A stretch of DNA of 60,988 bases, counting the filler, from Chloroflexota bacterium (GTDB lineage Bacteria > Chloroflexota > Chloroflexia > QHBQ01): the NCBI GenBank assembly GCA_043754535.1. It is 6 parts of 5 records of this genome, joined end to end, with 100 filler letters (N's around TTAATTAATTAA, not from the genome) between each part and the next. Parts side by side here need not be neighbours in the genome. Positions count along the whole stretch, not along the records: positions 1 to 7,936 come from JAYUUN010000121.1; 5 more parts are not named here. One strand, written 5' to 3'. Under the pieces are notes generated by a model, which saw only the letters and a program-made list of their open reading frames with translations, was not told the DNA's origin and did not search any database. The translations under genes and the position numbers were made by a program. Each line of letters begins with the position of its first letter. Position 1 is the first letter of the stretch. Shown here one piece after another: positions 1 through 60,988 of the stretch.

Positions 1-2
1 AG

Positions 3-3000
3 GAAGCTAAGGACGGCATAGCCCCAGGGCAGTGGGTGGGCTACAGCGTGGTGCAGCAGCCCGCCCCCGCCAGCTACAGTTGGTTGCGGGTGGACAGCAG
101 CGGCGATCCCAACCCGCACGTGATAGTTGGCGACCACGAAATCCAGTGGCAGTCCTTGCCCCTGCTCAGTATCGGCCACACCACCTTCGTGCTAACCGCC
201 CCCACGCCCACCCCAACCAACAGCCCGACGGCGAGCAGTACTGCGACCAACACCAGCACTGCCTACCCACCTTACCCGACACAGGTGCCGAACACCCCAC
301 GTCCCAGCCTCACTCCCGCCTCGACGCTGACTCCACGAGGCACGCCACCGCCCGACCCCAGTTGGACGGCGACGGCTACTGAGACGGTGCTACCGACCGA
401 GACGGCGACGGCCACGCCTAGCCTCTACCCCTACCCGACCAACAGCCCCTACCCAACCGAGCCGCCACTGCCAACCAACACGCCCTACCCAACCACCACC
501 CCTTACAACTGCGGTAATGAGTACTGCACCGCCACGCCGACGGTAACTCCCGCCGATTGTGGGGCGACCACTTGCACGCCGACCGCGACCGCCCAGGCCA
601 CTAACACCGCCACGCCAACGGTAGACGCGACTGGCACCTGCATTGCCGCTGGCAACTGCGCTGGTGGCACCGCCACAACGACCCCGAACGCGACTGAGAC
701 CTGCGTTGCCGCTGGTAACTGTGCTGGCACAGCCACGACGACCCCGAACGCGACCCAGACTTGTATTGCCGCTGGTAACTGTGCTGGTGGCACGCCCACG
801 GCAACCCCACCAGGGGGCAACTACAGCGACCACCTCAGCGGCCTCGTCCAACAGCAGAACGGCCAGCCCGTGGCTAACGCCCACCTGCTGATCTTCGCGG
901 TCTTCAGCGGTCAGGCCAGCCCGACCCTGACCAGCCTGGACAGCAGCAGTACGGGTGCCTGGCAGTTCGACATCCCCCGCCCGCAGCCCCCGACCGGCCT
1001 CAGCTTCGATGGCTACCAGGTCTTCCTCCAGCCCTCCTCCACGCTCGCGCCCTTTAGCATCGTTCTCAGCGACAGCACCGCTAGCGAGATCGGCAACAAC
1101 CACAACATGGTTGAGTACCGGCCCACCAGCTTCGGCCAGTCGTACAACAGCCTGGGCAAGACGCTGTTCATCGTAGCCTACGCGAACGCTACTCCAAACG
1201 CCACCCAGACCTGTATCGCGGCGGGCAACTGTGCGGGCGGCACGCCGACGGCAACCCCCAACGCCACCCAAACCTGTATCGCGGCGGGCAACTGTGTGAA
1301 CGGCACCGTTACTTCTACTCCAAACGCCACCCAGACCTGCATCGCGGCAGGTAACTGCTCTGGCACCGCGACCGCCCCTGCGCCCAACCTGACTGCCACC
1401 TGCCAGGCCAACCCAGCCTGCTCCGGCACGGCTACGAGTGTGGCGGCGACCAGCACAGCCTACCCCACCCAGATACCCTATACTCCCTATCCAACCAACA
1501 CGCCCCGCCCGACCAGCACGCCCCAACCCACTGCCGCCGTCGGCCAGGTGCAAGATACCGTTGGTGGCGACGTGCGCACGACCAGCGGCAGCCTGATCAC
1601 CAGCAGCATCACCCTGCAACCACAGAGCGTGATGCGGGTGGCGGGTCAACTGGTCTATACCAACCTGCCCGCCATCCAGTCGGGCGCGGACGGCAAATGG
1701 CAGTTCAGCAACAACCGCTGGCGGATGGACGGACGCAGCCAGTCTTTGACCGCGCTGCTCTCAGCCCAGCAACTAACCGAGGCGGGCAGTTGGGCGGGCT
1801 ACCGCGTGCTGGTTCAGTTGCCCAGTGGCACGGTGGCCTGGGACTTCCAGCCCCTCCAGCCGCCTGCGACGAAAGTCAATGCCTTCACTGGCGATTGGCC
1901 GCTCTCGGCAGCTGACCCTGCTTACGTACAGCCAATGGCCGGTCGCTTCGTCCTCCAGGTGCCGACCACACCAGCCACAGCGCAGGCAACTACCAGCGCA
2001 ACCATCGTGCCGACCACTACCTCGTCTACCCCCGCCAGCCCGACCACCGTGGTCAACGTTACCTACAAGAGCAGCCCCATCGCTGCCCCGACCGAGAACA
2101 TCAATGTGCCTGGCCTGCCTAAAACCGCTCACCAGCCAGGCTCGAACGCCCCGGTCAACACCGAACCAGGCGACACTGGCGGTCTCCCCGCTAGCTTCTG
2201 GCTGATCCTCAGCCTCGGTATGGGAACAATTGCCCTGAGTCTGGCTGTTACCCTCGCTGGCGGTAAGATCATCGCCTTCTTCCACTCTCACTCCTTATCG
2301 GACGGCAAGCCAATGTCTAGCCCAGCCAAGAACAGAACTCCCCGCAGAGGGGTCAAGTCAGCCGTCACTGCTCGCTCGATGGAGGAAATCGAACGCGAGC
2401 GAGCAGTGATGCTTGCGGCCCTGGAGCAGCTTGAAGTCGAAGCTAAAGTGGCCGCTCACCTTCAGGCAATCCAGGCTGAGATTGCGGAGATTGAAGCCAG
2501 GTTCTCGCAGCGGGCAACCCGGCGGGCAGAACTGGCGGCCTCTTACAACTCCCTTACCTATGTGGGATTGCCCCCCGCCGCCAACGAACTGAATGCGGCA
2601 GCCGTACTTCAGCATCTGCTGACCGCAGACACTAGCGCAGACACTAGCGCAGACACTAGTGCAGACACTAGCGTACCGGTTGTTCTACCACCCACAATAG
2701 CACAGGCTACTGCCAGCGAGGCAGCGACCCAGCTTGCCGACCTGAACACTACCCCGCTGGCAGAGTTCGAGTCGTACCTGGCCCGCCTGCCGTTCTCGGC
2801 TCGTCGTTCTAAGTGGCTGCGGCCCCAGCAACGGAATGGACCATTGCTGGGGCGGCAGCAGCCCCGTATGCTAGCCCCTGGCAAAGCCGCCTCCGTCAGC
2901 CTAAGCGACGCAGCACTGGTAGCCCTTGCACCTGCCCCGCTGCCCAGCGATCCACCCCGTGGTGGTGAGGTGCCGTCCTTCCTCCCTCATATCGATCCAC

Positions 3001-4406
3001 GAGCCGTAAGGCCCGCCACTATACCTCTGGTCGCGGACGATCAGCCTCAGCCGCTGGCCGACCAGTTGAGCAGCCAGCCCGCACTACCAACCGGGGCGCA
3101 ATCGCTGGAGAGTAACCTCAAACCCAACAATCCAACCAAGCCACTACTGACCAGCGTCCCTGCTGCTATGGCTACAGGATCACCCGACTATACACATGAG
3201 GCTGCACTACTGCCGCAGTTTAGTACAGCGGCGGCAGTAGTGCAGCCCGTTATAGCTCTGGCTGACACAACCCAACCGACCAGCCTGAGCGGGTCAGGCT
3301 CAGACGTAGGTCAACGAGGTAGGCAGGCTCAGCAATCGTCCCGGCAGCAGCCCCCTCCCCCTGGCCGCGAGGGGCGGCTCCACACCTGGCTGCTAGCCGC
3401 TACCCTGCTAGTTTGCTTGATGATCTGCTCCCTGGCTGGGGGGGTTTACCTCGACACTCACGCAAAGGAGGAAGCGAACACCATGTCAGATAGCCTGGCC
3501 TTCGCTCCCACCGCCACTGCCACCAGCCATTATCCAATATTGGCAACTGCTACCAGTTTCAATCGTGCCTCATCGGTACTGGCTACCGCCACCAGTCTCA
3601 GCTACGCTGCCAGTGCGGTCGCTACCAAACCAGCGGTGCCTACCTCAACCCCGCTGCTATCAGCAGCAAGCGTAGTAGTCGCTTCACCGACCGATCCGCC
3701 TGCTCCCCTCCTCGCAACCACTACGCTTGTTCCTCTGCTCGCCACATCAACCGCCACACCAACCGCTAGCCCCTTGCCTTCGGCCACTGAGCCGAAGGTA
3801 GACCCACCAGCGGTAGTCGCCAATCGGCAGCAGCCGAAACCACAAGCCTCTGCCGTGCCAACCGCCACTGCACCGCCTGAACAAAACAGTGGGGCTGAGG
3901 TTGCTAGCCAGCCCACCCCCGATGACAGTCATAGTGCGGCTCAGGTCACGCACCTGACCATCGCGCCCATCGCCCTGGACAGCGCGGTGGCAGTGGTCAG
4001 CTACCGTCCGGTAATGGGCAAGGACAGCCACGGTGATGCAGTGCAACTGCGAGACAAGAACGGCAATCTACGTTGGAAGTGGTTGACCCACGCTACTCTG
4101 CCAGGGCTACAAACCCCAGGCATCGGCTGCGGCGAGGCGGGCAATATTACGCTATCAGGCCACGATTGGGGTAGCAGCGGCATCTTTGTCAACCTGAAGA
4201 AGATGCAGAAGGGTGACCAGCTTATCTGCCGGGCCGCCGACGGTACCACTGCCACCTACACCTTCTTTGTGGTCAACGAGGATGCGGCCAAGAGCGACTA
4301 CACCATTGACGACCTGCGTCCAGGTGAGCAACGTACTATCACGTTGTACACCTGCAACCGTACTGGCACTGAGCGACGGGTGTTCGTCGCTCGGCTTATC
4401 ATCTAG
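3..4406 (+). CDS. Giant surface protein-sortase fusion (5' partial): Thr/Pro-rich and Cys-repeat ectodomain, LPxT-like signal + TM, cytoplasmic region, second TM, C-terminal sortase domain
   Basis: Frame is open from base 3 to the GTG at 36. C-terminus has the sortase pattern GNITLSGH..IFVNL..MQKGDQL..TITLYTC..ERRVFVA (His/Cys/Arg). LPKTA at 2115-2129 and PGDTG at 2166-2180 precede the hydrophobic FWLILSLGMGTIALSLAVTLAG; second TM is WLLAATLLVCLMICSLAGGVYL. Confidence 0.85.
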   Translation, partial: EAKDGIAPGQWVGYSVVQQPAPASYSWLRVDSSGDPNPHVIVGDHEIQWQSLPLLSIGHTTFVLTAPTPTPTNSPTASSTATNTSTAYPPYPTQVPNTPRPSLTPASTLTPRGTPPPDPSWTATATETVLPTETATATPSLYPYPTNSPYPTEPPLPTNTPYPTTTPYNCGNEYCTATPTVTPADCGATTCTPTATAQATNTATPTVDATGTCIAAGNCAGGTATTTPNATETCVAAGNCAGTATTTPNATQTCIAAGNCAGGTPTATPPGGNYSDHLSGLVQQQNGQPVANAHLLIFAVFSGQASPTLTSLDSSSTGAWQFDIPRPQPPTGLSFDGYQVFLQPSSTLAPFSIVLSDSTASEIGNNHNMVEYRPTSFGQSYNSLGKTLFIVAYANATPNATQTCIAAGNCAGGTPTATPNATQTCIAAGNCVNGTVTSTPNATQTCIAAGNCSGTATAPAPNLTATCQANPACSGTATSVAATSTAYPTQIPYTPYPTNTPRPTSTPQPTAAVGQVQDTVGGDVRTTSGSLITSSITLQPQSVMRVAGQLVYTNLPAIQSGADGKWQFSNNRWRMDGRSQSLTALLSAQQLTEAGSWAGYRVLVQLPSGTVAWDFQPLQPPATKVNAFTGDWPLSAADPAYVQPMAGRFVLQVPTTPATAQATTSATIVPTTTSSTPASPTTVVNVTYKSSPIAAPTENINVPGLPKTAHQPGSNAPVNTEPGDTGGLPASFWLILSLGMGTIALSLAVTLAGGKIIAFFHSHSLSDGKPMSSPAKNRTPRRGVKSAVTARSMEEIERERAVMLAALEQLEVEAKVAAHLQAIQAEIAEIEARFSQRATRRAELAASYNSLTYVGLPPAANELNAAAVLQHLLTADTSADTSADTSADTSVPVVLPPTIAQATASEAATQLADLNTTPLAEFESYLARLPFSARRSKWLRPQQRNGPLLGRQQPRMLAPGKAASVSLSDAALVALAPAPLPSDPPRGGEVPSFLPHIDPRAVRPATIPLVADDQPQPLADQLSSQPALPTGAQSLESNLKPNNPTKPLLTSVPAAMATGSPDYTHEAALLPQFSTAAAVVQPVIALADTTQPTSLSGSGSDVGQRGRQAQQSSRQQPPPPGREGRLHTWLLAATLLVCLMICSLAGGVYLDTHAKEEANTMSDSLAFAPTATATSHYPILATATSFNRASSVLATATSLSYAASAVATKPAVPTSTPLLSAASVVVASPTDPPAPLLATTTLVPLLATSTATPTASPLPSATEPKVDPPAVVANRQQPKPQASAVPTATAPPEQNSGAEVASQPTPDDSHSAAQVTHLTIAPIALDSAVAVVSYRPVMGKDSHGDAVQLRDKNGNLRWKWLTHATLPGLQTPGIGCGEAGNITLSGHDWGSSGIFVNLKKMQKGDQLICRAADGTTATYTFFVVNEDAAKSDYTIDDLRPGEQRTITLYTCNRTGTERRVFVARLII
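627..1430 (+). repeat. Two blocks of ~20-21 aa coding repeats, PNATQTC(I/V)AAGNC(A)GGT (6 copies plus 1 degenerate)
   Basis: Three copies at ~627-812; three copies plus TCQANPAC at ~1197-1430; a non-repetitive domain lies between the blocks. Confidence 0.9.
2625..2672 (+). repeat. 12-bp tandem repeat GCAGACACTAG(C/T) x4, encoding ADTS x4
   Basis: Read directly from the sequence. Confidence 0.95.
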
Positions 4407-4424
4407 CAGATTGGAGTAGGTAGG

Positions 4425-4796
4425 ATGAGCGACCAGCCCACAAAGCAACCAGCACAAGCCCGACCCGCCGACAGCAACGAACTGCGCTCGGCACTGCGGC
4501 ACATCTCGCCGACCGACTTCGCCCAATTCGCTACCCTGTGGCAGCATCAGCATGACGCTGACCTTCAGGAGGCTCTCCTGGCGGAGCAGGAGCAACTTGA
4601 CCAGGAAGATGCAGTAGACCGCGCCCGTCTTGCCCAGCTCGAAGGCTGGCTACTCGACCCTGCTAGCAGGCCAGCAGAGTTGTTCGCTACCCCTCCTGTT
4701 GGGGCCAGCTTATCTTCTTTTCAATCGTCAATCGTCAACCGTCAATTGCCACGCACTTACACTCACAATCGCCGCACATTCCTTACAACCATCTGA
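4425..4796 (+). CDS. Hypothetical protein with coiled-coil character
   Basis: ATG 18 nt after the previous stop, with GGAG upstream; acidic helical segment LQEALLAEQEQLDQED. Confidence 0.65.
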   Translation: MSDQPTKQPAQARPADSNELRSALRHISPTDFAQFATLWQHQHDADLQEALLAEQEQLDQEDAVDRARLAQLEGWLLDPASRPAELFATPPVGASLSSFQSSIVNRQLPRTYTHNRRTFLTTI

Positions 4797-4807
4797 GACA
4801 AACCATC

Positions 4808-5866
4808 ATGAGTAGCCCCCTACCGCCCGACAGCCCGAACCAGAATCGTCCTCTCAGCCCCGCTGAGCGGGAGCGGCTGCGTGACCTCGACCAGCAGATC
4901 GGGGTCTTGGAGGATCAGGAGCGGGCCGTGCTGGCCTGGCTGGACGCGCCACCACCTGCTGAGGTGCGAATGCCGGGGGCGGATGAGGCGATCCTGATCC
5001 CACTACCGGAAGGCGACCTGGGAATGTTGGCCCAGGACAGCAGCCTGCTACGCGTGACGCTGCGGGCCGCTACTCCGCGCACGGCTCAGGAAGTGCGCGA
5101 CGCAGCTGGGGAGCGGGCGCAGGCAGTAGTCGCCCCCTTGCGTGGGCTGTCCGCTCAGATAGCAAAGCTACAAACCTACCGCCGCCAACTGATCGGCGGT
5201 ACCGCCCTGCTGTTCGTGTTGGCAGCGGGCCTCTACCTCTACCGCGTCAACAGTGGGCCGCAAGCAGGCAGCGAGCCACCTACTATCGTAGATTCTGCGC
5301 GGGCGACGCTGGTGGCGGTAGAGCTGACTCCGCTCTCCTCCCCAACGCCGATCCCGACCGTCACCCTACCACCGCCATCACCCACCGCCCTGCACGGCAG
5401 CTACCTGCCGCCCGACAGCATTCGCATCCAGGTAGCAGATGGTAAGCCAGTGGATTTGTACTTGCGGCCCGCCCGCTCGCTGTCGGGCGGCAGGCTGCTG
5501 ATCTACCCACCCGACGGCCAGTACGCCTACCAGTATGGTCCCTACCCACAGGAAGGAGGCAACACCGTAATTCTAGGGCGGTGGGAGGATTGGGGGCCAC
5601 TGCTGGCGATCCTGCGGATCAACGACCGGGTTCCAGTCACGATCCGCACCGCGCAAGACTTGCCGCAGCGTGGCAGCGTCGCCCCTACTCATTTCTACAT
5701 AGTGACTGCCTGTGACCTGCATGGCGAGACCCTCTGCCCGGTCGATCCCGCCTACACCCCCCTGCTTGGTCAATCCCCACAGGGACAATCCATGCTCACC
5801 ATCATCGTTGGTCGAGCAGGCCAAAACTACTACCTGCGAGCGGTCGCCCCCCGCAGTACACCGTAA
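4808..5866 (+). CDS. Membrane-anchored sortase-fold protein lacking the catalytic His/Cys (pseudo-sortase)
   Basis: Coiled-coil N-terminus, TM (LIGGTALLFVLAAGLYLY), Pro/Thr linker, then PDSIRI..YPP..PQEGGNTVILGR..LRINDRV..FYIVT..VDP..MLTIIVG..YYLRA, which follows sortase motif order. Confidence 0.6.
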   Translation: MSSPLPPDSPNQNRPLSPAERERLRDLDQQIGVLEDQERAVLAWLDAPPPAEVRMPGADEAILIPLPEGDLGMLAQDSSLLRVTLRAATPRTAQEVRDAAGERAQAVVAPLRGLSAQIAKLQTYRRQLIGGTALLFVLAAGLYLYRVNSGPQAGSEPPTIVDSARATLVAVELTPLSSPTPIPTVTLPPPSPTALHGSYLPPDSIRIQVADGKPVDLYLRPARSLSGGRLLIYPPDGQYAYQYGPYPQEGGNTVILGRWEDWGPLLAILRINDRVPVTIRTAQDLPQRGSVAPTHFYIVTACDLHGETLCPVDPAYTPLLGQSPQGQSMLTIIVGRAGQNYYLRAVAPRSTP

Positions 5867-5872
5867 AACTAA

Positions 5873-5896
5873 CCCCGCAACAGGCGACCTGCGGGG
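5873..5896 (+). other. Intergenic hairpin directly upstream of the pilin gene
   Basis: CCCCG-caa-CAGG cga CCTG-CGGGG; no U-tract, so possibly an mRNA stability or processing element. Confidence 0.45.
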
Positions 5897-5946
5897 GCAA
5901 CTGCGACCAACATCAACCAACATATAGTCCCTATAGGAGGATTCTC

Positions 5947-6303
5947 ATGTTTGACCGTCTTTTTATTCTCTACAACCTGGCGGTCAGCAGTGCGCTGACC
6001 TTGCTGACCACCAGGCTGCCCCAGGTGTTCGGCGTAGACATCAGCCCTCCGCAACTCCTGCGGAACCTTGGCACCTTTCTGGTTTCGGCGATCACTAACA
6101 ACCTGGTTGGCATCGGGGGGGTAGTGGGCGCACTCGCCGCCGGCGGCATAATTGCGTCAGGTTTCGCTGGTAATCGTGGCCCCCGCGACTACGCCGTTAA
6201 CCTGATCAAGTGGGTGATTATCGGCGTGGTTGCGCTGTCCGCTATTGGCGGCGTGATCACCTTCGCCACCAACGGGATCACGACCGGCACCGCCGGTTCG
6301 TAA
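5947..6303 (+). CDS. VirB2/TrbC-like conjugative pilin
   Basis: 118 aa; strong RBS AGGAGG at 5935-5940; leader followed by two Gly-rich hydrophobic helices separated by a short basic loop (FAGNRGPRDYAVNLIKWVIIG). Confidence 0.65.
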   Translation: MFDRLFILYNLAVSSALTLLTTRLPQVFGVDISPPQLLRNLGTFLVSAITNNLVGIGGVVGALAAGGIIASGFAGNRGPRDYAVNLIKWVIIGVVALSAIGGVITFATNGITTGTAGS

Positions 6304-6340
6304 GTCGGTAGTCCGTTCCGTCCAGAGAGGAAGACCAACT

Positions 6341-7936
6341 ATGCAGCAGCAAGAGACGACGCAAGACAGCAGCCCGGAAGTCAGCAGGCAGGATCGCCGC
6401 GCCGGTCGCCTGTCAACGCTTGGCCTCTTGCTGTTGCTGGCAATACCGTTCGGGGTCAGTGGCTGCCAGAGCTGGCAGGATATCAAGTCCCTACCGACCG
6501 ACCCACTACCCACCGTCCAAATCCAACCTATGACCCCGGTACCTCAAACGCCAGTGGTGGCACCCCTACCGACCTTTGTTACCAACCAGAACTTCCCGAT
6601 CAAACCTGCTCAGGGACAACCGGGTGGACCTGCTGGCTGCTACGACAATACCTCATTCTGGCCGATGCAGTGGCTACGCGACATCGGTGCGTTCTTCCTC
6701 GACAAGATGATGGGCGGGTTGATCTACGGCACCTACGGCCTGTTCAGTCTGGCGGTCAACACTGGCTCCGCCCCAGTTGATCAGCCCGTGGTAATGAAGG
6801 TCTTCATGGTGATGTGTGGGGTAGCCTACGGCCTTGTCACCTTCAGTGGCCTTTGGCTTGTGATCAAGATGTTCGGTCGGGGCTTCGGCTTCGTCCGCAC
6901 CCTTAACCTGGGCCAATATTTCGGCAACCTCATCCTGGTACTGGTGCTGATCCTACCAGTAGGTGATTACCCACTACTCGCCTACGGCGCATCAGTGCCA
7001 GTCACGTTGGCGGGTAAAGCGTTCGTTATCCTGATCAACTCAAGCTCGACCGCTGCTGGTGGGGCCGCCTTCACCGACATGGCGAACCCCTACACCCCAG
7101 CGGGCGGGAGCCTACGGATGAACCCAGCGATCTCCACCGATGGTACTCACCGCGACAACAATCTTGACTGCTCGGTGCTAGACAACCCTATGAAGATCGG
7201 CACCGGCTTTGGGGTGAGCTTCGGCTTCGGCCTGCTGGCACTGGTTTGGATGCTCTACATCCCAATGGTGTTCATTCTGTTCATGATCTCGCCGGTGGCG
7301 TTCGCCCTGCGCTGCTACGAAGAAGCTACTGGGTACTACCAGCAGTGGCAAACAAGTTACTTGCAGTCGGTTGGCAGCATCGTGCCGGTCGGTTTCGTCT
7401 TGCTGGTGGTAGGAGCATTTGTGGGGGCGGTCACCTCCTCCTCCGACCCCTCCGCTATCCTGCTAGCGATCCTGATTACCCTGATCTGCCTGTTCCTGGC
7501 CTTCAAGCTGGCCTGGGGGATGCTCAAGGGGGCAGGGCAGCGAGTGCAGCGATTGGTGTCGCAGCGTAGCGAGATCAGCAAAGAGACGATCAGAGGGGAG
7601 AAAGCACGACTGGCGGTGAGCGGCGGTGAGCAGACCGTCCCCAATTTCAGAGTGGCAGCCCCTAGCCTCAGTCTAGCCAGTCCAGGCAGCGGCGGCAACC
7701 AGTTTGGTCTGCCTCAGCCAATGCAGATGCAGTACGCCAACCAGCCCCAGACCAGTTACCAACTTCCTCCGCTGGAAGCTGGGTCAGGGGGAGTAGCTGG
7801 TTACGGCAATCTGAGCGGAGGTGGTTACGGTATGGCGGCCAGCTACCCCCCGGTTCCAGCCCAGGCAGTAGCTGAGCTGACCCGCAGCCTCAGTCTCGAA
7901 CGGGTGCTGCAAAACCAGCGCGGCCCGCTCTATACC
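6341..7936 (+). CDS. VirB6/TrbL-like polytopic membrane protein (3' partial)
   Basis: Possible lipobox GVSGC, multiple TMs with a central loop, ISPVAFAL..YYQQW motif, Gly/Gln-rich tail; directly follows the pilin-like gene. Confidence 0.55.
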
Positions 7937-8036
7937 NNNNNNNNNNNNNNNNNNNNNNNNNNNNNNNNNNNNNNNNNNNNTTAATTAATTAANNNNNNNN
8001 NNNNNNNNNNNNNNNNNNNNNNNNNNNNNNNNNNNN
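7937..8036. other. Artificial contig spacer
   Basis: 44 N + TTAATTAATTAA (stops in all six frames) + 44 N. Confidence 0.99.
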
Positions 8037-8038
8037 CC

Positions 8039-10588
8039 AGCCCACCTGCCAGAGGCGGCGCACTGGCTTCGCGCCTGGGTGGGCAACCAGCCCCAGCCCC
8101 AGCTAACGACGCGCTTGGTGGACTTGACAGCCTGCGAAGTGGCATCGCCGGGTTCTCAGCCGCCGACTTGCCGCAGACTGGCGAACTGAACGGCTATGTG
8201 GTGCCGCCGCAGCCGGTCGCTAGCCCCTTCCGCCGCGAGGAGGAGGAGAACCGCCACCGCGATAGCGAGTCGTCGGTAGACTGGCTGGCTAGCCTGCGTG
8301 CATCGTCCAGCCTGACAGAAGAAGCAGAGCAGGCTAGCGAGGCGAGCGACAACTGGCTCAATCGGGTGCGCGGAGCGGATAGCTACAACCCGCCACCCAC
8401 AGGCCGCTCGCTCAGCCAGCCACTCGATGCGATACGGCCAACCGCAACCTCGCTCAATGCGCCCCCCAGCCAGCCAGCCGAGGCACAACACGGGGTAGTA
8501 GAACAGCCCAACAGCGGCCAGTCGTTGCCCGACTGGTTCCGCAGCCTGCGCGGTGAGGAAACGGAGCGGCCCGCGCCCACCACCGACAGCATCCCGCCCT
8601 GGCTGGCGGAGCAGCCTGTACCCGCCGCCAGCAACCTCCCGGCCTGGTTGAGCGGGGAGGATGCGCCAGCCACGATTGCGGCTCCTGCACCAACCAGAGC
8701 GGACAGCGACCTGCCACCCTGGTTGCAGGAGGAGGCAGCCAGCCAACCACCCGCTGCCGCCAGCAATCTGCCCTCCTGGTTGAGCGGTGAGGACGTGGAT
8801 ACCGCCCCTGAACCCAGTAGCAACCTGCCCTCCTGGTTGAGCGGCACAACGCCAGAGACAACAACCAGCAGCCCAACCTGGGCTAGCAGCCCCCCACCTG
8901 CGCCTACCCCCGCCCACGATAGCAACCCCGGCCTGCTAGGAGAAGTGGACGCACCCTGGTTGCAGCAACTTGCTGCTCAACCACTGCCCACCCCACCACC
9001 CATAGCAACCCAGCCGCAACGCACTGCTGCCGACTTCTTTCCTGCCAGCGTCTCAACCAACCAGCCGGATGAGATGGCAGAGGAGAACGACGAGATGCCA
9101 CCCTGGTTGCTAGCCGAGGAGCAGGACGAGGCAGCCACCCCCACTAGTCAGAGCTTTGTTCAAGCCGAACCCGACCTGGATGGAGACACGGACGAGGGGG
9201 AGGAGCAAGCTGTAGCTGAGCCGACCGCTGGGCGGAAGAAGGCAACTGGGCTGATCAACGAGGAGGACTTGCCCGCCTGGTTGCGGGCGCAGGTGGCGGA
9301 GCAGGAGCAGGGCCAGGTGCGCTTGCCCCGCTCTGCCAGCCGCGCCAACACTGCCGCTAATCTACGCCCAGAGCAGGGTGAGGGCAGTGGCTACGTGCCG
9401 AACTGGTTGCGGAACCTGGGGACGAGCGACGAGGACGCGACCGCTGCTGCCAACGCTGCAACCGCCGCCGCGACCGCCGCCAGCGACCTGACCGCGACGC
9501 TGGCCCCTGCTATGCCCAAGATCAGCCGCACCATGACGATCCGTAGCCCCCGCACTGGGGCCGCCGAGGCCTTCGCTGCCCTGGTCTCCTCGCCCAGCAG
9601 CGCGACCCTGACCTCCTCTGTGCTGCGCCACGAACCACGCAGGGCAGCCGGGGCGATGCGCTACCTGACGGCAGACCGCCTGATCTACCTGCTTACCCTG
9701 GCCGTGATCATCGCGGCTTATGTGCTAGGCCAGAGTTCGAGTGGTGGCCCGCTCGGTAATATCGCCAAGCCCAACATTGCGCCTGCCGTTAGCAGCTTCT
9801 ACAGCACGATTGAGAACCTGCCCGCTGATGCGCCAGTGCTGGTCGCTTTCGACTGGGATGCCGACCGCCAGGCGGAGTTGCAACCGCTCAGTTACGCTGT
9901 GCTGCGCCACCTGTTTGATCGTCAGCGGCGGGTGACAACCATCAGCCTGTTGCCAGCGGGGGCGGCCTTCGCCCAGCAGGAGTTGCAGCGAGCCGGTAAA
10001 GATTACGATGCAAGCCAGCAGAACACGGGTAAGAAGATCGAGTACCTCAACCTCGGCTACCTGCCAGGCAACGAGATCGGCCTGCGTGGGCTGGCGACTG
10101 GCCCCCTTGCCAACGCTCTAACCGGGCGGGCCGACTTCCAGGGCAACCCTCTGACTGGCAATGCCGCCCTGCGTGGGGTCAACCGCCTGAGCGACTACCG
10201 CCTGATCGTGCTGCTAGAGGGCGACGAAGGGCTAGCCCGCCAGTGGGCCGAGCAACTGAACGCAGCCCGCCTGCAAACCCAGCAGCTAGCCAACGCCAGC
10301 GGCGTGAACCAGGCTACCCAGGTAGTGATCGGTTATAGCCAGGCGGCCCAGGCGACCGTCAATCTCTACTTGAACGGCAGCCGCCCCCTGTTCAACGGCA
10401 ATATCGCGGGCCTACTTGGCACCGATCAGTACGCACTCGCCCTCAACCAGGCGGGCAAGGCTCTGGACAGCCAACTGGGGCGCGAACAACGCTCCAATGT
10501 CCTCTCCTTCGCCCTGATCCTCATCGTCCTCTTGATCATCATCGGCAATATCGTGCTGATTAGCCGCTGGGCCAGCAACCGACGTTAG
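8039..10588 (+). CDS. Membrane protein with acidic PxWL-repeat N-terminus and an extracytoplasmic alpha/beta domain (5' partial)
   Basis: Frame open back to the spacer; about 12 (L/I)PxW(L/F)-type motifs, TM, IENLPADAPVLVAFDW..AELQP..YLNLGYLPG domain, C-terminal TM. Confidence 0.8.
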   Translation, partial: SPPARGGALASRLGGQPAPAPANDALGGLDSLRSGIAGFSAADLPQTGELNGYVVPPQPVASPFRREEEENRHRDSESSVDWLASLRASSSLTEEAEQASEASDNWLNRVRGADSYNPPPTGRSLSQPLDAIRPTATSLNAPPSQPAEAQHGVVEQPNSGQSLPDWFRSLRGEETERPAPTTDSIPPWLAEQPVPAASNLPAWLSGEDAPATIAAPAPTRADSDLPPWLQEEAASQPPAAASNLPSWLSGEDVDTAPEPSSNLPSWLSGTTPETTTSSPTWASSPPPAPTPAHDSNPGLLGEVDAPWLQQLAAQPLPTPPPIATQPQRTAADFFPASVSTNQPDEMAEENDEMPPWLLAEEQDEAATPTSQSFVQAEPDLDGDTDEGEEQAVAEPTAGRKKATGLINEEDLPAWLRAQVAEQEQGQVRLPRSASRANTAANLRPEQGEGSGYVPNWLRNLGTSDEDATAAANAATAAATAASDLTATLAPAMPKISRTMTIRSPRTGAAEAFAALVSSPSSATLTSSVLRHEPRRAAGAMRYLTADRLIYLLTLAVIIAAYVLGQSSSGGPLGNIAKPNIAPAVSSFYSTIENLPADAPVLVAFDWDADRQAELQPLSYAVLRHLFDRQRRVTTISLLPAGAAFAQQELQRAGKDYDASQQNTGKKIEYLNLGYLPGNEIGLRGLATGPLANALTGRADFQGNPLTGNAALRGVNRLSDYRLIVLLEGDEGLARQWAEQLNAARLQTQQLANASGVNQATQVVIGYSQAAQATVNLYLNGSRPLFNGNIAGLLGTDQYALALNQAGKALDSQLGREQRSNVLSFALILIVLLIIIGNIVLISRWASNRR

Positions 10589-10599
10589 GGGGTCTGTCC

Positions 10600-11241
10600 G
10601 TGTCTGTACCATTCATCGTCGCAGCCCTGCTTACCCTGGTAGTTTATAGCTACCTGGTGGGCGACAACCCGGCCTACCGCGCCGCCCAGCATCTCTTTGT
10701 GGGGGTCAGCGTGGGGATCGCCGTGTTGGTGGCCTTCTACAACGTGGTCTGGCCGCAGCTACTCTTTCTCTACCAGCAGAAGGACACCTTCACCATCTTC
10801 ACCAACCCCAGCCTACTGTTCATCTTTCTCAGCCTGATCCTCGGTGTGGTGTTGCTATTCAAGCTAACCCTGCCGCGCAATGCTGCCTCTAACTCGGTGC
10901 TGGGTATCATCCTCGGCACCGGGGCGGCGGTCGCCCTCGCTGGCGCGCTGATCGGCACCCTGATCCCGCAAGCTCTGGCGACGATGGTACCGCTGAACGG
11001 CAACGGCACCATCCCCTCGATCCTGGGCAACGTCGTACTAGTTGTCGGCGTGGTCACCACCCTCTCCTACTTCTACTTCACCGGGCGCAAAGACGGTAGT
11101 CGTGGGCCAGTAGCGCAATACGGCGCAACCGTGGGCCGCTACTTCATCATGATCGCCTTTGGGGCTATCTTCGGCCTGCTCACCGTCTCCTTCTTCGCTG
11201 CTCTTTACGGGCGTATCTTCTTCCTTGCCAACCCAAGCTGA
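10600..11241 (+). CDS. Hypothetical integral membrane protein (~6 TM)
   Basis: YSYLVGDNPAYRAAQHLFVGV and GRYFIMIAFGAIFG; tightly spaced within the operon. Confidence 0.85.
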   Translation: MSVPFIVAALLTLVVYSYLVGDNPAYRAAQHLFVGVSVGIAVLVAFYNVVWPQLLFLYQQKDTFTIFTNPSLLFIFLSLILGVVLLFKLTLPRNAASNSVLGIILGTGAAVALAGALIGTLIPQALATMVPLNGNGTIPSILGNVVLVVGVVTTLSYFYFTGRKDGSRGPVAQYGATVGRYFIMIAFGAIFGLLTVSFFAALYGRIFFLANPS

Positions 11242-11255
11242 CCGAGGCGATACAA

Positions 11256-13367
11256 ATGCTCAACTTTGAAGCACACAACAGCCCACGCATCGAATCGATC
11301 CTCACCGCCGACGTGGGTAGCCTGTGGACGCGCGTGGCCCTCTTTGACGTGGTGGCGGGCGAATACCGCTTCCTTGCCCGTGCCAGTGCGCCGACTACCG
11401 CCGAGCTACCCTTCGGCGATATCACAGTGGGCCTCTACAACGCGATGAGCGAGTTGGAGAAGCTGACGGGGCGGCAACTGGTGGATGAGGGCCATATTCT
11501 GCTGCCAATGACCACCAGCGGCAACGGCGTGGATGCCTTCATTGCCGCCAGCAGCGCAGCCCCCAGTATGCGCGTCGTCTTGCTAGCGATCACTCGCGAC
11601 ATCACAGCCCGCAGTGCGATCCACGCTGCCGAGAGTACATACAGCAACGTGCTTGAGTTGATCACCGTGGACGAGACGACCGCGAAGGGCGACCAGCCAG
11701 AGGCCGAGGGTGATTGGTTCGTGCGCCAGGTGCGCCGCATGATAGCCCTGCAACCAGAGGCGGCGATCATCGTCGGTGGGGTGGATGGTGGGCCGGTCGC
11801 ACCGCTGATCAAGCTGGCGAACGTGGTAGCTGCTGCCGCCCAGGATCGCAACAACCGCGCCCAACTGGTGAATGCCCGCCAGGACCAGCTACCGGTCGTC
11901 TACGCTGGCAACCAGAGCGCGCGCGGCAAGGTATTGGAGACGCTGGAGACGATCACTGACCTGCGCCTGATCGACAACATCCGCCCTCGGCTCGACCGCG
12001 AACGGCTCGGCCCAGCCCAAGAGCAATTGGATAGCCTCTACATCAAGAGCCAGCTTGACCACGTAGCTGGCTATCAACGGTTGAGTAGCTGGACGGAGAC
12101 GATCATGCCAACAGCACTGGCGACTGGGATCGTCACGCGCTACGTGGCTGGGCAGTACAAGCGCGACGTGCTGACGGTAGACATTGGCGCGTCGTCGGTC
12201 AGTGCCTTCCTGACCAATAGTGCCACCTCAGACGTGGAGGATCGGCCAGCGGGCCAGACCCAGTCTAGCTTCTATCGGGTGGTAAGGGGCGACTTCGGTC
12301 TCAGCTACGGCCTGCCCAACCTGCTGCGCGAAGTGGGGGTGGCGGCGATCAACCGCTGGCTGCCCTTCGAGATCGGTGAGGAGGAGTTGAGCGAGTGGGC
12401 CTTGAACCGAATGCTGCGCCCGCTTACCATCAGCCAGACCCGCCGCGAGTTGCAGCTGGAACACGCCTTCGCCCGCGAGGGGATGCGCTACCTTGCCCGC
12501 CGCCTGCGCGAACAGGCACCGGATGGCCGCCCCAGCTATGACTTGCTGATCGGCACTGGCGGCGTACTGGCTCATGCACCCAGCCTGGCGGCGGCGGCCC
12601 TGCTGATGCTGGACGGCTTGGAGCCGGAGGGTCTGCCCGCTGGTTCGGTGGAGTTGGCAGTAGACGGCACCATGATCCTACCCCACATCGGGGTGATGGC
12701 TGCCGTCAGCCCCGCTGCCGCTGCCTACATCTTCGACCGCGACAGCCTGCTCTGGCTCGGCACTGCGGTGGTGCCGCTGCCAGCCGTCGCGCATCCCAGC
12801 CCTGGTCAGCCCGCCGTCACCGTCACCGTCACCTACGCCGATGGCAGCGAACCGCTCAAGGCAGAGGTGGCTTACGGCGAAATCCGCCTAATCCCCCTGC
12901 GCCTCGATCAGCGGGCTAGCCTGGCGGTGCAGCCTGGTAAGGACTTCCGCATCGGCAGCGGCGAGCGCGGCAAGCTGGTACGCACCATGGGCGATGACGT
13001 GAAGGGCGGCTACGTCGGGCTGATCGTGGATGCGCGGGGGCGACCGCTGCACCTGCCTGGGGACGTGCAGGGCAGGCAGGCGACTATGCGCCGCTGGCAG
13101 CAAGCTCTTGGCATTGTTGCCCCAGAACCGACCACCCGCCAGCCAACTGGTACCCTGCGCCCGCCTGGTGCGCCCGACCAGACCCTACCGCCCCTCGCCA
13201 CTCGCCTCAACCTCAACCCAGAGGATGAGCAGGCAGCAGAGGAGACTAGCTTCGATTTTGGCACTGGCAGCAGCGGCAATGGTGCCGGCGACGTGATCGC
13301 TAACCGCTTGAGCCAAATGAGCCACCCACCTACCAACCCGGATGAGGGGAGAAAGAAACGCCGATGA
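11256..13367 (+). CDS. GlmL/MutL (glutamate mutase L)-family actin-like ATPase, long form
   Basis: ASKHA-like motifs ADVGSLWT and VDIGASS, plus ASSAA, GGVDGG, NIRP, IGTGGVL and C-terminal GLIVDARGRP. Confidence 0.75.
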   Translation: MLNFEAHNSPRIESILTADVGSLWTRVALFDVVAGEYRFLARASAPTTAELPFGDITVGLYNAMSELEKLTGRQLVDEGHILLPMTTSGNGVDAFIAASSAAPSMRVVLLAITRDITARSAIHAAESTYSNVLELITVDETTAKGDQPEAEGDWFVRQVRRMIALQPEAAIIVGGVDGGPVAPLIKLANVVAAAAQDRNNRAQLVNARQDQLPVVYAGNQSARGKVLETLETITDLRLIDNIRPRLDRERLGPAQEQLDSLYIKSQLDHVAGYQRLSSWTETIMPTALATGIVTRYVAGQYKRDVLTVDIGASSVSAFLTNSATSDVEDRPAGQTQSSFYRVVRGDFGLSYGLPNLLREVGVAAINRWLPFEIGEEELSEWALNRMLRPLTISQTRRELQLEHAFAREGMRYLARRLREQAPDGRPSYDLLIGTGGVLAHAPSLAAAALLMLDGLEPEGLPAGSVELAVDGTMILPHIGVMAAVSPAAAAYIFDRDSLLWLGTAVVPLPAVAHPSPGQPAVTVTVTYADGSEPLKAEVAYGEIRLIPLRLDQRASLAVQPGKDFRIGSGERGKLVRTMGDDVKGGYVGLIVDARGRPLHLPGDVQGRQATMRRWQQALGIVAPEPTTRQPTGTLRPPGAPDQTLPPLATRLNLNPEDEQAAEETSFDFGTGSSGNGAGDVIANRLSQMSHPPTNPDEGRKKRR

Positions 13368-14617
13368 GCTTCTACTACCCAACTAAGCAGCCACCGATCT
13401 CGCTGACTACCCTGGTGCGCGTCGAACGCCGCCTGCCGTTGGCGGGCGAAGTGACGGTGCGCGTCGGCACGCGGGTAGACCCTGGCGACATCGTAGCTCG
13501 CACCCTGATCCCTGGGCAGAAGCTGGTGCTTGACCTGGCTAGAGAACTGGGTGTTAAGCCGAAGGAGGTGGCGAAGCTGCTGCGGCGCAAGGAGGGCGAG
13601 CAGATCGAGCCAGGCGAAGTGATCGCCGGGCGGCGTGGCATCGGCGGCAAGCAGATCAAGTCGCCCGTTTCTGCCGAACTGAGTGGCGTGGACACTGGCA
13701 CGGGCAGCGTCACCCTCACCCCAATGGGCGAGATGTTCGAGCTTGATGCACACCTCAAAGGCATTGTGATGGAGGTCTTCCCCCTACAAGGGGTTAGCGT
13801 GGAGACCCCCGCCGCAGTTGTGCGTGGCTTGTGGGGCATGGGTGGCGACCGCTATGGCGTACTCAAGCTGCTCGTTACTGGGGCGGATGAGCCGCTGACC
13901 GCCGATCTGGTGGATGCGAAGGCTACCTACGCCGTGGTCGTAGGCGGGGCAGCAGTGACGGCGGACGCGCTGAAGCGATGCATTGACAACCGCGTGCGCG
14001 GGGTGATCGTTGGCAGCATGGCCCTGAGCGAACTTCGCAATTTCCTGCTTGACTACTACACGCCAGAGGCGTACATGGCCGCCAGCGATCTGCTAGATTG
14101 GCCGCTGGGCAGGCTGGGCTGGCAGTTCCCGCCCGTGCCGCTCTTTCCAGAGCGCGCGCCGCTGGACCGTCGTGGCTCGGCGGCGCGCCAGTTGCCAGGG
14201 CAGGCCCAGCAACCGCTAGCCCTCCCCTTCACCCTGATCGTCACCGAGGGCTTCGGCCAGATGCCGATGTCCAACCGCGCCTTCGACCTGCTAGCCGCCG
14301 CCGACGGCCAGGAGGTGACGATCAGCGGCACTACCCGCCTGCGTGGTGGCCTCGCCCGGCCAGAGGTGATCATCCCCTTGCCGCGCAGCAGCGTGCAGGG
14401 CCGCGACCTGAGCGACAGCCAGACGGCACCGGCGATCCACATTGGCAGCACAGTGCGCCTGATCGCTGCCCCTTATATTGGCGGCATTGCGAAGGTGACG
14501 GCCTTGCCAGGCGCACCCCGCCCGCTACCGAGCGGCCTCACCGCTCGTGTCGCCGAGGTAGCTCTCGACAACGACCGCCTGCTGATCCCCATCTTCGACC
14601 TTGAGGTGCTGGACTAA
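13364..14617 (+). CDS. Hypothetical protein with barrel-sandwich-hybrid-like repeats and a C-terminal KOW-like motif
   Basis: ATGA overlap with the previous gene; GEVTVRVGTRVDPGDIVA, EGEQIEPGEVIA..IKSPVSAEL, TEGFG, IGSTVRLIAAPYIGGIAKV. Confidence 0.75.
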   Translation: MSFYYPTKQPPISLTTLVRVERRLPLAGEVTVRVGTRVDPGDIVARTLIPGQKLVLDLARELGVKPKEVAKLLRRKEGEQIEPGEVIAGRRGIGGKQIKSPVSAELSGVDTGTGSVTLTPMGEMFELDAHLKGIVMEVFPLQGVSVETPAAVVRGLWGMGGDRYGVLKLLVTGADEPLTADLVDAKATYAVVVGGAAVTADALKRCIDNRVRGVIVGSMALSELRNFLLDYYTPEAYMAASDLLDWPLGRLGWQFPPVPLFPERAPLDRRGSAARQLPGQAQQPLALPFTLIVTEGFGQMPMSNRAFDLLAAADGQEVTISGTTRLRGGLARPEVIIPLPRSSVQGRDLSDSQTAPAIHIGSTVRLIAAPYIGGIAKVTALPGAPRPLPSGLTARVAEVALDNDRLLIPIFDLEVLD

Positions 14618-14640
14618 GCAGCATACTTGGGGATAGCGAA

Positions 14641-14668
14641 AGGCCCGCTGGATTGCTCCGGCGGGCCT
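14641..14668. terminator. Hairpin between convergent genes, likely terminator
   Basis: AGGCCCGCTGGA-ttgc-TCCGGCGGGCCT. Confidence 0.7.
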
Positions 14669-14733
14669 GCTTGTTGCGTGGGTTGGGGTGGGGGAAGCGA
14701 CTAATCGCAGCCCCGCCCTTCGCCCAACAGAGC

Positions 14734-16566
14734 TTACTTGCTGAACCAGTCGGGCTGGCTGTCGCTGAAGCTGTTCTGCACGATAGGTACCAGTTCGCTG
14801 TTGTCAGCGCGGGCGCGGAACAGTTGCAGGCGGCCACTCGTCCCCTGCTCGCGGGCGTAGGCGATGCGCCCACCGTCGCTGCTGAAGGCCGGATCCCAGT
14901 CATTGCTGCTATTGTTGGTCAACCGCTGGTTGTTGCTGCCGTCAACCTTGACCAGGTAGAGTTCCAGACCGGCTGCGCTACCATCTGGCCCACCAACGTA
15001 GATGATGCGGCTGCCCTGCGGCGACCAGCGCGGTAGGATATTGGCATTGCCGATGCCGGGGTTGGTTACACGGCGCACGTTGGTGCCGTCGGCATTCATC
15101 ACGTAGATGCTCTTGGCCCCATCGCGGTTGCTGACGAAGGCGATCTGGGTCGCGTCGGGCGACCAACTGGGGTCAGCGTCGAAGCTGGTGTTGCCAGTCA
15201 GCCGCACTGGGTCGGCCCCCACAAAGATGTCGGTGCTGAAGATTTCCTCTGCGCCATAAGCCTCCTCGAAGCCGATGAAGGCGATCTTCTGGCCGTCGGG
15301 CGACCAGGATGGCTTGCTCTGGCGACCAGGGTAGTTGTTGTTGAGCAGGATCGGGTTGCTGCCGTCCTTGTTCATGATGTACAGCTTGAACTCGCCGCTG
15401 CGGTTGCTGATGAAGGCAATCTTGCTGCCGTCAGGCGACCAAACCGGGTCTTTGTTGACACTGTTATCGTTGGTCAGGTTGACGCGGCTGCTACCAGTCG
15501 GCTTCATGGCGTAGACCTGCGACTTGGTGGTGTCGGTGTACTGGTTGGAGGTGAACACGATCACGCCAGCCAGTGGCCCCGGCTGCGGGGTAGCTGTCGG
15601 CTGTGCGCCAGCAGTCGCGGTTGGGCTGGCAGCGGGCGTGCCTGGCACGGGGGTGTTGACGACCGGGGTGCTTGCGCCGATCAGTTGGTACCGCCACTTG
15701 TAGTAGTGTTGGCCGATGTTGCCCATCTCAACCTTGAAGCCGGGTGGGTTGGCGGGGACGTAGGTGAGGACGCGTCGCTCGTAAAGCTGGATCATCACGT
15801 CCAGGCCGCTGACCCCAGCGATCTTGACCTTCGTCCAGTACGGCTCGCTGATCGGCAGGCCGCTGGCGTAGAACCAGGGGTCATTTAGCCGCTCTGATTG
15901 GCCGCCGCCCCCGACAGGGCCGCTCGCGTTGAGGAAGTTCCACATCACTTCGGGGATGTTGTGCCTGGTGGTGGTGTCGAAGTAGACATTGCGGGTGCCA
16001 GGCAGGTTGGCCTTGTTCTGGTCGAGGCCGAGGCCACCAAAGCGGTCAATAGTGTCAATCACGTTCTGGCCGCGCCGATCAGCAGCCGGGCCAGTAAAGC
16101 TGGTGAAGGTGGCATAGGTGGGCGCGCCTGCGTCGTCCGGGTCGCCCGAAACCGGGATTTCAGCCGGGCTGTACTGCTGGAAGGTGTTGTCGCCCAGTTG
16201 CAGCTTGCCGCTGACAAGCTCAGTGGTAAGCAGGCCGTTGGTGACATAGAACTTGCTGTTGCGATCCGCGTTGGGGTTGTTGATCTCCATGCGGCTCTTG
16301 TCGAAGTATTGTACCAGGTGCTGGCCGTTGACCCCCTGGGCGTATGGCTCGTAGAGGCCCGCTGTGTTGGGCTGCGGCCCCCAATACCAGCTACGGGTAG
16401 CACTGCCGTTCTGCACAGGCAGGTCAGTGCGCTGCCACACGCTGTAGAAGGCAGGGTCGGCAAAGCCGGTCTGTGCGGCGGCGGGGCTGATGTTGCTGAG
16501 GATACCGAGGATCATCAGCAGGGCGATTGCGCTGGCCGCCAGCTTGCGGCGGTTGTTCTTGTACAT
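14734..16566 (-). CDS. Secreted protein: N-terminal FADPAF/QYFDKSR domain, PT linker, TolB-like PD40 beta-propeller
   Basis: RBS AAAGGAG before ATG 16566; signal peptide ending AAA-Q; repeated P.WSPDG..IAF motifs. Confidence 0.85.
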   Translation of the reverse strand: MYKNNRRKLAASAIALLMILGILSNISPAAAQTGFADPAFYSVWQRTDLPVQNGSATRSWYWGPQPNTAGLYEPYAQGVNGQHLVQYFDKSRMEINNPNADRNSKFYVTNGLLTTELVSGKLQLGDNTFQQYSPAEIPVSGDPDDAGAPTYATFTSFTGPAADRRGQNVIDTIDRFGGLGLDQNKANLPGTRNVYFDTTTRHNIPEVMWNFLNASGPVGGGGQSERLNDPWFYASGLPISEPYWTKVKIAGVSGLDVMIQLYERRVLTYVPANPPGFKVEMGNIGQHYYKWRYQLIGASTPVVNTPVPGTPAASPTATAGAQPTATPQPGPLAGVIVFTSNQYTDTTKSQVYAMKPTGSSRVNLTNDNSVNKDPVWSPDGSKIAFISNRSGEFKLYIMNKDGSNPILLNNNYPGRQSKPSWSPDGQKIAFIGFEEAYGAEEIFSTDIFVGADPVRLTGNTSFDADPSWSPDATQIAFVSNRDGAKSIYVMNADGTNVRRVTNPGIGNANILPRWSPQGSRIIYVGGPDGSAAGLELYLVKVDGSNNQRLTNNSSNDWDPAFSSDGGRIAYAREQGTSGRLQLFRARADNSELVPIVQNSFSDSQPDWFSK

Positions 16567-16762
16567 AAAGTCACTCCTTTGGTACGATCTGTAGTATGTG
16601 GCGGGTAGGCTGCCCACCAGCCAGCCAGTTGTGGCTGTCTACCCATTATAACGCATAAGCGGCGCAGAGGTTGCATCCGCTAGTGTGCGTCCACCGCCCA
16701 CGACGGGCCGGAGAGGGCTGACCCACAAAGGGGGTATCGCTACGCCCAGTCTGCCAGGAGGT

Positions 16763-17341
16763 TTAGCTGTCCCGGCCCAAAGCAGGGGGTGGGCTGGGGT
16801 AGACAAGCAGGGCAACGGTGTAGCGTGAAGCAGTGGGTTTGCGCCCACTACTACGCTGATCTTCTAGCGTAGCAGTGATGAAACTGAGCAATTCGCGTGC
16901 TTGCGCTGCTGTCAGGCGGAAACCCTCCTCGATGTGGGCCTCTATTACGCGCTCCTCAACCCCGGCAGGCTGGCGGTGGGCAGCGACGAACCCGGCCCGC
17001 ACCCGCTCGGCGGTGGCTAGGTAGGTGGGCGGCGGCTCGTCGGTCAGGGCAAAGAGGAGTGGATCGACCGCGTAGCTGTCAGCGGTGGTGGTGTAATACT
17101 TCTCGATGATGCTGCCTTTCTCCTGCTGACTGCTGAGGACGATCAGCCCATGCCGCTCCAACTCCTTGACGTGGTAGTGGATGCGACCCGCCACTGCCCC
17201 CACCGCGTCGGCGATCTGCTTGACGGTGGCGGGCTGCTGGTGCAACACGCGCAGGATGCTGAGGCGCATCGGCTCGGCCAGCACCCGCACCTTCTCCAGA
17301 TCAGCCAAGACCAACACGGCTGGTTTCTGCTCTGTTGACAT
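16763..17341 (-). CDS. ArsR-type winged-helix transcriptional regulator
   Basis: LAEPMRLSILRVL..ATVKQIADAVG..IHYHVKELERHGLI..IIEKYY. Confidence 0.85.
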   Translation of the reverse strand: MSTEQKPAVLVLADLEKVRVLAEPMRLSILRVLHQQPATVKQIADAVGAVAGRIHYHVKELERHGLIVLSSQQEKGSIIEKYYTTTADSYAVDPLLFALTDEPPPTYLATAERVRAGFVAAHRQPAGVEERVIEAHIEEGFRLTAAQARELLSFITATLEDQRSSGRKPTASRYTVALLVYPSPPPALGRDS

Positions 17342-17378
17342 AAGTACCAACCCTTCTACACGATCTCTGTCCTAGCAG

Positions 17379-17407
17379 AATCTACCACCGTGATCTGGAT
17401 TTGTCAA
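17379..17407 (-). promoter_or_regulatory. Sigma70-type promoter of the ArsR-type gene
   Basis: TTGACA-N17-TAGATT on the minus strand. Confidence 0.6.
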
Positions 17408-17605
17408 TCGGGATTCAGGGGAATCTTAGGGGGTTTCTGGAATTGCACAGGTGCAAATGGCAAGTATTGTGTAGTTTGAGGGGAGTTCACGATCAATATG
17501 CCAGAGAGGCTTGCTTTCTAGGCGGGTTTGATGGATGATAGCAATTGACGATAGCAGAGGCAAGAACAGATAGCTTAGCAGCATACAGCAAAGGAGTAGT
17601 GGCGA

Positions 17606-18958
17606 ATGTTTAATAGTTCACAAATCAGGATGGTGGCGGCAGCGATTATAGCTGCGACGCTGCTGTTTGGCTGCGACAGCAGCGTATCTACATTGCCACA
17701 GCAAGCAGTGGCTACTGCGAGCATTTCCACACCAACTACTACTAGTGGCAACACACCGCCGCTCCCCACCGCTCCGCTTGCAACGGCTTCACAGCAAACA
17801 GTGGCTACCGCAAGCGTCCCCGCACTAGCTAACACTGATGCTGACATCGCAACGCCTTATCCTTACACCGCCCCAGCTGCAACGGTTCTTAGCCAGGAGA
17901 GTATCAACCCTGACTCAGCAGGTACTCCGATCATCTGGGCTGTAGAGTCCAAGGAGTCGCTCACTATCTGGCTGGGTTACTTTAATGATCAACCCACAGC
18001 CCGGATGACGAATGCACACCCGCTCCTGCAATGGCAAGGTAACTTCATAGTTTTGGACATGAAGGTTTCACCGAGCAAACGTTCGGTTGCCGCCCTGGTA
18101 TCAGAGGACAAGCCGCAGGAGGGTCTGGCCCGTTGGATCGCTCTCATTGACCTGAACACGAACAGCGTACAAAGCGCATCGGACTACATGGCACCAGAAA
18201 CCAGCGGCGCGTACTCCATACTTGGTTGGATCGATGAGACCACTATCGCCTTCCAATCTTTTAACAGCGTGAGATTTGCGTCACTGGCGACCCGCAAGGC
18301 GACTCAGTGTCCATTTCCCGTAAGGCACTGGGGGGCAGTAAAAAGCGCACTTTCACCAGACCGTAGATCAATCCTTTCCCTGGTGATAGGAGATCAAGAA
18401 CACACCGGTTACTGGCGATACAACGTGGACTGCAGCAATCTCCAACAGGTGGTCGACTCCGAGCATCTTATCCCAGGTCGTATCTTTAGTTGGTCGTCAG
18501 ATGGCAGAACAGTCAGCTTCGTTAATGAGTCCAGACCAGACGCTAGCAAGCAGCGAATCTGGACGCTGGATGTAGAGAGCGGCAAGCAGCAGCTGATCAC
18601 TGAAAGCAATGCCTGGAGTGCTGATCCAGCATGGTCACCCGATGGCAAACGGCTAGCATACCTCCAGGCAAGCACATCGCTAAGATTCAACGAGCAGCTA
18701 GATCCTAGTCACCCGTGGGCAGCGGACACCAACATCTTTGTTACTGGTGAAGGTCTGGCTACAGCACAACAAGTGAACAGCAGCCCGCCGAGAGCCCATG
18801 CTAACCTGACCTGGATCAACAGCAACTACCTAGTCATGGCCTCTGGTACCAAAAGCAGTCGAACAAGTCTCGTTGCGATCTCGCTTACTGGTCAGGCAAC
18901 TAACTTGCAGACCGCGCCCACCGGGGCAGGCATTGTTTGGCTGGCAGTTGTCCGCTAA
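17606..18958 (+). CDS. Lipoprotein with PD40/TolB-like beta-propeller
   Basis: RBS AAGGAG, lipobox LLFGC, Thr/Pro linker, LSPDR/WSSDG/PAWSPDG repeats; visibly lower GC than neighbours. Confidence 0.8.
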   Translation: MFNSSQIRMVAAAIIAATLLFGCDSSVSTLPQQAVATASISTPTTTSGNTPPLPTAPLATASQQTVATASVPALANTDADIATPYPYTAPAATVLSQESINPDSAGTPIIWAVESKESLTIWLGYFNDQPTARMTNAHPLLQWQGNFIVLDMKVSPSKRSVAALVSEDKPQEGLARWIALIDLNTNSVQSASDYMAPETSGAYSILGWIDETTIAFQSFNSVRFASLATRKATQCPFPVRHWGAVKSALSPDRRSILSLVIGDQEHTGYWRYNVDCSNLQQVVDSEHLIPGRIFSWSSDGRTVSFVNESRPDASKQRIWTLDVESGKQQLITESNAWSADPAWSPDGKRLAYLQASTSLRFNEQLDPSHPWAADTNIFVTGEGLATAQQVNSSPPRAHANLTWINSNYLVMASGTKSSRTSLVAISLTGQATNLQTAPTGAGIVWLAVVR

Positions 18959-18983
18959 CAGAACACATAGTGAGAGGTGAGTT

Positions 18984-19046
18984 ATGAAAAGATTGCGGCT
19001 TAGTATTAGCCTCACAGCAATGGCTTTGATCAGTGACAAGCTCTAG
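18984..19046 (+). pseudogene. Truncated secreted-protein remnant (20 aa)
   Basis: GAGAGGTGA RBS then MKRLRLSISLTAMALISDKL*, resembling a signal peptide cut short. Confidence 0.35.
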
Positions 19047-19076
19047 CTTAGCAGGCCAAGCGTGCAGAGCCTACCC

Positions 19077-21704
19077 TCACGCCGCGAACAACTGCTCGTC
19101 CTCCTCTGCCAATGGCAACGGTAGCAGGCGTGGGCTGGCAGGTGGCGGTGGGGTAGGTAGGGCAGCAGGCAGGCTGTCGCGCTCGGCGGTGAAGCTGCAC
19201 GCACTGCACTTGACCGTCTGCCCATCCTTCCCGCGCAGGGTGAGCAATGCGCCGCAGGCAGGGCAGGGTGGGCTGGCAAGAGGCCGATCCCAGAGCGAGT
19301 AGACGCAATCGGGGTAGCGGCCACAACTGAAGAAGACGCGCCCCTTCTTACTGCGCTTCTCGATAATCTCGCCCTGCGCGCACTGGGGGCAGGTTACGCC
19401 GGTGCCGCCGCCAAAGGGCCGCGTGTTGCGGCAGTTGGGGAAGCCAGAGCAGGCGATGAACTTGCCGTAGCGACCGAGCTTGATCACTAGCGGGCTGGCG
19501 CACTTCTCGCACGCTTCACCAGTCGGTAGATCGCGCACGACCACCTTACCGATAGCAGTGTCGGCTAGCTCTACCGCTTCATGCAGAGGATTGTAGAAGC
19601 TGGCGATCACCGGCTGCCAGGCTCGTTCGCCGTTAGAGATGTCGTCAAGCTCCTGCTCCATGCGCGAGGTGAAGCTGGGATTGACGATGGCGGCGAAGTG
19701 CTGCACCAGCAGATCGTTGACGATCATACCCAGTTCGGTCGGCACCAGCTTCTTGTCTTCGCGCATCACGTAGCCGCGATCCTGGATCGTCGCCAGGGTC
19801 GGGGCGTAGGTGCTGGGGCGGCCAATCCCCTGCTCCTCCAACATCTTGACCAGGCTAGCCTCGGTGTAGCGCGGGGGCGGCTGGGTAAAGTGCTGCAAGG
19901 GGAGCAGCTTGAGCAGGTCGAGCGGTTCGCCCACCTCAAGTCGGGGCAGCGGCGGTTGCTTGTCCTCCGCTTGCTCGGCGGTCTCGTCATCGTTGTCCTC
20001 GCGGTAGACAGCCAGGAAGCCAGGAAACTTAATCACGCTGCCACTGGTACGGAACAGGTAGGGTTGGCTCGTCCCCTTGCCCGCTGCGATCTCCACGCTG
20101 GTGCTGTCGAAGACGGCCTGGGTCATCTGGCTGGCAAGGAAGCGTTGCCAGATCAGCTTGTAGAGCTTGTACTGCTCAGCGGTCAGGCTGGCCTTGATCG
20201 CCTCAGGATCGCGACCTACTACCGTAGGGCGGATCGCCTCATGGGCTTCTTGTGCGTTCTTCGACTTCTTGGTGTAGGTGGGTGGGGCGGGGGGCAGGTA
20301 TGATTCGCCATAACGAGCGGCGATCACCTGCCGCGCCTCGGCCTGGGCTGAAGCCGCCACGTTGGTGCTGTCTGTCCGCATATAGGTGATCAGGCCCACG
20401 CTGCCCTCGCCACCACCCACGTCGATGCCCTCGTAGAGTTGCTGGGCGATGATCATCGTGCGTCGGGCGGTATAGCCAAGCTTGCGGCCCGCCTCCTGCT
20501 GCAAGGTGCTGGTGGTGAAGGGCGCAACGGGGCTGCGGCGCACCTCCCGTGTCTTGACGCTGCTAACCACGTAACCTGCACCGTCCAAGCCCTTGATGAT
20601 GGCGTTGGCATCTTCAGCGTTGCCGATCTCTGCCTTCTTGCCGTTGACCTGGGCCAGGGCAGCGTGGAACTGGTCGCTGCGCTTTGGCTTTGCCACCTGC
20701 TTCTGCAAGTCAACTTCGATGCTCCAATACTCGACCGCTACGAACGCCTCGATCTCACGCTCGCGCTCGACGATCAGGCGCACCGCCACCGACTGCACCC
20801 GGCCTGCACTGAGGCCACCCTTCACCTTGCGCCAGAGGATGGGGCTGATGCTGTAACCAACCAGCCGATCCAGGATGCGCCGTGCTTGCTGGGCATTGAC
20901 CAAATCCATATCCAGCGTGCGTGGGTGGGCGATGGCGTGCTGCACAGCCTCCTTAGTCACCTCATGAAACTCCACGCGGTAGACTGGCTTGCCAGCAGCC
21001 TGGGTTGCCTCCAACAGATGCCAGGCGATGGCCTCCCCTTCGCGGTCTGGGTCGGTCGCCAGGTAGATCGCCTTCGCTCGTGCCACATCCGCTTTCAGTT
21101 CCTTGACGGTCGCGCTCTTTTCACGAGGGATCAGGTACTGGGGGGTAAAGTCGTGTTCGGTGTCCACCCCCATCTTGCTCTTGGGTAGGTCGCGCACGTG
21201 GCCGTAGCTGGCGCGCACCGCATATCCACGACCGAGGTACTTGCTGATTGTCTTCGCCTTCGTCGGCGACTCGACGATCACCAGGTTGACCCCCTGGGGG
21301 ATGGTGCTGACCGAGGCGCGCACACTGCTGCTACCCTCGCCAGTTGCCTTCTTCGTCGTTCGGCTGGTGGTACTACGGGTGGTGCTGGTTGCCTTCTTTA
21401 TTGTGCTGCGCGCTGTCGTGCCGCTCGCCTTCTTTGTCGTGCTGCGCGTAGTAGTGCCATTCGCCTTCTTTGTCGTTGCCTTCTTCGTCGGGGTGGTAGC
21501 ATCGGCACTAGCAGTGGAAGCAGCACGCTTGCGCGGAGCAACGATGGGCGCACTGGGGTCAGTAGTAATGGCAGCAGCGGCCCGCTTGCGCGGAGCAGCG
21601 ACAGGCGCAGTAGGGTCGGCAGCAGGGGCGGCAGCACGCTTGCGGGTAGTAGGGGAGGGTGTAGGGGCTTCAGCGTCGCCTGCGATAATCTTTTTCGTGG
21701 GCAT
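19077..21704 (-). CDS. topA: DNA topoisomerase I (type IA) with an N-terminal basic low-complexity extension
   Basis: LVIVESPTKAKTI, ATDPDREGE, SAGRVQS, LITYMRTDS, AHEAIRP, GIGRPSTY, three C-terminal Zn ribbons. Confidence 0.97.
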   Translation of the reverse strand: MPTKKIIAGDAEAPTPSPTTRKRAAAPAADPTAPVAAPRKRAAAAITTDPSAPIVAPRKRAASTASADATTPTKKATTKKANGTTTRSTTKKASGTTARSTIKKATSTTRSTTSRTTKKATGEGSSSVRASVSTIPQGVNLVIVESPTKAKTISKYLGRGYAVRASYGHVRDLPKSKMGVDTEHDFTPQYLIPREKSATVKELKADVARAKAIYLATDPDREGEAIAWHLLEATQAAGKPVYRVEFHEVTKEAVQHAIAHPRTLDMDLVNAQQARRILDRLVGYSISPILWRKVKGGLSAGRVQSVAVRLIVEREREIEAFVAVEYWSIEVDLQKQVAKPKRSDQFHAALAQVNGKKAEIGNAEDANAIIKGLDGAGYVVSSVKTREVRRSPVAPFTTSTLQQEAGRKLGYTARRTMIIAQQLYEGIDVGGGEGSVGLITYMRTDSTNVAASAQAEARQVIAARYGESYLPPAPPTYTKKSKNAQEAHEAIRPTVVGRDPEAIKASLTAEQYKLYKLIWQRFLASQMTQAVFDSTSVEIAAGKGTSQPYLFRTSGSVIKFPGFLAVYREDNDDETAEQAEDKQPPLPRLEVGEPLDLLKLLPLQHFTQPPPRYTEASLVKMLEEQGIGRPSTYAPTLATIQDRGYVMREDKKLVPTELGMIVNDLLVQHFAAIVNPSFTSRMEQELDDISNGERAWQPVIASFYNPLHEAVELADTAIGKVVVRDLPTGEACEKCASPLVIKLGRYGKFIACSGFPNCRNTRPFGGGTGVTCPQCAQGEIIEKRSKKGRVFFSCGRYPDCVYSLWDRPLASPPCPACGALLTLRGKDGQTVKCSACSFTAERDSLPAALPTPPPPASPRLLPLPLAEEDEQLFAA

Positions 21705-21767
21705 GATAATCTCTTCTCTGGATTTGTAGCATCGAGCTTGCGCCCACAATCGCGCAGGCGTAATTTC

Positions 21768-21797
21768 ACTATAACTACTTTGACGGCCTATTGTCAA
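21768..21797 (-). promoter_or_regulatory. topA promoter
   Basis: TTGACA-N18-TATAGT on the minus strand; argues for the ATG at 21704 as start. Confidence 0.6.
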
Positions 21798-21928
21798 GCG
21801 GGCGCAAAAGATTCACACAACGGGCTAATGCTTCATGGTGGCGCGGTGGGCGACTAAAGCGATGGGTGGGGAGGAGGTATGACCCCCAGCCCCACCCATC
21901 TACTTGCACCTTGCGCCAGGGCGATTGG

Positions 21929-23581
21929 TTAGTGGGCCATCACCGGTGCAGAGTCGCTGCTCTTTTGGTCGGCCTGTTGGCTGCTGGACATTCGCTCGTA
22001 GCGACCAGGCCAGCCAGGTAGGGTGAGGGCCAGGACAGCCGAGGCTACTGCCAGGCCAAAGGTGATCCAGTAGCAGGCTTCAAAGCCATTGATGTACTCG
22101 TTGCCGAACTTGAGGATCGCTTCCCTAGCTGGCGGTGGCAGGTTGGCTGGGAGGTTGGCAAAGTCCAGACGAGCCGCGCTAGCTGTGCCGCTGGGTGCCT
22201 GACCAGGGGTGAGAGCTTTGGTTAGCACAGTAGCAAGGGCAGCCACGCCGATAGCCTGCACCACCTGCCGCGTGGAGTTGACCAGTGCGCTAGCCCCGGT
22301 CGTCTCCTGCACCGGCACATCACGCAGAGCAGCAACGAAGCTGTTTTGGATCACCAGGGCGAAACCCACACCGCGAATGATCAGCAACAGGGTGATATAA
22401 CCGAGGTCGGTGTCCAGCTTGATCTGCGCCAACTGCCAGGTGTTGACTGCCAGCAAGAGGAAGCCCAACACCAGCGGCAGGCGTGGCCCGATGCGGTCAG
22501 CGACAATACCAGCGATGGGGATCAGGATGCCAGCGGTGATCGCCAGCGGCAGTAGAAAGAGACCAGTGTCGAAGGCCGACTTGCCCCGCAGGATTTGCAG
22601 ATAGAGCGGCAGCAGGAACTCAGCCCCAAATAGGGCGATGATGCCGACGTAGCCAACGAGGTTGGCGAGGGCGAAGCTCCTGATCTGGAACAGGCGGATG
22701 TCCAACACGGGGTCTTTGACCCGCAACTCGGTGATCGTAAAGAGGATCAGGCCGACGAAACCAACCGCGAACAGGGTCAGTACCAGTGGGTCGCCCCAGC
22801 CGCGGCCTTCTTCACCTGCAATCGAGGCGGCGTAGAGGACGGAGCCGAAACCAATGGTCGAAAAGAAGATGCCCAGCCAGTCAGTGCGGGCTGTGCTACT
22901 ACTACGCTGCTCGCGCAAGAAGCGGGAGGCGATGAAGACGGCTATGATACCGAGGGGAACGTTGATGTAGAAAATCCAGGGGATCAGCTTAGCATCAACA
23001 AATGCCCCGCCAAGCAGTGGGCCGATAGCTGGGGCGAACACCAGCGAGATACCAAAGATACCGAGTGCCTTGCCGCGCTCTGCGGGCGGGAAGGCGGCGA
23101 ACAGCAGGCCAGTACCAAGCGGTAGGGCAATACCGCCACCAACCCCTTGCACGGCGCGAGCGGCGATCAGCCAGAAGATGTCGCGGCTGAAGCTGATCGC
23201 CAGGCCGCAGAGTAGCGAACCGATAACGAACAGGGCGATGCCACCAACGTAGATGCGCTTGGTGCCGAAGCGGTTGCCGAGGAAGGCCGAGAGCGGGGTG
23301 GCAATGCCCAGTGCAAGGGTGTAGAGGCTGATCGTCCACTGCGCCTCATTTGTCTTGACTCCGTACTGGTCTTGCAGGCCGCGCAGGGCGACGTTAACGA
23401 CGGTAGTATCCAGCAGCACGATAAAGAGGCCGCCGAGGACCGCGACCAATACCTTCCACTTGTAGCTGGGGTCGGTTTCGGCGGGGGCATTAGCCCCCCA
23501 CTGCTGGGGCGGGCCGCCTGCCTTGCCTGCCTTAGCCACGGCCAGGCCACTAGCCGCAGTGTGTTGATCCTTCATCTCCAC
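21929..23581 (-). CDS. DHA2 (EmrB/QacA-family) MFS efflux transporter
   Basis: LDTTVVNVAL, NRFGTKR, ARAVQGVGGG, PAIGPLLGG, WIFYINVPLG; about 14 TM. Confidence 0.93.
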   Translation of the reverse strand: MEMKDQHTAASGLAVAKAGKAGGPPQQWGANAPAETDPSYKWKVLVAVLGGLFIVLLDTTVVNVALRGLQDQYGVKTNEAQWTISLYTLALGIATPLSAFLGNRFGTKRIYVGGIALFVIGSLLCGLAISFSRDIFWLIAARAVQGVGGGIALPLGTGLLFAAFPPAERGKALGIFGISLVFAPAIGPLLGGAFVDAKLIPWIFYINVPLGIIAVFIASRFLREQRSSSTARTDWLGIFFSTIGFGSVLYAASIAGEEGRGWGDPLVLTLFAVGFVGLILFTITELRVKDPVLDIRLFQIRSFALANLVGYVGIIALFGAEFLLPLYLQILRGKSAFDTGLFLLPLAITAGILIPIAGIVADRIGPRLPLVLGFLLLAVNTWQLAQIKLDTDLGYITLLLIIRGVGFALVIQNSFVAALRDVPVQETTGASALVNSTRQVVQAIGVAALATVLTKALTPGQAPSGTASAARLDFANLPANLPPPAREAILKFGNEYINGFEACYWITFGLAVASAVLALTLPGWPGRYERMSSSQQADQKSSDSAPVMAH

Positions 23582-24217
23582 TTACTTGTTCTCCTTATTG
23601 CTAATGCCATCAAGGAACGTGTCTACAATTACGTCGGCGATGCCTCGCCCGTGACAATCGTGGCGCGGGATCATCTCACGCGGCTTGCCAACCACCACGC
23701 TGGTGGACATGAACAGCCAGGTGATCATCCGGGTGTCAATCGTCGGCTGCAACTCGCCGTTTGCTACCCCCTGCGCAAACAGGGCGTGGGTGGGGCCAAA
23801 AATGTCGCGCTCAAAGGCCTGGGCTACCATCTGCCGCCGCTCGTCGTCGAGGTTGAGCGTAATGTTTGCCATCATGCCATCCATATCATAGGTCGCGCTA
23901 GAATACATATAGTTGACCATCGCCTTTAGCCCATCACGGATGCCCTTGCCTGCGGTCAGGCGATCAAGATCACGGTGGTGGCGGGCAGTCTGGCGGATCA
24001 ACATCTGGGTGTACAACTCTTGCTTGTCGCGGAAGTAGTAATAGATTGCGGGCTTGCTCACAGTGCAAGCCTCGGCTAGCTGACTCATGGACATCCCACG
24101 GTAGCCCTGCTCACTAAACAGGTGCGCGGCTTGCTCCATAATCCGCTCCAGGGTATCATCACCATTGATGTAGCTTTGCTCTGCCAATCTTTTCCTGCCC
24201 TCTAGCCAGCTAAACAA
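23582..24217 (-). CDS. TetR/AcrR-family regulator
   Basis: AAHLFSEQGYRGMSMSQLAEACTVSKPAIYYYFRDKQELY; stop codon abuts the MFS start. Confidence 0.95.
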   Translation of the reverse strand: MFSWLEGRKRLAEQSYINGDDTLERIMEQAAHLFSEQGYRGMSMSQLAEACTVSKPAIYYYFRDKQELYTQMLIRQTARHHRDLDRLTAGKGIRDGLKAMVNYMYSSATYDMDGMMANITLNLDDERRQMVAQAFERDIFGPTHALFAQGVANGELQPTIDTRMITWLFMSTSVVVGKPREMIPRHDCHGRGIADVIVDTFLDGISNKENK

Positions 24218-24231
24218 CTCACCACATCCTA

Positions 24232-24319
24232 CTTACCGTTCGGTCAGATTATACGATAACTTGCTCGAACTGTCAAGGGTTTTGTCCTTTTGGGCCAAAA
24301 CCGCTTACCGCCAGGTCAG
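24232..24319 (-). promoter_or_regulatory. Consensus promoter flanked by two putative TetR operators
   Basis: TTGACA (24271-24276)-N17-TATAAT (24248-24253) on the minus strand; near-palindromes CTTACCGTTCGGTCAG (24232-24247) and CTTACCGCCAGGTCAG (24304-24319). Confidence 0.8.
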
Positions 24320-24395
24320 CTTGAGCCAGTGCCAGGCAGCAAAGCGGGACGGCTTGAGGCCGCCCCTTGCATCTACGAACTAGGTAGTAGCCGCA

Positions 24396-25253
24396 TCAGG
24401 GTTGTGGTGGGGTGATCGGCGGAGTGGCGTTGTCGATGCTAGCCCCTAGCTTCTTGTACTTCTGCACGAAAGCATCAGCACGAGCTTCGTCAAAGACATC
24501 CATGTTCAGCATCCTGCGCCAGGCCATAACTGCGATGCGCTGCTTCATGTTCGGGTAGGGAGCGACCAGCACCGTGTCCCCACTCTCGATAGCAACTTGC
24601 TCGGCGGTCAGGCCGCTCTGCCCCTGGTACTGGCTAGCGTTGTCGTACTTGGCAGCAAACTTCTTTAGCTTGTCCACCAGGTCAGGGCAGTTGCAGTTGT
24701 AGAAGACGAGGACGTTGCCATGCTCAAGCATATGCACGCCGTACTTCGGCCCCATTGGGCTGCTGCTGACGAATGAGGGGGGGAACACCTCATTGTGTAC
24801 GCCAGAAGTGGGTGGGGAACTGTTGTACTTGAAGGCGGCGATCTCTGCATCGCTGACGTGCTGACCCCCCTGTGAGGGGAAGATCACCTCGCTGCCCTCG
24901 GTCGTGGTCGGGGTGAGGGTAGCGATCTGCGGCAGATTGGAGTCGAAGGCCAGCGGCGCATTCTGGTCGCCCTTAAACAGGCCGGGCAGGAAGATGAAGG
25001 CCGCCAGCCCGCCAAAGATGACCAGGGTGGCGATCACAGCGATCAGAGCCACGTTGCTGCCAGCCTGCGGGGCAGGGGCGCGGCGTGGCTGCTGCACACG
25101 GCTGGGGGTGATCGGTGGGCGGCTGGCCGGGGTGGGCGGCTGCTGCGGACGTGTTGCTGTCGCTGGCGTGGCTGGGCGGTTGCTGCTACCGCTGTTGGTG
25201 TTTCGGTTGCTACGCGGGGTGCGACTACCATTGGGGTTGCGGTTGCTACTCAA
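24396..25253 (-). CDS. DUF3105-domain membrane-anchored protein
   Basis: Basic N-terminus, TM, YNSSPPTSGVH, VHMLEHGNV..YNC, VAPYP, AW. Confidence 0.8.
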   Translation of the reverse strand: MSSNRNPNGSRTPRSNRNTNSGSSNRPATPATATRPQQPPTPASRPPITPSRVQQPRRAPAPQAGSNVALIAVIATLVIFGGLAAFIFLPGLFKGDQNAPLAFDSNLPQIATLTPTTTEGSEVIFPSQGGQHVSDAEIAAFKYNSSPPTSGVHNEVFPPSFVSSSPMGPKYGVHMLEHGNVLVFYNCNCPDLVDKLKKFAAKYDNASQYQGQSGLTAEQVAIESGDTVLVAPYPNMKQRIAVMAWRRMLNMDVFDEARADAFVQKYKKLGASIDNATPPITPPQP

Positions 25254-25406
25254 TGCGGCTTGCTCCTGACTAGAGGGGTAACTACCGCTCTATTGTACCA
25301 GAAAGCCGCGGCTGTTGGCGAATAACTGGCAAAGGTGAGCAGGGGGCTACCCAGCCGCTCATCTGCGCTACTAACCCGCTGGCTGGGGGCCAGCCAGCAG
25401 GCAAGC

Positions 25407-25439
25407 AAAAAAACCCTCCACAGCAAGGTGGAGGGTTTT
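25407..25439 (-). terminator. Rho-independent terminator
   Basis: A7-CCCTCCAC-agcaag-GTGGAGGG-TTTT, downstream of 25462-26547(-). Confidence 0.85.
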
Positions 25440-25461
25440 GATAGAGCAGAGAGGCTGCCAG

Positions 25462-26547
25462 TTAGGGTAGCACCTCGACGGTCAGTTGCAGCATCCCCTT
25501 GCTGAGGGGAGCGAGTTGGGCGAACACCTGACGGCTGAGGTCAACCACGATCCCCTTGCGGCGCACCGAGGCAATGTCGCGGTAGGCGATCACATCTACC
25601 AGTTGTGCGTCAACGTGCTTGCCGCCATAGCTGATCCGCACGGTGTGGCCGTAAAGTCGATACTTTTCGGTGATGTCCTCTGGCAGAGCGGCGTACATCC
25701 CGCTTCCCCGATAGTCGGCAGGCAGGTTGCCCCAGCCCTTGTTCAAGCGGATCAGCGTACTCCAATCGGTATCAAAGTAAGTACACCAACCACTCCAACT
25801 CATGCCAATAGCGGCGGGGTCGGCCTCCCACTTAGCGGTAGGTCGCTCTCCTCCCCGCGAGGTCGGGGTCGGGCGGGCCGGTTGGGCTACCTTCTGGGCG
25901 GGGGCTGCGGCTGCCACGACGCGGCTGAACAGGACAGGGTGCTGTTCGGGGTAAAGCCGCTCCAGACCGAGCAGGCCGAGGTTAACCTTCTCCTGCTTGG
26001 CATCCCACTCGAAGCGGGCGCGCTCGAACCACTGCACCACCTTGCCAGTCGCATCGTCCGGTTCGGAGAGGGGATAGCCAAAGCGAGTGAGTCCACCATT
26101 CGCCTGCCAGTAGGCAAGGAAGCGGCGACTGAGCGAATGTCCACTCTGTACGAAGTAGACACTGTCGCTGCGGTTCTTGAAGGCGGCTACTTTGGCGAAG
26201 CTGTGGCCGCTGGTTAGTTCGCTGCCCAGCAGACCAGGCTTGACTGCGCCATTTGCCTGCTGCTCCAGACGAGCGCGTTCAAAGTATTGTAGCGTGCTGC
26301 CGTCCGCCTGCGGCATGGGCGGGGCTATCGGGTAGCCGAGCAAGTTGACCTGGCCGTTGCCAAGCCAGTAATCCAATAGGGGGCCAGCCACGATGTGACC
26401 GGTCTCTTTGAAAAAGAGACTGTTGGGCGCAGCTTGCGCCGGGCCGAGGGGGACGATCAGGATAGCGAGCAGGCCGAGTGTCGCAAAGGCGACTACGGGT
26501 CGGGCTACAGGGCTAGGGTTACTACCTTCTGACACTACGGGTTCCAA
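25462..26547 (-). CDS. Secreted protein: ETGH/QYFERAR repeats plus RlpA/expansin-like double-psi beta-barrel
   Basis: FFKETGH..GYPI..QYFERARLE twice; C-terminal GWCTYF..YAAL..GHTVRI..LVD..VVDLSRQVFAQLA. Confidence 0.75.
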   Translation of the reverse strand: MEPVVSEGSNPSPVARPVVAFATLGLLAILIVPLGPAQAAPNSLFFKETGHIVAGPLLDYWLGNGQVNLLGYPIAPPMPQADGSTLQYFERARLEQQANGAVKPGLLGSELTSGHSFAKVAAFKNRSDSVYFVQSGHSLSRRFLAYWQANGGLTRFGYPLSEPDDATGKVVQWFERARFEWDAKQEKVNLGLLGLERLYPEQHPVLFSRVVAAAAPAQKVAQPARPTPTSRGGERPTAKWEADPAAIGMSWSGWCTYFDTDWSTLIRLNKGWGNLPADYRGSGMYAALPEDITEKYRLYGHTVRISYGGKHVDAQLVDVIAYRDIASVRRKGIVVDLSRQVFAQLAPLSKGMLQLTVEVLP

Positions 26548-26793
26548 CCTCCACTACCAACCTTGCGGTCGCATCTACCCCAGCACGTGTGCTGCGGGCA
26601 GGATGATCGGCGCGGGTGCGGGACGAAGAATACAACGATCCTTACAGCCCCATCGGTTCCAACAAAGGCACCTGCCGACTTCGGAAGATTAAAGAAAGAT
26701 GAAAATAGCTCCCTCATGCTACCATATGGTACATCACCTTGTCAATAGGCAAATCAGGCAATCGCTGGCAGAAGCCGATAGTACCAGAGCCAA

Positions 26794-26822
26794 CGGTAAG
26801 GTAACTGGTAAGGTTGCTCTGC
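26794..26822 (+). promoter_or_regulatory. GGTAAGG direct-repeat motif, site 1
   Basis: cGGTAAGGtaactGGTAAGGttgctctgc, 12-bp period. Confidence 0.6.
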
Positions 26823-27263
26823 AAAGGTGGGCATGGTACTTTTGGGCTATGCTATGCCTACACCACGCGCTGAAAATTTGATCTTGCCCCTCACAGCACC
26901 GCCACAAAAGGTTCATCTTCTGGTGAAAAATAGTACCAATGGGCTAGCCGCTTGCGCTTCCCTTTCATATATAACGTGTGCTATATTGCACACGTTCGTT
27001 TCAGAGGGGCGGTAACGTCACTATGGAGCGGGCGGAGGTGGCACAGTCGCGTGGTGGCGGCCTGTCCGTTGGTCAATCAGTCAGGCTAACGTTGCCCTTG
27101 CAACGCAGCTTGCTTGTGCAGGTTCCCTGGTGTACCGCGGCGGCATCCCCCACCACGAGAAAGCGTGTGTCATCCTCCAGCGTCAGAACCGTGCCAGCAA
27201 GCGCGGTTTGTACGACCGGGCAGCAAGACTTGCCCGGTGTCCCAAGAAAGGATCTGCGAGCAG

Positions 27264-30011
27264 ATGCACTTCTCCAACTCTCGTACTTTGCTACAGCGTC
27301 GTGCAAGGTACATTGCCATCCTGGTTCTGGTAGCGACCTTCATCAGCCTCAGCATTAGTTCATACGCCTCTCTTCCCGCCCAACAGGTAGCCCCGGATGG
27401 TACCATGCTGGAGTCCGCTCCCCTCATTCGTCTGCAATACGCCACCTTCGACCCGCTCAAAGGCGAGCCAGTCATCGCTGACAACCTCAAGCTCAACGCG
27501 AAGGATGGTGATGCGGCTCATTACTACATCGTCCAGTTCTCTGGCCCAGTCTACGACGGCTGGAAGGAAGCGGTAGTCAAGGCGGGCGGCAGCATCTACG
27601 ACTACATCCCCGACTTTGCCTTCGTTATGCGCCTGGACGGAGCAGCTAAGAAGCAAGTAGCTGCTATGCCCTTCGTGCGCTGGATCGGTGACTACCAGCC
27701 CGCCTACAAGCTCTCGCCCGAACTGGCAGAACTGAGCAGCAAGGGCGCGAAGGGCGGTCTCAGCCTCAACGTGCTGACCTTCGGCCAGGCTAATGGTGCT
27801 GCCCTCACGGCAGCCCTCGGCAATGGGGTGACGGCAGTGAGCGAGGGTGTATACGGCTCGGTAGTACGCGCCACCGCCGACAGCAGCCAGGTGACAGGTC
27901 TCGCCCAGCGCGAGGACGTTAGCTGGATTGAGATCCACCACGCCCCCCAACTCTACAACGATGTGGCGCGCACGGTTAACGGCGTGAACAGCGTTTGGAG
28001 CGACCTCGGTCTCTACGGTCAGGGCCAGATCGTTGCCGTTGCTGACACCGGCCTGGATACTGGTAGCACCAGCACCCTCAGCCCCGACTTTGCTGGGCGG
28101 ATCATCTCCACCTACGGTCTGGGGCGCAGCGGCAACTGGTCGGACACTGACGGCCACGGCACCCACGTCTCTGGCACCGTGCTGGGCAGCGGCAACCGCA
28201 GCGGCAGCAATCCCGCCAGCCACAGCTATACCAGCAGCTTCGCGGGCATGGCTCCGGAAGCCAAGCTGGTCATGCAATCACTGCTCGACAGCAGCGGCGG
28301 CCTCGGTGGTCTCCCTGCCGACCTCAACACCCTGTTCCAGCAGGCCTACAACGACGGCGCGCGGGTTCACAGCGACAGTTGGGGATCGAACACCGCTGGC
28401 ACCTACGACGTAGATGCGCAGCAGGTTGACCAGTTCACCTGGAACCATAAGGACATGACCATCGTCTTTGCCGCTGGCAACGCTGGCACCGATGGGAACC
28501 GCAACGGGGTGATCGATACTGGCAGCGTGGGCAGCCCCGCTACTGCTAAAAACGACATCACGGTGGGCGCGAGCGAGAACCCGCGCACTGGCAGCGGCGG
28601 CTACATCAACCTACAATGGGGCAGCGGCTGGCCGAGCAACTTCGGCACCGACCCGATCAAGACGGACACCACCAGCAACAACGTCAACGGCATGGCCGCC
28701 TTCAGCAGCCGTGGCCCCGACAAGGATGGCCGCATCGAGCCTAGTATCGCCAACCCTGGTACCAACATCGTCTCCGTTCGCAGCCAGGCTCCGGGCGCGA
28801 ACACCGGTTGGGGCGTGTACAATACCTACTATATGTATGAAGGCGGCACCAGCCAGGCGACCCCCGGCGTAGCTGGTGCGTCTGCCCTGGTGCGCCAGTT
28901 CTTCGTAGACCGCAAGGGCATCAGCCCCTCTGCTGCCCTGATCAAGGCCACCATCCTCAACTCGGCTTCGGACATGACCCCTGGGCAGTACGGCACTGGC
29001 AGCTTCAAGGAGATGGGCAACCGCCCCAACAACGTCGAGGGCTGGGGCCGAATGAACATCGCCAGCGCGATTGACACCGCCAACTTCCAGTATAGCGACA
29101 GCAGCAGCGCAAGCACAGGCCAGACCCAGACCTTCAACTACAACGTGACCAGCAGCAGCACTCCCCTGCATATCACCCTCGCCTGGACGGACTATGCTGC
29201 CAGCACCAGCAGCAGCAAGGCACTGGTCAACGACCTGGACCTGACTGTGACCGGGCCAAGTGGCACCGTCTACTATGGCAACGGCGTGAGCGGCGGCGAC
29301 CGCACCAACAACATTGAGACGGTCGACCTCTCCTCGCCCGCCACGGGCAGCTATACGGTCAAGGTCAAGGGCTTCAACGTGCCGCAGGGTACTAACCAGC
29401 CCTTCGCCCTCGCGCTGCATGGAGCGTTCGGCAGCGGCCCAGCCCCGACTGCGACTAACAGCCCCGTTGGCCCGACCAATACCCCCGTGCCACCGACCAA
29501 CACTCCAGTTGCTCCTACCCCGACCAACACCCCGACCAGCGGCGGCTGCTCGCAAGTAGTCGTCAACGGCGGCTTCGAGAGCGGCAACGCCAACTGGACG
29601 GAGAGTAGCAGCGGTGGCTACGAGATCGTGGACACCACCCGCCCGCACGCTGGCAGCAAGAGTGCCTACCTCGGCGGCTACAACAGTGCCAACGACCAGA
29701 TTTGGCAGACGGTCAGCATCCCAGCCGGGGCGACCAGCGCGAACCTCTCCTTCTACTACTACATCAGCACGCAGGAGACCTCGCACCCCTACGACTACTT
29801 CTACGCCAAGGTTCGCAACAGCAGCGGCACCGTCCTTGCCACCTTGCTGACCAAGAGCGACGCGAACGCCAGCACCGCCTGGCAGTCGGCCAACTTCAAC
29901 CTAGCGGCCTACGCCGGGCAGACTATCCAGATTTACTTCCAGGCGACGACCGACAGCAGCGCGACCAGCAGCTTCTTCCTGGACGACGTGGTGCTGAACG
30001 TCTGCAACTAG
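27264..30011 (+). CDS. S8 subtilase (KP-43-like) with prodomain and C-terminal beta-sandwich domains
   Basis: VADTG, HGTHVSG, FAAGN, FSSRGP, GGTSQATP, EGWGR; RBS AAAGGA and signal peptide from ATG 27264. Confidence 0.93.
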   Translation: MHFSNSRTLLQRRARYIAILVLVATFISLSISSYASLPAQQVAPDGTMLESAPLIRLQYATFDPLKGEPVIADNLKLNAKDGDAAHYYIVQFSGPVYDGWKEAVVKAGGSIYDYIPDFAFVMRLDGAAKKQVAAMPFVRWIGDYQPAYKLSPELAELSSKGAKGGLSLNVLTFGQANGAALTAALGNGVTAVSEGVYGSVVRATADSSQVTGLAQREDVSWIEIHHAPQLYNDVARTVNGVNSVWSDLGLYGQGQIVAVADTGLDTGSTSTLSPDFAGRIISTYGLGRSGNWSDTDGHGTHVSGTVLGSGNRSGSNPASHSYTSSFAGMAPEAKLVMQSLLDSSGGLGGLPADLNTLFQQAYNDGARVHSDSWGSNTAGTYDVDAQQVDQFTWNHKDMTIVFAAGNAGTDGNRNGVIDTGSVGSPATAKNDITVGASENPRTGSGGYINLQWGSGWPSNFGTDPIKTDTTSNNVNGMAAFSSRGPDKDGRIEPSIANPGTNIVSVRSQAPGANTGWGVYNTYYMYEGGTSQATPGVAGASALVRQFFVDRKGISPSAALIKATILNSASDMTPGQYGTGSFKEMGNRPNNVEGWGRMNIASAIDTANFQYSDSSSASTGQTQTFNYNVTSSSTPLHITLAWTDYAASTSSSKALVNDLDLTVTGPSGTVYYGNGVSGGDRTNNIETVDLSSPATGSYTVKVKGFNVPQGTNQPFALALHGAFGSGPAPTATNSPVGPTNTPVPPTNTPVAPTPTNTPTSGGCSQVVVNGGFESGNANWTESSSGGYEIVDTTRPHAGSKSAYLGGYNSANDQIWQTVSIPAGATSANLSFYYYISTQETSHPYDYFYAKVRNSSGTVLATLLTKSDANASTAWQSANFNLAAYAGQTIQIYFQATTDSSATSSFFLDDVVLNVCN

Positions 30012-30029
30012 CTAACCACCCCAACCAGG

Positions 30030-30064
30030 AAGCCCCCACTCTCAATGACGAGAGCGGGGGCTTT
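30030..30064 (+). terminator. Rho-independent terminator
   Basis: AAGCCCCCaCTCTC-aatgac-GAGAGcGGGGGCTTT. Confidence 0.75.
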
Positions 30065-30180
30065 CGTATGTACTGCCAGCGTATGAAACGTGTTAGCTCG
30101 CTGGCGAAGTTGCAACCCTGCCTTCAGCGGTTGCGTATGTTATGATGAGGTAGCAACAAGTTCGCTAGAGGAGAACGCAG

Positions 30181-30366
30181 ATGTCACCGACGCTGGCCGA
30201 GGGAAGCATTGCACTGATCGTCTTTGTCGGCATCGTCGTGCTGGGTTTCGCCCTTGCTCCGCTGATTGCCCACTTCTGGGCCGCACTCTTTGGCCGTGCT
30301 GCAAACATTGCCAACCGCATTGAGCAGCCTGCCAAGCAACAGGACGACGAGAAGCAACAAGACTAA
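30181..30366 (+). CDS. Small single-TM protein, probable SPFH partner
   Basis: GAGGAG RBS, hydrophobic helix, immediately upstream of the SPFH gene. Confidence 0.65.
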   Translation: MSPTLAEGSIALIVFVGIVVLGFALAPLIAHFWAALFGRAANIANRIEQPAKQQDDEKQQD

Positions 30367-30402
30367 AGATAACCACTAATGCATCAACTACAAGGAAGGG
30401 TT

Positions 30403-31521
30403 ATGATGGACGACGACGACAACAGAATAGTACGTAGTACCCGCCGCAATAGCAGTGGCAGTAGTGGCAGCGGCAACAGTGGTGGCAACTTCACCCCGCC
30501 CACTATGCCGCGCGTCAATGGCCGCTTGATCGGGGTGGGGGTCACCATCCTGGTGATCGCCGCCATCGCTACCTCGCTGGTCGGTTCGATCTGGAAAAGC
30601 GTAGACCTGGGCTACGCAGGCGTGATCTTCGACAAGGTGAACAACACCGTGCGCCAGTCGACTCCCGGCTGGGTCTTCATCAACCCCTTCACCGAGAGCC
30701 TGACCCAGTATCCCGCCAGCGTGCGTACCCTGATCATGGTGCAGGCCACGGGCGAGGGGCAGGTGGCAGGCGACGACAGCGTGAAGGTGAACAGCAGCGA
30801 AGGGCAGTCGCTCCAGGCTGATGTCAGCGTCCTCTACCGGGTCAAGAGCAACGAGGCGGGCGAACTCTACAAGCAGTACGCTGGTGCGCCAATTGAGCAG
30901 ATTGAGAGCAATGTGGTGCGCCAGCTTACCCGCTCGGCGATGAACGACGCAGCTTCGCGCTACGGCTGGGAGCAGATTTTCAGCAGCGACCGCATCACCT
31001 ACACCCTACAGGTCAGCGAACGCCTGGTGCGCGAGTTCGCCACCAGCCACATTGAGCTAGTCAACTTCAACCTGCGCGCCTGGCACCTGCCCCAGAACTT
31101 GCAAGCCGCCCTCGACCAGAAGATCGCCGCCCAGCAGCAGGCCGAGCAGCAGAAGTACCAGCTAGAGCAGGCCCGGATCAAGGCTGACCAGGACAAGGTG
31201 CAGGCCGAAGGTCAGGCAGGCGCGCTCAGGGCGAAGGCGGACGGTGATGCTTACGCCACAACCAAGAACGCCGAAGCCGCTGCCACTGCCCGCCGCACCC
31301 AGGCCGATGCAGAGACCTACGCTAACCAGAAGATCGCCCAGTCTCTATCACCACAGGTAGTGCAATACTACCAGCTTACCAAGTGGAACGGCCAGCTACC
31401 GATGTTCGGTGGCGGCGGGGCTGGCAGCAACGTGTTTCTCAGTGTCAACCCGAACGACATCGCCAACTCTGTGCCGACCCCGGCGGCCAGCCAGCCAGCC
31501 CCGACCCAGCCAACCCGCTAG
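30403..31521 (+). CDS. SPFH/band 7/prohibitin-family protein
   Basis: TM, VDLGYAGVIF, PGWVFINP, SSEGQ..DVSVLYRV, Ala/Glu/Gln coiled coil, KWNGQLP. Confidence 0.92.
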   Translation: MMDDDDNRIVRSTRRNSSGSSGSGNSGGNFTPPTMPRVNGRLIGVGVTILVIAAIATSLVGSIWKSVDLGYAGVIFDKVNNTVRQSTPGWVFINPFTESLTQYPASVRTLIMVQATGEGQVAGDDSVKVNSSEGQSLQADVSVLYRVKSNEAGELYKQYAGAPIEQIESNVVRQLTRSAMNDAASRYGWEQIFSSDRITYTLQVSERLVREFATSHIELVNFNLRAWHLPQNLQAALDQKIAAQQQAEQQKYQLEQARIKADQDKVQAEGQAGALRAKADGDAYATTKNAEAAATARRTQADAETYANQKIAQSLSPQVVQYYQLTKWNGQLPMFGGGGAGSNVFLSVNPNDIANSVPTPAASQPAPTQPTR

Positions 31522-31554
31522 CCTACTTGCACGGGTATGCGTACAATACAAGGA

Positions 31555-31593
31555 GAGCGGGGACGGCCAACTGCCAGCCCCGCTCCTTCTTTT
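31555..31593 (+). terminator. Probable terminator
   Basis: GAGCGGGG...CCCCGCTC followed by CTTCTTTT. Confidence 0.6.
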
Positions 31594-31646
31594 GCCTTCG
31601 CACCGCTACGGCCAGGCTAGAGATGCATCCCCTTAACCGTGTCTGC

Positions 31647-31746
31647 NNNNNNNNNNNNNNNNNNNNNNNNNNNNNNNNNNNNNNNNNNNNTTAATTAATT
31701 AANNNNNNNNNNNNNNNNNNNNNNNNNNNNNNNNNNNNNNNNNNNN
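31647..31746. other. Artificial contig spacer
   Basis: N44-TTAATTAATTAA-N44. Confidence 0.99.
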
Positions 31747-31747
31747 G

Positions 31748-32017
31748 CTGAAGGCGAATGAGCTACGTTGGGATGAGGGGCTATGTGGTGCAGACGCACT
31801 GCTGGCGGCCTGGCCGAAGGTGCGTCCGGTGACGAAGAACGTGGCTGCGTGGACGCGCCTGGCAGTGCAGGATGCCGACGACCTCGACCTCGTGCCGGAG
31901 GCGTACCGCTACTTGCTACCGACCGCCGAGCCTGAAGCAGTGCAGGGTGGGGAGCAGCAGGCCAGCGGTGACGAGGATGCCGAGGTGCCGGTGGTGGTTA
32001 GTGGTGGGCGAGGTTAG
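31748..32017 (+). CDS. 3' fragment of an unidentified gene
   Basis: Frame open from the spacer: LKANELRWDEGLCGADALLAAWPKVRP...GGRG*. Confidence 0.5.
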   Translation: MKANELRWDEGLCGADALLAAWPKVRPVTKNVAAWTRLAVQDADDLDLVPEAYRYLLPTAEPEAVQGGEQQASGDEDAEVPVVVSGGRG

Positions 32018-32385
32018 TGAAGCACGCTGCCAAGCCTTATAGCGTGGCTCTTGCATCCACGTCAATACAGCCTGGATGAGGGTTGAAACATGAGCGACCC
32101 TAACAATCGGGGTAGCGTTATCCGTGTTTTTGTCAGGTGGCACGAGAGCCATCGTCCACTTTACTGTTCGCAGTGCTGTGGCAGGTGGTTTTCGTGTTGC
32201 TCTCGCCGCTCATCTTTCAGGCTAGTTATTACAACTGAATAGCTTGGCGCACCGAACAACTCTAAGACTTCGTGCTGGCGGCAAGTTCGACCACAATCTG
32301 CATAAGTAAGCACTTGTATCTTCGTCGGCTTTGTGCTATCATATAAACGTTCACTTGTTGAGTATCTTACTTGTAAGGAGCCACC

Positions 32386-34479
32386 ATGTCCACTGCACGG
32401 TTTAACCTGAGCCGTTTTGCCCTGTTGCTCACCCTCAGCTTCCTCCTCTTGCTAGCAGCCTGTGATGCTGCACAACCAGTTGCGCCGTCACCGACCCCGC
32501 TCGTTAGTGCGTCGCTGCCAGGCAGCCCCACCGCTGATCTCGCCAGTGTGGTTGGGCCAGCCAGCGAACACAAGCTGTTTACCCTCAAAACCACGCGAGG
32601 AACGCTGCTGGCTGAAGTCTACCCTGCCGCCGCACCGAAGGCGGTGGCAGCCTTTAGCCAGAACTACCAGATGCTCAAGGGTAGGGGGATGGGGGCAGGT
32701 AGTGCGCTCATCTGGATCGGTCAGGATGAGTATGAAACCCCCGTAGCCGACCGGCTCGTACCGCTGGAAACCAACAACCTCCCCTATAAGCGAGGCAGCC
32801 TCGTCTTGCCCTTCGACCGTAAGCAACGGGTCAATACCGGCTCTTTTGCCATCCTCAGCCACGATGTACCAGCCAGCGACAGCAGCTACGACTACTACAA
32901 GCGACCCACCTACGACGACTACCCAGGCTACGTCGTGATCGGGCAGGTAATCAGCGGCTTTAATCTACTTGACCAAACCTCAGTTGGCGACCGAATTGAG
33001 GATGTCGTGCTGACCGATCCACCGGCGGCTGCCGCCACCATTGCGGCGGCCCCGCCCACCCCCACCTTCGCTGCTGACTTTCAGGTGACGCACCTGCTGA
33101 CCATCACCGTCAGTGGCGACCGCCAGTTGCGCGGCGTACTCTACGGTCAGGATGCACCGGAGGCAGTCGCGCTCTTGCTTGCCCATCAGCAAGGTCTCAG
33201 AGGTGCAACCGTCTCCGACAGCGATACCCACATCACGATCTCCAACGACGGCGGCAGTGAGTTCCGCCCGGCTGATAGCAACAACTTGCCGCTACGTCGG
33301 GGCAGCATCTTTATGGCAGGCGCAGACGGCGTGGACATCAACAGCCTTTTTATCAACAAGCATGACAATGGGTCTGGCGGTCACATTATCGTCGGTCAGA
33401 TCACCGAGGGGGTCGAACTGCTGGACAGCCTTGGCCAATCGCACCCCAGTTTGTTTGGCGGGGGCTATGACAAGGTGAAGCAGATCGAGATTACTCAACT
33501 GGCAGCGGTGCCTACCGTTACCCCTGCGGCCACCATCGCCAGCGACCAGCCAGCAATCGGCTTTAGCTTTAGCGTGGGCGACAAGGGGTTGATCAGTGGT
33601 CGCTTGCTGTTCCCCGGCAAGATACCGGGCAAAGAAGATTACTACTTCGTCTTTAACTCAGCGAAGGCGCAGGTCAAACGCGACCGGGTGATCATGCCGA
33701 GCGACTCGCCGGTGAATGGCATCCCGGTGCCAGTGGCGATTAAGCCCAACAACCTGCCCGCTAAACGAGGTAGCATCCTGATGGAGCGGGGCAGCGACCC
33801 TCATGCCACCAACCAGATCGTGATCCTGACCCGTGACCTAGCTGCACCAGAGCCAAACCTCTACGTGGTAGGCACAATAGACGGTGGTCTTGCGCTGTTG
33901 GACAAAGTGGTTGACGGTGACGATTTGTCGCTGACTTACTACACGATCCCTGCGCCAACGGCCACCCTGCCGCCGGGGGTGCTACCGACCGCCACCAGCA
34001 CGCCGTTGGCCTTGCCCTACCGCTTGGACTTGGAGACAGCCGCAGGGTCGCTGCTGGTCGAGATGAACTGGCCGGAGGGTAACTTTGAGGTGGAGAAGTT
34101 GCAGCGGGTGCTGAGTACGGCGCGGGTCGTTAGTGCGACTGTCGGGGTTGGCCTGGCGATTGAAGGGGAGGAGCGGCTGGGTGGCGGCTGGGCCACCACT
34201 AACGAGCTACCTTTCCAGCGTGGCAGCGTGGTGGCGGTGGACGAGCAGCGTCAGTATCGCGGGGAACAAGGCGGTGCCGACTTGTTCGGGGTTGAACTTG
34301 GTAGCTGGCGGCTGCTGATCCTGACCGCTGACCTACCTGCCGATCACCCTGTCTTTCAGCAAAACGACGACATCCGGGGCTACCATGTGGTCGGCAAGGT
34401 GGTGAGCGGCCTTGAGGTGGTGGAGCAGATGCGGGGTGGGGAACAGATCACGAGAGCCAAACTCAACCCTGCGCCGTGA
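32386..34479 (+). CDS. Lipoprotein with four tandem degenerate cyclophilin-like domains
   Basis: AAGGAG RBS, lipobox LLLAAC; four repeats carrying N(N/E)LPxxRGS and (V/I)(I/V)Gx(V/I)xxGxx(L/V)(L/V)(D/E)..GD/GE; the first starts LKTTRGTLLAEVYPAAAPKAVAAF. Confidence 0.75.
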   Translation: MSTARFNLSRFALLLTLSFLLLLAACDAAQPVAPSPTPLVSASLPGSPTADLASVVGPASEHKLFTLKTTRGTLLAEVYPAAAPKAVAAFSQNYQMLKGRGMGAGSALIWIGQDEYETPVADRLVPLETNNLPYKRGSLVLPFDRKQRVNTGSFAILSHDVPASDSSYDYYKRPTYDDYPGYVVIGQVISGFNLLDQTSVGDRIEDVVLTDPPAAAATIAAAPPTPTFAADFQVTHLLTITVSGDRQLRGVLYGQDAPEAVALLLAHQQGLRGATVSDSDTHITISNDGGSEFRPADSNNLPLRRGSIFMAGADGVDINSLFINKHDNGSGGHIIVGQITEGVELLDSLGQSHPSLFGGGYDKVKQIEITQLAAVPTVTPAATIASDQPAIGFSFSVGDKGLISGRLLFPGKIPGKEDYYFVFNSAKAQVKRDRVIMPSDSPVNGIPVPVAIKPNNLPAKRGSILMERGSDPHATNQIVILTRDLAAPEPNLYVVGTIDGGLALLDKVVDGDDLSLTYYTIPAPTATLPPGVLPTATSTPLALPYRLDLETAAGSLLVEMNWPEGNFEVEKLQRVLSTARVVSATVGVGLAIEGEERLGGGWATTNELPFQRGSVVAVDEQRQYRGEQGGADLFGVELGSWRLLILTADLPADHPVFQQNDDIRGYHVVGKVVSGLEVVEQMRGGEQITRAKLNPAP

Positions 34480-34626
34480 GTTGCAGGTGGGGCTGGCTTG
34501 ACTCAGCACACCGTACAGGCGTACAACAAGGGTCACGGACAAAGTAGCTCAACCCCAGTCCTGTGCTATAATGGTGGCTAGCCGTCCGATCTTAAGCAGC
34601 ACACAGACCTTGCCGTTGGAGGGTTC

Positions 34627-36654
34627 ATGTCCACCCTACCAGACCAACCAAATAACATTCAGCAGCCCACGTCCCTTGCCACCGCCCTCAGCGGGCGCAC
34701 GCTGGCTGAACAGCACGACCTCCGCCGCCGCCACCTCTACCAGCCAGGCTGGGACGCGGCCACCAGCCACGCCCTCCACAGTTGGGGTGCAGACGGTGGT
34801 GAGCTACTCTACCTCCTCTGCCTTGCACCAGCGCGGCAGCCTGCCCTCTATGAAGACCTCTTTTACCAGAACCTCATCCTGACTCTGCGGGCAGTCAACG
34901 CAGGCGTACCGCTTACCGAGCAGGCACGTCCCCTCCTGCTCGAACAGCTACTCGCCGCCCAGTTCGCCATCTCTTGGCAAGCCAATAAACCTGCCTACCG
35001 CTTGGTGGGCTGGGCCATCAGCAGCGAGCTAGAAAGCCTCAGCGACCCTGCGTTGGTCGAAGCTCTCATCACGGTCATGCTGGGCCGCTTGGCTGAAGCG
35101 AATGAGGACGTGCGCCGTGCTGCTCTCCGCACCCTCGGCTGGCTTCAGGTTGACCAACCCACTGTAGTAGACAGTCTGCTGATGCGCCTGCACAACGAGA
35201 CTAACATCCACATCCGCAGCGCAGTGATCGATACGCTGGTCAGGGTAGCGGAGAGTAACCCGACTGTGACGGCGGCTTTGGCTGACCAACTGCAACACGA
35301 GCAGGACTCGCACTTGATGGAGAGTTTGGCTTGGGCCGTAGCCGAGCCGACCGCCGACGAGACCAGCGTTGTTGCGCCGATCCTGCGGCACATCCAGAGT
35401 GAGCAGGAGGGCCATGACCGCAATTGCGCCATCTACGCCTTGCACAATGCCCTCGGCCAGTTGGCAGCAACCCCGCCCGAAGCTACCACCGAGTTGCTGT
35501 ACCGTTTGGCCCACGACGAGGATGGCGGTGTGCGCTACGCGGCGGCAGGGGCGTTGGCCGAGGTTGAACCGACGGCTGAGGTGGTGGACGCGCTCTTTCA
35601 CGCCCTCTACGATGATGACATGATTACCCCCGGCGTGGCGGTCGATTCCTTGTTGAGCTTTGGCACAGCCGGGGTGTTGCCGCGCCTGCTCAGCATCCTG
35701 CGCTACGACGAGGCCGAAGATGCCCGTCAGACGATCATCGAGCGGCTAGTACAGGTCGGGGCGGGTGATGACGAGTTCAAGCAAGTGCTACTTGAAATTG
35801 TGGTAGCCGACGACAGTCTTGATGTAGTAAACGAAGCTGCCAATGCCCTCCGCAACTTGGTAGCCGGTGATGTGGCGGTAGCCAGCTACCTGATCGATTT
35901 GCTGGGGCAGACCGTAGCGACCGCCGAAGACAAGCTAGCCAGCTACCGGCCCATTGCACTGGTGCAGGTGCTAGCTGGCACTGGCCTGCGTAGCAACGCG
36001 GCAACGGCGGTGCTGCTGGCTCTCTTGACCGACAACAACACCTACGCCTATGACTTCGAGCCGGTTGCTTACGCACTGGGCGAGGTTGGCAGCAAGTCGC
36101 CGGAAGGGGTCGCTGCGCTGGTGCAGGGCTTGGCTGCCGACGATGCGCGTCTCAGTGGCAGGCGACGTGGGGCGGTAGATGCGCTGGGCAGCTTGGGGGT
36201 GGACGACCCAGCGACCGTCGCGGTGCTGGTCGAGCGGCTTGAGCAAGACAGCGACGAGTACACCCGCAGCCGGGCGGCAACGGTGCTGGGTAGCTTGGCA
36301 GCGGGCCGAGCGGAGGTGGTGGCGGCGTTGAGCCGGGCAGCCACGCAGGATACGGAGGTAGTAGTGCAGGTGGCGGCTGTCGAAGCGTTGGCTCCAATGG
36401 TGGGGAGCAGTGCGGCGGTGGTGGCTACGCTGCGGGCGGTGATGGAGCAAGCTGCCGCCCCGGCTGCTCGGCTCAATGCTGCACTCCTGCTGGTGAACGT
36501 GCCAGCCGAGCGGGAGGCGGCGCGGGAGGTACTCTACGACTTGGCTCGGCTGAAGGATGCGGGCTGGAGCTATGGGATCGGTGACGTGCCGGACGTAGCC
36601 TTCACTACTCTGTACCAAAGCGTGGTCGGGGAGGTAAACACGGATCGTGAGTAG
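34627..36654 (+). CDS. HEAT-repeat protein
   Basis: EDVRRAALRTLG, IRSAVIDTL, GVRYAAAGALAE, TRSRAATVLG, VQVAAVEAL; GGAGG RBS; TGTGCTATAAT at 34562-34572. Confidence 0.88.
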   Translation: MSTLPDQPNNIQQPTSLATALSGRTLAEQHDLRRRHLYQPGWDAATSHALHSWGADGGELLYLLCLAPARQPALYEDLFYQNLILTLRAVNAGVPLTEQARPLLLEQLLAAQFAISWQANKPAYRLVGWAISSELESLSDPALVEALITVMLGRLAEANEDVRRAALRTLGWLQVDQPTVVDSLLMRLHNETNIHIRSAVIDTLVRVAESNPTVTAALADQLQHEQDSHLMESLAWAVAEPTADETSVVAPILRHIQSEQEGHDRNCAIYALHNALGQLAATPPEATTELLYRLAHDEDGGVRYAAAGALAEVEPTAEVVDALFHALYDDDMITPGVAVDSLLSFGTAGVLPRLLSILRYDEAEDARQTIIERLVQVGAGDDEFKQVLLEIVVADDSLDVVNEAANALRNLVAGDVAVASYLIDLLGQTVATAEDKLASYRPIALVQVLAGTGLRSNAATAVLLALLTDNNTYAYDFEPVAYALGEVGSKSPEGVAALVQGLAADDARLSGRRRGAVDALGSLGVDDPATVAVLVERLEQDSDEYTRSRAATVLGSLAAGRAEVVAALSRAATQDTEVVVQVAAVEALAPMVGSSAAVVATLRAVMEQAAAPAARLNAALLLVNVPAEREAAREVLYDLARLKDAGWSYGIGDVPDVAFTTLYQSVVGEVNTDRE

Positions 36655-36764
36655 CTATCTGGCAAGAGGCCGTACCTTCAGCCGGTGGCAGAGTTAGCGG
36701 GACTGGTGCTATAGTAGACAGACACCAACCCAGCCGGGGTTCTGTGTTGCAGACCGAAGATAAT

Positions 36765-36803
36765 GTTTGGTAAGGTCGCGGTAAGGTGCGCTTGTGGTAT
36801 GAT
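36765..36803 (+). promoter_or_regulatory. GGTAAGG direct-repeat motif, site 2, with extended -10
   Basis: gtttGGTAAGGtcgcGGTAAGG (11-bp period) then TGgTATGAT, upstream of 36850. Confidence 0.6.
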
Positions 36804-36849
36804 ATAGCATAACAGCTTTGCTGAATATCTATCACAGGAGTATCCTGCC

Positions 36850-38100
36850 TTGAAGCCTACTCTGGTTGCCCTTGTCCTGCTTGCTGTGCTTATTCTCAGC
36901 CCCAACCTACTGACCCAAGCTGCCGAGAGCAGTCGTACCTTCCCAGAGACGGGTCGTACCGTCGCCGAGCCGTTCCTTAGCTACTGGCTGTCGCATGGTG
37001 GCCTCGCCCAGCAGGGCTACCCGATCACCGATGCCTACGACGAGCGTAGCGACACCGACGGCAAGACTTACCGTACCCAATACTTCGAGCGGGCGCGGTT
37101 TGAATACCACCCCGAAGTCGCCGACCCTCAGTCCCAGATTCTACTCGGCCTGCTTGGCCGCGAGGTGTTGGTTGCCCGCTACCCTAGCGGCAAGGTTGAG
37201 GCTACGGCAGAGACCGTGCCGGGCGGCGGCAGCCAGAGCTTTGCCCAGACCGGCTACAACGTCACCGGCGCGTTCCTCACCTACTGGCAAACGCATGGTG
37301 GGTTGGCCCAGCAGGGGCTACCGATCACTCCGGCCTTCTACGAGACCAACCAGGCCGACAGCAAGCGTTACCTAATCCAGTATTTTGAGCGGGCAAGGTT
37401 CGAGTACCATCCAGAAGTGGTTGACCCCATTTTTCAAGTGTTGCTCGGCTTGGTTGGTCAGGAGGTCTACCAGCAGCGCAGCAGCGGAGCAGCAACTGCG
37501 ACCGCGCAGGCGCAAGCCACCGCCACCCCACCAGCTGCCGCTGCTACGACTGCACCGGCTGCAACCGCCGCCCCGCCACCAGCAGCCGCCAGCCCGACCG
37601 TCACTGGTGCAGCAGCGGGCTGCAAGTTCACCGTCTATCAAACCTTCCAGTTTGTGATCAAGAACAATCCCGGCTTGATTGAGCGGCTGGGTTGCCCGAT
37701 TGACCGGGGCTTCGACAACAAGGACACGACTCAGAGTGGCAGCCAAGAGTTCAGCAAAGCCACGCTGGTGCTGCTCGACTCCAACGCAGCCGAGGTTAGG
37801 AGCGTCTACGGCATCTTTGGCCGTAGCTTCCGGCGGGCTGGCTATGCTGGGACGGAAGGTGGCAACGATCCGTCTGGTGCAGGGCCGCACTTCAGGGGCG
37901 CGGTACGCAACTTGGGTGGAGTCAGCAAGGTTGGCACGGCGGTAAGGGGCGAGGTCTGGGGTGGGGATGGCGCGATCCAGAAGTTTGAGCACGGCATCCT
38001 CGGCTATGTCGGCGACCGTTACCAGTTGTGCTACGCCTTCTTCCCCGAAACCGACACCAACCCTGACTACGGCACTGCCTTTGAGTATGCGACTCGCTAA
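36850..38100 (+). CDS. Secreted protein with two ETG/QYFERARFEYHPE repeats and an unknown C-terminal domain
   Basis: Signal peptide; FPETGRTV..YW..HGGLAQQG.PIT..QYFERARFEYHPE twice; Ala/Thr/Pro linker. Confidence 0.8.
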   Translation: MKPTLVALVLLAVLILSPNLLTQAAESSRTFPETGRTVAEPFLSYWLSHGGLAQQGYPITDAYDERSDTDGKTYRTQYFERARFEYHPEVADPQSQILLGLLGREVLVARYPSGKVEATAETVPGGGSQSFAQTGYNVTGAFLTYWQTHGGLAQQGLPITPAFYETNQADSKRYLIQYFERARFEYHPEVVDPIFQVLLGLVGQEVYQQRSSGAATATAQAQATATPPAAAATTAPAATAAPPPAAASPTVTGAAAGCKFTVYQTFQFVIKNNPGLIERLGCPIDRGFDNKDTTQSGSQEFSKATLVLLDSNAAEVRSVYGIFGRSFRRAGYAGTEGGNDPSGAGPHFRGAVRNLGGVSKVGTAVRGEVWGGDGAIQKFEHGILGYVGDRYQLCYAFFPETDTNPDYGTAFEYATR

Positions 38101-38212
38101 TTGCATTTCAGCTAAACCCCAACCTACCGCGAACTCACTTTGCGATAGGCGGGTTGTGGCTGAACCGGCTGTCATGTATAATCATCCAACACTGACGTAG
38201 AGGAGAGCGCAA

Positions 38213-39438
38213 GTGGGACGCAGCAGCACCAAGAAGGGCGCAGCACAGAAGAACGGCAACGGGGCGAACCTCGGCTTTGAGACGACTTTGTGGCAGGCCG
38301 CCGACGAACTCAGGAACAACATGGACCCGTCCGAGTACAAGCACATCGTCCTCGGCTTGATCTTCCTCAAGTACGTCTCCGATGCGTTCGAGGAGTTGCA
38401 GCAAAAGCTGGTCGCCGATGGTGGCGAGCCTGACGACCCCGACGAGTATTTGGCCGAGAGCATCTTCTGGGTGCCGCAGGTAGCCCGCTGGTCGCACCTC
38501 AAGGCCAACGCCCGCCAGCCGCAGATCGGCCAGTTGCTTGACGCGGCAATGGATGCGTTGGAGAAGGAGAACGACCGGCTCAAGGGCGTGTTGCCCAAGA
38601 ACTACGGCCTCTCCACGCTGGACAAGGGCAAGCTGGGCAGCCTGATCGAGATGTTCAGCAACATTGGCTTGGGCGACCGCGAGAGCCGCAGCAAGGACAT
38701 CTTGGGCCGCGTCTATGAATACTTCCTCTCCCGCTTTGCCAGTGCCGAGGGCAAGGGTGGCGGCGAGTTCTACACGCCGCAGTCGGTCGTGCGCCTGCTG
38801 GTGGCAATGATCGAGCCGTTCAAGGGGCGCGTCTATGATCCTTGCTGTGGGTCGGGCGGTATGTTTGTGCAGTCGGAACGCTTCATGTTGGAGCATGGCG
38901 GGCGCAGCAACAACCTCTCAATCTACGGGCAGGAGTCGAACGCCACCACTTGGAAGCTAGGCAACATGAACCTTGCGATCCGGGGCATCGAGGGCAATTT
39001 GGGCGAGCAACCCGCCGACAGCTTCCTCAATGACCTGCACAAAGACTTGCGGGCCGACTACGTGCTGGCAAACCCACCCTTCAACATCAGCAAGTGGAGT
39101 GGGGAACTGGTGCGCGAGGATGTGCGCTGGAAGTATGGGGTGCCGCCGGTTGGCAACGCCAACTTCGCGTGGGTGCAGCACATCATCCACCACCTTGCTC
39201 CGCAGGGGGTGGCGGGCTTCGTGCTGGCGAACGGCAGTATGTCGTCGAACAGCAGCGGCGAGGGCGCGATCCGGCAGCAGATCGTCGAGGGCGACTTGGT
39301 GGATTGCATGGTGGCTCTGCCGGGGCAGTTGTTCTACAGCACCCAGATTCCAGTCTGCCTCTGGTTCTTGGCCCGCGACAAGGCCGACTCGCGCTACCGC
39401 CAGCGCAAGGGCGAGACGCTGTTTATTGATGCCCGCAA
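38213..39438 (+). CDS. hsdM: Type I restriction-modification methyltransferase subunit (3' partial)
   Basis: [42 protein letters not shown]. Confidence 0.95.
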
Positions 39439-39538
39439 NNNNNNNNNNNNNNNNNNNNNNNNNNNNNNNNNNNNNNNNNNNNTTAATTAATTAANNNNNN
39501 NNNNNNNNNNNNNNNNNNNNNNNNNNNNNNNNNNNNNN
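39439..39538. other. Artificial contig spacer
   Basis: N44-TTAATTAATTAA-N44. Confidence 0.99.
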
Positions 39539-40420
39539 ACTGCTGGGGGTGAGCGTCACCGTCGGCGTGCTAGTGGACGTATCTGTGGCGGTCGGCGTGT
39601 TCGTCAGGGTTGGCGTGTCCGTGGGGGTGAGCGTCACTGTGGGCGTACTGCTGGGGGTGAGCGTCACCGTGGGCGTGTTTGTGGGAGTGAGAGTTACTGT
39701 TGGCGTGCTGGTGGGGGTGAGCGTCACCGTGGGCGTGTTTGTGGGCGTATCTGTTGCGGTCGGCGTACTAGTGGGAGTGAGAGTTACTGTTGGCGTGCTA
39801 GTGGACGTATCTGTGGCAGTCGGTGTATCTGTGGCAGTCGGCGTGTTAGTGGGGGTGAGTGTTGCCGTTGGCGTGTCTGTGGGCGTATCTGTGGCAGTCG
39901 GCGTGTTCGTCAGGGTTGGGGTGTTCGTTGGGGTGAGCGTCACCGTCGGCGTGCTGGTGGACGTATCTGTGGCAGTCGGCGTATCTGTGGCAGTCGGCGT
40001 GCTGGTGGGCGTGTTCGTCACCGTCGGCGTGCTAGTGGGCGTATCTGTGGCAGTCGGCGTACTCGTCAGGGTTGGGGTATTCGTGGGGGTGTTTGTGGGC
40101 GTATCTGTGGCAGTGGGCGTATCTGTGGCGGTCGGCGTACTAGTGGGCGTGTTCGTCACTGTGGGCGTGTTCGTGGGAGTGAGAGTTACTGTTGGCGTGC
40201 TGGTGGACGTGTCTGTGGCAGTCGGCGTACGCGTTGGGGTGCTAGTGGCGGTCGGCGTGTTCGTTGGTGTATGTGTTGCAGTCAGCGTATTGGTCAGGGT
40301 TGGCGTGCTAGTGGGCGTACTCGTCGGAGTTGGCGTGTTCGTGGGGGTGTTCGTGGGGGTTGGCGTGTTCGTGGGGGTGAGAGTTACTGTTGGCGTACGC
40401 GTCGGGGTGCTAGTGGCGAC
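39539..40420 (-). repeat. Degenerate coding repeats (TPT-NTP/ATD/VTL), about 290 aa and truncated by the contig end
   Basis: Recurrent GGCGTATCTGTGGCAGTC and GGGAGTGAGAGTTACTGTTGGCGT units. Confidence 0.92.
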
Positions 40421-41668
40421 AGCGCAGATGTTGGCGGTTGATGCGCTGTTGCGCGGAGCAGGAGCGGCCACGCTAAAGTTGTTGAGATTGTTGTTGGTGT
40501 CGGTGCAGCCACCAAGCAGCCGGAAGGCGGCAGTGGTGTTAATGTGGGGAGGGGCGGCACTGGTCTTGACCAACTCTGCGTTGTTGGCATTACTACCGTA
40601 GCCTACAAAGTCAACGATGCCAGCCAGCGGGATGAGACTGGGGAAGCAATCATTATCGCTGCCACCACAACCGAGGACGCTGGCGTTGCTGACGAGGGCT
40701 ATCTTGGCATTGGCAACAAACATATTCACATTCGTGTTGGTGATATCGGCAGTGGGGAGGGCAGAGCCACTACCGCCACCACTAGCCAGCTTGATCAGGA
40801 AGTAGCGACCCGGTGCTATAGAACCACTTAGGCCAGTGAAACCTGTGCTACCAGTCTGAAACTGGCTACTCCCCCCAGTGTATTGCAGTGACCAGCCAGA
40901 GAGACTGACGGTGGTACTACCACGGTTGAAAAGTTCAACAAAGTCGTTCAGATATTGTGCGCCGCCGTTCCCGCCGCCACCGTAGAACTGGCTGATCACC
41001 ACGTTGGGGACGGTGTAGCTGAAGTTGGTAGCGGTGGTTGGGTCTGAGTTGGAGCCACTGTTGGCGAAAATCTCTGGGCCACCGCCACTGTTCCAGGCAG
41101 CGATGATGTAGCGCACTGTTGTGCCTGGGGGCTGGCCGGGGATCGTCGCGTTAGCAACGTCAACCGTGCCACCGCTGCTGAAGGTGCAGCCATAGTTGGC
41201 GACAAGTACCTGCGTGCTACCGCTGCCGCTGCCCAACGTACCGTTCGGCTGCGTGCCATCAGTCGTGTAGTAGACCCGCGCCCGGTCGGTGAAGAACTGG
41301 TACTCGATTTTGAAACGCAGAGGGTAGGGCTGGCCGCCAGTAGGGTTAGCGGTGTCCAGGTAGTTGCCGCAGGTGCCACCAGTCAGGTTGAGCGTCTGCT
41401 CGTGGTAGACGTAGTTGGCGGTCTCGGCAGAGTCAGCTTTGACCGGGTTGGGGCCGCCCTTGCTGCCGCTCGTGGGGGTAGGCTGGTCGGCGGTAAAGCT
41501 GCTGGCAAGCTGGTAAGGCGGCGGGCGCACTGCTGGGGCTGTCCCAGGCTGGCGGGCTGGCGCAAGATGCACCCCAGCGGTGTAGCCTTGTGTGGCTGGC
41601 AGCAAGCCCACCCCACTCAACAGCAGCAGGGTGATTACTCCGCTAAGGACGCGATTGCTTCTTCTCAT
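39539..41668 (-). CDS. Secreted lamin-tail-domain protein with a long Thr/Pro stalk (3' partial)
   Basis: Signal peptide; Ig-like YYTTDGTQP domain; [39 protein letters not shown]. Confidence 0.85.
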
Positions 41669-41727
41669 CTTTTTTCTTCTCCCCTGGCTGGCTTTGGTTG
41701 ATGATCAACACAGATAACTGCGCGCTC

Positions 41728-41766
41728 ATTATAGATCGTCAACCTTACCAAACACCTTACCAAATC
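41728..41766 (-). promoter_or_regulatory. GGTAAGG direct-repeat motif, site 3, with -10
   Basis: Minus strand gatttGGTAAGGtgtttGGTAAGG-N9-TATAAT, upstream of 41668. Confidence 0.7.
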
Positions 41767-41820
41767 GTGCCACTTTAGTGCATCTGATGATCTTCGCTGC
41801 AAACGTAACAGCCCAGTGGC

Positions 41821-41856
41821 AAAAAGAAGGGGCTGCACCTTCGCAGGTACAGCCTT
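41821..41856 (-). terminator. Terminator after the DUF885 gene
   Basis: A-tract then GGCTGcACCT-tcgc-AGGTaCAGCC. Confidence 0.6.
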
Positions 41857-41868
41857 AGGCAGAGCGGA

Positions 41869-43764
41869 TCAGCCCGCCCCTACGCAGCTATCATATGCTA
41901 ACAGGGTTGCGCCATCGTCCAGCAGCAGCAGTTGGCGGCGCAACAAGGCTACTGGTGGGCTACCGAAGGATAGTAGCTTGTTGTGGAACTGCTTGAGGCT
42001 GAACTCTACGCCGTCAAGCTCCTGCTCGGCCCTGTAGTCCTCACGCAGCTTGAGGATTTGCAGCTTGCCGAGGGTGTAGGCAAAGTAGCCAGGGTCGAAG
42101 GTGCCACGCCGAGCCTCCGACGCGCCACTCTCATGCTCCATGAACGCGTCATTGATGAAGCGGTCGGTTGCCTCCTCCACTGTCATGCCCTGGGTGTGCA
42201 TCCTGATCGAGCAGACAAAGCGCACGTTGCGGACGAGGGCTTCCAACAGTTGGGCGATCTCGGCTACCACCTGGTCTTTGCCATAACCCGCCTCAACCAG
42301 CATCTGCTCACAATAGTGCGCCCAGCCTTCTATGAAGGCGTAGTTGAAGATACTCTTGGCCGCATTGCTGGGGGCGTTCTGCATATGCAAGAACTGGACG
42401 TAGTGGCCGGGGTAGGCCTCGTGGATCGAAATGTCTTCCAGGATGGGGTAAGCGAACTGCGACAGCCACTCCTCCTTCTTCTCCTCTGGCAGGTCGGCAG
42501 CAGGGCGGGTGATGTAGTAGTAAGCCTGGGTTGCCACCGCCTCGAAGGGGCCGGGCGTGTCCATCGAAGCGAAGCTCCACGAGTGGAAGGCAGGGGTCTC
42601 CTCGACCACGCAGCGCACCTCAGAGGGGATGGTGATCAGGTCGTGCTGCACGATATACTTGCGGATCGCTTCCAACGTCTGCTGCCCATCCTCGATCAGC
42701 GACTCGCTGGTGGGTCGGTTCTTCGCCAGCTCCTTGATCGCGGCAGGGACGCTGAGGCCGGGCATCTTTTGGGCAACCAGTTCTTGCAGGCGGCTCTTGT
42801 TCTTTTGCAGGTTCTCCTCGCCAACGCGCAGCATATCGGCCAGTGGAATGTCCAGCAACTCCTGACGGCGCACCAGTTGGCGGTAGCGGTCAGCACCGAG
42901 GGCGAAGTCGGTGCTGGCGGTGGCCTGCTTGCCCTTGAGCCACTCAACCAGCCGCTCCAGGCGGGCGCGGAGCTGGGCGGCCACCTCATGGGCCTCCTCA
43001 ATCAGCGCGGTATTGCCCACTGGCTTGATCGCCTGGAAGAACTCGCCGTCCTCTGCATAGTAGGTGAGATAGCCACCGTAGACCAGCAAGGCGACCTGAA
43101 GCAGGGAGGCGGATAGCTGCTCGTCCAGGTTGGCCTCAGCGTGATCAAGGTTGGCTTGGCCCGCCCTCAGGTACTCAAGGGCCAGGCGCACACGGGCTTG
43201 CAGGGGGGCATAGTCGCGCTTGAGGTAGCTGCTTACGTCGAAGGTATCGTAGGCAATGGGCGACTCCTCGTAGGTGCGCTGCTCGGTCAGGCGGAACAGT
43301 TCGAACTCTGCATCGTAGCGCACCAGGTCAAAATCGAAGCTCTCAGCCCCGGCGTGCAGGTGGTCACGGTTGATCGACTCGATGGTGGAGAGGAAGCCGC
43401 CCAACTCTGCTATGCGCCGATCCAGCGACTCGCGGCTGAAGTCGGGAGCCTTGCCGTCGTACTGGTGCAAACCGAGGTAGGTTGCGCCGCTTGGATAGAA
43501 GGCATAGGCGCGCTCGATATAGTCGGCGACCAGTAGGCGGGCGCGGGGCGCATCGTCGCTGCCAGGGTCGCCCTTCGCAGTGCGGTCATGGTAGATCGGG
43601 TCGCCATCATCATCGTACAGCGGTTCGCCATACTGATCAACTGCGTCAGCAAGATTGACTTCGGCTTGCTGGTTGCCGCCCTCGGTGTTGTCCATCTCGG
43701 CGGCCACATCTTCGGTGCTAGCCTCAGTGTCGTTGATGTGCCGCTGGTGCTTCTCGTCGCTCAT
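41869..43764 (-). CDS. DUF885-family putative metallopeptidase
   Basis: HEAYPGHYVQ, FIEGWAHYCE, EARR, YTLGKLQILKLRE, FHNKLL; RBS AAAGGAG before ATG 43764. Confidence 0.9.
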   Translation of the reverse strand: MSDEKHQRHINDTEASTEDVAAEMDNTEGGNQQAEVNLADAVDQYGEPLYDDDGDPIYHDRTAKGDPGSDDAPRARLLVADYIERAYAFYPSGATYLGLHQYDGKAPDFSRESLDRRIAELGGFLSTIESINRDHLHAGAESFDFDLVRYDAEFELFRLTEQRTYEESPIAYDTFDVSSYLKRDYAPLQARVRLALEYLRAGQANLDHAEANLDEQLSASLLQVALLVYGGYLTYYAEDGEFFQAIKPVGNTALIEEAHEVAAQLRARLERLVEWLKGKQATASTDFALGADRYRQLVRRQELLDIPLADMLRVGEENLQKNKSRLQELVAQKMPGLSVPAAIKELAKNRPTSESLIEDGQQTLEAIRKYIVQHDLITIPSEVRCVVEETPAFHSWSFASMDTPGPFEAVATQAYYYITRPAADLPEEKKEEWLSQFAYPILEDISIHEAYPGHYVQFLHMQNAPSNAAKSIFNYAFIEGWAHYCEQMLVEAGYGKDQVVAEIAQLLEALVRNVRFVCSIRMHTQGMTVEEATDRFINDAFMEHESGASEARRGTFDPGYFAYTLGKLQILKLREDYRAEQELDGVEFSLKQFHNKLLSFGSPPVALLRRQLLLLDDGATLLAYDSCVGAG

Positions 43765-43834
43765 GGTTGCTCCTTTATCTAGATAAGAGTTTGATCCAAG
43801 TATCATATCACATTACGTGCCAACCCATACCTGT

Positions 43835-44914
43835 TCACCAAGTCTGCGGGTCGCGTACCTTGCCGATGAAGGTGTCCAGCGGGTCGTAGCTAGTGATCAG
43901 TTCGCGGCGCACGGTGTAAAGCGGCACTTGCGGGTCAGTCGGGTCTTTCAGTTGGAAGGCCATCTTCAGGCCATACTCGCGCACCTTGTCCACTACATGA
44001 CGATCCCAGGCACCAAAGGGATAGGCAAAGTAGGATATCTTGTGGCCGACAATCTCCTCCAACTCCTTGAGGCCACCCGCAATCTCAGTTGCCAGTTGCT
44101 CGTCGGTCTGGGTGGGCAGGTTCTGGTGCGAGTAGGTATGCGCGCAGATGTAGTGGCCTGCCTTGTCCAGCCCCCGCACCTGCTCTTTGGTCAAGAAGCC
44201 ATCCTTGTCCAGTGGGATGGTCATGATGAACCAGGCGGCCTTGATGCCGTACTTGTTCAGCACGGGTAGGCCGTTGTCATAGGCAGTTGCATAGCCGTCG
44301 TCAATGGTGATCAGCACAGCCTGGGCTGGGGGGGTGTAGGCAAGGTCAGTGTAGTAGCGGTACACATCGTCTGGGCTGAGGAAGCTGTACTTGTTGTCCA
44401 CCAGCCACTTGATTTGAGCCTCAAACTGCGAGATGGTAGCGACCATCTCCCGCGTCCCCTCGTTGTCATCACTGTTGACTGGGCGGATGCGGTGGTAGCA
44501 GATCACTGGCAGGTCAGGCCGATTGGCAAGGGCAACTGAGGTCGCTTCGGCGGCTGCTCCACTCGCGCCAGGTGTGCTTGTGGACGGCAATGGACTGGTT
44601 GTCGCTGGCACAGCAGTAGCTGTTGCTGGGGCAGCAGTGGCCGTTGGTGGTAGCGGACTGATCGTTGGTAGGGCAGCGGTGGCCGTAGCTGGGGCAGCAG
44701 TGACGGTCGCTGGGGCAGCCTGGGCGAGGGCGGTGGACGAGTTGGCGGATGCAACCGCAGGAGGGGTAGCGGTGGCAGTGCTATTGTCGCAGGCGGCCAG
44801 TAGCCCCGCAGTGAGTGTAGCCCCAGCTACGACCAGGCTAGCCCGCAGGAAGCGGCGGCGGCTAACAGCGGCTTCGCAACCGCAATCTTCGGCGTGGATC
44901 GGCTTCTCAGACAT
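43835..44914 (-). CDS. Tat-exported lipoprotein polysaccharide deacetylase (NodB/CE4)
   Basis: SRRRFL Tat motif, LLAAC lipobox, PVICYH, ITIDDG, HTYSH, FAYPFG. Confidence 0.9.
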   Translation of the reverse strand: MSEKPIHAEDCGCEAAVSRRRFLRASLVVAGATLTAGLLAACDNSTATATPPAVASANSSTALAQAAPATVTAAPATATAALPTISPLPPTATAAPATATAVPATTSPLPSTSTPGASGAAAEATSVALANRPDLPVICYHRIRPVNSDDNEGTREMVATISQFEAQIKWLVDNKYSFLSPDDVYRYYTDLAYTPPAQAVLITIDDGYATAYDNGLPVLNKYGIKAAWFIMTIPLDKDGFLTKEQVRGLDKAGHYICAHTYSHQNLPTQTDEQLATEIAGGLKELEEIVGHKISYFAYPFGAWDRHVVDKVREYGLKMAFQLKDPTDPQVPLYTVRRELITSYDPLDTFIGKVRDPQTW

Positions 44915-45087
44915 CGAAATCTGTTCCCTGACCTTCCTAATGTAGTGAGTAGCGGGGTTGGCTGGGCAGAAGCACTCAGCAACGGCCTTATTCTACCACG
45001 CCCAGCCCGCTACTGTCCAGCCAAAAGCGCAGCTGGGCAGGGCGGCACCAAACTTTACGAAAGTGCTAGATGACCGAAAATTGGTCT

Positions 45088-45126
45088 GATTTGGTGAGCT
45101 GTTTGGTAAGGTTGCTCTGCTACAAT
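45088..45126 (+). promoter_or_regulatory. GGTAAGG direct-repeat motif, site 4, with extended -10
   Basis: gatttGGTgAGctgtttGGTAAGG-N9-TACAAT. Confidence 0.7.
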
Positions 45127-45233
45127 AGCCTTGACGCGCAGGCAGAGCTAGCTGGCCTGCGCACCTGACCGCTAGCTCTACTGCTGCTAGCCATCAGTTT
45201 ACATCTGACTAAGAGAACCTTGTGCAAGGAGCA

Positions 45234-45460
45234 ATGACCACGACCGCTATCCCAGCAGTGCAACCGCTGCCTGACGACGCGGAACTCCCGATCCAGGCTG
45301 GTGAACCTGACGCTGACTTGACTCGCGCCGCCGACAATAGCGACCATGCTTTTGACCCACCGCCAGCGACTACCAGGACGCAGACCAGAGCGACGAGGAT
45401 TCACCGCCCGCCAACCAGCCGTCAGAACCAGGCACTCCCCACGAACAGCCTGGTCGCTGA
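45234..45460 (+). CDS. Small acidic disordered protein, possibly with a 1-nt frameshift near 45357
   Basis: AAGGAG RBS + ATG; acidic frame to ~45357, then an alternative frame reads TASDYQDADQSDEDSPP..GR* (TGA 45458-45460). Confidence 0.35.
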
Positions 45461-45591
45461 ACCTGGCGCAAGGCTACCCACCAGTCGGCTACAGTGCAGG
45501 TTAGCGCAAAAGATGGTAAGATACAAGCGAACCAGCACGGGCCGGGGCGAAACCCGCGCTAGCGAGTCGTGGTGCTGGCCGAAGGGGACGC

Positions 45592-45991
45592 TTGGGCATA
45601 CCTGATCTGCAACTGATCGCTTTCAGCCCGCTCCTAGTCCTGCTTGGAGGGGCGGGGCTGGTCTGGCTGACGGGGCTGGGGGAGCGCACTGCTGGCTGGG
45701 GTGGCTGGCTGGCGGGGCTGGCGGTGGCGGTGGCAGCCCTGGCCCTGGTGCAGAGTGAGCAGCGGCTAGCCGTTGAGTGGCTGCGCCTGCCAGGGGGCAA
45801 CCTCAGCCTGGTACTGGCGGGCGACGGCCTCAGCCGCCTGTTCAGCCTGGCGACGCTTGCGCTGGCCGGGCTGCTGCTGCTGGCCCACGCCAACACCCCG
45901 CTAACCGAGCAGCAGCCCAGCAGTGGCGGTGAGCGGGGGGTGATCTTTGGGCTGCTGTTGCTGGCAGGGTTGCTGCTCTACTATGCGGCGG
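45592..45991 (+). CDS. N-terminus of a MrpD/NuoM/HyfB-like antiporter-type membrane subunit (3' partial)
   Basis: Hydrophobic helices and EWLRLPGGNLSLVLAGDGLSRLF. Confidence 0.5.
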
Positions 45992-46091
45992 NNNNNNNNN
46001 NNNNNNNNNNNNNNNNNNNNNNNNNNNNNNNNNNNTTAATTAATTAANNNNNNNNNNNNNNNNNNNNNNNNNNNNNNNNNNNNNNNNNNNN
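45992..46091. other. Artificial contig spacer
   Basis: N44-TTAATTAATTAA-N44. Confidence 0.99.
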
Positions 46092-47178
46092 CCAGGTAGA
46101 ACAAGTAGCCAGCCAACACCATCAACGGTGTGAGTGCAACAGTATAGGTGAAGAAAGCCTGCCAGTCGCGCAGGCCACGAGGCAACCAACTTGCAATCTC
46201 TAGCAGCAAACTATCATGGATCAGGTAGAGGCTGTAGCTAGAGGCACCAACCCAGACTAGAGGCCGCCAGCTAAACACACGCTGGAGTAGCCCTGTCGCT
46301 GCTGCCGCTAGTACCAGAAAGAAAAAGCTCGTGCCAATGACAATGTCTACAAAAGGATAGAACCCACCCTGCCTCAGGTAGAAGTAAGAGAAGCCAACCC
46401 ATAGGCAGGCAAGAAACAGGGCAAAGCTAACAGCCGAGTTCACCTTGTCCCGGTAGCGCACCACGATCACCGCTGCCAGGATGCCGAGGGCGAACTCGAA
46501 GATGCGGCCTGGGGCAAACCACGACCATGCCTCCACCTGATTCCACTTCTTGGTAAGCAGCACAGTGTTAGCAATCATGATCCGCCAAGCAACATCAGCT
46601 AGCAACGCAATCGCCGCCATGTTCAGCACCCCGAAGCGGCGGGACAGGTAGATCAGGATAGGGAAGCAAAGGTAGAACTGGACTTCCAGTTCCAGTGACC
46701 AGAATGCACCGTTCATTGTGGGGAAGCCTGGTGTCAGCCCACGCATTACGTTGTTGACAAAGAAGATGTGGGTAAGAGCTGAAGGGAAGGGTTGCACAAA
46801 GGTAGTGTAGTGCTTGAGGCTGAAAGCAACATAGGCCGCAGGCACCAGCCAGTAGAGCAACGCAAACAGACCAATCGCAGCATAGAAAGGAGGTAGGATG
46901 CGAATTGCACGGCGCACAAAGAAATCTTTGACATTGAATGGCTTCCACCCATTCAACTCAACTAGTGGATAGGCCAGGCAGAACCCTGAGATGACCATGA
47001 ATAGGTGAACACCAAACGACCCAAGGACGAAATAGTTAGTTAGTGGCAACCCTATTACCTTGACATTAGTGGTGTAGTAGCCACCCCACAGCCAGCTATG
47101 GAAGACTACCACCATCAGTGCGGCAAACCCCCGCAACCCATCAATGAAATCCAGCCGTTGCTTCAACTTACGCTCCAC
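46092..47178 (-). CDS. Acyltransferase family 3 (OafA-like O-acyltransferase), 3' partial
   Basis: IDGLRGFAALMVVVFH, GVHLFMVISGF, RRAIRILP, WSLELEVQFY, SYSLYLIH. Confidence 0.93.
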
Positions 47179-47180
47179 TG

Positions 47181-48404
47181 CTAAGGAAAGTAGGTCACAG
47201 GATTGGATACACCATTGTTATTGCATCCATACGGACTTTGATTTGCGTTCCAATTGTTCATCCCCACTGCCGCTCTGTCAACACAGCCTACCCATGATCC
47301 ATTAACGTTATTATCAAGGAAAGTGTTGTAGACCGGCAAATAGTACGATCCACCAATTTTCTCGCCACTGCTGACTATCCCATAGAAACTAGCTATGTGG
47401 TTGTTCCTTACAGTGTTACCCTGTGTAACGCTCAGGGAGTCGCTGTAGTAGCACAACAACAGGCCAGCTGGGTGCATTGCGTAACTGCCATTCCAGGTGC
47501 TTGAGGCTGGCCCATTAACACACTGCGGATGAACATCGCTCTGAGGAGCGACACTGTTAGTGCTTACTCCGTAGATTTGGTTGTTGGATATTGTCCAACC
47601 GCTTGCACCGAACATGGAGACCTCAGCCCACAGTGTGTTGCCAGCAACATAGCTGTGGTCAAGCACTCCGTTCCACACACCGTTGTTGTCTATGCCAGGA
47701 CCTTCGTTGTACGTGATGGTGGTAAAAACTATTTGAGGATTCATAGAACGGTTCTGAGCAAGATCAGAGCTGAACTGCATATAAACGCCAGCACGCCCTG
47801 GGGCATACTTTGGTGGATTCTGTTGATACTGAGACTCGCACTGAGACTGGAACACAGAGGGAGCCACTCCGTTCCTTGTTATTGTTACTCCTGACAGAAC
47901 AACACCTGCCCCCAGTATGGACACACCAACACATCTAGCATTCCGTACCTCGACATTGAGCATCGTTGTACCAGAAAGTATAGCACCAGCAGCAGCACCG
48001 ATGGTGCCGTTGATGTTCTTCCTACCATCTATGACCAAGTTGGATATGGTGGCATTTGATGAGCCAATGCCTGGGTTGGAGTAGTCAGGGTGCTGCTGCT
48101 CGATAACGGCAACAGAAGCATAATTGGGTCTTGTCCAAACTGCATCATTGCTAGGAGATATAACTGTGTCGGAGCCAGTACCACGTAGCGTTTTGTTCGA
48201 AGGAACATAAAGGGGCCAATCCAAATAATATGTTTGCGAAGCAAGTTGCACACAAGTCGCCGAGGAGTTAAGTGCTTGCTGAACAGTCTGACCCGCTGGC
48301 ACAGTAATGCAGACATCATCTGCCCTGGCAGCTGGCATGGAGGTAGTAAGTTGACAGGTAAACCCTATAAGCACGAATACAACGATGGCAACATCTTTCT
48401 TCAC
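47181..48404 (-). CDS. Secreted right-handed parallel beta-helix protein
   Basis: AAGGAG RBS + GTG 48404; signal peptide ending ARA-D; VPSNKTLRGTG, TISNLVIDG, Asn-rich turns; TTGCAT-N17-TATAAT at 48463-48491. Confidence 0.75.
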   Translation of the reverse strand: MKKDVAIVVFVLIGFTCQLTTSMPAARADDVCITVPAGQTVQQALNSSATCVQLASQTYYLDWPLYVPSNKTLRGTGSDTVISPSNDAVWTRPNYASVAVIEQQHPDYSNPGIGSSNATISNLVIDGRKNINGTIGAAAGAILSGTTMLNVEVRNARCVGVSILGAGVVLSGVTITRNGVAPSVFQSQCESQYQQNPPKYAPGRAGVYMQFSSDLAQNRSMNPQIVFTTITYNEGPGIDNNGVWNGVLDHSYVAGNTLWAEVSMFGASGWTISNNQIYGVSTNSVAPQSDVHPQCVNGPASSTWNGSYAMHPAGLLLCYYSDSLSVTQGNTVRNNHIASFYGIVSSGEKIGGSYYLPVYNTFLDNNVNGSWVGCVDRAAVGMNNWNANQSPYGCNNNGVSNPVTYFP

Positions 48405-48507
48405 AGCTTGCTCCTTATCTCGCCTGTTGTGAACAGGCAATTCGCAATGACAACGCATGCCTATTATACCGCCGAACTGTCAATAATGCAATAGTTGAAC
48501 ATTGTCT

Positions 48508-49371
48508 TTAGAGTTGTTTGCGTTGGTTGCTGCGGTCGTTGCGGCTGCCCCCACCCTCACGCTTGTCGGTGAAGCTGGCGTTAGGAAAGAGGCGGCGTTC
48601 GATCTGCTCATATGTCCCCTCGAAGTCGCACTTGCCGTAGAGTGGGCAGGCCCGGCAGTACACGCCATTGGTGTAGCGTTCCAGGTTCTCGCGGTTGAAG
48701 AAGTAGGGCTTGTGGCTGAAGGTGCTGGCGACCCATTGCCAGGAGAGGTTGTTGCTGGCTGGGTCACCATCCAACAGGTGTTGCAGGAACCAGCGCGCCC
48801 CTGCCTGCCACTTGACCTTGCGCCAGTGGACAAGGTAGGCCGCCAGCCACATCCGCGCATGGTTGTGCAAATAGCCGCTCTCGTGCAGGTCGCGGCTGAA
48901 GCTGTCAATGCAGACCTGGCCTGTCTCGCCCGCGTCCACATCAGCGGGCAGTGCTGCGGCGTAGTCCTTCGGCTGGTAGCCCGTCTTGTACGGCTCCTGG
49001 TCTTGCCAGATGCCGTCCCCGATCTGCCAATAGACGCGCTGCCAGTAGTCGCGCCAGGCCAGTTCGTTGACTAGCTTCTCGGCCTCGGCCTGCGCCCGCA
49101 CCTGGGCCAGCACTGCGTCGCGCACTTCGGCCAGGCTGAGAACACCATAGCGCAGGTAAGGGCTGAGGCGGGTGACGGCCCCGCTGAAGAAGTTACGGCT
49201 TGCGGCATAGCGCAACGGGTCAACTGCCGCCAACCGTGCCTCCGCCGCCTTGCGCCCACCGACGGTGGCGGTCACCTGGCTGTCGCGGGCAGTAGCGGCG
49301 GGGAACTGCTCGTGCAGGTAAGCGATCAACTCCTCGCGGCTGGCGAAGTCGCGGCGCATATTGTTGCTCAT
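48508..49371 (-). CDS. Short photolyase-like protein (FAD-binding domain only) with four putative Fe-S cysteines
   Basis: YAASRN, TRLSPYLRYG, ELAWRDYW, GYLHNHARMWLAAY, LLDGDPASNNLSWQWVA; Cys in TGQVC and YCRACPLYGKC. Confidence 0.85.
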   Translation of the reverse strand: MSNNMRRDFASREELIAYLHEQFPAATARDSQVTATVGGRKAAEARLAAVDPLRYAASRNFFSGAVTRLSPYLRYGVLSLAEVRDAVLAQVRAQAEAEKLVNELAWRDYWQRVYWQIGDGIWQDQEPYKTGYQPKDYAAALPADVDAGETGQVCIDSFSRDLHESGYLHNHARMWLAAYLVHWRKVKWQAGARWFLQHLLDGDPASNNLSWQWVASTFSHKPYFFNRENLERYTNGVYCRACPLYGKCDFEGTYEQIERRLFPNASFTDKREGGGSRNDRSNQRKQL

Positions 49372-49433
49372 CAGTGGTGTTTCCTTTACCCTGGTTTGCA
49401 GGTAGTATAGCACATCGAAGCGGTGCTGGTTAG

Positions 49434-50072
49434 CTAAGGGCAAAGCTGCTGGTCGTAGGTCAGCAGCAGGTCGCCAGCAGGTTGCACACCTTCGGCCAGG
49501 CGGTGCAACCAGGCGGTTAGCTCATCGCCGGTGAGCATCCAGGGTTTGTCCGGGTCTTTCTGTTCCGGTTCGCATAGTTGCAACCAGACGATCTGGCGCA
49601 ACTCCATCACCTCAGCCGAGGAGCAGGCGAAGAACTCGCGTATCTTGCGTTCACGGGAAATCACAATGCGATCTCTGGTCGCAGACGCTGCTTCGAGCAG
49701 GAAGATGTCGTCGGCGAACTCTTGCAGGAGTGCGGGCCGATCTACCAAACGCACTTCCTTGCGCTTGCGCTGAACGTAGCGTTGGGCGTAGGCCATGATC
49801 TTGTTATGCAGGTTGGCCGGTGGTTTGGGGACGAGGATACGGTCAGCAGCCAGTATCTGCCTGCGCCATTGCAGGGCGTAGTTCAACGCCTGCCCCTCGC
49901 CCACCCACTCGCGCAACACGTCAGGCGTTTCAACAAAGTAGTGACCGGCTTCGTAGATGGCATCGAGGCAGGCAGCCGAGGACAACGCCTCGTCGCTGGC
50001 AGGGCTACGGCGGTTGCCAGCCCCATGCGCAATGTTGGTATCTACCACTATGGCTGCCCTGTAGTAGACCAC
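49434..50072 (-). CDS. PIN-like hypothetical protein
   Basis: IVVDTN at the N-terminus, LREW, DDIFLLEAA..DRIVISRE; TAGTG overlap with the upstream ATPase. Confidence 0.55.
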   Translation of the reverse strand: MVYYRAAIVVDTNIAHGAGNRRSPASDEALSSAACLDAIYEAGHYFVETPDVLREWVGEGQALNYALQWRRQILAADRILVPKPPANLHNKIMAYAQRYVQRKRKEVRLVDRPALLQEFADDIFLLEAASATRDRIVISRERKIREFFACSSAEVMELRQIVWLQLCEPEQKDPDKPWMLTGDELTAWLHRLAEGVQPAGDLLLTYDQQLCP

Positions 50073-51562
50073 TAGTCAGCAGCCTGGGTGGCGCTTTCCG
50101 ACTGCGCGGCAATATCGCCTACATCGGCTTCGTGACTGCCGTTGCTGCCGTTGCTGCCGTTGTTCTGCGCCAGCCGCCCCTTGGCCTGCTGCTCACGGAG
50201 GCGGGCGTTGGAGGCGCGGGCGTAGCGGCGTTGCCAGTAAAGCTCGGTCTCATCAAAATCCTCCGGCCAGTCGCCCAGCGAACCAGTCTCGTCAGGGAAG
50301 TGGCTGTCCACTTTCGTCCCGCCGCTGTCGGGGTCGCGGCTGAACCAGTGCATGGCAACCAGGTTGTGGTCAAGCTGCTGCTCGGCAATGAGCGTCTGGA
50401 TTGCCAGCAAGAGGATTGAGCTATGCGTCTCGATCACCACGCGCACGCCACGCTTGGCCGCATCCGCCAGCAGCCCAGCCATCGCCGCCTGCGCTCGTGG
50501 ATGCAGGTGCAACTCTGGCTGCTCGATGTAGACTAGCTGGCCCGGCTTGGCAATGAGCAGCGCGACGACGACGGGCAGCACTTGCGACACGCCGAAGCCT
50601 ACATCAGCGATGGAGACGGTATCGGTTGCGTCGCTGGTTAGGGTGCGTCCAACACGAACCTCAATCTCAACGTCACTAAGAGCCGCAGTTCTAACCACAC
50701 TCGCCACCCCCAACCTAGCTAGGGCATCTACAAGCTGCTTAAACTCATCTTGGTTGGCAGATTGCCAGCGGTGTACAATGCTGGCAACGTAGTTCTCAAA
50801 CGTCCCTGGAAAAACTCTTGCCCCAGCAGAGCCAGCCCGCTTGTAGTTGCGTTCTGGTGCACCACGCAGACCTGGTACGTGAATAACTTGAACTACGTTC
50901 TGCCCAAGACTAGGATGAGTGTCAAAGACAGAGTTTATCTTTATCTCTTCGCCGTTTGGTAGTGTAATAACAAAATCTATCTTCAAGAAGCATCTGTCAC
51001 GGTGCATGGTTATGTCAGCGTCGGCTGTTTTTTGTGAGACAAAAACCTGACGCAACTGAGGAGGCATTTGATTAGTGGCGTTATTAAGAGCTTTCTTAAT
51101 ATCCTTCCTTGACATAGCTGCCTTAGCAAAGTAGTTGTCAGCCGAAGCCTTTATTTCTGTACTGTCTACATACAAGCCAGTATTAGAAAGCACAAAAGCA
51201 CTCTCTAGTGCTATTCTTCCAAGTTCCAATTTCACAATGAACTTCTTTTTGCCTCTGCTTGCTGATAGTGAGAACAACTGCTTTGTCTCTGAGAAGTTAA
51301 CGTTCGGCCCATCCAGCTTAAGCGGCCCTGGATCATACGGAGCTTCCAACGTCTGCTTCATCAGCAGCAGCGGTTGCATGATGCTCGACTTGCCGCTGCT
51401 GTTCGCGCCCGCCAGGATAGTCAGCGGGCGGATTTCGATGCTGGTTTCGTCGCGCAACGACTTGAAGCCCTGCACCGTGATGCGGGTGATGCCGCGTGGC
51501 TGCGGCTGCTCCGGCTGCTCCTCTGGCTGCTCGTCTGGCTGCACGTGTGCTTCGTCGCTCAT
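50072..51562 (-). CDS. ABC-type AAA_15/AAA_21 ATPase with DUF3696-like C-terminus
   Basis: VQGFKS, Walker A GANSSGKS, VGFGVSQVLP, Walker B VYIEQPELHLHP, IETHS, GSLGDWPEDF. Confidence 0.9.
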   Translation of the reverse strand: MSDEAHVQPDEQPEEQPEQPQPRGITRITVQGFKSLRDETSIEIRPLTILAGANSSGKSSIMQPLLLMKQTLEAPYDPGPLKLDGPNVNFSETKQLFSLSASRGKKKFIVKLELGRIALESAFVLSNTGLYVDSTEIKASADNYFAKAAMSRKDIKKALNNATNQMPPQLRQVFVSQKTADADITMHRDRCFLKIDFVITLPNGEEIKINSVFDTHPSLGQNVVQVIHVPGLRGAPERNYKRAGSAGARVFPGTFENYVASIVHRWQSANQDEFKQLVDALARLGVASVVRTAALSDVEIEVRVGRTLTSDATDTVSIADVGFGVSQVLPVVVALLIAKPGQLVYIEQPELHLHPRAQAAMAGLLADAAKRGVRVVIETHSSILLLAIQTLIAEQQLDHNLVAMHWFSRDPDSGGTKVDSHFPDETGSLGDWPEDFDETELYWQRRYARASNARLREQQAKGRLAQNNGSNGSNGSHEADVGDIAAQSESATQAAD

Positions 51563-51613
51563 CTCTGCCCCTCCTGATCAACCTACTACTATCGTTTGTT
51601 GCCGCTGACAAGC

Positions 51614-51763
51614 CTAGCCCTTCGGCCTGCGCGTCTTGCAAGCGTCGCTGCAATACTTCACCTCGTCCCACACCTTCGCCCACTTCTTGCGCCAGGTGAA
51701 TGGCCGACCACAAGTGGCGCAGACCTTGCTCGGCAGGTTTTCCTTCTTTACTCCACGTGTCAT
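51614..51763 (-). CDS. DUF2256 small Cys-rich protein (49 aa; absent from the ORF track)
   Basis: MTRGVKKENLPSKVCATCGRPFTWRKKWAKVWDEVKYCSDACKTRRPKG*. Confidence 0.9.
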   Translation of the reverse strand: MTRGVKKENLPSKVCATCGRPFTWRKKWAKVWDEVKYCSDACKTRRPKG

Positions 51764-51847
51764 CTGCTACCCCCCCTGTTACTTGCTGACCCCTTGATTA
51801 TAGCCTATCGGCCAGCGAATTAACAGTGGCAAGCTCGCTTGAGGCTA

Positions 51848-52384
51848 TCAGCGACCCTCGCGCATCCCGGCCTTGCGGCGGCGGCGCATCTGCGCGGGCG
51901 GCGGGCGGTTGCTCACCTCGCCCCCAACGATCACACTGATCGAGCCGTCCACCTCTAGCACCGCTGAGAGACATTGACTGATCTGGTCTACACCATGTTC
52001 ACGCAGGGCTTGCAGCACGTCGTCGGCACTAATATGCTGATTGCGCAGGTTGTCAGTCAGCAACACGCCATTGTGGACAAGCTGAGTCGGCTGATCGTCA
52101 ACCAGTCGATTGAAGGTAGGGCTACGCATCCGCAGGAAGGTGAGTACGGTATTGAGCAACAGCAGCGTGCTAGCCGCCACCAGGCCGCCGGTCAGCGAAC
52201 TGTCACTGCCGACCATTGCGTTCTGCACTGCATTGGAGAGCAGCAGCAGCAGTACCAGGTCAACGGGACTGAGTTGGCCCAGTTCGCGCTTGCCCGTCAG
52301 CCGCAGGGCGATCACTAGAAAGAGGTAGACGATAGCAGAACGAGCGGCTACCTCAAGGATGACCAGGGGATCGAAGTGGAACAT
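51848..52384 (-). CDS. DUF421/YetF-family membrane protein
   Basis: LRLTGKRELGQLSPVDLV, LREHGV, AVLEVDGSISV. Confidence 0.9.
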   Translation of the reverse strand: MFHFDPLVILEVAARSAIVYLFLVIALRLTGKRELGQLSPVDLVLLLLLSNAVQNAMVGSDSSLTGGLVAASTLLLLNTVLTFLRMRSPTFNRLVDDQPTQLVHNGVLLTDNLRNQHISADDVLQALREHGVDQISQCLSAVLEVDGSISVIVGGEVSNRPPPAQMRRRRKAGMREGR

Positions 52385-53073
52385 GGGCTACTCCTGGAGC
52401 AGGCCGCTAACTTAAGGCAGGCCAGTGGGCCACCGTCGTAGCCAGCGATGAATGCATCCACCCGCTGCCCTGGTTGGCCGTGGGCTGCCGGGTCGAACCA
52501 GGGCATGGCCTCCTCATCACCCGCCCCATAGAGGCTGATCGTAGCTTCGTCGAGGTCGCCCGCCTCCAACCAGCCGATCTGCTTGCTGTGCTGTGTCCAT
52601 GCCCCTGCGAAGCAGTCGGCCTGCAATTCGAGGTAGAGATTGTATTCGATCACGCGATAGCCGCTGTAGGTGGGGTCGTAGCCGTCGCGCAGCAGGTTGA
52701 GTTGCACCAGATGGCCCCACTCGTGGGCCAGAACCAGCACTGGCGCGAAGTCGCCTACCGTGCGGTAATAGCGTTTGAGGAAGTTCACATCGTAGTAGAT
52801 GATGTTGTTTGAGCCACAGTAGCCAGCATTGTTAGTGGGGATGTAGCCACAAGCCTTGCTGCGGAAGGCAGTGCTGTAGCCAACCACGTTGGCAGGCGGG
52901 CGGTAGACCAGCTTCCAACTTTTGAACTGGCTGGCCCAATAGGCGTTGATGTTGTTGCGCGCAAAGCTCATGTCGCCCGCGAACTCCTTGTCCGCTGCCG
53001 TCTGTGCCTGAGCAAGTGCGGGACTGAGCGCGAGCAGCAAGGCGAAGCCGAGAATGAGGAGGAACTTACGCAT
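52348..53073 (-). CDS. Secreted neutral zinc metallopeptidase (YpfJ-like)
   Basis: Signal peptide, AGYC, VLAHEWGH, ELQADCFAG, HGQPGQR. Confidence 0.88.
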   Translation of the reverse strand: MRKFLLILGFALLLALSPALAQAQTAADKEFAGDMSFARNNINAYWASQFKSWKLVYRPPANVVGYSTAFRSKACGYIPTNNAGYCGSNNIIYYDVNFLKRYYRTVGDFAPVLVLAHEWGHLVQLNLLRDGYDPTYSGYRVIEYNLYLELQADCFAGAWTQHSKQIGWLEAGDLDEATISLYGAGDEEAMPWFDPAAHGQPGQRVDAFIAGYDGGPLACLKLAACSRSSPCSTSIPWSSLR

Positions 53074-53153
53074 AGCACCCGCCTTGCTAGCTAAAATCGT
53101 GGGCTGTGTTGGCCGCCACCTCTATTATAGCACGGCACCACCAGCCTACCCAA

Positions 53154-53648
53154 CTAGATATTGCCGACCGCGATTGGTGCGCCGCTAGGGGTAGGGCTGC
53201 CGCCCGTCGGCTCCACCGTAATGCCGACTGCTGCATAGTCCGCGAGGCTACCACTGAAGGTGAGATTGTGGACCGCCTGCCCCTTTGCGTCGGGGTCGAA
53301 GGTGCCAGCTGGGAGCGGCTTGCCGTCCTTGCCAATCACCCACAACTCATACGTCTTACCGCTCGGCACCGGCGCGAGGTTGTAGGCCAATACTACGCCC
53401 TTGTTGCTGTTGGGGTTGGCGATAAACTGGCTGGTTAGCGGCTGATCTTTGGCTGCCACTTCGCGTACTACTGTGCCACGTTGGGCCAACAGTTCGTTCG
53501 CCCCCTGGAGGCTGCTGACACTCTGCTGGGCGGCGGTTAGCTGGCTGGTCAAGGTGGCATTGTCGCCCTTCGCCTGGGTGATTTGCCCTTGCAAGCCCGC
53601 GACCTCTTGTTTGGCCTGGCCCAGTTGCGCCTGGATGCGGGTTAGTTG
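53154..53648 (-). CDS. Anti-sigma-K factor (RskA-like) C-terminal part (5' partial)
   Basis: Coiled coil then LAPVPSGKTYELWVI..PLPAGTF..VGITVEPTGGSPTPSG. Confidence 0.85.
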   Translation of the reverse strand, partial: QLTRIQAQLGQAKQEVAGLQGQITQAKGDNATLTSQLTAAQQSVSSLQGANELLAQRGTVVREVAAKDQPLTSQFIANPNSNKGVVLAYNLAPVPSGKTYELWVIGKDGKPLPAGTFDPDAKGQAVHNLTFSGSLADYAAVGITVEPTGGSPTPSGAPIAVGNI

Positions 53649-53649
53649 G

Positions 53650-53749
53650 NNNNNNNNNNNNNNNNNNNNNNNNNNNNNNNNNNNNNNNNNNNNTTAATTA
53701 ATTAANNNNNNNNNNNNNNNNNNNNNNNNNNNNNNNNNNNNNNNNNNNN
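53650..53749. other. Artificial contig spacer
   Basis: N44-TTAATTAATTAA-N44. Confidence 0.99.
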
Positions 53750-54055
53750 ACAGGAACGGAGACCACCGAAGACTTCCCTGCTCTCTTTGTCTACATCGGC
53801 CTCGATCCCAACACTGCCTACCTGCGCGCGCCGCTTGAGGCGAACCAGCAGGCAGGTCAGGATCAGCAGTCAGACACAGTTATGCTGACCGCTGAGGGCT
53901 TTATCGCTACTGATAGCCAATTGCGAACCAACATCCCCGGCATCTTCGCGGCGGGTGACGTGCGGGCGGCCAGCACCAAGCAGGTTGCCAGTGCAGTTGG
54001 CGAAGGGGCGACGGCAGCCTTGATGATCCGCGAATACCTCAACGAGCAGGGCTGA
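53750..54055 (+). CDS. trxB: Thioredoxin reductase C-terminal fragment (5' partial; absent from the ORF track)
   Basis: LFVYIGLDPNT..EGFIATD..TNIPGIFAAGDVR..KQVASAVGEGATAA..IREYL. Confidence 0.85.
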   Translation, partial: TGTETTEDFPALFVYIGLDPNTAYLRAPLEANQQAGQDQQSDTVMLTAEGFIATDSQLRTNIPGIFAAGDVRAASTKQVASAVGEGATAALMIREYLNEQG

Positions 54056-54072
54056 CCCCAGTCTTAGCCGAA

Positions 54073-54111
54073 TGCGCCCCACCGTCAGCCGAAGGTGGGG
54101 CGCACTCTTTT
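54073..54111 (+). terminator. trxB terminator
   Basis: TGCGCCCCACC-loop-GGTGGGGCGCA-CTCTTTT. Confidence 0.8.
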
Positions 54112-54193
54112 GGGGGCGATAAACAAAACCGCCACCATCGGAGAGAATGGCAGCGGTCTTGCAGAGAGAAAGGAGGATGTATGTGGTCGCGGG

Positions 54194-55351
54194 CTAGCGG
54201 GTAGGCTGGCTGCTAGGATACTGAGCCAGCTTGACCTTGATGGTCAGGGTTTCAGTGCCGCGCACGACCTTGAGTTCTACCGTGTCATTCGGGTTGTACT
54301 TGATCAGCATATCACTGAGCGTACTGGTTTCGTTGATCTCCTTACCGTCGAGGTTGGTAATTACATCGTCGGCTTGCAAGCCCGCCTTGTCGGCTGGGCC
54401 ACCGGTTGCTACGCTACGCACCAGTGCGCCATTCTGGGCGGTGGTGTCGATCTGGTAGTAAGCGGCAGTCTGGCTGCTGAAGGGAACGAACTGGACACCG
54501 AGGTACGGGTAGATGACGCTGCCGCTCTTGATTAGCTTGTCGGCAATCTGCTTGGCCGCGTTGATCGGGATGCTGAAGCCGAGACCCTCGGCCACATCGC
54601 TGCCCATCGTGCCATCGCTGCGTACTACTGCTGTGTTGATGCCGACCACCTCGCCGTTCAGGTTGGCAAGTGGGCCACCGCTGTTACCGTGGTTGATAGC
54701 AGTGTCAGTCTGGATGAACTGGGCGATGCTATCCGAGCCGTCAACCTTGCGGTTGAGTGCGCTGATTACGCCAGCAGTGACGGTATTGCGGTAGTTACCG
54801 AGCGCAGAGCCAATGGCGATTACTGGCTGGCCGGGCTGGAGCTTGGTGCTGTCGCCCAGGATAGCTACGGCTGGGACGGCACCCTCAATCTTGATCACCG
54901 CCACATCCATGCGCGGGTCTGCTCCAATCAGCTTGGCAGTAACGCTCTTGCCACCGCTAGCAAAGATCACCTCTAGTTTCTGCTCGCCATCAACCACGTG
55001 GGCATTGGTCATGATGTAGCCAGACTTGTCGAAGATAATGCCACTGCCAATTGCGGTGCCGCTCGACTGGTTGCGGGTGGCCGACGTTGTGTTGACGATG
55101 GTCACTACCGCTGGACCGAGCTTCTGCGCAGCGGCCACAGTGTCGGACTGGCTGCCCTGGGCTTGCACTGTGGTCTGCGGCTGGGTGGGGACTGCCTTGC
55201 TGCTGGTCAGGCTAACGGCAGCGGCGGGGGCAGTCTGAACGCTACGTTGGCTGAAGTAGGTGGCGGTGGCGAACCCAGCCACTGCGCCAGTGATCGAACC
55301 GATCAACAGGCTGAGAACCAGTACGGCAGTAAAGAGACGATACTTTGCCAC
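54194..55351 (-). CDS. htrA: HtrA/DegP-family serine protease with one PDZ domain
   Basis: GSGII, TNAHVV, DVAVIK, QTDTAINHGNSGGPL, PYLGV..GPADKAGL; N-terminal TM. Confidence 0.93.
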   Translation of the reverse strand: MAKYRLFTAVLVLSLLIGSITGAVAGFATATYFSQRSVQTAPAAAVSLTSSKAVPTQPQTTVQAQGSQSDTVAAAQKLGPAVVTIVNTTSATRNQSSGTAIGSGIIFDKSGYIMTNAHVVDGEQKLEVIFASGGKSVTAKLIGADPRMDVAVIKIEGAVPAVAILGDSTKLQPGQPVIAIGSALGNYRNTVTAGVISALNRKVDGSDSIAQFIQTDTAINHGNSGGPLANLNGEVVGINTAVVRSDGTMGSDVAEGLGFSIPINAAKQIADKLIKSGSVIYPYLGVQFVPFSSQTAAYYQIDTTAQNGALVRSVATGGPADKAGLQADDVITNLDGKEINETSTLSDMLIKYNPNDTVELKVVRGTETLTIKVKLAQYPSSQPTR

Positions 55352-55463
55352 GATTTTGCTCCTTCTAAATGATGACTAAACTGATATTGGATGCGAATGA
55401 GACGGCTGAGCGGCGTTACCCTCATCTGATTGTTCAACAGCCGCCTCACTCGCTTACTACCCC

Positions 55464-55517
55464 ATTCTAACCGACCAGCATTAACCTGACCTTAGTTGGC
55501 GATTAGAGTTAGCTTAG
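55464..55517 (-). promoter_or_regulatory. htrA promoter with four 11-bp-phased repeats
   Basis: -10 TAGAAT at 55464-55469; plus-strand ATTAA/CTTAG/ATTAG/CTTAG at 55480, 55491, 55502, 55513. Confidence 0.6.
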
Positions 55518-55872
55518 GAAAGCAGTTCCTGCTCCCAGGCCAGCCTGGGCCAAGTAGACGCAGGGTGCCGCTAAGAAGTAGGTGTGAAGGTTGAGCGTGG
55601 GTCAGGCGGTGAGCCACCTGGACTGCCTGAACCACCCAGCCCGCCACCACCTGCTGCTGGGGCCGCACTGGGGTCTACGCCGAGGGTGATGCTAGCCGCG
55701 GCTAATGCCAGGGTTGATCGGCTGCTGACCGTCGGTTGCCACGTGTTCTTTCACCACTAACCTCCTTGTCGGTCTGCATATTAGTAGCGGCTGGCTGACT
55801 GCCAAATGCGCTTCCTCACTTTATTATGCGGGCTGAAGATGAAGGCTTAGTGGCTGAAAGATGAAGAAACGG

Positions 55873-58503
55873 TTAAGAAGGGGCTGGCTCCCCCTCTGCC
55901 TGCTCATCTTGCACATATTCTACGGCCTGTTCCAGGCTCATCTGCTCGCCAGCAGCCCAGGCTGTGGCAAACTCGCCCGCCTGCACGCGGGCATTTAGGG
56001 TGGCCTGCTCTGTGATCAGCACATCGTCCTCATCTTCCACCAGTGGCACATCGTGGCTAAGGCGTAGGGCAAGGGCAGCAGCCAGCAGTCGGACGGCGCG
56101 TTCCACCTTTCCTTGCCTGATCGCCAGGTTGGCGAAGGCTTTGATGCACAAGATCAAGCTGCCACTATCGTCTAGTTTCTGGAAGATGCCGATCCCCTCG
56201 TACAAGGCCGTGTGCGCCTCGCCGTAGTTGCCGCAGCAAACCGCTATCTTGGCGATGTTCAAGAGGGCGTAGGCAGTGCCAAAGTCATCATGGATTTCGC
56301 GGCAGATGGTCAGCCCTTCGCTTAGCAACGCCATTGCCCGCTCGTAGTTGCGGTGGGTAGCCTGCACGATGCCAAGGTTGGTTAGCGAACTGGCAACCCC
56401 CCACTGATCGTCCAGGCCCCGCCGCAAGCTCAGGCTTTCTTCGTAGTAGCTGATCGCCTGCTCGTAGTCGCGCTCGTAGACCGCCACAGAACCGAGGTTG
56501 TTGAGCGATAGAGCGACACCACGTTGGTCATCAAGCTGCTGGCGGATCGCTAGACTAGCGGAGAACTGGGTCTTGGCCTCCGCAAAGTTGCCTTGCTCGA
56601 AAGCCATCACCCCCAGGCCGTTGAGTGCCTGCGCCCTGACTAGTGTCGGGGTGTCGTTGCCCAACAGTGCGCTATGCAACCAGTGGTTGCCCTCACTGAT
56701 GTAGCCGCGCAGGTACCAGAACCGCCAGAGCGAAGCCGCCATCTTCAGCGACAGTTCATGCTCCCCCTGCTCGCTCAGGTGGGCGAAGGCGGCCCGCAAG
56801 TTGTCATGCTCGGCTTCCAGGCGGGTCAGCCAGCTAGCCTGCTCTGCCCCGCGCAATTCTGGTTCAGCGGCCTCGGCCAGCCGCAGGTATGCAAGAGCGT
56901 GTTGGCGGGCCAGTCCCACTACCTCCCCGCGCTCAGCTAGCTTCTCGCGCCCATACTCGCGTAGGGTCTCCAACATGGTGAAGCGTGGTTCGTCTTCGGC
57001 CCCCATCTGGCGCAGCAAACTCTGGTTGAGCAGCGACTCGATACCCTCGAAAGAGGCTGCCTCGCCACAAACTTCGGCTGCCATCGCTGCTGTACAGCCG
57101 CCAACGAAGATGCTCAGGTGGGCAAAGAGGGTGCGTTCCTCCTCAGCCAGCAGGTCGTAGCTCCAATCAATTGCCCCCCGCAAGCTGCGCTGGCGGGCAG
57201 GCAGGTCGCGGCTCTGGCTAGTCAACAGGGCCAGGCGGTTGTCCAGGCGAGCAAGCAAGGCGGCTGGGCCGAACATCTTGCTCCTTGCGGCGGCCAATTC
57301 GATAGCTAGCGGCAGACCGTCCAGGCGTTGGCAAATCTCTACCACTGCTGCGGCGTTCTCTGTGGTTAGCTGGAAGTCGGCGCGCACATTGCAGGCGCGC
57401 GCTACAAAGAGGGTGATGGCGGGGTAGTGAGCCAGCTCTGCCAATGGCAGGTCGCCTTTGGGCAAGGCCAGCGGTGGCACTGCATACTCATTCTCGCCGT
57501 AAATCTGCAAGGCGGCTCGGCTGGTGACGATCATTTTGAGGCGGCGGTCAGCGGCTAGCAGTTCGCTGAGTAGCGGCGCGGCGGCCACGATCTGCTCGAA
57601 GTTGTCTAGCACCAGGATCATTTCGCGGTCGCGCAGGTGGAGCTTGAGGCTGGCAAGCAAGTCTCCCTCGGCCCCCTCCTTCACCCCCACTGCCTGCGCA
57701 ATGGTGCTGACCAGCGATGACCCGTCGTGGGCGGTAGCCAGGGCGACGAAGAATACGCCGTCTTCCTGGTCGTTGAGCAGATCGGCGGCCAGTTGCAAGG
57801 CCAGCCGCGTCTTGCCACTGCCACCTGGCCCGGTCAAGGTGAGCAGGCGCACACCAGGGCGAGTCACCAGGCTGCTGATCGTTTGCAGATCAGCTTCGCG
57901 GCCAATCAGTGAGCTGAGGGCAGTCGGCAGGTTGTTGGGTCGCGCCTCAAGGGTACGCAGCGGCGGGAACTCGTCTGGCAGGCCAGGGATCAGCAGTTGG
58001 TAGAGTCGCTCTGCGCTAGCCAGGTCTTTCAGGTTGCGCTCGCCCAGGTCGCGCAGGTGGATGTCGCTGGGTAGGTAGGGGCCGATCAACTGCTGAGTGG
58101 TGGCAGAGACAAGTACCTGCCCGCCGTAGCCAGCATACAGCAGGCGGGAGAGGCGGTTGAGGACGATACCGAAGTAGTCACCTTCGCGCAACTCGGCGGT
58201 GCCAGTGTAGAGAGCCATTCGCACCTTGAGGCTACCGACTACGCCCCAGTCGGTTGTGGCTAGGGCGCGCTGGGCTACGACCGCCGCCAGTACTGCGGCG
58301 TGGGCGGCAGCAAAGACCGCACAGACAGCATCGCCCACCGTCTTGAAGATATGACCGCCCCAAGCCTCGACTACTTCACGCAGCAGTGCATCGTGGCGGG
58401 CCAGGGCTGCGCGCATGGCAAGCGGGTGCTGCTCCCACAGGTGGCTGCTGCCCTCAATATCGGTGAACAGGAAGGTGATCGTGCCACTGGGTAGTTCAGC
58501 CAT
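55873..58503 (-). CDS. Class III nucleotide cyclase - STAND (NB-ARC-like) ATPase - TPR protein
   Basis: FLFTDIEGS, KTVGDA, DYFG..NR; GPGGSGKT, LVLDNFEQ, TSR, GLPLAIELAA; ALSLNNLG/ASSLTNLG TPRs. Confidence 0.93.
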   Translation of the reverse strand: MAELPSGTITFLFTDIEGSSHLWEQHPLAMRAALARHDALLREVVEAWGGHIFKTVGDAVCAVFAAAHAAVLAAVVAQRALATTDWGVVGSLKVRMALYTGTAELREGDYFGIVLNRLSRLLYAGYGGQVLVSATTQQLIGPYLPSDIHLRDLGERNLKDLASAERLYQLLIPGLPDEFPPLRTLEARPNNLPTALSSLIGREADLQTISSLVTRPGVRLLTLTGPGGSGKTRLALQLAADLLNDQEDGVFFVALATAHDGSSLVSTIAQAVGVKEGAEGDLLASLKLHLRDREMILVLDNFEQIVAAAPLLSELLAADRRLKMIVTSRAALQIYGENEYAVPPLALPKGDLPLAELAHYPAITLFVARACNVRADFQLTTENAAAVVEICQRLDGLPLAIELAAARSKMFGPAALLARLDNRLALLTSQSRDLPARQRSLRGAIDWSYDLLAEEERTLFAHLSIFVGGCTAAMAAEVCGEAASFEGIESLLNQSLLRQMGAEDEPRFTMLETLREYGREKLAERGEVVGLARQHALAYLRLAEAAEPELRGAEQASWLTRLEAEHDNLRAAFAHLSEQGEHELSLKMAASLWRFWYLRGYISEGNHWLHSALLGNDTPTLVRAQALNGLGVMAFEQGNFAEAKTQFSASLAIRQQLDDQRGVALSLNNLGSVAVYERDYEQAISYYEESLSLRRGLDDQWGVASSLTNLGIVQATHRNYERAMALLSEGLTICREIHDDFGTAYALLNIAKIAVCCGNYGEAHTALYEGIGIFQKLDDSGSLILCIKAFANLAIRQGKVERAVRLLAAALALRLSHDVPLVEDEDDVLITEQATLNARVQAGEFATAWAAGEQMSLEQAVEYVQDEQAEGEPAPS

Positions 58504-58691
58504 AGTACCGCCTTTGCCACTCTCGCCCGCTGGGTCAGCCCGCTGCCACCCTTGTGAGGAGAGCCTCTAGGGGTGTATAATAGAATAGCGCAAATCCAGG
58601 GTGGGATAGTTCGCACCCGGCTAATGATAATACACATTGTTACTGAAGGCAAGCTGGTGGCAAGCTGCTTTGACCGGCTGGAGCGTAGCTG

Positions 58692-59510
58692 ATGAGCTTC
58701 ACTAGCAGACTTAAAGAGGTGATCGGGGGGGCGGGCCGCCTGTGTGTTGGTCTCGATCCTGACTTCAGTCGCCTGCCCGCAGAGTTGCAGGCACAGCCGC
58801 CCCTCCAGGCGATCCTCCAGTTTAATGCACGGATGATCGCGGCCACTGCCCCATACGCCGCTGCCTACAAGCTGAACGCCGCCTTCTACGAGGTGCTTGG
58901 CAGCGCAGGGCTGACCGCTATGCAGGAGACAATCCGTGCCATCCCTCCTGGTAGGATGGTGATCGTTGACGCAAAGCGGGGCGATATCGCCAATACTGCT
59001 GCTGCTTACGCCGCTGCCCTGTTTGACCAGCTACCCTGTGACGCGACCACGGTTAGCCCTTACATGGGGGGGGACAGTCTCGAACCGTTCTTCAGCTATG
59101 GGGCGCAGAGCAAGGGCAGCTTCGTCCTCTGCCGCACCTCCAATGCGGGCGGCAATGACTTGCAAAGCCTGTTGGTAGAGGGGCCAGGCGGCGGCCTGCC
59201 ACTATACCTGCGGGTAGTACAGTTGGTATTGCGCTGGGATGCGGGTCGCGAGGCGGCTGGGCTGGTTGTGGGCGCGACTTACCCCGCCCAGTTGGCGGCG
59301 GTGCGCGAAATCGCGGCGCATATCCCTATCCTGATCCCTGGGGTTGGCACCCAGGGCGGTGACCTTGCTGCCACCATCAAGGCCAACGGTAGCGGACCCG
59401 CCCTGATTAACATATCGCGGGCGATCCTGTATGCGGCTGAGGGCAGCCTGAGCGAGATGGAGGTAGCAGCAGCAGCGGTGGCTCGTAGCTACCAGCAGCA
59501 GATGGGCTAG
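58692..59510 (+). CDS. pyrF: Orotidine-5'-phosphate decarboxylase
   Basis: LCVGLDP, DAKRGDI, PYMG, LCRTSN, GLVVGAT, LIPGVGTQGG, SRAILYA. Confidence 0.96.
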   Translation: MSFTSRLKEVIGGAGRLCVGLDPDFSRLPAELQAQPPLQAILQFNARMIAATAPYAAAYKLNAAFYEVLGSAGLTAMQETIRAIPPGRMVIVDAKRGDIANTAAAYAAALFDQLPCDATTVSPYMGGDSLEPFFSYGAQSKGSFVLCRTSNAGGNDLQSLLVEGPGGGLPLYLRVVQLVLRWDAGREAAGLVVGATYPAQLAAVREIAAHIPILIPGVGTQGGDLAATIKANGSGPALINISRAILYAAEGSLSEMEVAAAAVARSYQQQMG

Positions 59511-59584
59511 TAGGCCGCAATGTGCTATAATACGCGACAAGCAGCCGCTGGCAAGCTGGCAAAGATGATCAGTGAGAGGTGAAG

Positions 59585-59815
59585 ATGAGCGAGGAACTGC
59601 GCGCCCAGCTACGCGCCCTGGCCGTTGGCGACGTGGTACGCCTGCGTAAGCTGCACCCCTGTGGTAGTAGCGACTTCCGCGTGCTGCGGGTAGGGGCTGA
59701 CGTGGGCTTGCGCTGCCTCGGCTGCGACCACCGCATTATGCTAGATCGTAGTGAGTTTGAGCGGCGCACCAAAGCCTTCGTCAGTGGGAGCAGCAATGTT
59801 GTTGCTGCCGAATGA
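59585..59815 (+). CDS. DUF951-family protein
   Basis: VGDVVRLRKLHPCGS..RVGADVGLRCLGC..RSEFERR; TGTGCTATAAT at 59521-59531. Confidence 0.88.
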   Translation: MSEELRAQLRALAVGDVVRLRKLHPCGSSDFRVLRVGADVGLRCLGCDHRIMLDRSEFERRTKAFVSGSSNVVAAE

Positions 59816-59847
59816 GGGATGGCACTATTCTTGAAGATGGAGGCGGC

Positions 59848-60988
59848 ATGGCAAGTCGCAAAACGGCCCCGCCGGGGCAACCTACCCTCGCAGAAACAAA
59901 GAAGACAGGCAAACACCTGGCCGAGGGTGCTACAACAGAACAGGCATTGAGCAAGTCGGAGGCGCGAGTGGCTACTGATGGTTATGCTAGCATTGAGCGA
60001 GAGAAGCAAGACCCAGTCTTGAAGAACAACAACTTTCTCAAGCTCTGGTCAGCCCAGATCGTCTCGATGACCGCGCAGAACATCATCAACTACATCTTGA
60101 TCGCCCAGGTTACGGCCCTGACTGACGGCAGCAGCTTGGCGGTCAGTGGCGTGATTCTCGCCTTCAGCATCCCCTCGATCATCTTCTCGGCCATTGCTGG
60201 GGTCTTCGTAGACCGGATCAGCAAGCGGCAGATGCTCTTTATTACCAACGTGCTGCGGGCGGCAGCGGCGGCCAGCTTCGTGATTACCATCCTGATCGGC
60301 AAGAGTAATGTTGCTCTTACCTTGCCCCTACTCTATGCTATCACCTTCATCTTCTCCACGGTCAGCCAGTTCTTCACCCCAGCGGAGGCCTCGACCATCC
60401 CGCTGCTAGTGCGCCGTGACCAATTGCTCACCGCTAATGCCTATTTCAACCTGACCCTGACGATCACCCAGTTGTTCGGCTTTGCTATCATCGGGCCGAT
60501 CCTGGGGCGTATCCTCAAGAGTTACGAGTGGTTGTACGTCTTCCTGGCGATCATGTACATTGGCTGCGCCGTCCTTACCTACTTCTTGCCCCGCGACACG
60601 GTGGCGGCTACCCCCGACAGCGTGAAGGACGCTACGCTGCGCGAACGCACTGGCGCAGTGCTGGCCGAGGTGAAGGAGGGGATGGACTTCATTCGCTCTG
60701 ACCGTGTGATCTTCACCGCGATCATCCATCTCTCTATCGGCGCGTCGTTGCTGATGATGCTGGCCGTGATCGGCCCCAAGCTGCTGACCGAAATCCTAAG
60801 TGGTACCTACCCCGACGCTTCAGTAGCAGCAGAGGAAGCGGGCAAGAACCTGATCTACCTGCTGCTGCCTGGCGGCATCGGCATGGTGGGCGGCGTGATT
60901 GCAGTGGACAAGTTGGCGAAGAATCGCAACCGCGAGGCAATAATCAACTACAGCCTACTGGCAGTTGGTGGCACCCTGATCCTCCTTA
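59848..60988 (+). CDS. MFS transporter (3' partial; absent from the ORF track; alternative start GTG 59968)
   Basis: NFLKLWSAQIVS, AGVFVDRISKRQML, QFFTPAEASTIP..LLTANA, EVKEGMDFI. Confidence 0.88.
   Translation, partial: MASRKTAPPGQPTLAETKKTGKHLAEGATTEQALSKSEARVATDGYASIEREKQDPVLKNNNFLKLWSAQIVSMTAQNIINYILIAQVTALTDGSSLAVSGVILAFSIPSIIFSAIAGVFVDRISKRQMLFITNVLRAAAAASFVITILIGKSNVALTLPLLYAITFIFSTVSQFFTPAEASTIPLLVRRDQLLTANAYFNLTLTITQLFGFAIIGPILGRILKSYEWLYVFLAIMYIGCAVLTYFLPRDTVAATPDSVKDATLRERTGAVLAEVKEGMDFIRSDRVIFTAIIHLSIGASLLMMLAVIGPKLLTEILSGTYPDASVAAEEAGKNLIYLLLPGGIGMVGGVIAVDKLAKNRNREAIINYSLLAVGGTLILL

Follow-up and report, generated by a model that had tools for sequence, protein, structure and literature searches.

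The stretch of DNA analysed here (the window, 60,988 nucleotides including filler) consists of contigs of a metagenome-assembled genome (MAG) that were concatenated via linkers of the form N...TTAATTAATTAA...N. Contig C121, from an uncultured Chloroflexia bacterium, is contained in its entirety at positions 1-7936 (7.9 kb) with genes being cut at both its ends, and the genes beyond position 8037 belong to another contig, C122. The tail of the polytopic protein encoded at the end of C121 did not match the start of C122, and a search for overlaps between contig ends detected none. The first-pass annotation had described five co-oriented, closely spaced genes, and all five open reading frames are indeed present on the plus strand, separated by gaps of 18, 11, 80, and 37 bp (Table 1). 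Position 7936, however, which had been given as a gene end, is the end of the contig, the full-length polytopic protein comprising 929 amino acids. C121 carries no integrase gene and its GC content does not deviate (0.622 vs 0.614).

Table 1. Features of contig C121 and the adjoining linker (positions in the window)
Feature	Position	Strand	Basis or remark
Giant surface protein-sortase fusion, 1467 aa seen, 5' open, N-terminus lost at contig start	3..4406	+	ORF; PF04203
Candidate sorting motif LPKTA, residues 705-709	2115..2129	+	24 residues ahead of TM1
TM1 of fusion, residues ~734-752	2202..2258	+	Kyte-Doolittle window
TM2 of fusion, residues ~1130-1148; membrane anchor of sortase part	3390..3446	+	Hydropathy
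Sortase catalytic domain, Pfam match residues 1376-1465	4128..4397	+	PF04203, motifs
Acidic soluble protein, 123 aa, no TM segment	4425..4796	+	ORF, hydropathy
Pseudo-sortase, 352 aa	4808..5866	+	Orthologue, alignments, Foldseek
VirB2/TrbC-like propilin candidate, 118 aa	5947..6303	+	ORF, hydropathy, ESM Atlas, position
VirB6/TrbL-like polytopic lipoprotein, first 532 of 929 aa, 3' cut	6341..7936	+	A2 profile, hhalign
Artificial linker (N runs around TTAATTAATTAA; not biology)	7937..8036	.	Joins C121 to C122

The first gene encodes a fusion protein with a predicted layout of an exported P/T-rich passenger containing seven Cys-pair repeats, the LPKTA motif, and TM1, followed by a cytoplasmic stretch of ~375 residues, TM2, a P/T-rich linker, and a sortase domain. 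TM1 is succeeded by the basic stretch KNRTPRRGVK, and the cytoplasmic part, rich in Ala, Glu, Gln, Arg, Leu, and Lys, appears helical or coiled as judged by eye. The sortase domain matches PF04203 with an E value of 1.1e-12 (48.3 bits, cut-off 26.6) and its triad is intact, comprising His1387 (SGHDW), Cys1451 (LYTC), and an Arg in RRVFVAR (residues 1458-1464), with all three motifs aligning with the housekeeping sortase of C62. Profile and His-Cys-Arg triad identify the C-terminal domain as a true sortase of the active type. As to its class, every NCBIfam class model scores below its cut-off, including the class E model NF033747 (E 7e-7). The frame of the fusion is equally open on an independently assembled contig, L028, with 99.9% identity and one difference in 864 residues.

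Besides a housekeeping sortase, the genome encodes at least 12 substrates of the LPxTG type, which fits a sortase-competent cell wall. In these canonical substrates (n at least 12) the signal reads LP[RTPQ]T[GN] and lies C-terminally, near a TM segment, whereas LPKTA is internal, spaced more widely from its TM segment, and has ~700 residues still to come. We infer that the fusion may be cleaved at LPKTA and may thereby process itself. Of the previously claimed adhesin-sortase fusion the sortase domain is real; a Pfam search identified no adhesin domain, and the passenger may be regarded as a putative adhesin. Searches of C121 for a Cna-B domain and for LPxTG pilin subunits bearing a pilin motif were negative.

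The 123-residue protein encoded next has no family match in Pfam or NCBIfam and no counterpart detectable by tblastn in eight homologous loci of f11, another family of the same class that was used for comparison. The third gene encodes a protein whose N-terminal part is cytoplasmic; a single TM segment (residues 127-145), a P-rich linker, and a sortase-fold domain follow. Alignments revealed that its catalytic His is replaced by Arg and its catalytic Cys by Gly. As both residues are missing in all seven members linked to a type IV secretion system (T4SS), being kept in the two true sortases aligned, we designate it a pseudo-sortase; the second "sortase" of the first-pass annotation is therefore sortase-fold but catalytically dead. 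The fold itself is suggested by orthologues located at the Pfam threshold (27.3 bits in G001, a genome of the same genus, and 26.8 bits; PF04203 cut-off 26.6) and by weak Foldseek matches, sortases accounting for 34 of the 36 matches listed with a best E value of 0.017. The underlying AF2 model is weak (pLDDT 54.5) and possibly biased by the two true sortases in its input alignment. The protein shares 33% identity with its G001 orthologue (E 1e-17); it has no direct Pfam match, and BLASTP revealed no similarity to the active sortase domain of the fusion. It would work like a sortase-fold binding module rather than an enzyme.

The fourth gene encodes a small protein with an N-terminal hydrophobic leader and two hydrophobic helices connected by a basic loop (two TM segments by hydropathy), and it lies beside the VirB6-like gene. 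The top ESM Atlas cluster of this protein is TrbC/VirB2 (score 0.91, 185 shared features), with PF04956 in 98% of the members. The protein itself gave no Pfam match at E <= 0.01, including PF04956, and reached an E value of only 0.02 with NF045849, far below the cut-off. Profile-profile comparisons by hhalign were negative, both with the Pfam-positive pilins of f11 (0.4% probability) and with small proteins of family A5 (0.2%). Its gene, however, occupies the slot of the Pfam-positive TrbC/VirB2 genes in 5/5 f11 loci. The proposed VirB2-type pilin is thus favoured by topology, locus position, and Atlas score, but not by a significant direct family match.

The polytopic protein contains a lipobox (Cys42) and about six TM segments after the signal; in the part present on C121 hydropathy indicates seven hydrophobic segments, the first being the N-terminal lipoprotein-type signal, and the long disordered tail of the full-length protein falls beyond the contig end. 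Direct matches were again weak, as the 532-residue part reached an E value of only 0.0023 with NF045848, far below the cut-off, gave no Pfam match at E <= 0.01, and none of six other family members matched NF045848 or NF045889 at E <= 0.1. For the VirB6-like domain AF2 gave an unusable model (pLDDT 45.6). A profile of the polytopic protein family, A2, matched proteins of 620-955 residues in f11 genomes with E values of 4e-10 to 1e-6, and these pass PF04610 (TrbL/VirB6) in 5/5 cases scanned. In addition, hhalign aligned A2 with A4, a related Chloroflexota family, with 96.6% probability (E 6e-10), and three of the 11 A4 members match NF045848 (best E 4.5e-7). The claim that the polytopic protein is VirB6/TrbL-like is thus borne out via its f11 homologues. 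For both the pilin-like and the polytopic protein, whose own family matches are weak, the homologous loci decide the assignment.

The continuation of the cassette is visible on L028, a near-identical metagenome contig on which the four genes downstream of the fusion are 100% identical to those of C121. On L028 the VirB6-like gene is followed by genes for a PrgI/VirB3-like protein, for a cell-wall hydrolase of the M23 type, and for a small membrane protein. The PrgI/VirB3-like protein, located just past the end of C121, is small and has two TM segments; it gave no Pfam match, its top Atlas cluster being the PrgI family (PF12666 in 91% of the members, score 0.90, 200 shared features). The M23 peptidase (411 residues, PF01551, E 5e-10) shares homology with M23 of the f11 clusters and provides a dedicated peptidoglycan hydrolase. 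G001 holds the same cassette, with identities of 33% for the pseudo-sortase, 23-24% for the VirB6-like, 30% for the VirB3-like, and 47% for the M23 protein. Both on L028 and on the corresponding G001 contig, L003, no VirB4 gene separates the VirB3-like from the M23 gene, and the frames of these two overlap by 4 nt. No VirB8-like protein was recognised.

Searching 400 other genomes of the same class with A2 gave real matches in G001 and in 4 of 16 f11 genomes (nine loci). A sixth matching genome, G005, was rejected as the match was weak with only the N-terminal signal region being aligned. In 5/5 complete f11 loci the gene order is sortase-like, TrbC/VirB2, TrbL/VirB6, VirB3-like, VirB4, and M23. 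The sortase-like gene was matched in 5/5 loci for which upstream flank is available (E 3e-12 to 2e-15) and the VirB3-like frame directly upstream of VirB4 was matched by tblastn in four loci (E 3e-8 to 2e-5), VirB4 and M23 each being present in 7/7 loci with enough downstream flank. Pfam scans detected TrbC/VirB2 at or above the cut-off in 3/4 loci scanned, CagE_TrbE_VirB in 4/5, M23 in 4/4, and SSB in three loci. Further downstream, 2/2 extended loci encode a coupling protein (T4CP; PF10412, PF12696) followed by two Replic_Relax genes, and one of the two also a large serine recombinase plus cargo (TA, TIR, type I R-M). Coupling protein, Replic_Relax, and serine recombinase identify the f11 loci as ICE-like elements.

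The MAG itself harbours two VirB4-like genes, one on C55 (NF045971, E 2.4e-43) and a second one, 37-39% identical, on C80; NF045975 is also matched by VirB4 of the MAG (E 1.3e-25). C55 further carries a T4CP-like gene (TIGR03743, E 7e-8), a 58%-identical paralogue of which adjoins a Replic_Relax gene (45.1 bits) on C87. All these genes reside on short, MGE-like contigs separate from C121, and the bin may mix elements. Between C55 and L030 (presumably G001) corresponding genes share 64-89% identity, as compared to only 23-47% for the cassette and G001, and the C55 genes may thus belong to a different element than the cassette. The classical relaxase families PF03432, PF02486, and PF08751 as well as PF02534 and PF12696 gave no match in the MAG, which is 88.9% complete.

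On these grounds we consider it likely that C121 represents the envelope-side module of a lineage-specific conjugative T4SS of the Gram-positive (VirB4 CD1110/FATA-like) type that is carried by ICE-like elements of the class Chloroflexia. The earlier reading as part of a conjugative ICE or plasmid mating-pair system is supported by the homologous f11 loci with their VirB4, T4CP, and Replic_Relax genes, and the features on which it hung, VirB2/VirB6 similarity and linkage to VirB4 and T4CP, are found there (PF04610 in 5/5, TrbC in 3/4, VirB4 in 7/7, T4CP in 2/2). The core cassette would comprise, in this order, the membrane-anchored dead sortase-fold protein, the VirB2/TrbC-like pilin, and the VirB6/TrbL-like lipoprotein, and, past the contig end, the PrgI/VirB3-like protein, the M23 peptidoglycan hydrolase, and the small membrane protein. 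To this core the organism would have added, upstream, the giant exported P/T-rich protein joined to its own active sortase. The VirB6-like and VirB3-like proteins may form the membrane channel, the M23 enzyme would open the wall, and the VirB2-like protein could build a short pilus or line the channel. On the outer side of the membrane the pseudo-sortase might be a subunit that binds or scaffolds without catalysis, and the fused sortase would cut its own polypeptide at LPKTA and anchor the passenger in the wall, where it would act as a mating adhesin. VirB4 and T4CP genes on other contigs of the MAG would provide the ATPases in trans.

Both species of the genus lack VirB4 at the junction of the VirB3-like and M23 frames, where 7/7 f11 loci have it. 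This would also be explained by a T4SS-derived relic or a repurposed surface apparatus, where VirB4 was lost and the cassette serves adhesion, cell-cell contact, or pilus display instead of DNA transfer. The high divergence of the cassette between congeners (23-47% identity), the fusion as an addition seen here alone, and the missing classical relaxases point in the same direction, as do Patescibacterial T4SS clusters, which the available part of PMC12102498 describes as mostly devoid of relaxases and thought to be co-opted for roles of another kind. All frames are, however, intact and operon-like in two species, the MAG contains two VirB4, two T4CP-like, and one Replic_Relax gene on its MGE-like contigs, and VirB4 could possibly act from another locus, so we regard loss of the transfer function as rather unlikely. 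The active sortase domain and the sortase-fold protein beside a large P/T-rich surface protein, together with the missing direct significant matches to VirB2 and VirB6 families, might alternatively be taken as signs of an ordinary Gram-positive sortase-assembled pilus or adhesin locus with accessory membrane proteins and no kinship to T4SSs. The contig, however, encodes no Cna-B or LPxTG pilin with a pilin motif, and the second sortase-fold protein cannot catalyse polymerisation as it lacks Cys and His. Moreover, four cassette genes are homologous to genes flanking VirB4 in f11 clusters, which carry Pfam TrbC, TrbL, and CagE_TrbE_VirB. This reading is largely refuted by the A2 search and the content of the f11 loci, leaving it with very little probability. 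Finally, a chimeric fusion frame or gene order due to assembly or binning is conceivable for a short MAG contig cut at both ends, the more so as the sister contig ends with a TnpB-like gene and such repeats break assemblies. As the order and the open fusion frame recur on the separate contig L028, and the cassette order again in G001 and five f11 loci, we deem an artefact the least probable of these explanations.

As a probable conjugative T4SS, the Chloroflexia system can be compared with the Gram-positive ones (pCF10 prg/pcf, pIP501, Tn916/CD1110-type; MPF-FATA/FA), with which it shares a VirB4 of the CD1110/Mbov_0397 type, VirB6-like and PrgI/VirB3-like proteins, SSB, T4CP, a hydrolase acting on the cell wall, and a surface adhesin, here a putative one, that is encoded before the channel genes. 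In pCF10, too, the surface adhesin is located ahead of the channel genes. The systems differ in that the Chloroflexia one has a TrbC/VirB2-family gene and a conserved dead sortase that comes first, in that its hydrolase is of the M23 type and a VirB8-like protein is unrecognised, and in that VirB4 lies outside the cassette in this genus. TrbC/VirB2 genes are, according to the available parts of two 2025 papers, absent from Gram-positive T4SS classes except Patescibacteria (PMC12857230; PMC12102498). The same parts of these papers place Patescibacteria (CPR) as sister lineage to Chloroflexota, and the CPR T4SSs resemble the present one in being of the monoderm type (VirB3-, VirB4-, and VirB6-like) with VirB2-like pilins. 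The CPR systems are, as far as the available text of PMC12102498 goes, mostly relaxase-free, chromosomal, and often close to dnaA, with pilins in arrays, whereas T4CP, Replic_Relax, and a recombinase are encoded in f11 clusters and the present cassette has a single pilin gene; the term sortase has no occurrence in that text.

A sortase of its own and wall-anchored adhesins are also found in the tcp locus of Clostridium perfringens pCW3 (SrtD) and in the C. sordellii pCS1 plasmids (srtB). Efficient pCW3 transfer requires SrtD, as stated in the accessible part of PMC8225981 citing Revitt-Mills 2021, and inactivation of srtB affected transfer of pCS1-1 little, as stated in that of PMC5770547. In these plasmids an active sortase is encoded on its own and acts on LPxTG proteins that are likewise separate, whereas here one sortase forms a single chain with its presumed substrate and the conserved one is dead. 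The arrangement had been annotated as unrecognised from characterised systems. The fusion was seen only in this organism and in none of the f11 loci; a conjugation locus with its own sortase is already known from pCW3 (PMC8225981, in the part available). The Mycoplasma ICE genes Mbov_0395 (pilin-like), Mbov_0396/MMCAP2_0566 (TM), and Mbov_0397 (VirB4) show the same order of small pilin-like, polytopic TM, and VirB4 protein, and the sole direct NCBIfam matches of the 118- and 532-residue proteins, far below the cut-offs, are to these ICE families. The Chloroflexia proteins are, however, 2-3 times longer, and they carry a lipobox as well as a long disordered tail. With Gram-positive sortase-assembled pili (class C sortases) the locus shares a His-Cys-Arg sortase and an exported protein with LPxT-type motif, TM segment, and basic tail, but differs in that enzyme and presumed substrate form one polypeptide, in its T4SS neighbours, and in that no LPxTG pilins were found on the contig.

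A bolder version of the conjugative reading, which we put forward as speculative and on balance improbable, combines these features in a hybrid mating apparatus of Chloroflexia ICEs. Here, a conjugative pilus of the VirB2 type, regarded as missing from monoderm systems with a wall, would stand on a VirB6 platform, the conserved dead sortase would be the adaptor by which the pilin or an LPxT partner is held or guided through the wall, and, in this genus, a giant one-chain adhesin-sortase would cut itself at LPKTA and become fixed to the wall or the pilus. If true, neither a sortase fused to its substrate nor a secretion machine with a non-catalytic sortase subunit would have a precedent, and the apparatus may be related to the pilin-bearing T4SS that is essential in the sister lineage Patescibacteria.

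The window of 60,988 bases is not a single genome stretch. N...TTAATTAATTAA...N linkers join six stretches from five MAG contigs (C121, C122, C123, both ends of C124, and C127) of a source assembly of 3.87 Mb in 132 contigs (88.9% complete), and gene neighbourhood across these joins is artificial. Positions 1-7936 are the entire contig C121, in which a gene is interrupted at each end. The five plus-strand ORFs described there in the first-pass annotation were recovered with unchanged coordinates and are separated by gaps of 18, 11, 80 and 37 bp. Gene 2 encodes a soluble, acidic protein of 123 aa with 0 TM segments and no family match, gene 3 a 352-aa protein whose C-terminal domain is preceded by a single TM segment, gene 4 a 118-aa pilin-like protein in which the leader and two helices are hydrophobic, and gene 5, of which 532 aa are seen, a polytopic VirB6-like protein with a Cys in a lipobox and, after the signal, roughly six transmembrane segments.

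Searching 1.84 billion representatives all-against-all with HMMER yielded only seven proteins matching gene 5 at E <= 0.001, among them a 929-aa protein 100% identical to it. L028, a 9.5-kb metagenome contig, carries the C121 genes and reaches 2.2 kb further; the four downstream genes are 100% identical between both contigs and the fusion differs in 1 of 864 residues. The 2-TM protein that follows the 929-aa gene on L028 is closest, among ESM-Atlas clusters, to those of the PrgI family (score 0.90, 200 shared features; PF12666 in 91% of members), and the TnpB-like gene at the end of L028 is probably the reason why assemblies break there. A continuation of C121 into C122, which starts inside a gene, was rejected as the tail of the full-length 929-aa protein has no match to the C122 start. 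End overlaps of 21-127 bases (k = 21-127) between the two contigs were not found either, and owing to these two results the co-oriented, so far unexplained gene cluster on C122, which includes a MutL/GlmL-like protein, was placed outside the T4SS finding.

Features of the window and of the metagenome contig L028, with their positions
Feature	Location	Strand	Details
Artificial joins	window 7937-8036, 31647-31746, 39439-39538, 45992-46091, 53650-53749		N runs around TTAATTAATTAA
Gene 1, fusion	window 3-4406	+	1467 aa, N-terminus missing
Glu/Arg-rich motif sites	window 4425-4796 (123-aa protein), 4808-5000 (pseudo-sortase cytoplasmic N-terminus), about 2500-2700 (fusion cytoplasmic part)		
5'-cut protein	C122 cluster, window 8037-14617		at least 849 aa; many P-x-W-L repeats, two TM segments
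Polytopic protein	C122 cluster, window 8037-14617		213 aa
Actin-fold protein, MutL/GlmL type	C122 cluster, window 8037-14617		703 aa; PF13941, E 2e-74
Protein without family	C122 cluster, window 8037-14617, after MutL/GlmL-type protein		417 aa
2-TM protein	L028, after 929-aa gene		about 122-171 aa
M23 peptidase	L028, after 2-TM protein		411 aa; TM segment, P/T linker; PF01551, E 5e-10
2-TM protein	L028, after M23 gene		96 aa
TnpB/IS605-OrfB-like protein, C-terminus	L028 9376-9513	minus	'NADLNGARNI' motif, by eye

The first-pass annotation had read genes 4 and 5 as VirB2 and VirB6, and direct family searches supported this only weakly. Neither gene matched Pfam, and among the NCBIfam families gene 4 hit the Mbov_0395 pilin-like family with E 0.02 and gene 5 hit MMCAP2_0566 with E 0.0023, both far under the cut-off, with none of the six other gene-5 family members matching these two families. 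Aligning the pilin-like pair with family A5 (small proteins) and family A9 by hhalign was negative, and the AF2 model of the gene 5 membrane domain (pLDDT 45.6) was too poor for a structure search. An Atlas feature search with gene 4 ranked TrbC/VirB2, T4SS_pilin and CagC clusters first (the best with a score of 0.91 and 185 shared features), a ranking that is a lead only by the tool's own statement. The VirB2/VirB6 question is decided by homologous loci.

These loci were obtained by searching 400 further genomes of the class with profile A2 of the gene-5 polytopic family, which matched nine loci (E 4e-10 to 1e-6) in the same-genus genome G001 and in 4 of 16 genomes of f11, another family of Chloroflexia; one further match, confined to the signal region, was regarded as spurious. 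In G001 the cassette has the order pseudo-sortase, small 2-TM protein, 562-aa polytopic protein, VirB3-like protein and M23 peptidase, and for the four genes with a BLAST match to C121/L028 the identities are 33% for the pseudo-sortase, 23-24% for the polytopic protein, 30% for the VirB3-like protein and 47% for M23. The f11 set comprises eight loci, five with the upstream and seven with the downstream flank. Sortase-like, pilin, VirB6-like and VirB3-like genes occur in this order in all five of the former, and VirB4 and M23 come next in all seven of the latter. Pfam TrbC/VirB2 scored at or above the cut-off in three of four f11 proteins scanned, TrbL/VirB6 in 5/5, CagE_TrbE_VirB in 4/5 and M23 in 4/4, with SSB in three loci. 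Extending two of the loci downstream revealed in both a T4CP gene (PF10412, PF12696) and, after it, a pair of Replic_Relax genes. One of the two (L084 5022-17747, genome G475) has a large serine recombinase 3' of the T4SS cluster and carries as cargo a toxin-antitoxin pair (PIN/Phd), a protein with a TIR domain and a type I restriction-modification (R-M) system that is complete. The f11 loci are ICE-like elements of the conjugative type, and their T4SS core has a divergent relative in the cassette of the window.

In both species of the genus the VirB3-like reading frame shares 4 nt with that of M23, showing that VirB4 is truly absent from its usual place. ATPases are encoded elsewhere in the window's own MAG. 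Contig C55 (L029; 13.3 kb, 1-13302) contains eleven co-oriented plus-strand genes, mostly orphans, around a VirB4-like gene of 934 aa (NF045971, E 2.4e-43; NF045975, E 1.3e-25), and a 3'-cut T4CP-like ATPase (TIGR03743, E 7e-8). The T4CP on C55 appears to be divided between two proteins, a membrane part of 403 aa and an ATPase with a length of 520 aa or more. Other products of this contig are a 351-aa P-loop protein resembling the VirB4 C-terminal region, a member of the YdjM family and a bitopic, perhaps VirB8-like protein of 297 aa. A second VirB4 lies on C80 (3.6 kb), being 37-39% identical to that of C55 and somewhat nearer to the f11 VirB4s, and C87 (10.5 kb) encodes a T4CP paralogue (58% identical) and a Replic_Relax gene (45.1 bits); a ParB-like gene was also noted there by eye. 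The divergent VirB4 and T4CP of this MAG escaped PF12846, PF03135, PF02534 and PF12696 but were picked up by NCBIfam; PF01935 matched HerA-like, FtsK and ABC transporter proteins as well as the C55 ATPase, and PF03432, PF02486 and PF08751 found nothing in the MAG. Neither of the two T4CP-like proteins had a useful match in PDB sequence searches, searches of genome and viral contigs with alignment A3 and of viral contigs with P0008 returned no matches, and a VirB4 scan of genome contigs gave a single 7.5-kb contig. Identity between the C55 genes and those corresponding to them on L030, a contig presumed to come from G001, is 64-89%, whereas the cassette is only 23-47% identical to that of G001, and the C55 genes and the cassette may therefore belong to different elements. 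The genes on C55, C80 and C87 are candidate partners of the C121 cassette.

In a sample of 400 genomes from the phylum, 78 contained VirB4 homologues (a tally including three genomes flagged unpublished, G213, G312 and G384), and in some Chloroflexota families they are nearly universal (12/12, 14/17 and 5/5). We also observed a conserved trio of genes in other Chloroflexota families (L009-L023, L024, L063, L064). It comprises an approximately 88-aa 2-TM protein (10/11 loci), an approximately 290-aa membrane protein of family A4 and, in the four loci inspected for it, M23 and/or SSB. Family A4, known from weak hits across the phylum, is related to the window's VirB6-like family (hhalign 96.6% probability) and has 3 of 11 members matching NF045848. 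The distance from the A4 locus to VirB4 on the same contig is 11-18 kb in three genomes inspected, and in G248 and G177 housekeeping or Tad-like genes intervene, for which reason the A4 loci were left out of the linkage evidence. By analogy, the trio and the VirB4 pattern resemble a chromosomal, Patescibacteria-like T4SS.

Gene 3, taken for a second sortase in the first-pass annotation, had no Pfam match and no BLASTP similarity to the active sortase domain of gene 1, and a word-based homologue search retrieved only the protein itself. Its G001 orthologue and one f11 member, in turn, score 27.3 and 26.8 bits with PF04203 (cut-off 26.6). In an alignment of seven T4SS-linked members with two true sortases the catalytic His is replaced by R, Q, N or T and the catalytic Cys by G, Y, T, S or N in all seven T4SS-linked members. 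Of the 36 rows that Foldseek listed for a low-confidence AF2 model (pLDDT 54.5), 34 are sortases (best E 0.017), a result to which we give little weight because the model's alignment took in true sortases. We conclude that the conserved first gene of the f11/C121-type T4SS encodes a membrane-anchored pseudo-sortase.

In gene 1, by contrast with gene 3, the C-terminal domain matches the sortase family PF04203 (E 1.1e-12) and contains His1387, Cys1451 and, within RRVFVAR, an Arg. N-terminal to this domain it contains P/T-rich stretches and seven C.A..NC repeats (residues 213-473), and Pfam recognised no adhesin domain in it. An LPKTA sequence at residue 705 is followed by a TM segment (734-752), a basic stretch, about 375 residues rich in Ala/Glu/Gln/Arg/Leu/Lys, a second TM segment (1130-1148) and a P/T-rich linker. 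The internal LPKTA, TM segment and basic tail look like a sorting signal preceding a membrane-anchored sortase, from which we infer that the gene 1 product might process itself at LPKTA. A Glu/Arg-rich motif, E-R-x-R-A-V/L-L-A-W/A-L, is loosely common, by eye only, to the products of genes 1, 2 and 3 and may be a common docking helix. The MAG also encodes a housekeeping sortase (332 aa, PF04203, E 2.9e-27) on contig C62 (L065, 1-4794) and at least 12 substrates with a C-terminal LP[RTPQ]T[GN]; this sortase gene adjoins genes for an S41 peptidase and an SLH-domain protein, with an LPRTG substrate on the same contig. None of the f11 loci has an active sortase joined to a giant passenger; tblastn with the mid-part and the sortase domain of gene 1 gave no matches in them, and the genes 5' of the f11 clusters, where named by Pfam, are unrelated and on the opposite strand. 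The G001 contig stops short of the fusion position. A homologue search with gene 1 residues 1150-1467 was empty, P/T-rich words having probably swamped the query, and has no bearing on other fusions.

A sortase within a conjugation locus is already known: SrtD is needed for efficient pCW3 transfer according to sections of PMC8225981, and for pCS1-1 sections of PMC5770547 describe little effect of srtB inactivation on transfer. In open-access papers and preprints we found neither a dead sortase as T4SS component nor a substrate-sortase fusion, nor any paper on a Chloroflexota conjugative T4SS. According to passages in a 2025 review (PMC12857230) and a 2025 genomic survey (PMC12102498), Gram-positive T4SS classes have no VirB2 homologues except in Patescibacteria, which are placed sister to Chloroflexota; in the f11 Chloroflexia clusters a Pfam-level TrbC/VirB2 gene adjoins VirB6 in a sortase-using phylum. 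The first-pass reading of a T4SS with a VirB2-type pilin and sortases is supported by the homologous f11 loci, with corrections, among them that the second sortase is a pseudo-sortase, and the locus is a variant of the conjugative T4SS of monoderm type. It is unusual in three respects, namely the VirB2-family gene, the conserved pseudo-sortase and, in this organism, the adhesin-sortase fusion; mechanism beyond gene content is inferred. Conjugative elements of Chloroflexota are scarcely treated in the open-access literature searched, and the Chloroflexia VirB2 clusters bear on the origin of the patescibacterial pilin-T4SS. The catalytically dead sortase, conserved at the head of the cluster, may be a new T4SS subunit, and the substrate-sortase fusion would be a new way of coupling surface display to a mobile element.

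Follow-up and report, generated by a model that had tools for sequence, protein, structure and literature searches.

We suggest that the open reading frame at positions 3-4406 (+) of the window, the whole stretch of 60,988 nucleotides analysed here (filler included), is a real, recent and lineage-specific in-frame fusion of adjacent adhesin and sortase genes. Such genes are normally translationally coupled, and the fusion probably undoes itself after translation. Positions 1-7936 of the window are a 7936-nt contig of an uncultured Chloroflexia bacterium, whose MAG has 132 contigs and is 88.9% complete. The frame is single, encodes 1467 aa and has no 5' limit inside the contig; the N-terminus of the fused protein is absent, since the window start is the contig start. 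After a Thr/Pro/Cys-rich ectodomain come LPKTA, PGDTG and TM1; the cytoplasmic part that follows has 364 aa, and TM2 and a PT-rich linker lead to the sortase domain (Table 1). The surface half and sortase half that the sequence-only reading had seen in one frame stand, and the positions it gave for LPKTA, PGDTG, the Met of MSSP and the catalytic His and Cys are all correct.

Table 1. Features of the fused gene and its neighbours, and contigs that cover the junction (positions in the window).
Feature	Position	Strand	Basis or remark
Ectodomain of adhesin-like half, aa 1-729	3..2189	+	5' end cut by contig start
Tandem 60-nt repeats, 'NAT(Q/E)TC(I/V)AAGNCAG' Cys-loop units	625..793	+	Tandem-repeat periodicity and translation
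Second tandem-repeat array in ectodomain	1194-1357	+	Tandem-repeat periodicity
LPKTA, aa 705, 20 residues ahead of TM1	2115..2129	+	Motif position
PGDTG, aa 722, candidate cleavage motif (PGDT/G), 3 residues ahead of TM1	2166..2180	+	Motif position
TM1, aa 730-761	2190..2285	+	Hydropathy; aligns with C-terminal membrane anchor of separate adhesins
Fusion junction: adhesin tail HSHSLSDGKP, then in-frame ATG 2313 (Met771)	2286..2320	+	Sequence inspection
Cytoplasmic N-terminal part of sortase half, aa 771-1125	2313..3377	+	Aligns with P0003 N-terminus
TM2, aa 1126-1152, sortase signal-anchor	3378..3458	+	Hydropathy; found in 7/7 aligned family members
Ala/Thr/Pro/Ser-rich extracellular linker, 159 aa	3459..3935	+	Alignment, composition
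Sortase catalytic domain and stop codon	3936..4406	+	PF04203, conserved residues, fold
Candidate catalytic residues His1387 (GHDWG), Cys1451 (LYTCN), Arg1458	4161-4163, 4353-4355, 4374-4376	+	Alignment
Small 123-aa protein	4425..4796	+	No family match (Pfam)
352-aa membrane protein, pseudo-sortase (sortase-like domain without catalytic His, Cys)	4808..5866	+	hhalign
118-aa pilin-like small membrane protein	5947..6303	+	Sub-threshold matches
Polytopic membrane protein, cut by contig end; 929 aa in full on L034	6341..7936	+	ORF call
Logan contigs over junction	X1 1395-7899; X3 1323-4615; X4 1395-4872; X5 743-7936		1-10 letters differ from window

Errors in reads or assembly do not account for the fusion. 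All of the sampled words of nt 1900-2800 (100%) are present in 8 runs from 5 studies, of which some may be the MAG's own source sample, and these studies place the fused allele in glacier, freshwater and sediment samples. Across 2270-2330, Logan contigs from four studies run with 0 gaps, and a further metagenome contig, L034, aligns to window 1810-7936 over 6127 nt with 3 mismatches and is free of indels; none of them has an indel at the junction. An artefact in which the MAG missed a stop or indel is therefore most improbable. In its favor, the MAG is fragmented into 132 contigs, and upstream of nt 1400 the sequence is rich in repeats and poorly assembled. However, five independent assemblies concur over the junction, and they do so with distinct SNP patterns. 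Among the substitutions listed for 1400-4406, in a listing that leaves out 26 further differences, 6/6 are synonymous third positions, and they fall in both halves. L034 contributes one non-synonymous change, P644L, so that the known substitutions are synonymous in 6/7.

In relatives the two genes are split. In G001, a genome of the same or a sister genus, the gene of an 852-aa adhesin ending in a TM and that of a 565-aa sortase share an ATGA at stop and start. In a metagenome relative, L035, the ATG of an 812-aa sortase follows 2 nt after the adhesin's TAG stop (TAGCAATG). The sortase halves are homologous (E 3e-23). The adhesin half of the window has no significant similarity to that of G001 (best E 0.056), and because of this their orthology rests on position and architecture. 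All six close sortase homologues (E<=1e-10) are 565-880 aa long with the domain C-terminal; judging from length and N-termini, P0003-P0007 would be stand-alone proteins. Residue 1 of P0003 aligns to aa 766, within 5 residues of Met771 (collinear alignment, E 4e-4). Hence no fused form was found in relatives, with split genes in 2/2 loci that have upstream sequence and stand-alone lengths in 6/6 close homologues. An adhesin profile recovered the cassette in 2 of 301 genomes of the class, one of them a marginal match. These relatives agree with the second option of the sequence-only reading, in which two genes fused recently or a stop was lost and a start lies at 2313, and they leave a designed cis mechanism unsupported.

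The same start could still be in use. Initiation at ATG 2313 would then also yield a free working sortase, and the read-through fusion would be a tolerated by-product. We regard this as rather unlikely, though it is compatible with the fusion that we favor. In its favor, Met771 lies close to the N-terminus of stand-alone P0003, the product of the next gene also starts MSSP, and GC3 shifts near the junction. The dip beyond the junction reported earlier is genuine: GC3 is 0.78 in the ectodomain, 0.60 in the cytoplasmic part, 0.54 in the linker and 0.72 in the sortase domain (genome mean 0.742, sd 0.062). However, no clear Shine-Dalgarno precedes ATG 2313, where the sequence is TCGGACGGCAAGCCAATG, and in the absence of a stop codon upstream ribosomes would read through, so the fused form would be made anyway.

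The ectodomain is rich in Thr, Ala and Pro and contains 18 Cys. Besides its tandem arrays (period 60 in 2.7 copies and period 63 in 2.6 copies), it has two non-repetitive regions, at about aa 267-406 and aa 515-655. A profile search of Pfam and NCBIfam gave no family match, and aa 514-676 resemble the C-terminal domain of the separate L035 adhesin gene (34% over 167 aa, E 3e-18). This surface protein is probably an adhesin. LPKTA had been put forward as a cleavage site, and its context mimics the canonical 'PGLPxTG' of this genome, but Ala replaces Gly. It also sits in a 14-residue insertion that is missing from the L035 homologue, while the position of PGDTG is conserved: L035 has PAKTG there and G001 has SASTG, 1-8 residues upstream of the C-terminal TM. 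In the alignment, PGDTGG-LP faces PAKTGG-DP of L035. We therefore favor PGDTG as the candidate site, with the x-x-x-T-G motif resting on three sequences, none of which has a canonical LPXTG. Neither motif of the fused protein is an LPXTG pentapeptide as in the classical sorting signal, since the fifth residue of LPKTA is Ala and PGDTG has no Leu-Pro; about 12 proteins with true LPxTG signals are encoded elsewhere in the genome. As in the classical signal, a hydrophobic segment comes right after the motif, with TM1 starting 3 residues beyond PGDTG. A positively charged true C-terminal tail is absent: the 30 aa after TM1 carry +6, but 706 residues follow. Most of this charge is the old sortase N-terminus. 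The stretch KNRTPRRGVK, previously taken for the basic tail of the sorting signal, is located after Met771 and is the basic N-terminus of the sortase half; P0003 likewise begins with a basic stretch.

The sortase domain with His, Cys and Arg is genuine. It matches PF04203 over aa 1376-1465 with 48.3 bits against a cut-off of 26.6 (E 1.1e-12; 52.9 bits for the domain alone). In an alignment of 49 sequences, H88 and C152 do not vary and R159 is kept in at least 90%; these positions correspond to His1387, Cys1451 and Arg1458. The AF2 model of the domain (pLDDT 92.1, pTM 0.83) confirms, as a prediction, the eight-stranded beta-barrel sortase fold. Foldseek against the PDB returned 111 matches at E<=0.001, and sortases are 45/45 among the matches listed. 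The top match is SrtD of C. perfringens (4d70_A; E 9.1e-8, TM 0.62), and TM-scores near 0.6 cannot tell sortase classes apart. In the HMM search for the sortase class, no NCBIfam sortase model (class C, D, E, F, SrtD or the generic TIGR01076) reached its cut-off. The best class scores against their cut-offs were 34.1/160 bits for class E, 25.3/166 for class F, 18/165 for class D and 17.4/160 for class C. Four other sortase-domain proteins in the genome are likewise under the class cut-offs. By its sequence, the sortase of the fused protein belongs to a rare Chloroflexia family that fits no NCBIfam class model. Members of this family have a cytoplasmic N-terminus that is basic and coiled-coil, cross the membrane once and carry the catalytic domain at the C-terminus, behind a long PT-rich linker. 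In the fused protein, the cytoplasmic part starts with basic sequence; it also has a coiled-coil-like stretch, four ADTS repeats, (ADTS)x4, and a region rich in Pro, Ala and Gln, and contains zero Cys.

Hydropathy gives exactly two TM segments in the fused protein. The net charge is +6 after TM1, +3 before TM2 and -2 on each outer side, a pattern that fits an out-in-out topology. This fits a placement of the ectodomain and the sortase domain both on the outer membrane face and agrees with the proposal that two TMs put substrate and enzyme on the same side.

We propose the following course for the favored fusion. The first gene would have encoded a surface protein with a short tail behind its membrane anchor and a short x-x-x-T-G motif in front of it, and the second the dedicated sortase of this protein. 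The adhesin stop would then have been lost and the two frames brought into phase. An out-of-frame TAG at 2318-2320, near the old sortase start, is possibly the ancestral adhesin stop, and the frame that contains it is open from 2267. A loss of one base within about nt 2267-2317 would be enough for both stop loss and phasing, because this TAG still overlaps the old sortase start (the overlap would read ATGTCTAG). The product would be a precursor that crosses the membrane twice and exposes ectodomain and sortase on the outside of the cell. A sortase molecule, the same or a neighbouring one, would cut PGDT/G just above TM1. The cell wall would receive the freed ectodomain, and what stays behind, from TM1 through the cytoplasmic part and TM2 to the sortase domain, would be a working enzyme. 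Since this cleavage would separate the halves again, the fusion could be tolerated.

Alternatively, the fusion may have been selected as an adaptation in which each sortase processes its own ectodomain, giving strict 1:1 coupling and a substrate shielded from other sortases. The predicted placement of both parts on one face would allow this, and the flexible 159-aa linker could reach a site 3 residues above TM1. Split relatives are already 1:1 coupled via the start/stop overlap, the frame is intact with the listed changes mostly synonymous over several populations, and crosstalk is conceivable with four other sortase-domain genes and about 12 LPxTG proteins in the genome. We nevertheless think it improbable that selection of this kind was at work. 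None of the relatives found has the fused form, the fusion lineage differs by only few SNPs and is thus young, and purifying selection on both halves is expected whether they are fused or not.

The genes downstream, by sequence comparison, form with the sortase a conserved cassette that is rare and probably mobile; its other members are the pseudo-sortase, the pilin-like protein, the polytopic membrane protein and an M23 peptidase. Small ORFs lie at the place of the 123-aa gene in G001 (129 aa, 486..875) and L035, a likeness judged by eye. The pseudo-sortase aligns with the sortase family (hhalign probability 83.2%, E 8.7e-6), with His replaced by R/G and Cys by V/A. Matches of the pilin-like protein are all sub-threshold (PF18895 T4SS_pilin, E 0.038, and E 0.009 for the L035 counterpart; NF045849, E 0.02), as are a PF12666 PrgI match in the cassette (E 0.038) and the weak match of the polytopic protein to NF045848, a conjugal transfer protein (E 0.0023). 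The M23 peptidase, at 7775-9010 of L034, matches PF01551 with 39.8 bits against a cut-off of 28.7 (29.0 bits for the L036 counterpart). Given a rare and probably mobile cassette on a short contig, and a fusion confined to this lineage, the fusion might be a non-functional accident that keeps one half or both from being exported or folded while the cassette decays. We find this very unlikely, since the 4.4-kb frame and the catalytic residues are intact, the known substitutions are synonymous in 6/7, and the same allele occurs in all three sample types across 5 studies.

The locus can be compared with conjugation-linked sortases. PrgB of pCF10 is a sortase-anchored mating adhesin. Efficient transfer of pCW3 in Clostridium perfringens needs SrtD, according to the account in PMC8225981. 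Here too, the genes for a surface adhesin and a sortase lie together with genes for pilin-like, polytopic membrane and cell-wall hydrolase proteins, and the best Foldseek match happens to be the SrtD of that species. In contrast to conjugation loci, the T4SS assignment here consists of sub-threshold matches and one M23 peptidase. Neither a VirB4-type ATPase (PF12846 only 20.6 bits, under cut-off, on another contig) nor a coupling protein (no PF12696 match) was found in the 88.9%-complete MAG, in which the cassette contigs end early.

Monoderm bacteria have dedicated sortase-substrate gene pairs, in which class B, C and D sortases are encoded beside their substrates. The fused protein shares with such dedicated pairs a predicted membrane-anchored Cys transpeptidase with a His/Cys/Arg triad and, by AF2 model and Foldseek, the sortase fold, encoded alongside a surface protein whose end combines a T-G motif with a hydrophobic segment and a charged region. 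It differs in that both are in one polypeptide, the motif is PGDTG or LPKTA and not LPXTG, the sortase includes about 360 aa of N-terminal cytoplasmic sequence and a linker of 159 aa, and no NCBIfam class cut-off is reached (best class E, 34 bits against 160); sortase classes and motifs are reviewed in PMC8225981.

Engineered sortase-LPETG-target fusions (Mao 2004) self-cleave, even during expression, as described in PMC2901362, and by analogy this suggests that the proposed cleavage is feasible. In both cases enzyme and recognition motif are in one chain, and Thr-Gly cleavage, predicted here, separates the parts. However, the engineered proteins of that account are soluble, use S. aureus SrtA and have the order sortase-LPETG-target, whereas ours would be membrane-embedded in the order substrate-motif-TM-cytoplasmic part-TM-sortase and its cleavage is presumed. 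A literature search found no paper describing a natural self-cleaving sortase fusion. There is a small chance that the protein is a natural self-processing sortase precursor, cut in cis at PGDT/G so that the ectodomain goes to the wall and a two-TM enzyme is left, with the fused form selected for 1:1 stoichiometry and privacy from LPXTG sortases. If so, it would be the first natural counterpart of the engineered self-cleaving sortase fusions.

The open frame 3..4406 on the plus strand comprises 1467 open codons and joins an adhesin half (ectodomain and first transmembrane segment, TM1) to a sortase half, which runs from Met771 through a cytoplasmic part, a second transmembrane segment (TM2) and a linker to the sortase domain. 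It lies on a single contig (C121, 7936 nt, window 1-7936) in a MAG of 132 contigs and 3.87 Mb that is 88.9% complete. Because the frame runs off the contig start still open, the N-terminus of the protein is missing. The two motifs, the internal methionine and the His and Cys that the sequence-only reading had marked along this frame all lie where it placed them, as listed in the table. By hydropathy, there are two TM segments, at aa 730-761 and aa 1126-1152. The net charge is +6 directly after TM1, +3 directly before TM2 and -2 on either outer flank. All 21 Cys are within the two predicted outer parts, with none in the cytoplasmic part and none in the linker. Taken together, the two TM segments and the placement of charge and Cys are consistent with the out-in-out topology proposed earlier. 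The step in GC3 is also real (0.78 in the ectodomain, 0.60 in the cytoplasmic part, 0.54 in the linker and 0.72 in the sortase domain; genome mean 0.742, sd 0.062). It fits two genes of differing make-up, and it coincides also with low-complexity regions. Within the cytoplasmic part, at nt 2624-2673, a 12-nt unit repeated 4.2 times in tandem encodes (ADTS)x4.

Features of the fused frame, contigs compared with the window across the junction, and gene order of the cassette
Feature	Position (nt)	Residue	Strand	Detail
LPKTA	2115	aa 705	+	
PGDTG	2166	aa 722	+	
Met771 of MSSP	2313	aa 771	+	
His1387	4161	aa 1387	+	
Cys1451	4353	aa 1451	+	
Predicted junction-spanning tryptic peptide of fused frame				…IIAFFHSHSLSDGKPMSSPAK
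Logan contig X1	1395-7899			8 letters differ from window
Logan contig X3	1323-4615			10 letters differ from window
Logan contig X4	1395-4872			5 letters differ from window
Logan contig X5	743-7936			1 letter differs from window
Cassette 1				adhesin
Cassette 2				sortase
Cassette 3				small protein, about 125 aa
Cassette 4				membrane protein, 324-360 aa, sortase-like domain
Cassette 5				pilin-like protein; PF18895, E 0.038 and 0.009
Cassette 6				polytopic protein, 552-929 aa; NF045848, E 0.0023
Cassette 7				small TM protein; PrgI, E 0.038
Cassette 8				M23 peptidase; 39.8 bits, above cut-off

The C-terminal domain is a sortase, as had been claimed. It matches Pfam PF04203 at 48.3 bits (cut-off 26.6), its His and Cys are invariant in a 49-sequence alignment, and Arg1458 is at least 90% conserved there. 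The AF2 model of the domain has a pLDDT of 92.1 and a pTM of 0.83. Foldseek against the PDB gave 111 matches at E<=0.001, and the 45 matches listed are all sortases, of classes A, C, D and E, the top one being SrtD of C. perfringens (4d70_A, E 9.1e-8, TM 0.62). The HMM search for a sortase class reached no NCBIfam class model, the best being class E at 34.1 bits against 160; four further sortase-domain proteins of this genome are likewise below the NCBIfam class cut-offs. Its family, a rare one in Chloroflexia, combines a long coiled-coil cytoplasmic N-terminus with a non-LPXTG candidate motif.

The search for full-length homologues that keep the fusion turned up split genes instead: both loci with upstream DNA are split, and all six close homologues are of stand-alone length. 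Among 1.84 billion representative proteins, the sortase search returned 69 matches at E<=0.001 and seven at E<=1e-10. These seven are an identical fragment of 183 aa and six proteins (685, 709, 613, 812, 880 and 565 aa), all of which carry the domain at the very C-terminus. The nearest homologue, P0003, shares 55% identity across the domain. Its residue 25 pairs with aa 790, which puts its first residue at aa 766, only five away from Met771. P0048 (667 aa), also a stand-alone member but further removed, has the same architecture. Seven long matches (P0010, P0013, P0016, P0018, P0032, P0036 and P0053; 943-3203 aa) were considered as fused sortases and rejected, since Pfam finds a sortase domain in none of them; six consist of beta-sandwich repeats, and P0036 has no family match. 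Separately, P0017, an unrelated ORF of 643 aa, has SpaA-like adhesin domains followed by 'KYPNTG' and then, without an intervening TM, a sortase domain (PF04203, 71.6 bits). This could be another natural fusion of substrate and sortase, or else a gene call with a frameshift.

The two split loci are in the same-genus genome G001 and in L035, a relative's metagenome contig. In G001, which gave the best non-self sortase match (E 5.4e-18) of the 41 genomes searched, the TGA of the adhesin gene and the ATG of the gene for a 565-aa sortase share bases in an ATGA overlap. Some sortase match was found in 37 of these 41, a tally that includes four unpublished genomes on which none of the conclusions depends. 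In the G001 surface protein (852 aa), a hydrophobic segment lies in the N-terminal part and a TM in the C-terminal part, and the protein also has an SLH domain and PT-rich linkers that contain Cys loops. In L035, the homologous adhesin ends in '…TRPGA' and TAG, and an 812-aa sortase starts 2 nt on. The sortase halves are homologous (E 3e-23), as is the adhesin C-terminal domain with that of L035 (E 3e-18); the adhesins of the window and G001 have only architecture in common (best E 0.056). The S-layer homology domain of G001 (PF00395, 40.4 bits; adhesin at 2566-5124 of its contig L022) is a second, non-covalent wall-binding module, unseen in the present part of the window's protein. The sortase pattern search found one close locus among species genomes, on G001's own contig, and three in metagenome records, one an identical contig and two from relatives. 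The cassette is rare.

An assembly error at the junction would also give such a frame. The contigs argue against it, and at the level of DNA the fusion is real. Sampled words of nt 1900-2800 are 100% present in eight runs of five studies (glacier, freshwater, sediment and unspecified metagenome), and Logan contigs from four of the five cross the junction without a gap, in a comparison of contigs, not reads, in which some runs are possibly the MAG's own source sample. The near-identical metagenome contig L034 has three substitutions in the 6127 nt of window 1810-7936 and is otherwise equal. Among the Logan-contig differences listed (26 more exist), indels occur only at nt 495-566, inside the repeat region. 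Six substitutions are listed from 1400 to 4406 (nt 1682, 1763, 1766, 1769, 3161 and 4145). Every one is a synonymous change at a third codon position of the fused frame, and they are spread over ectodomain, cytoplasmic part and sortase domain. A single non-synonymous change, P644L, comes in addition from L034. At nt 4145 the window has T, where X1, X3, X4, X5 and L034 have C (synonymous, Asn); T is a private or minority base of the MAG.

The sequence-only reading had offered a recent two-gene fusion or a lost stop codon as its alternative, and the split relatives and the closeness of Met771 to the P0003 start bear this out. In both split relatives the sortase starts within 2-4 nt of the adhesin stop and in another frame, so one base inserted or deleted near the adhesin 3' end would carry translation past the stop and at the same time put both genes in one frame. 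Here a TAG (2318-2320) overlaps the ATG at 2313 (ATGTCTAG), and the frame of this TAG is open from 2267; loss of one base between 2267 and 2317 would give the present fused state. Naming the exact mutation from a nucleotide alignment of the junctions was rejected, since at a protein identity of only about 32% it would read too much into the data. Most likely, the fusion is more a tolerated accident than a new mechanism.

Two sites had been proposed for cleavage, and they fare differently. Canonical LPxTG signals number about 12 among the tails listed of 246 ORFs with a C-terminal TM and basic tail, and in this genome they often read 'PGLP(R/Q)TG'. 'VPGLPKTA' copies this context but has Ala for Gly. 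LPKTA lies 20 residues ahead of TM1, inside a 14-residue insertion absent from L035. The position of PGDTG is conserved: PGDTGG-LP aligns with PAKTGG-DP in L035, G001 has SASTG-AEAPNWQ-LP, and in all three the T-G motif stands 1-8 residues ahead of the TM, the spacing of canonical signals. Because of this alignment and spacing, PGDT/G is the better supported of the two sites. The adhesin profile matched 2 of 301 class genomes, the window's own and a marginal one (E 7.8e-4), so no more than three sequences underlie the x-x-x-T-G motif. KNRTPRRGVK, the basic tail previously read as part of the sorting signal, belongs to the ancestral N-terminus of the sortase.

We suggest the following course for the fused chain. 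Sec would export the ectodomain, TM1 would act as a stop-transfer segment, and TM2 would re-insert the chain and export the linker and sortase. The sortase domain of the same chain, or that of a neighbour, would then attack PGDT/G to form an acyl-enzyme. The ectodomain would pass to a wall acceptor, and the remainder from GG-LPASF… would be a two-TM sortase. That a sortase can cut a motif in its own chain is feasible, since engineered SrtA-LPETG fusions do so, even during expression (PMC2901362). Complex prediction of the sortase domain with residues 693-734 scored 0.01 against a mark of 0.32, which counts neither way. As cutting returns the two halves to separate molecules, little cost is expected of the fusion, and this fits a young, intact and widespread allele.

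The adhesin half carries repeat units 'PNAT(Q/E)TC(I/V)AAGNCAGG' within PT-rich linkers (nt 625-793 and 1194-1357), each with two Cys at C-x6-C spacing and an N-A-T sequon. Similar Cys loops are present in the G001 and L035 adhesins. The repeat region assembles poorly and varies from sample to sample, with indels and joints at 232-808. Searches with residues 495-770 (near lengths), the adhesin alignment (longer lengths) and junction residues 560-1000 gave no adhesin homologue at E<=0.001; because low-complexity words crowded the candidates and the query itself was unrecovered, these blanks count neither for nor against other fused forms. AF2 of the adhesin C-terminal part (pLDDT 39.7, from a 2-row alignment) is unusable. 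In the ESM Atlas, the aa 510-656 domain scores 0.84 at best, without a family, and the aa 267-406 domain scores 0.91 to unnamed clusters and 0.88 to transthyretin-like and CarboxypepD_reg clusters; these are leads only.

Downstream, the gene order is conserved between the window, L034, L035, L036 (another relative's metagenome contig) and, to the end of its contig, G001. A pseudo-sortase lies two genes past the true sortase every time (window 4808-5866, L035 4094-5176, L036 1756-2730). It has Arg or Gly for the catalytic His and Val or Ala for Cys, and its C-terminal domain matches the sortase family with an hhalign probability of 83.2% (E 8.7e-6); its residues point to a conserved, catalytically dead paralogue. 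Further on (window 5947-7936 and L034 4532-9359) are a pilin-like protein, a polytopic protein of 929 aa, a TM protein of 171 aa that weakly matches PrgI, an M23 peptidase of 411 aa and a TM protein of 96 aa; of the listed downstream parts, the peptidase alone scores above its cut-off. In the window, separate contigs of the MAG are strung together by runs of N (7937-8036, 31647-31746, 39439-39538, 45992-46091 and 53650-53749), so genes beyond 7936 cannot be taken as neighbours of the locus. The cassette resembles part of a Gram-positive-type conjugation/T4SS operon with a mating adhesin, and a sortase is needed for pCW3 transfer, as the review PMC8225981 records. A search of the MAG (88.9% complete) with PF12846 and PF12696 found neither a VirB4-type ATPase nor a coupling protein. 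As neither was found and the membrane components are below threshold, the T4SS link is a lead, not a finding.

In our view this is a sortase-substrate pair that has taken an unusual, fused form, and its sortase subfamily is undescribed; a literature search by titles and abstract openings found no published description of a natural sortase-substrate fusion or of this family. A natural enzyme-substrate chain with a permissive topology is a test of sortase cis action in the membrane, and of how freely an enzyme and its own substrate can be joined by gene fusion. The locus also brings to light a rare family of Chloroflexia sortases, possibly linked to a DNA-transfer-like cassette. Should the sortase have a new specificity (x-x-x-T-G with Pro, Ala or Gly), it could be of use in protein ligation. 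Even as no more than a tolerated accident, the fusion is a clear case of a gene fusion that resolves itself. As a rule a sortase and its substrate are separate proteins, whereas in the window the two are one chain.
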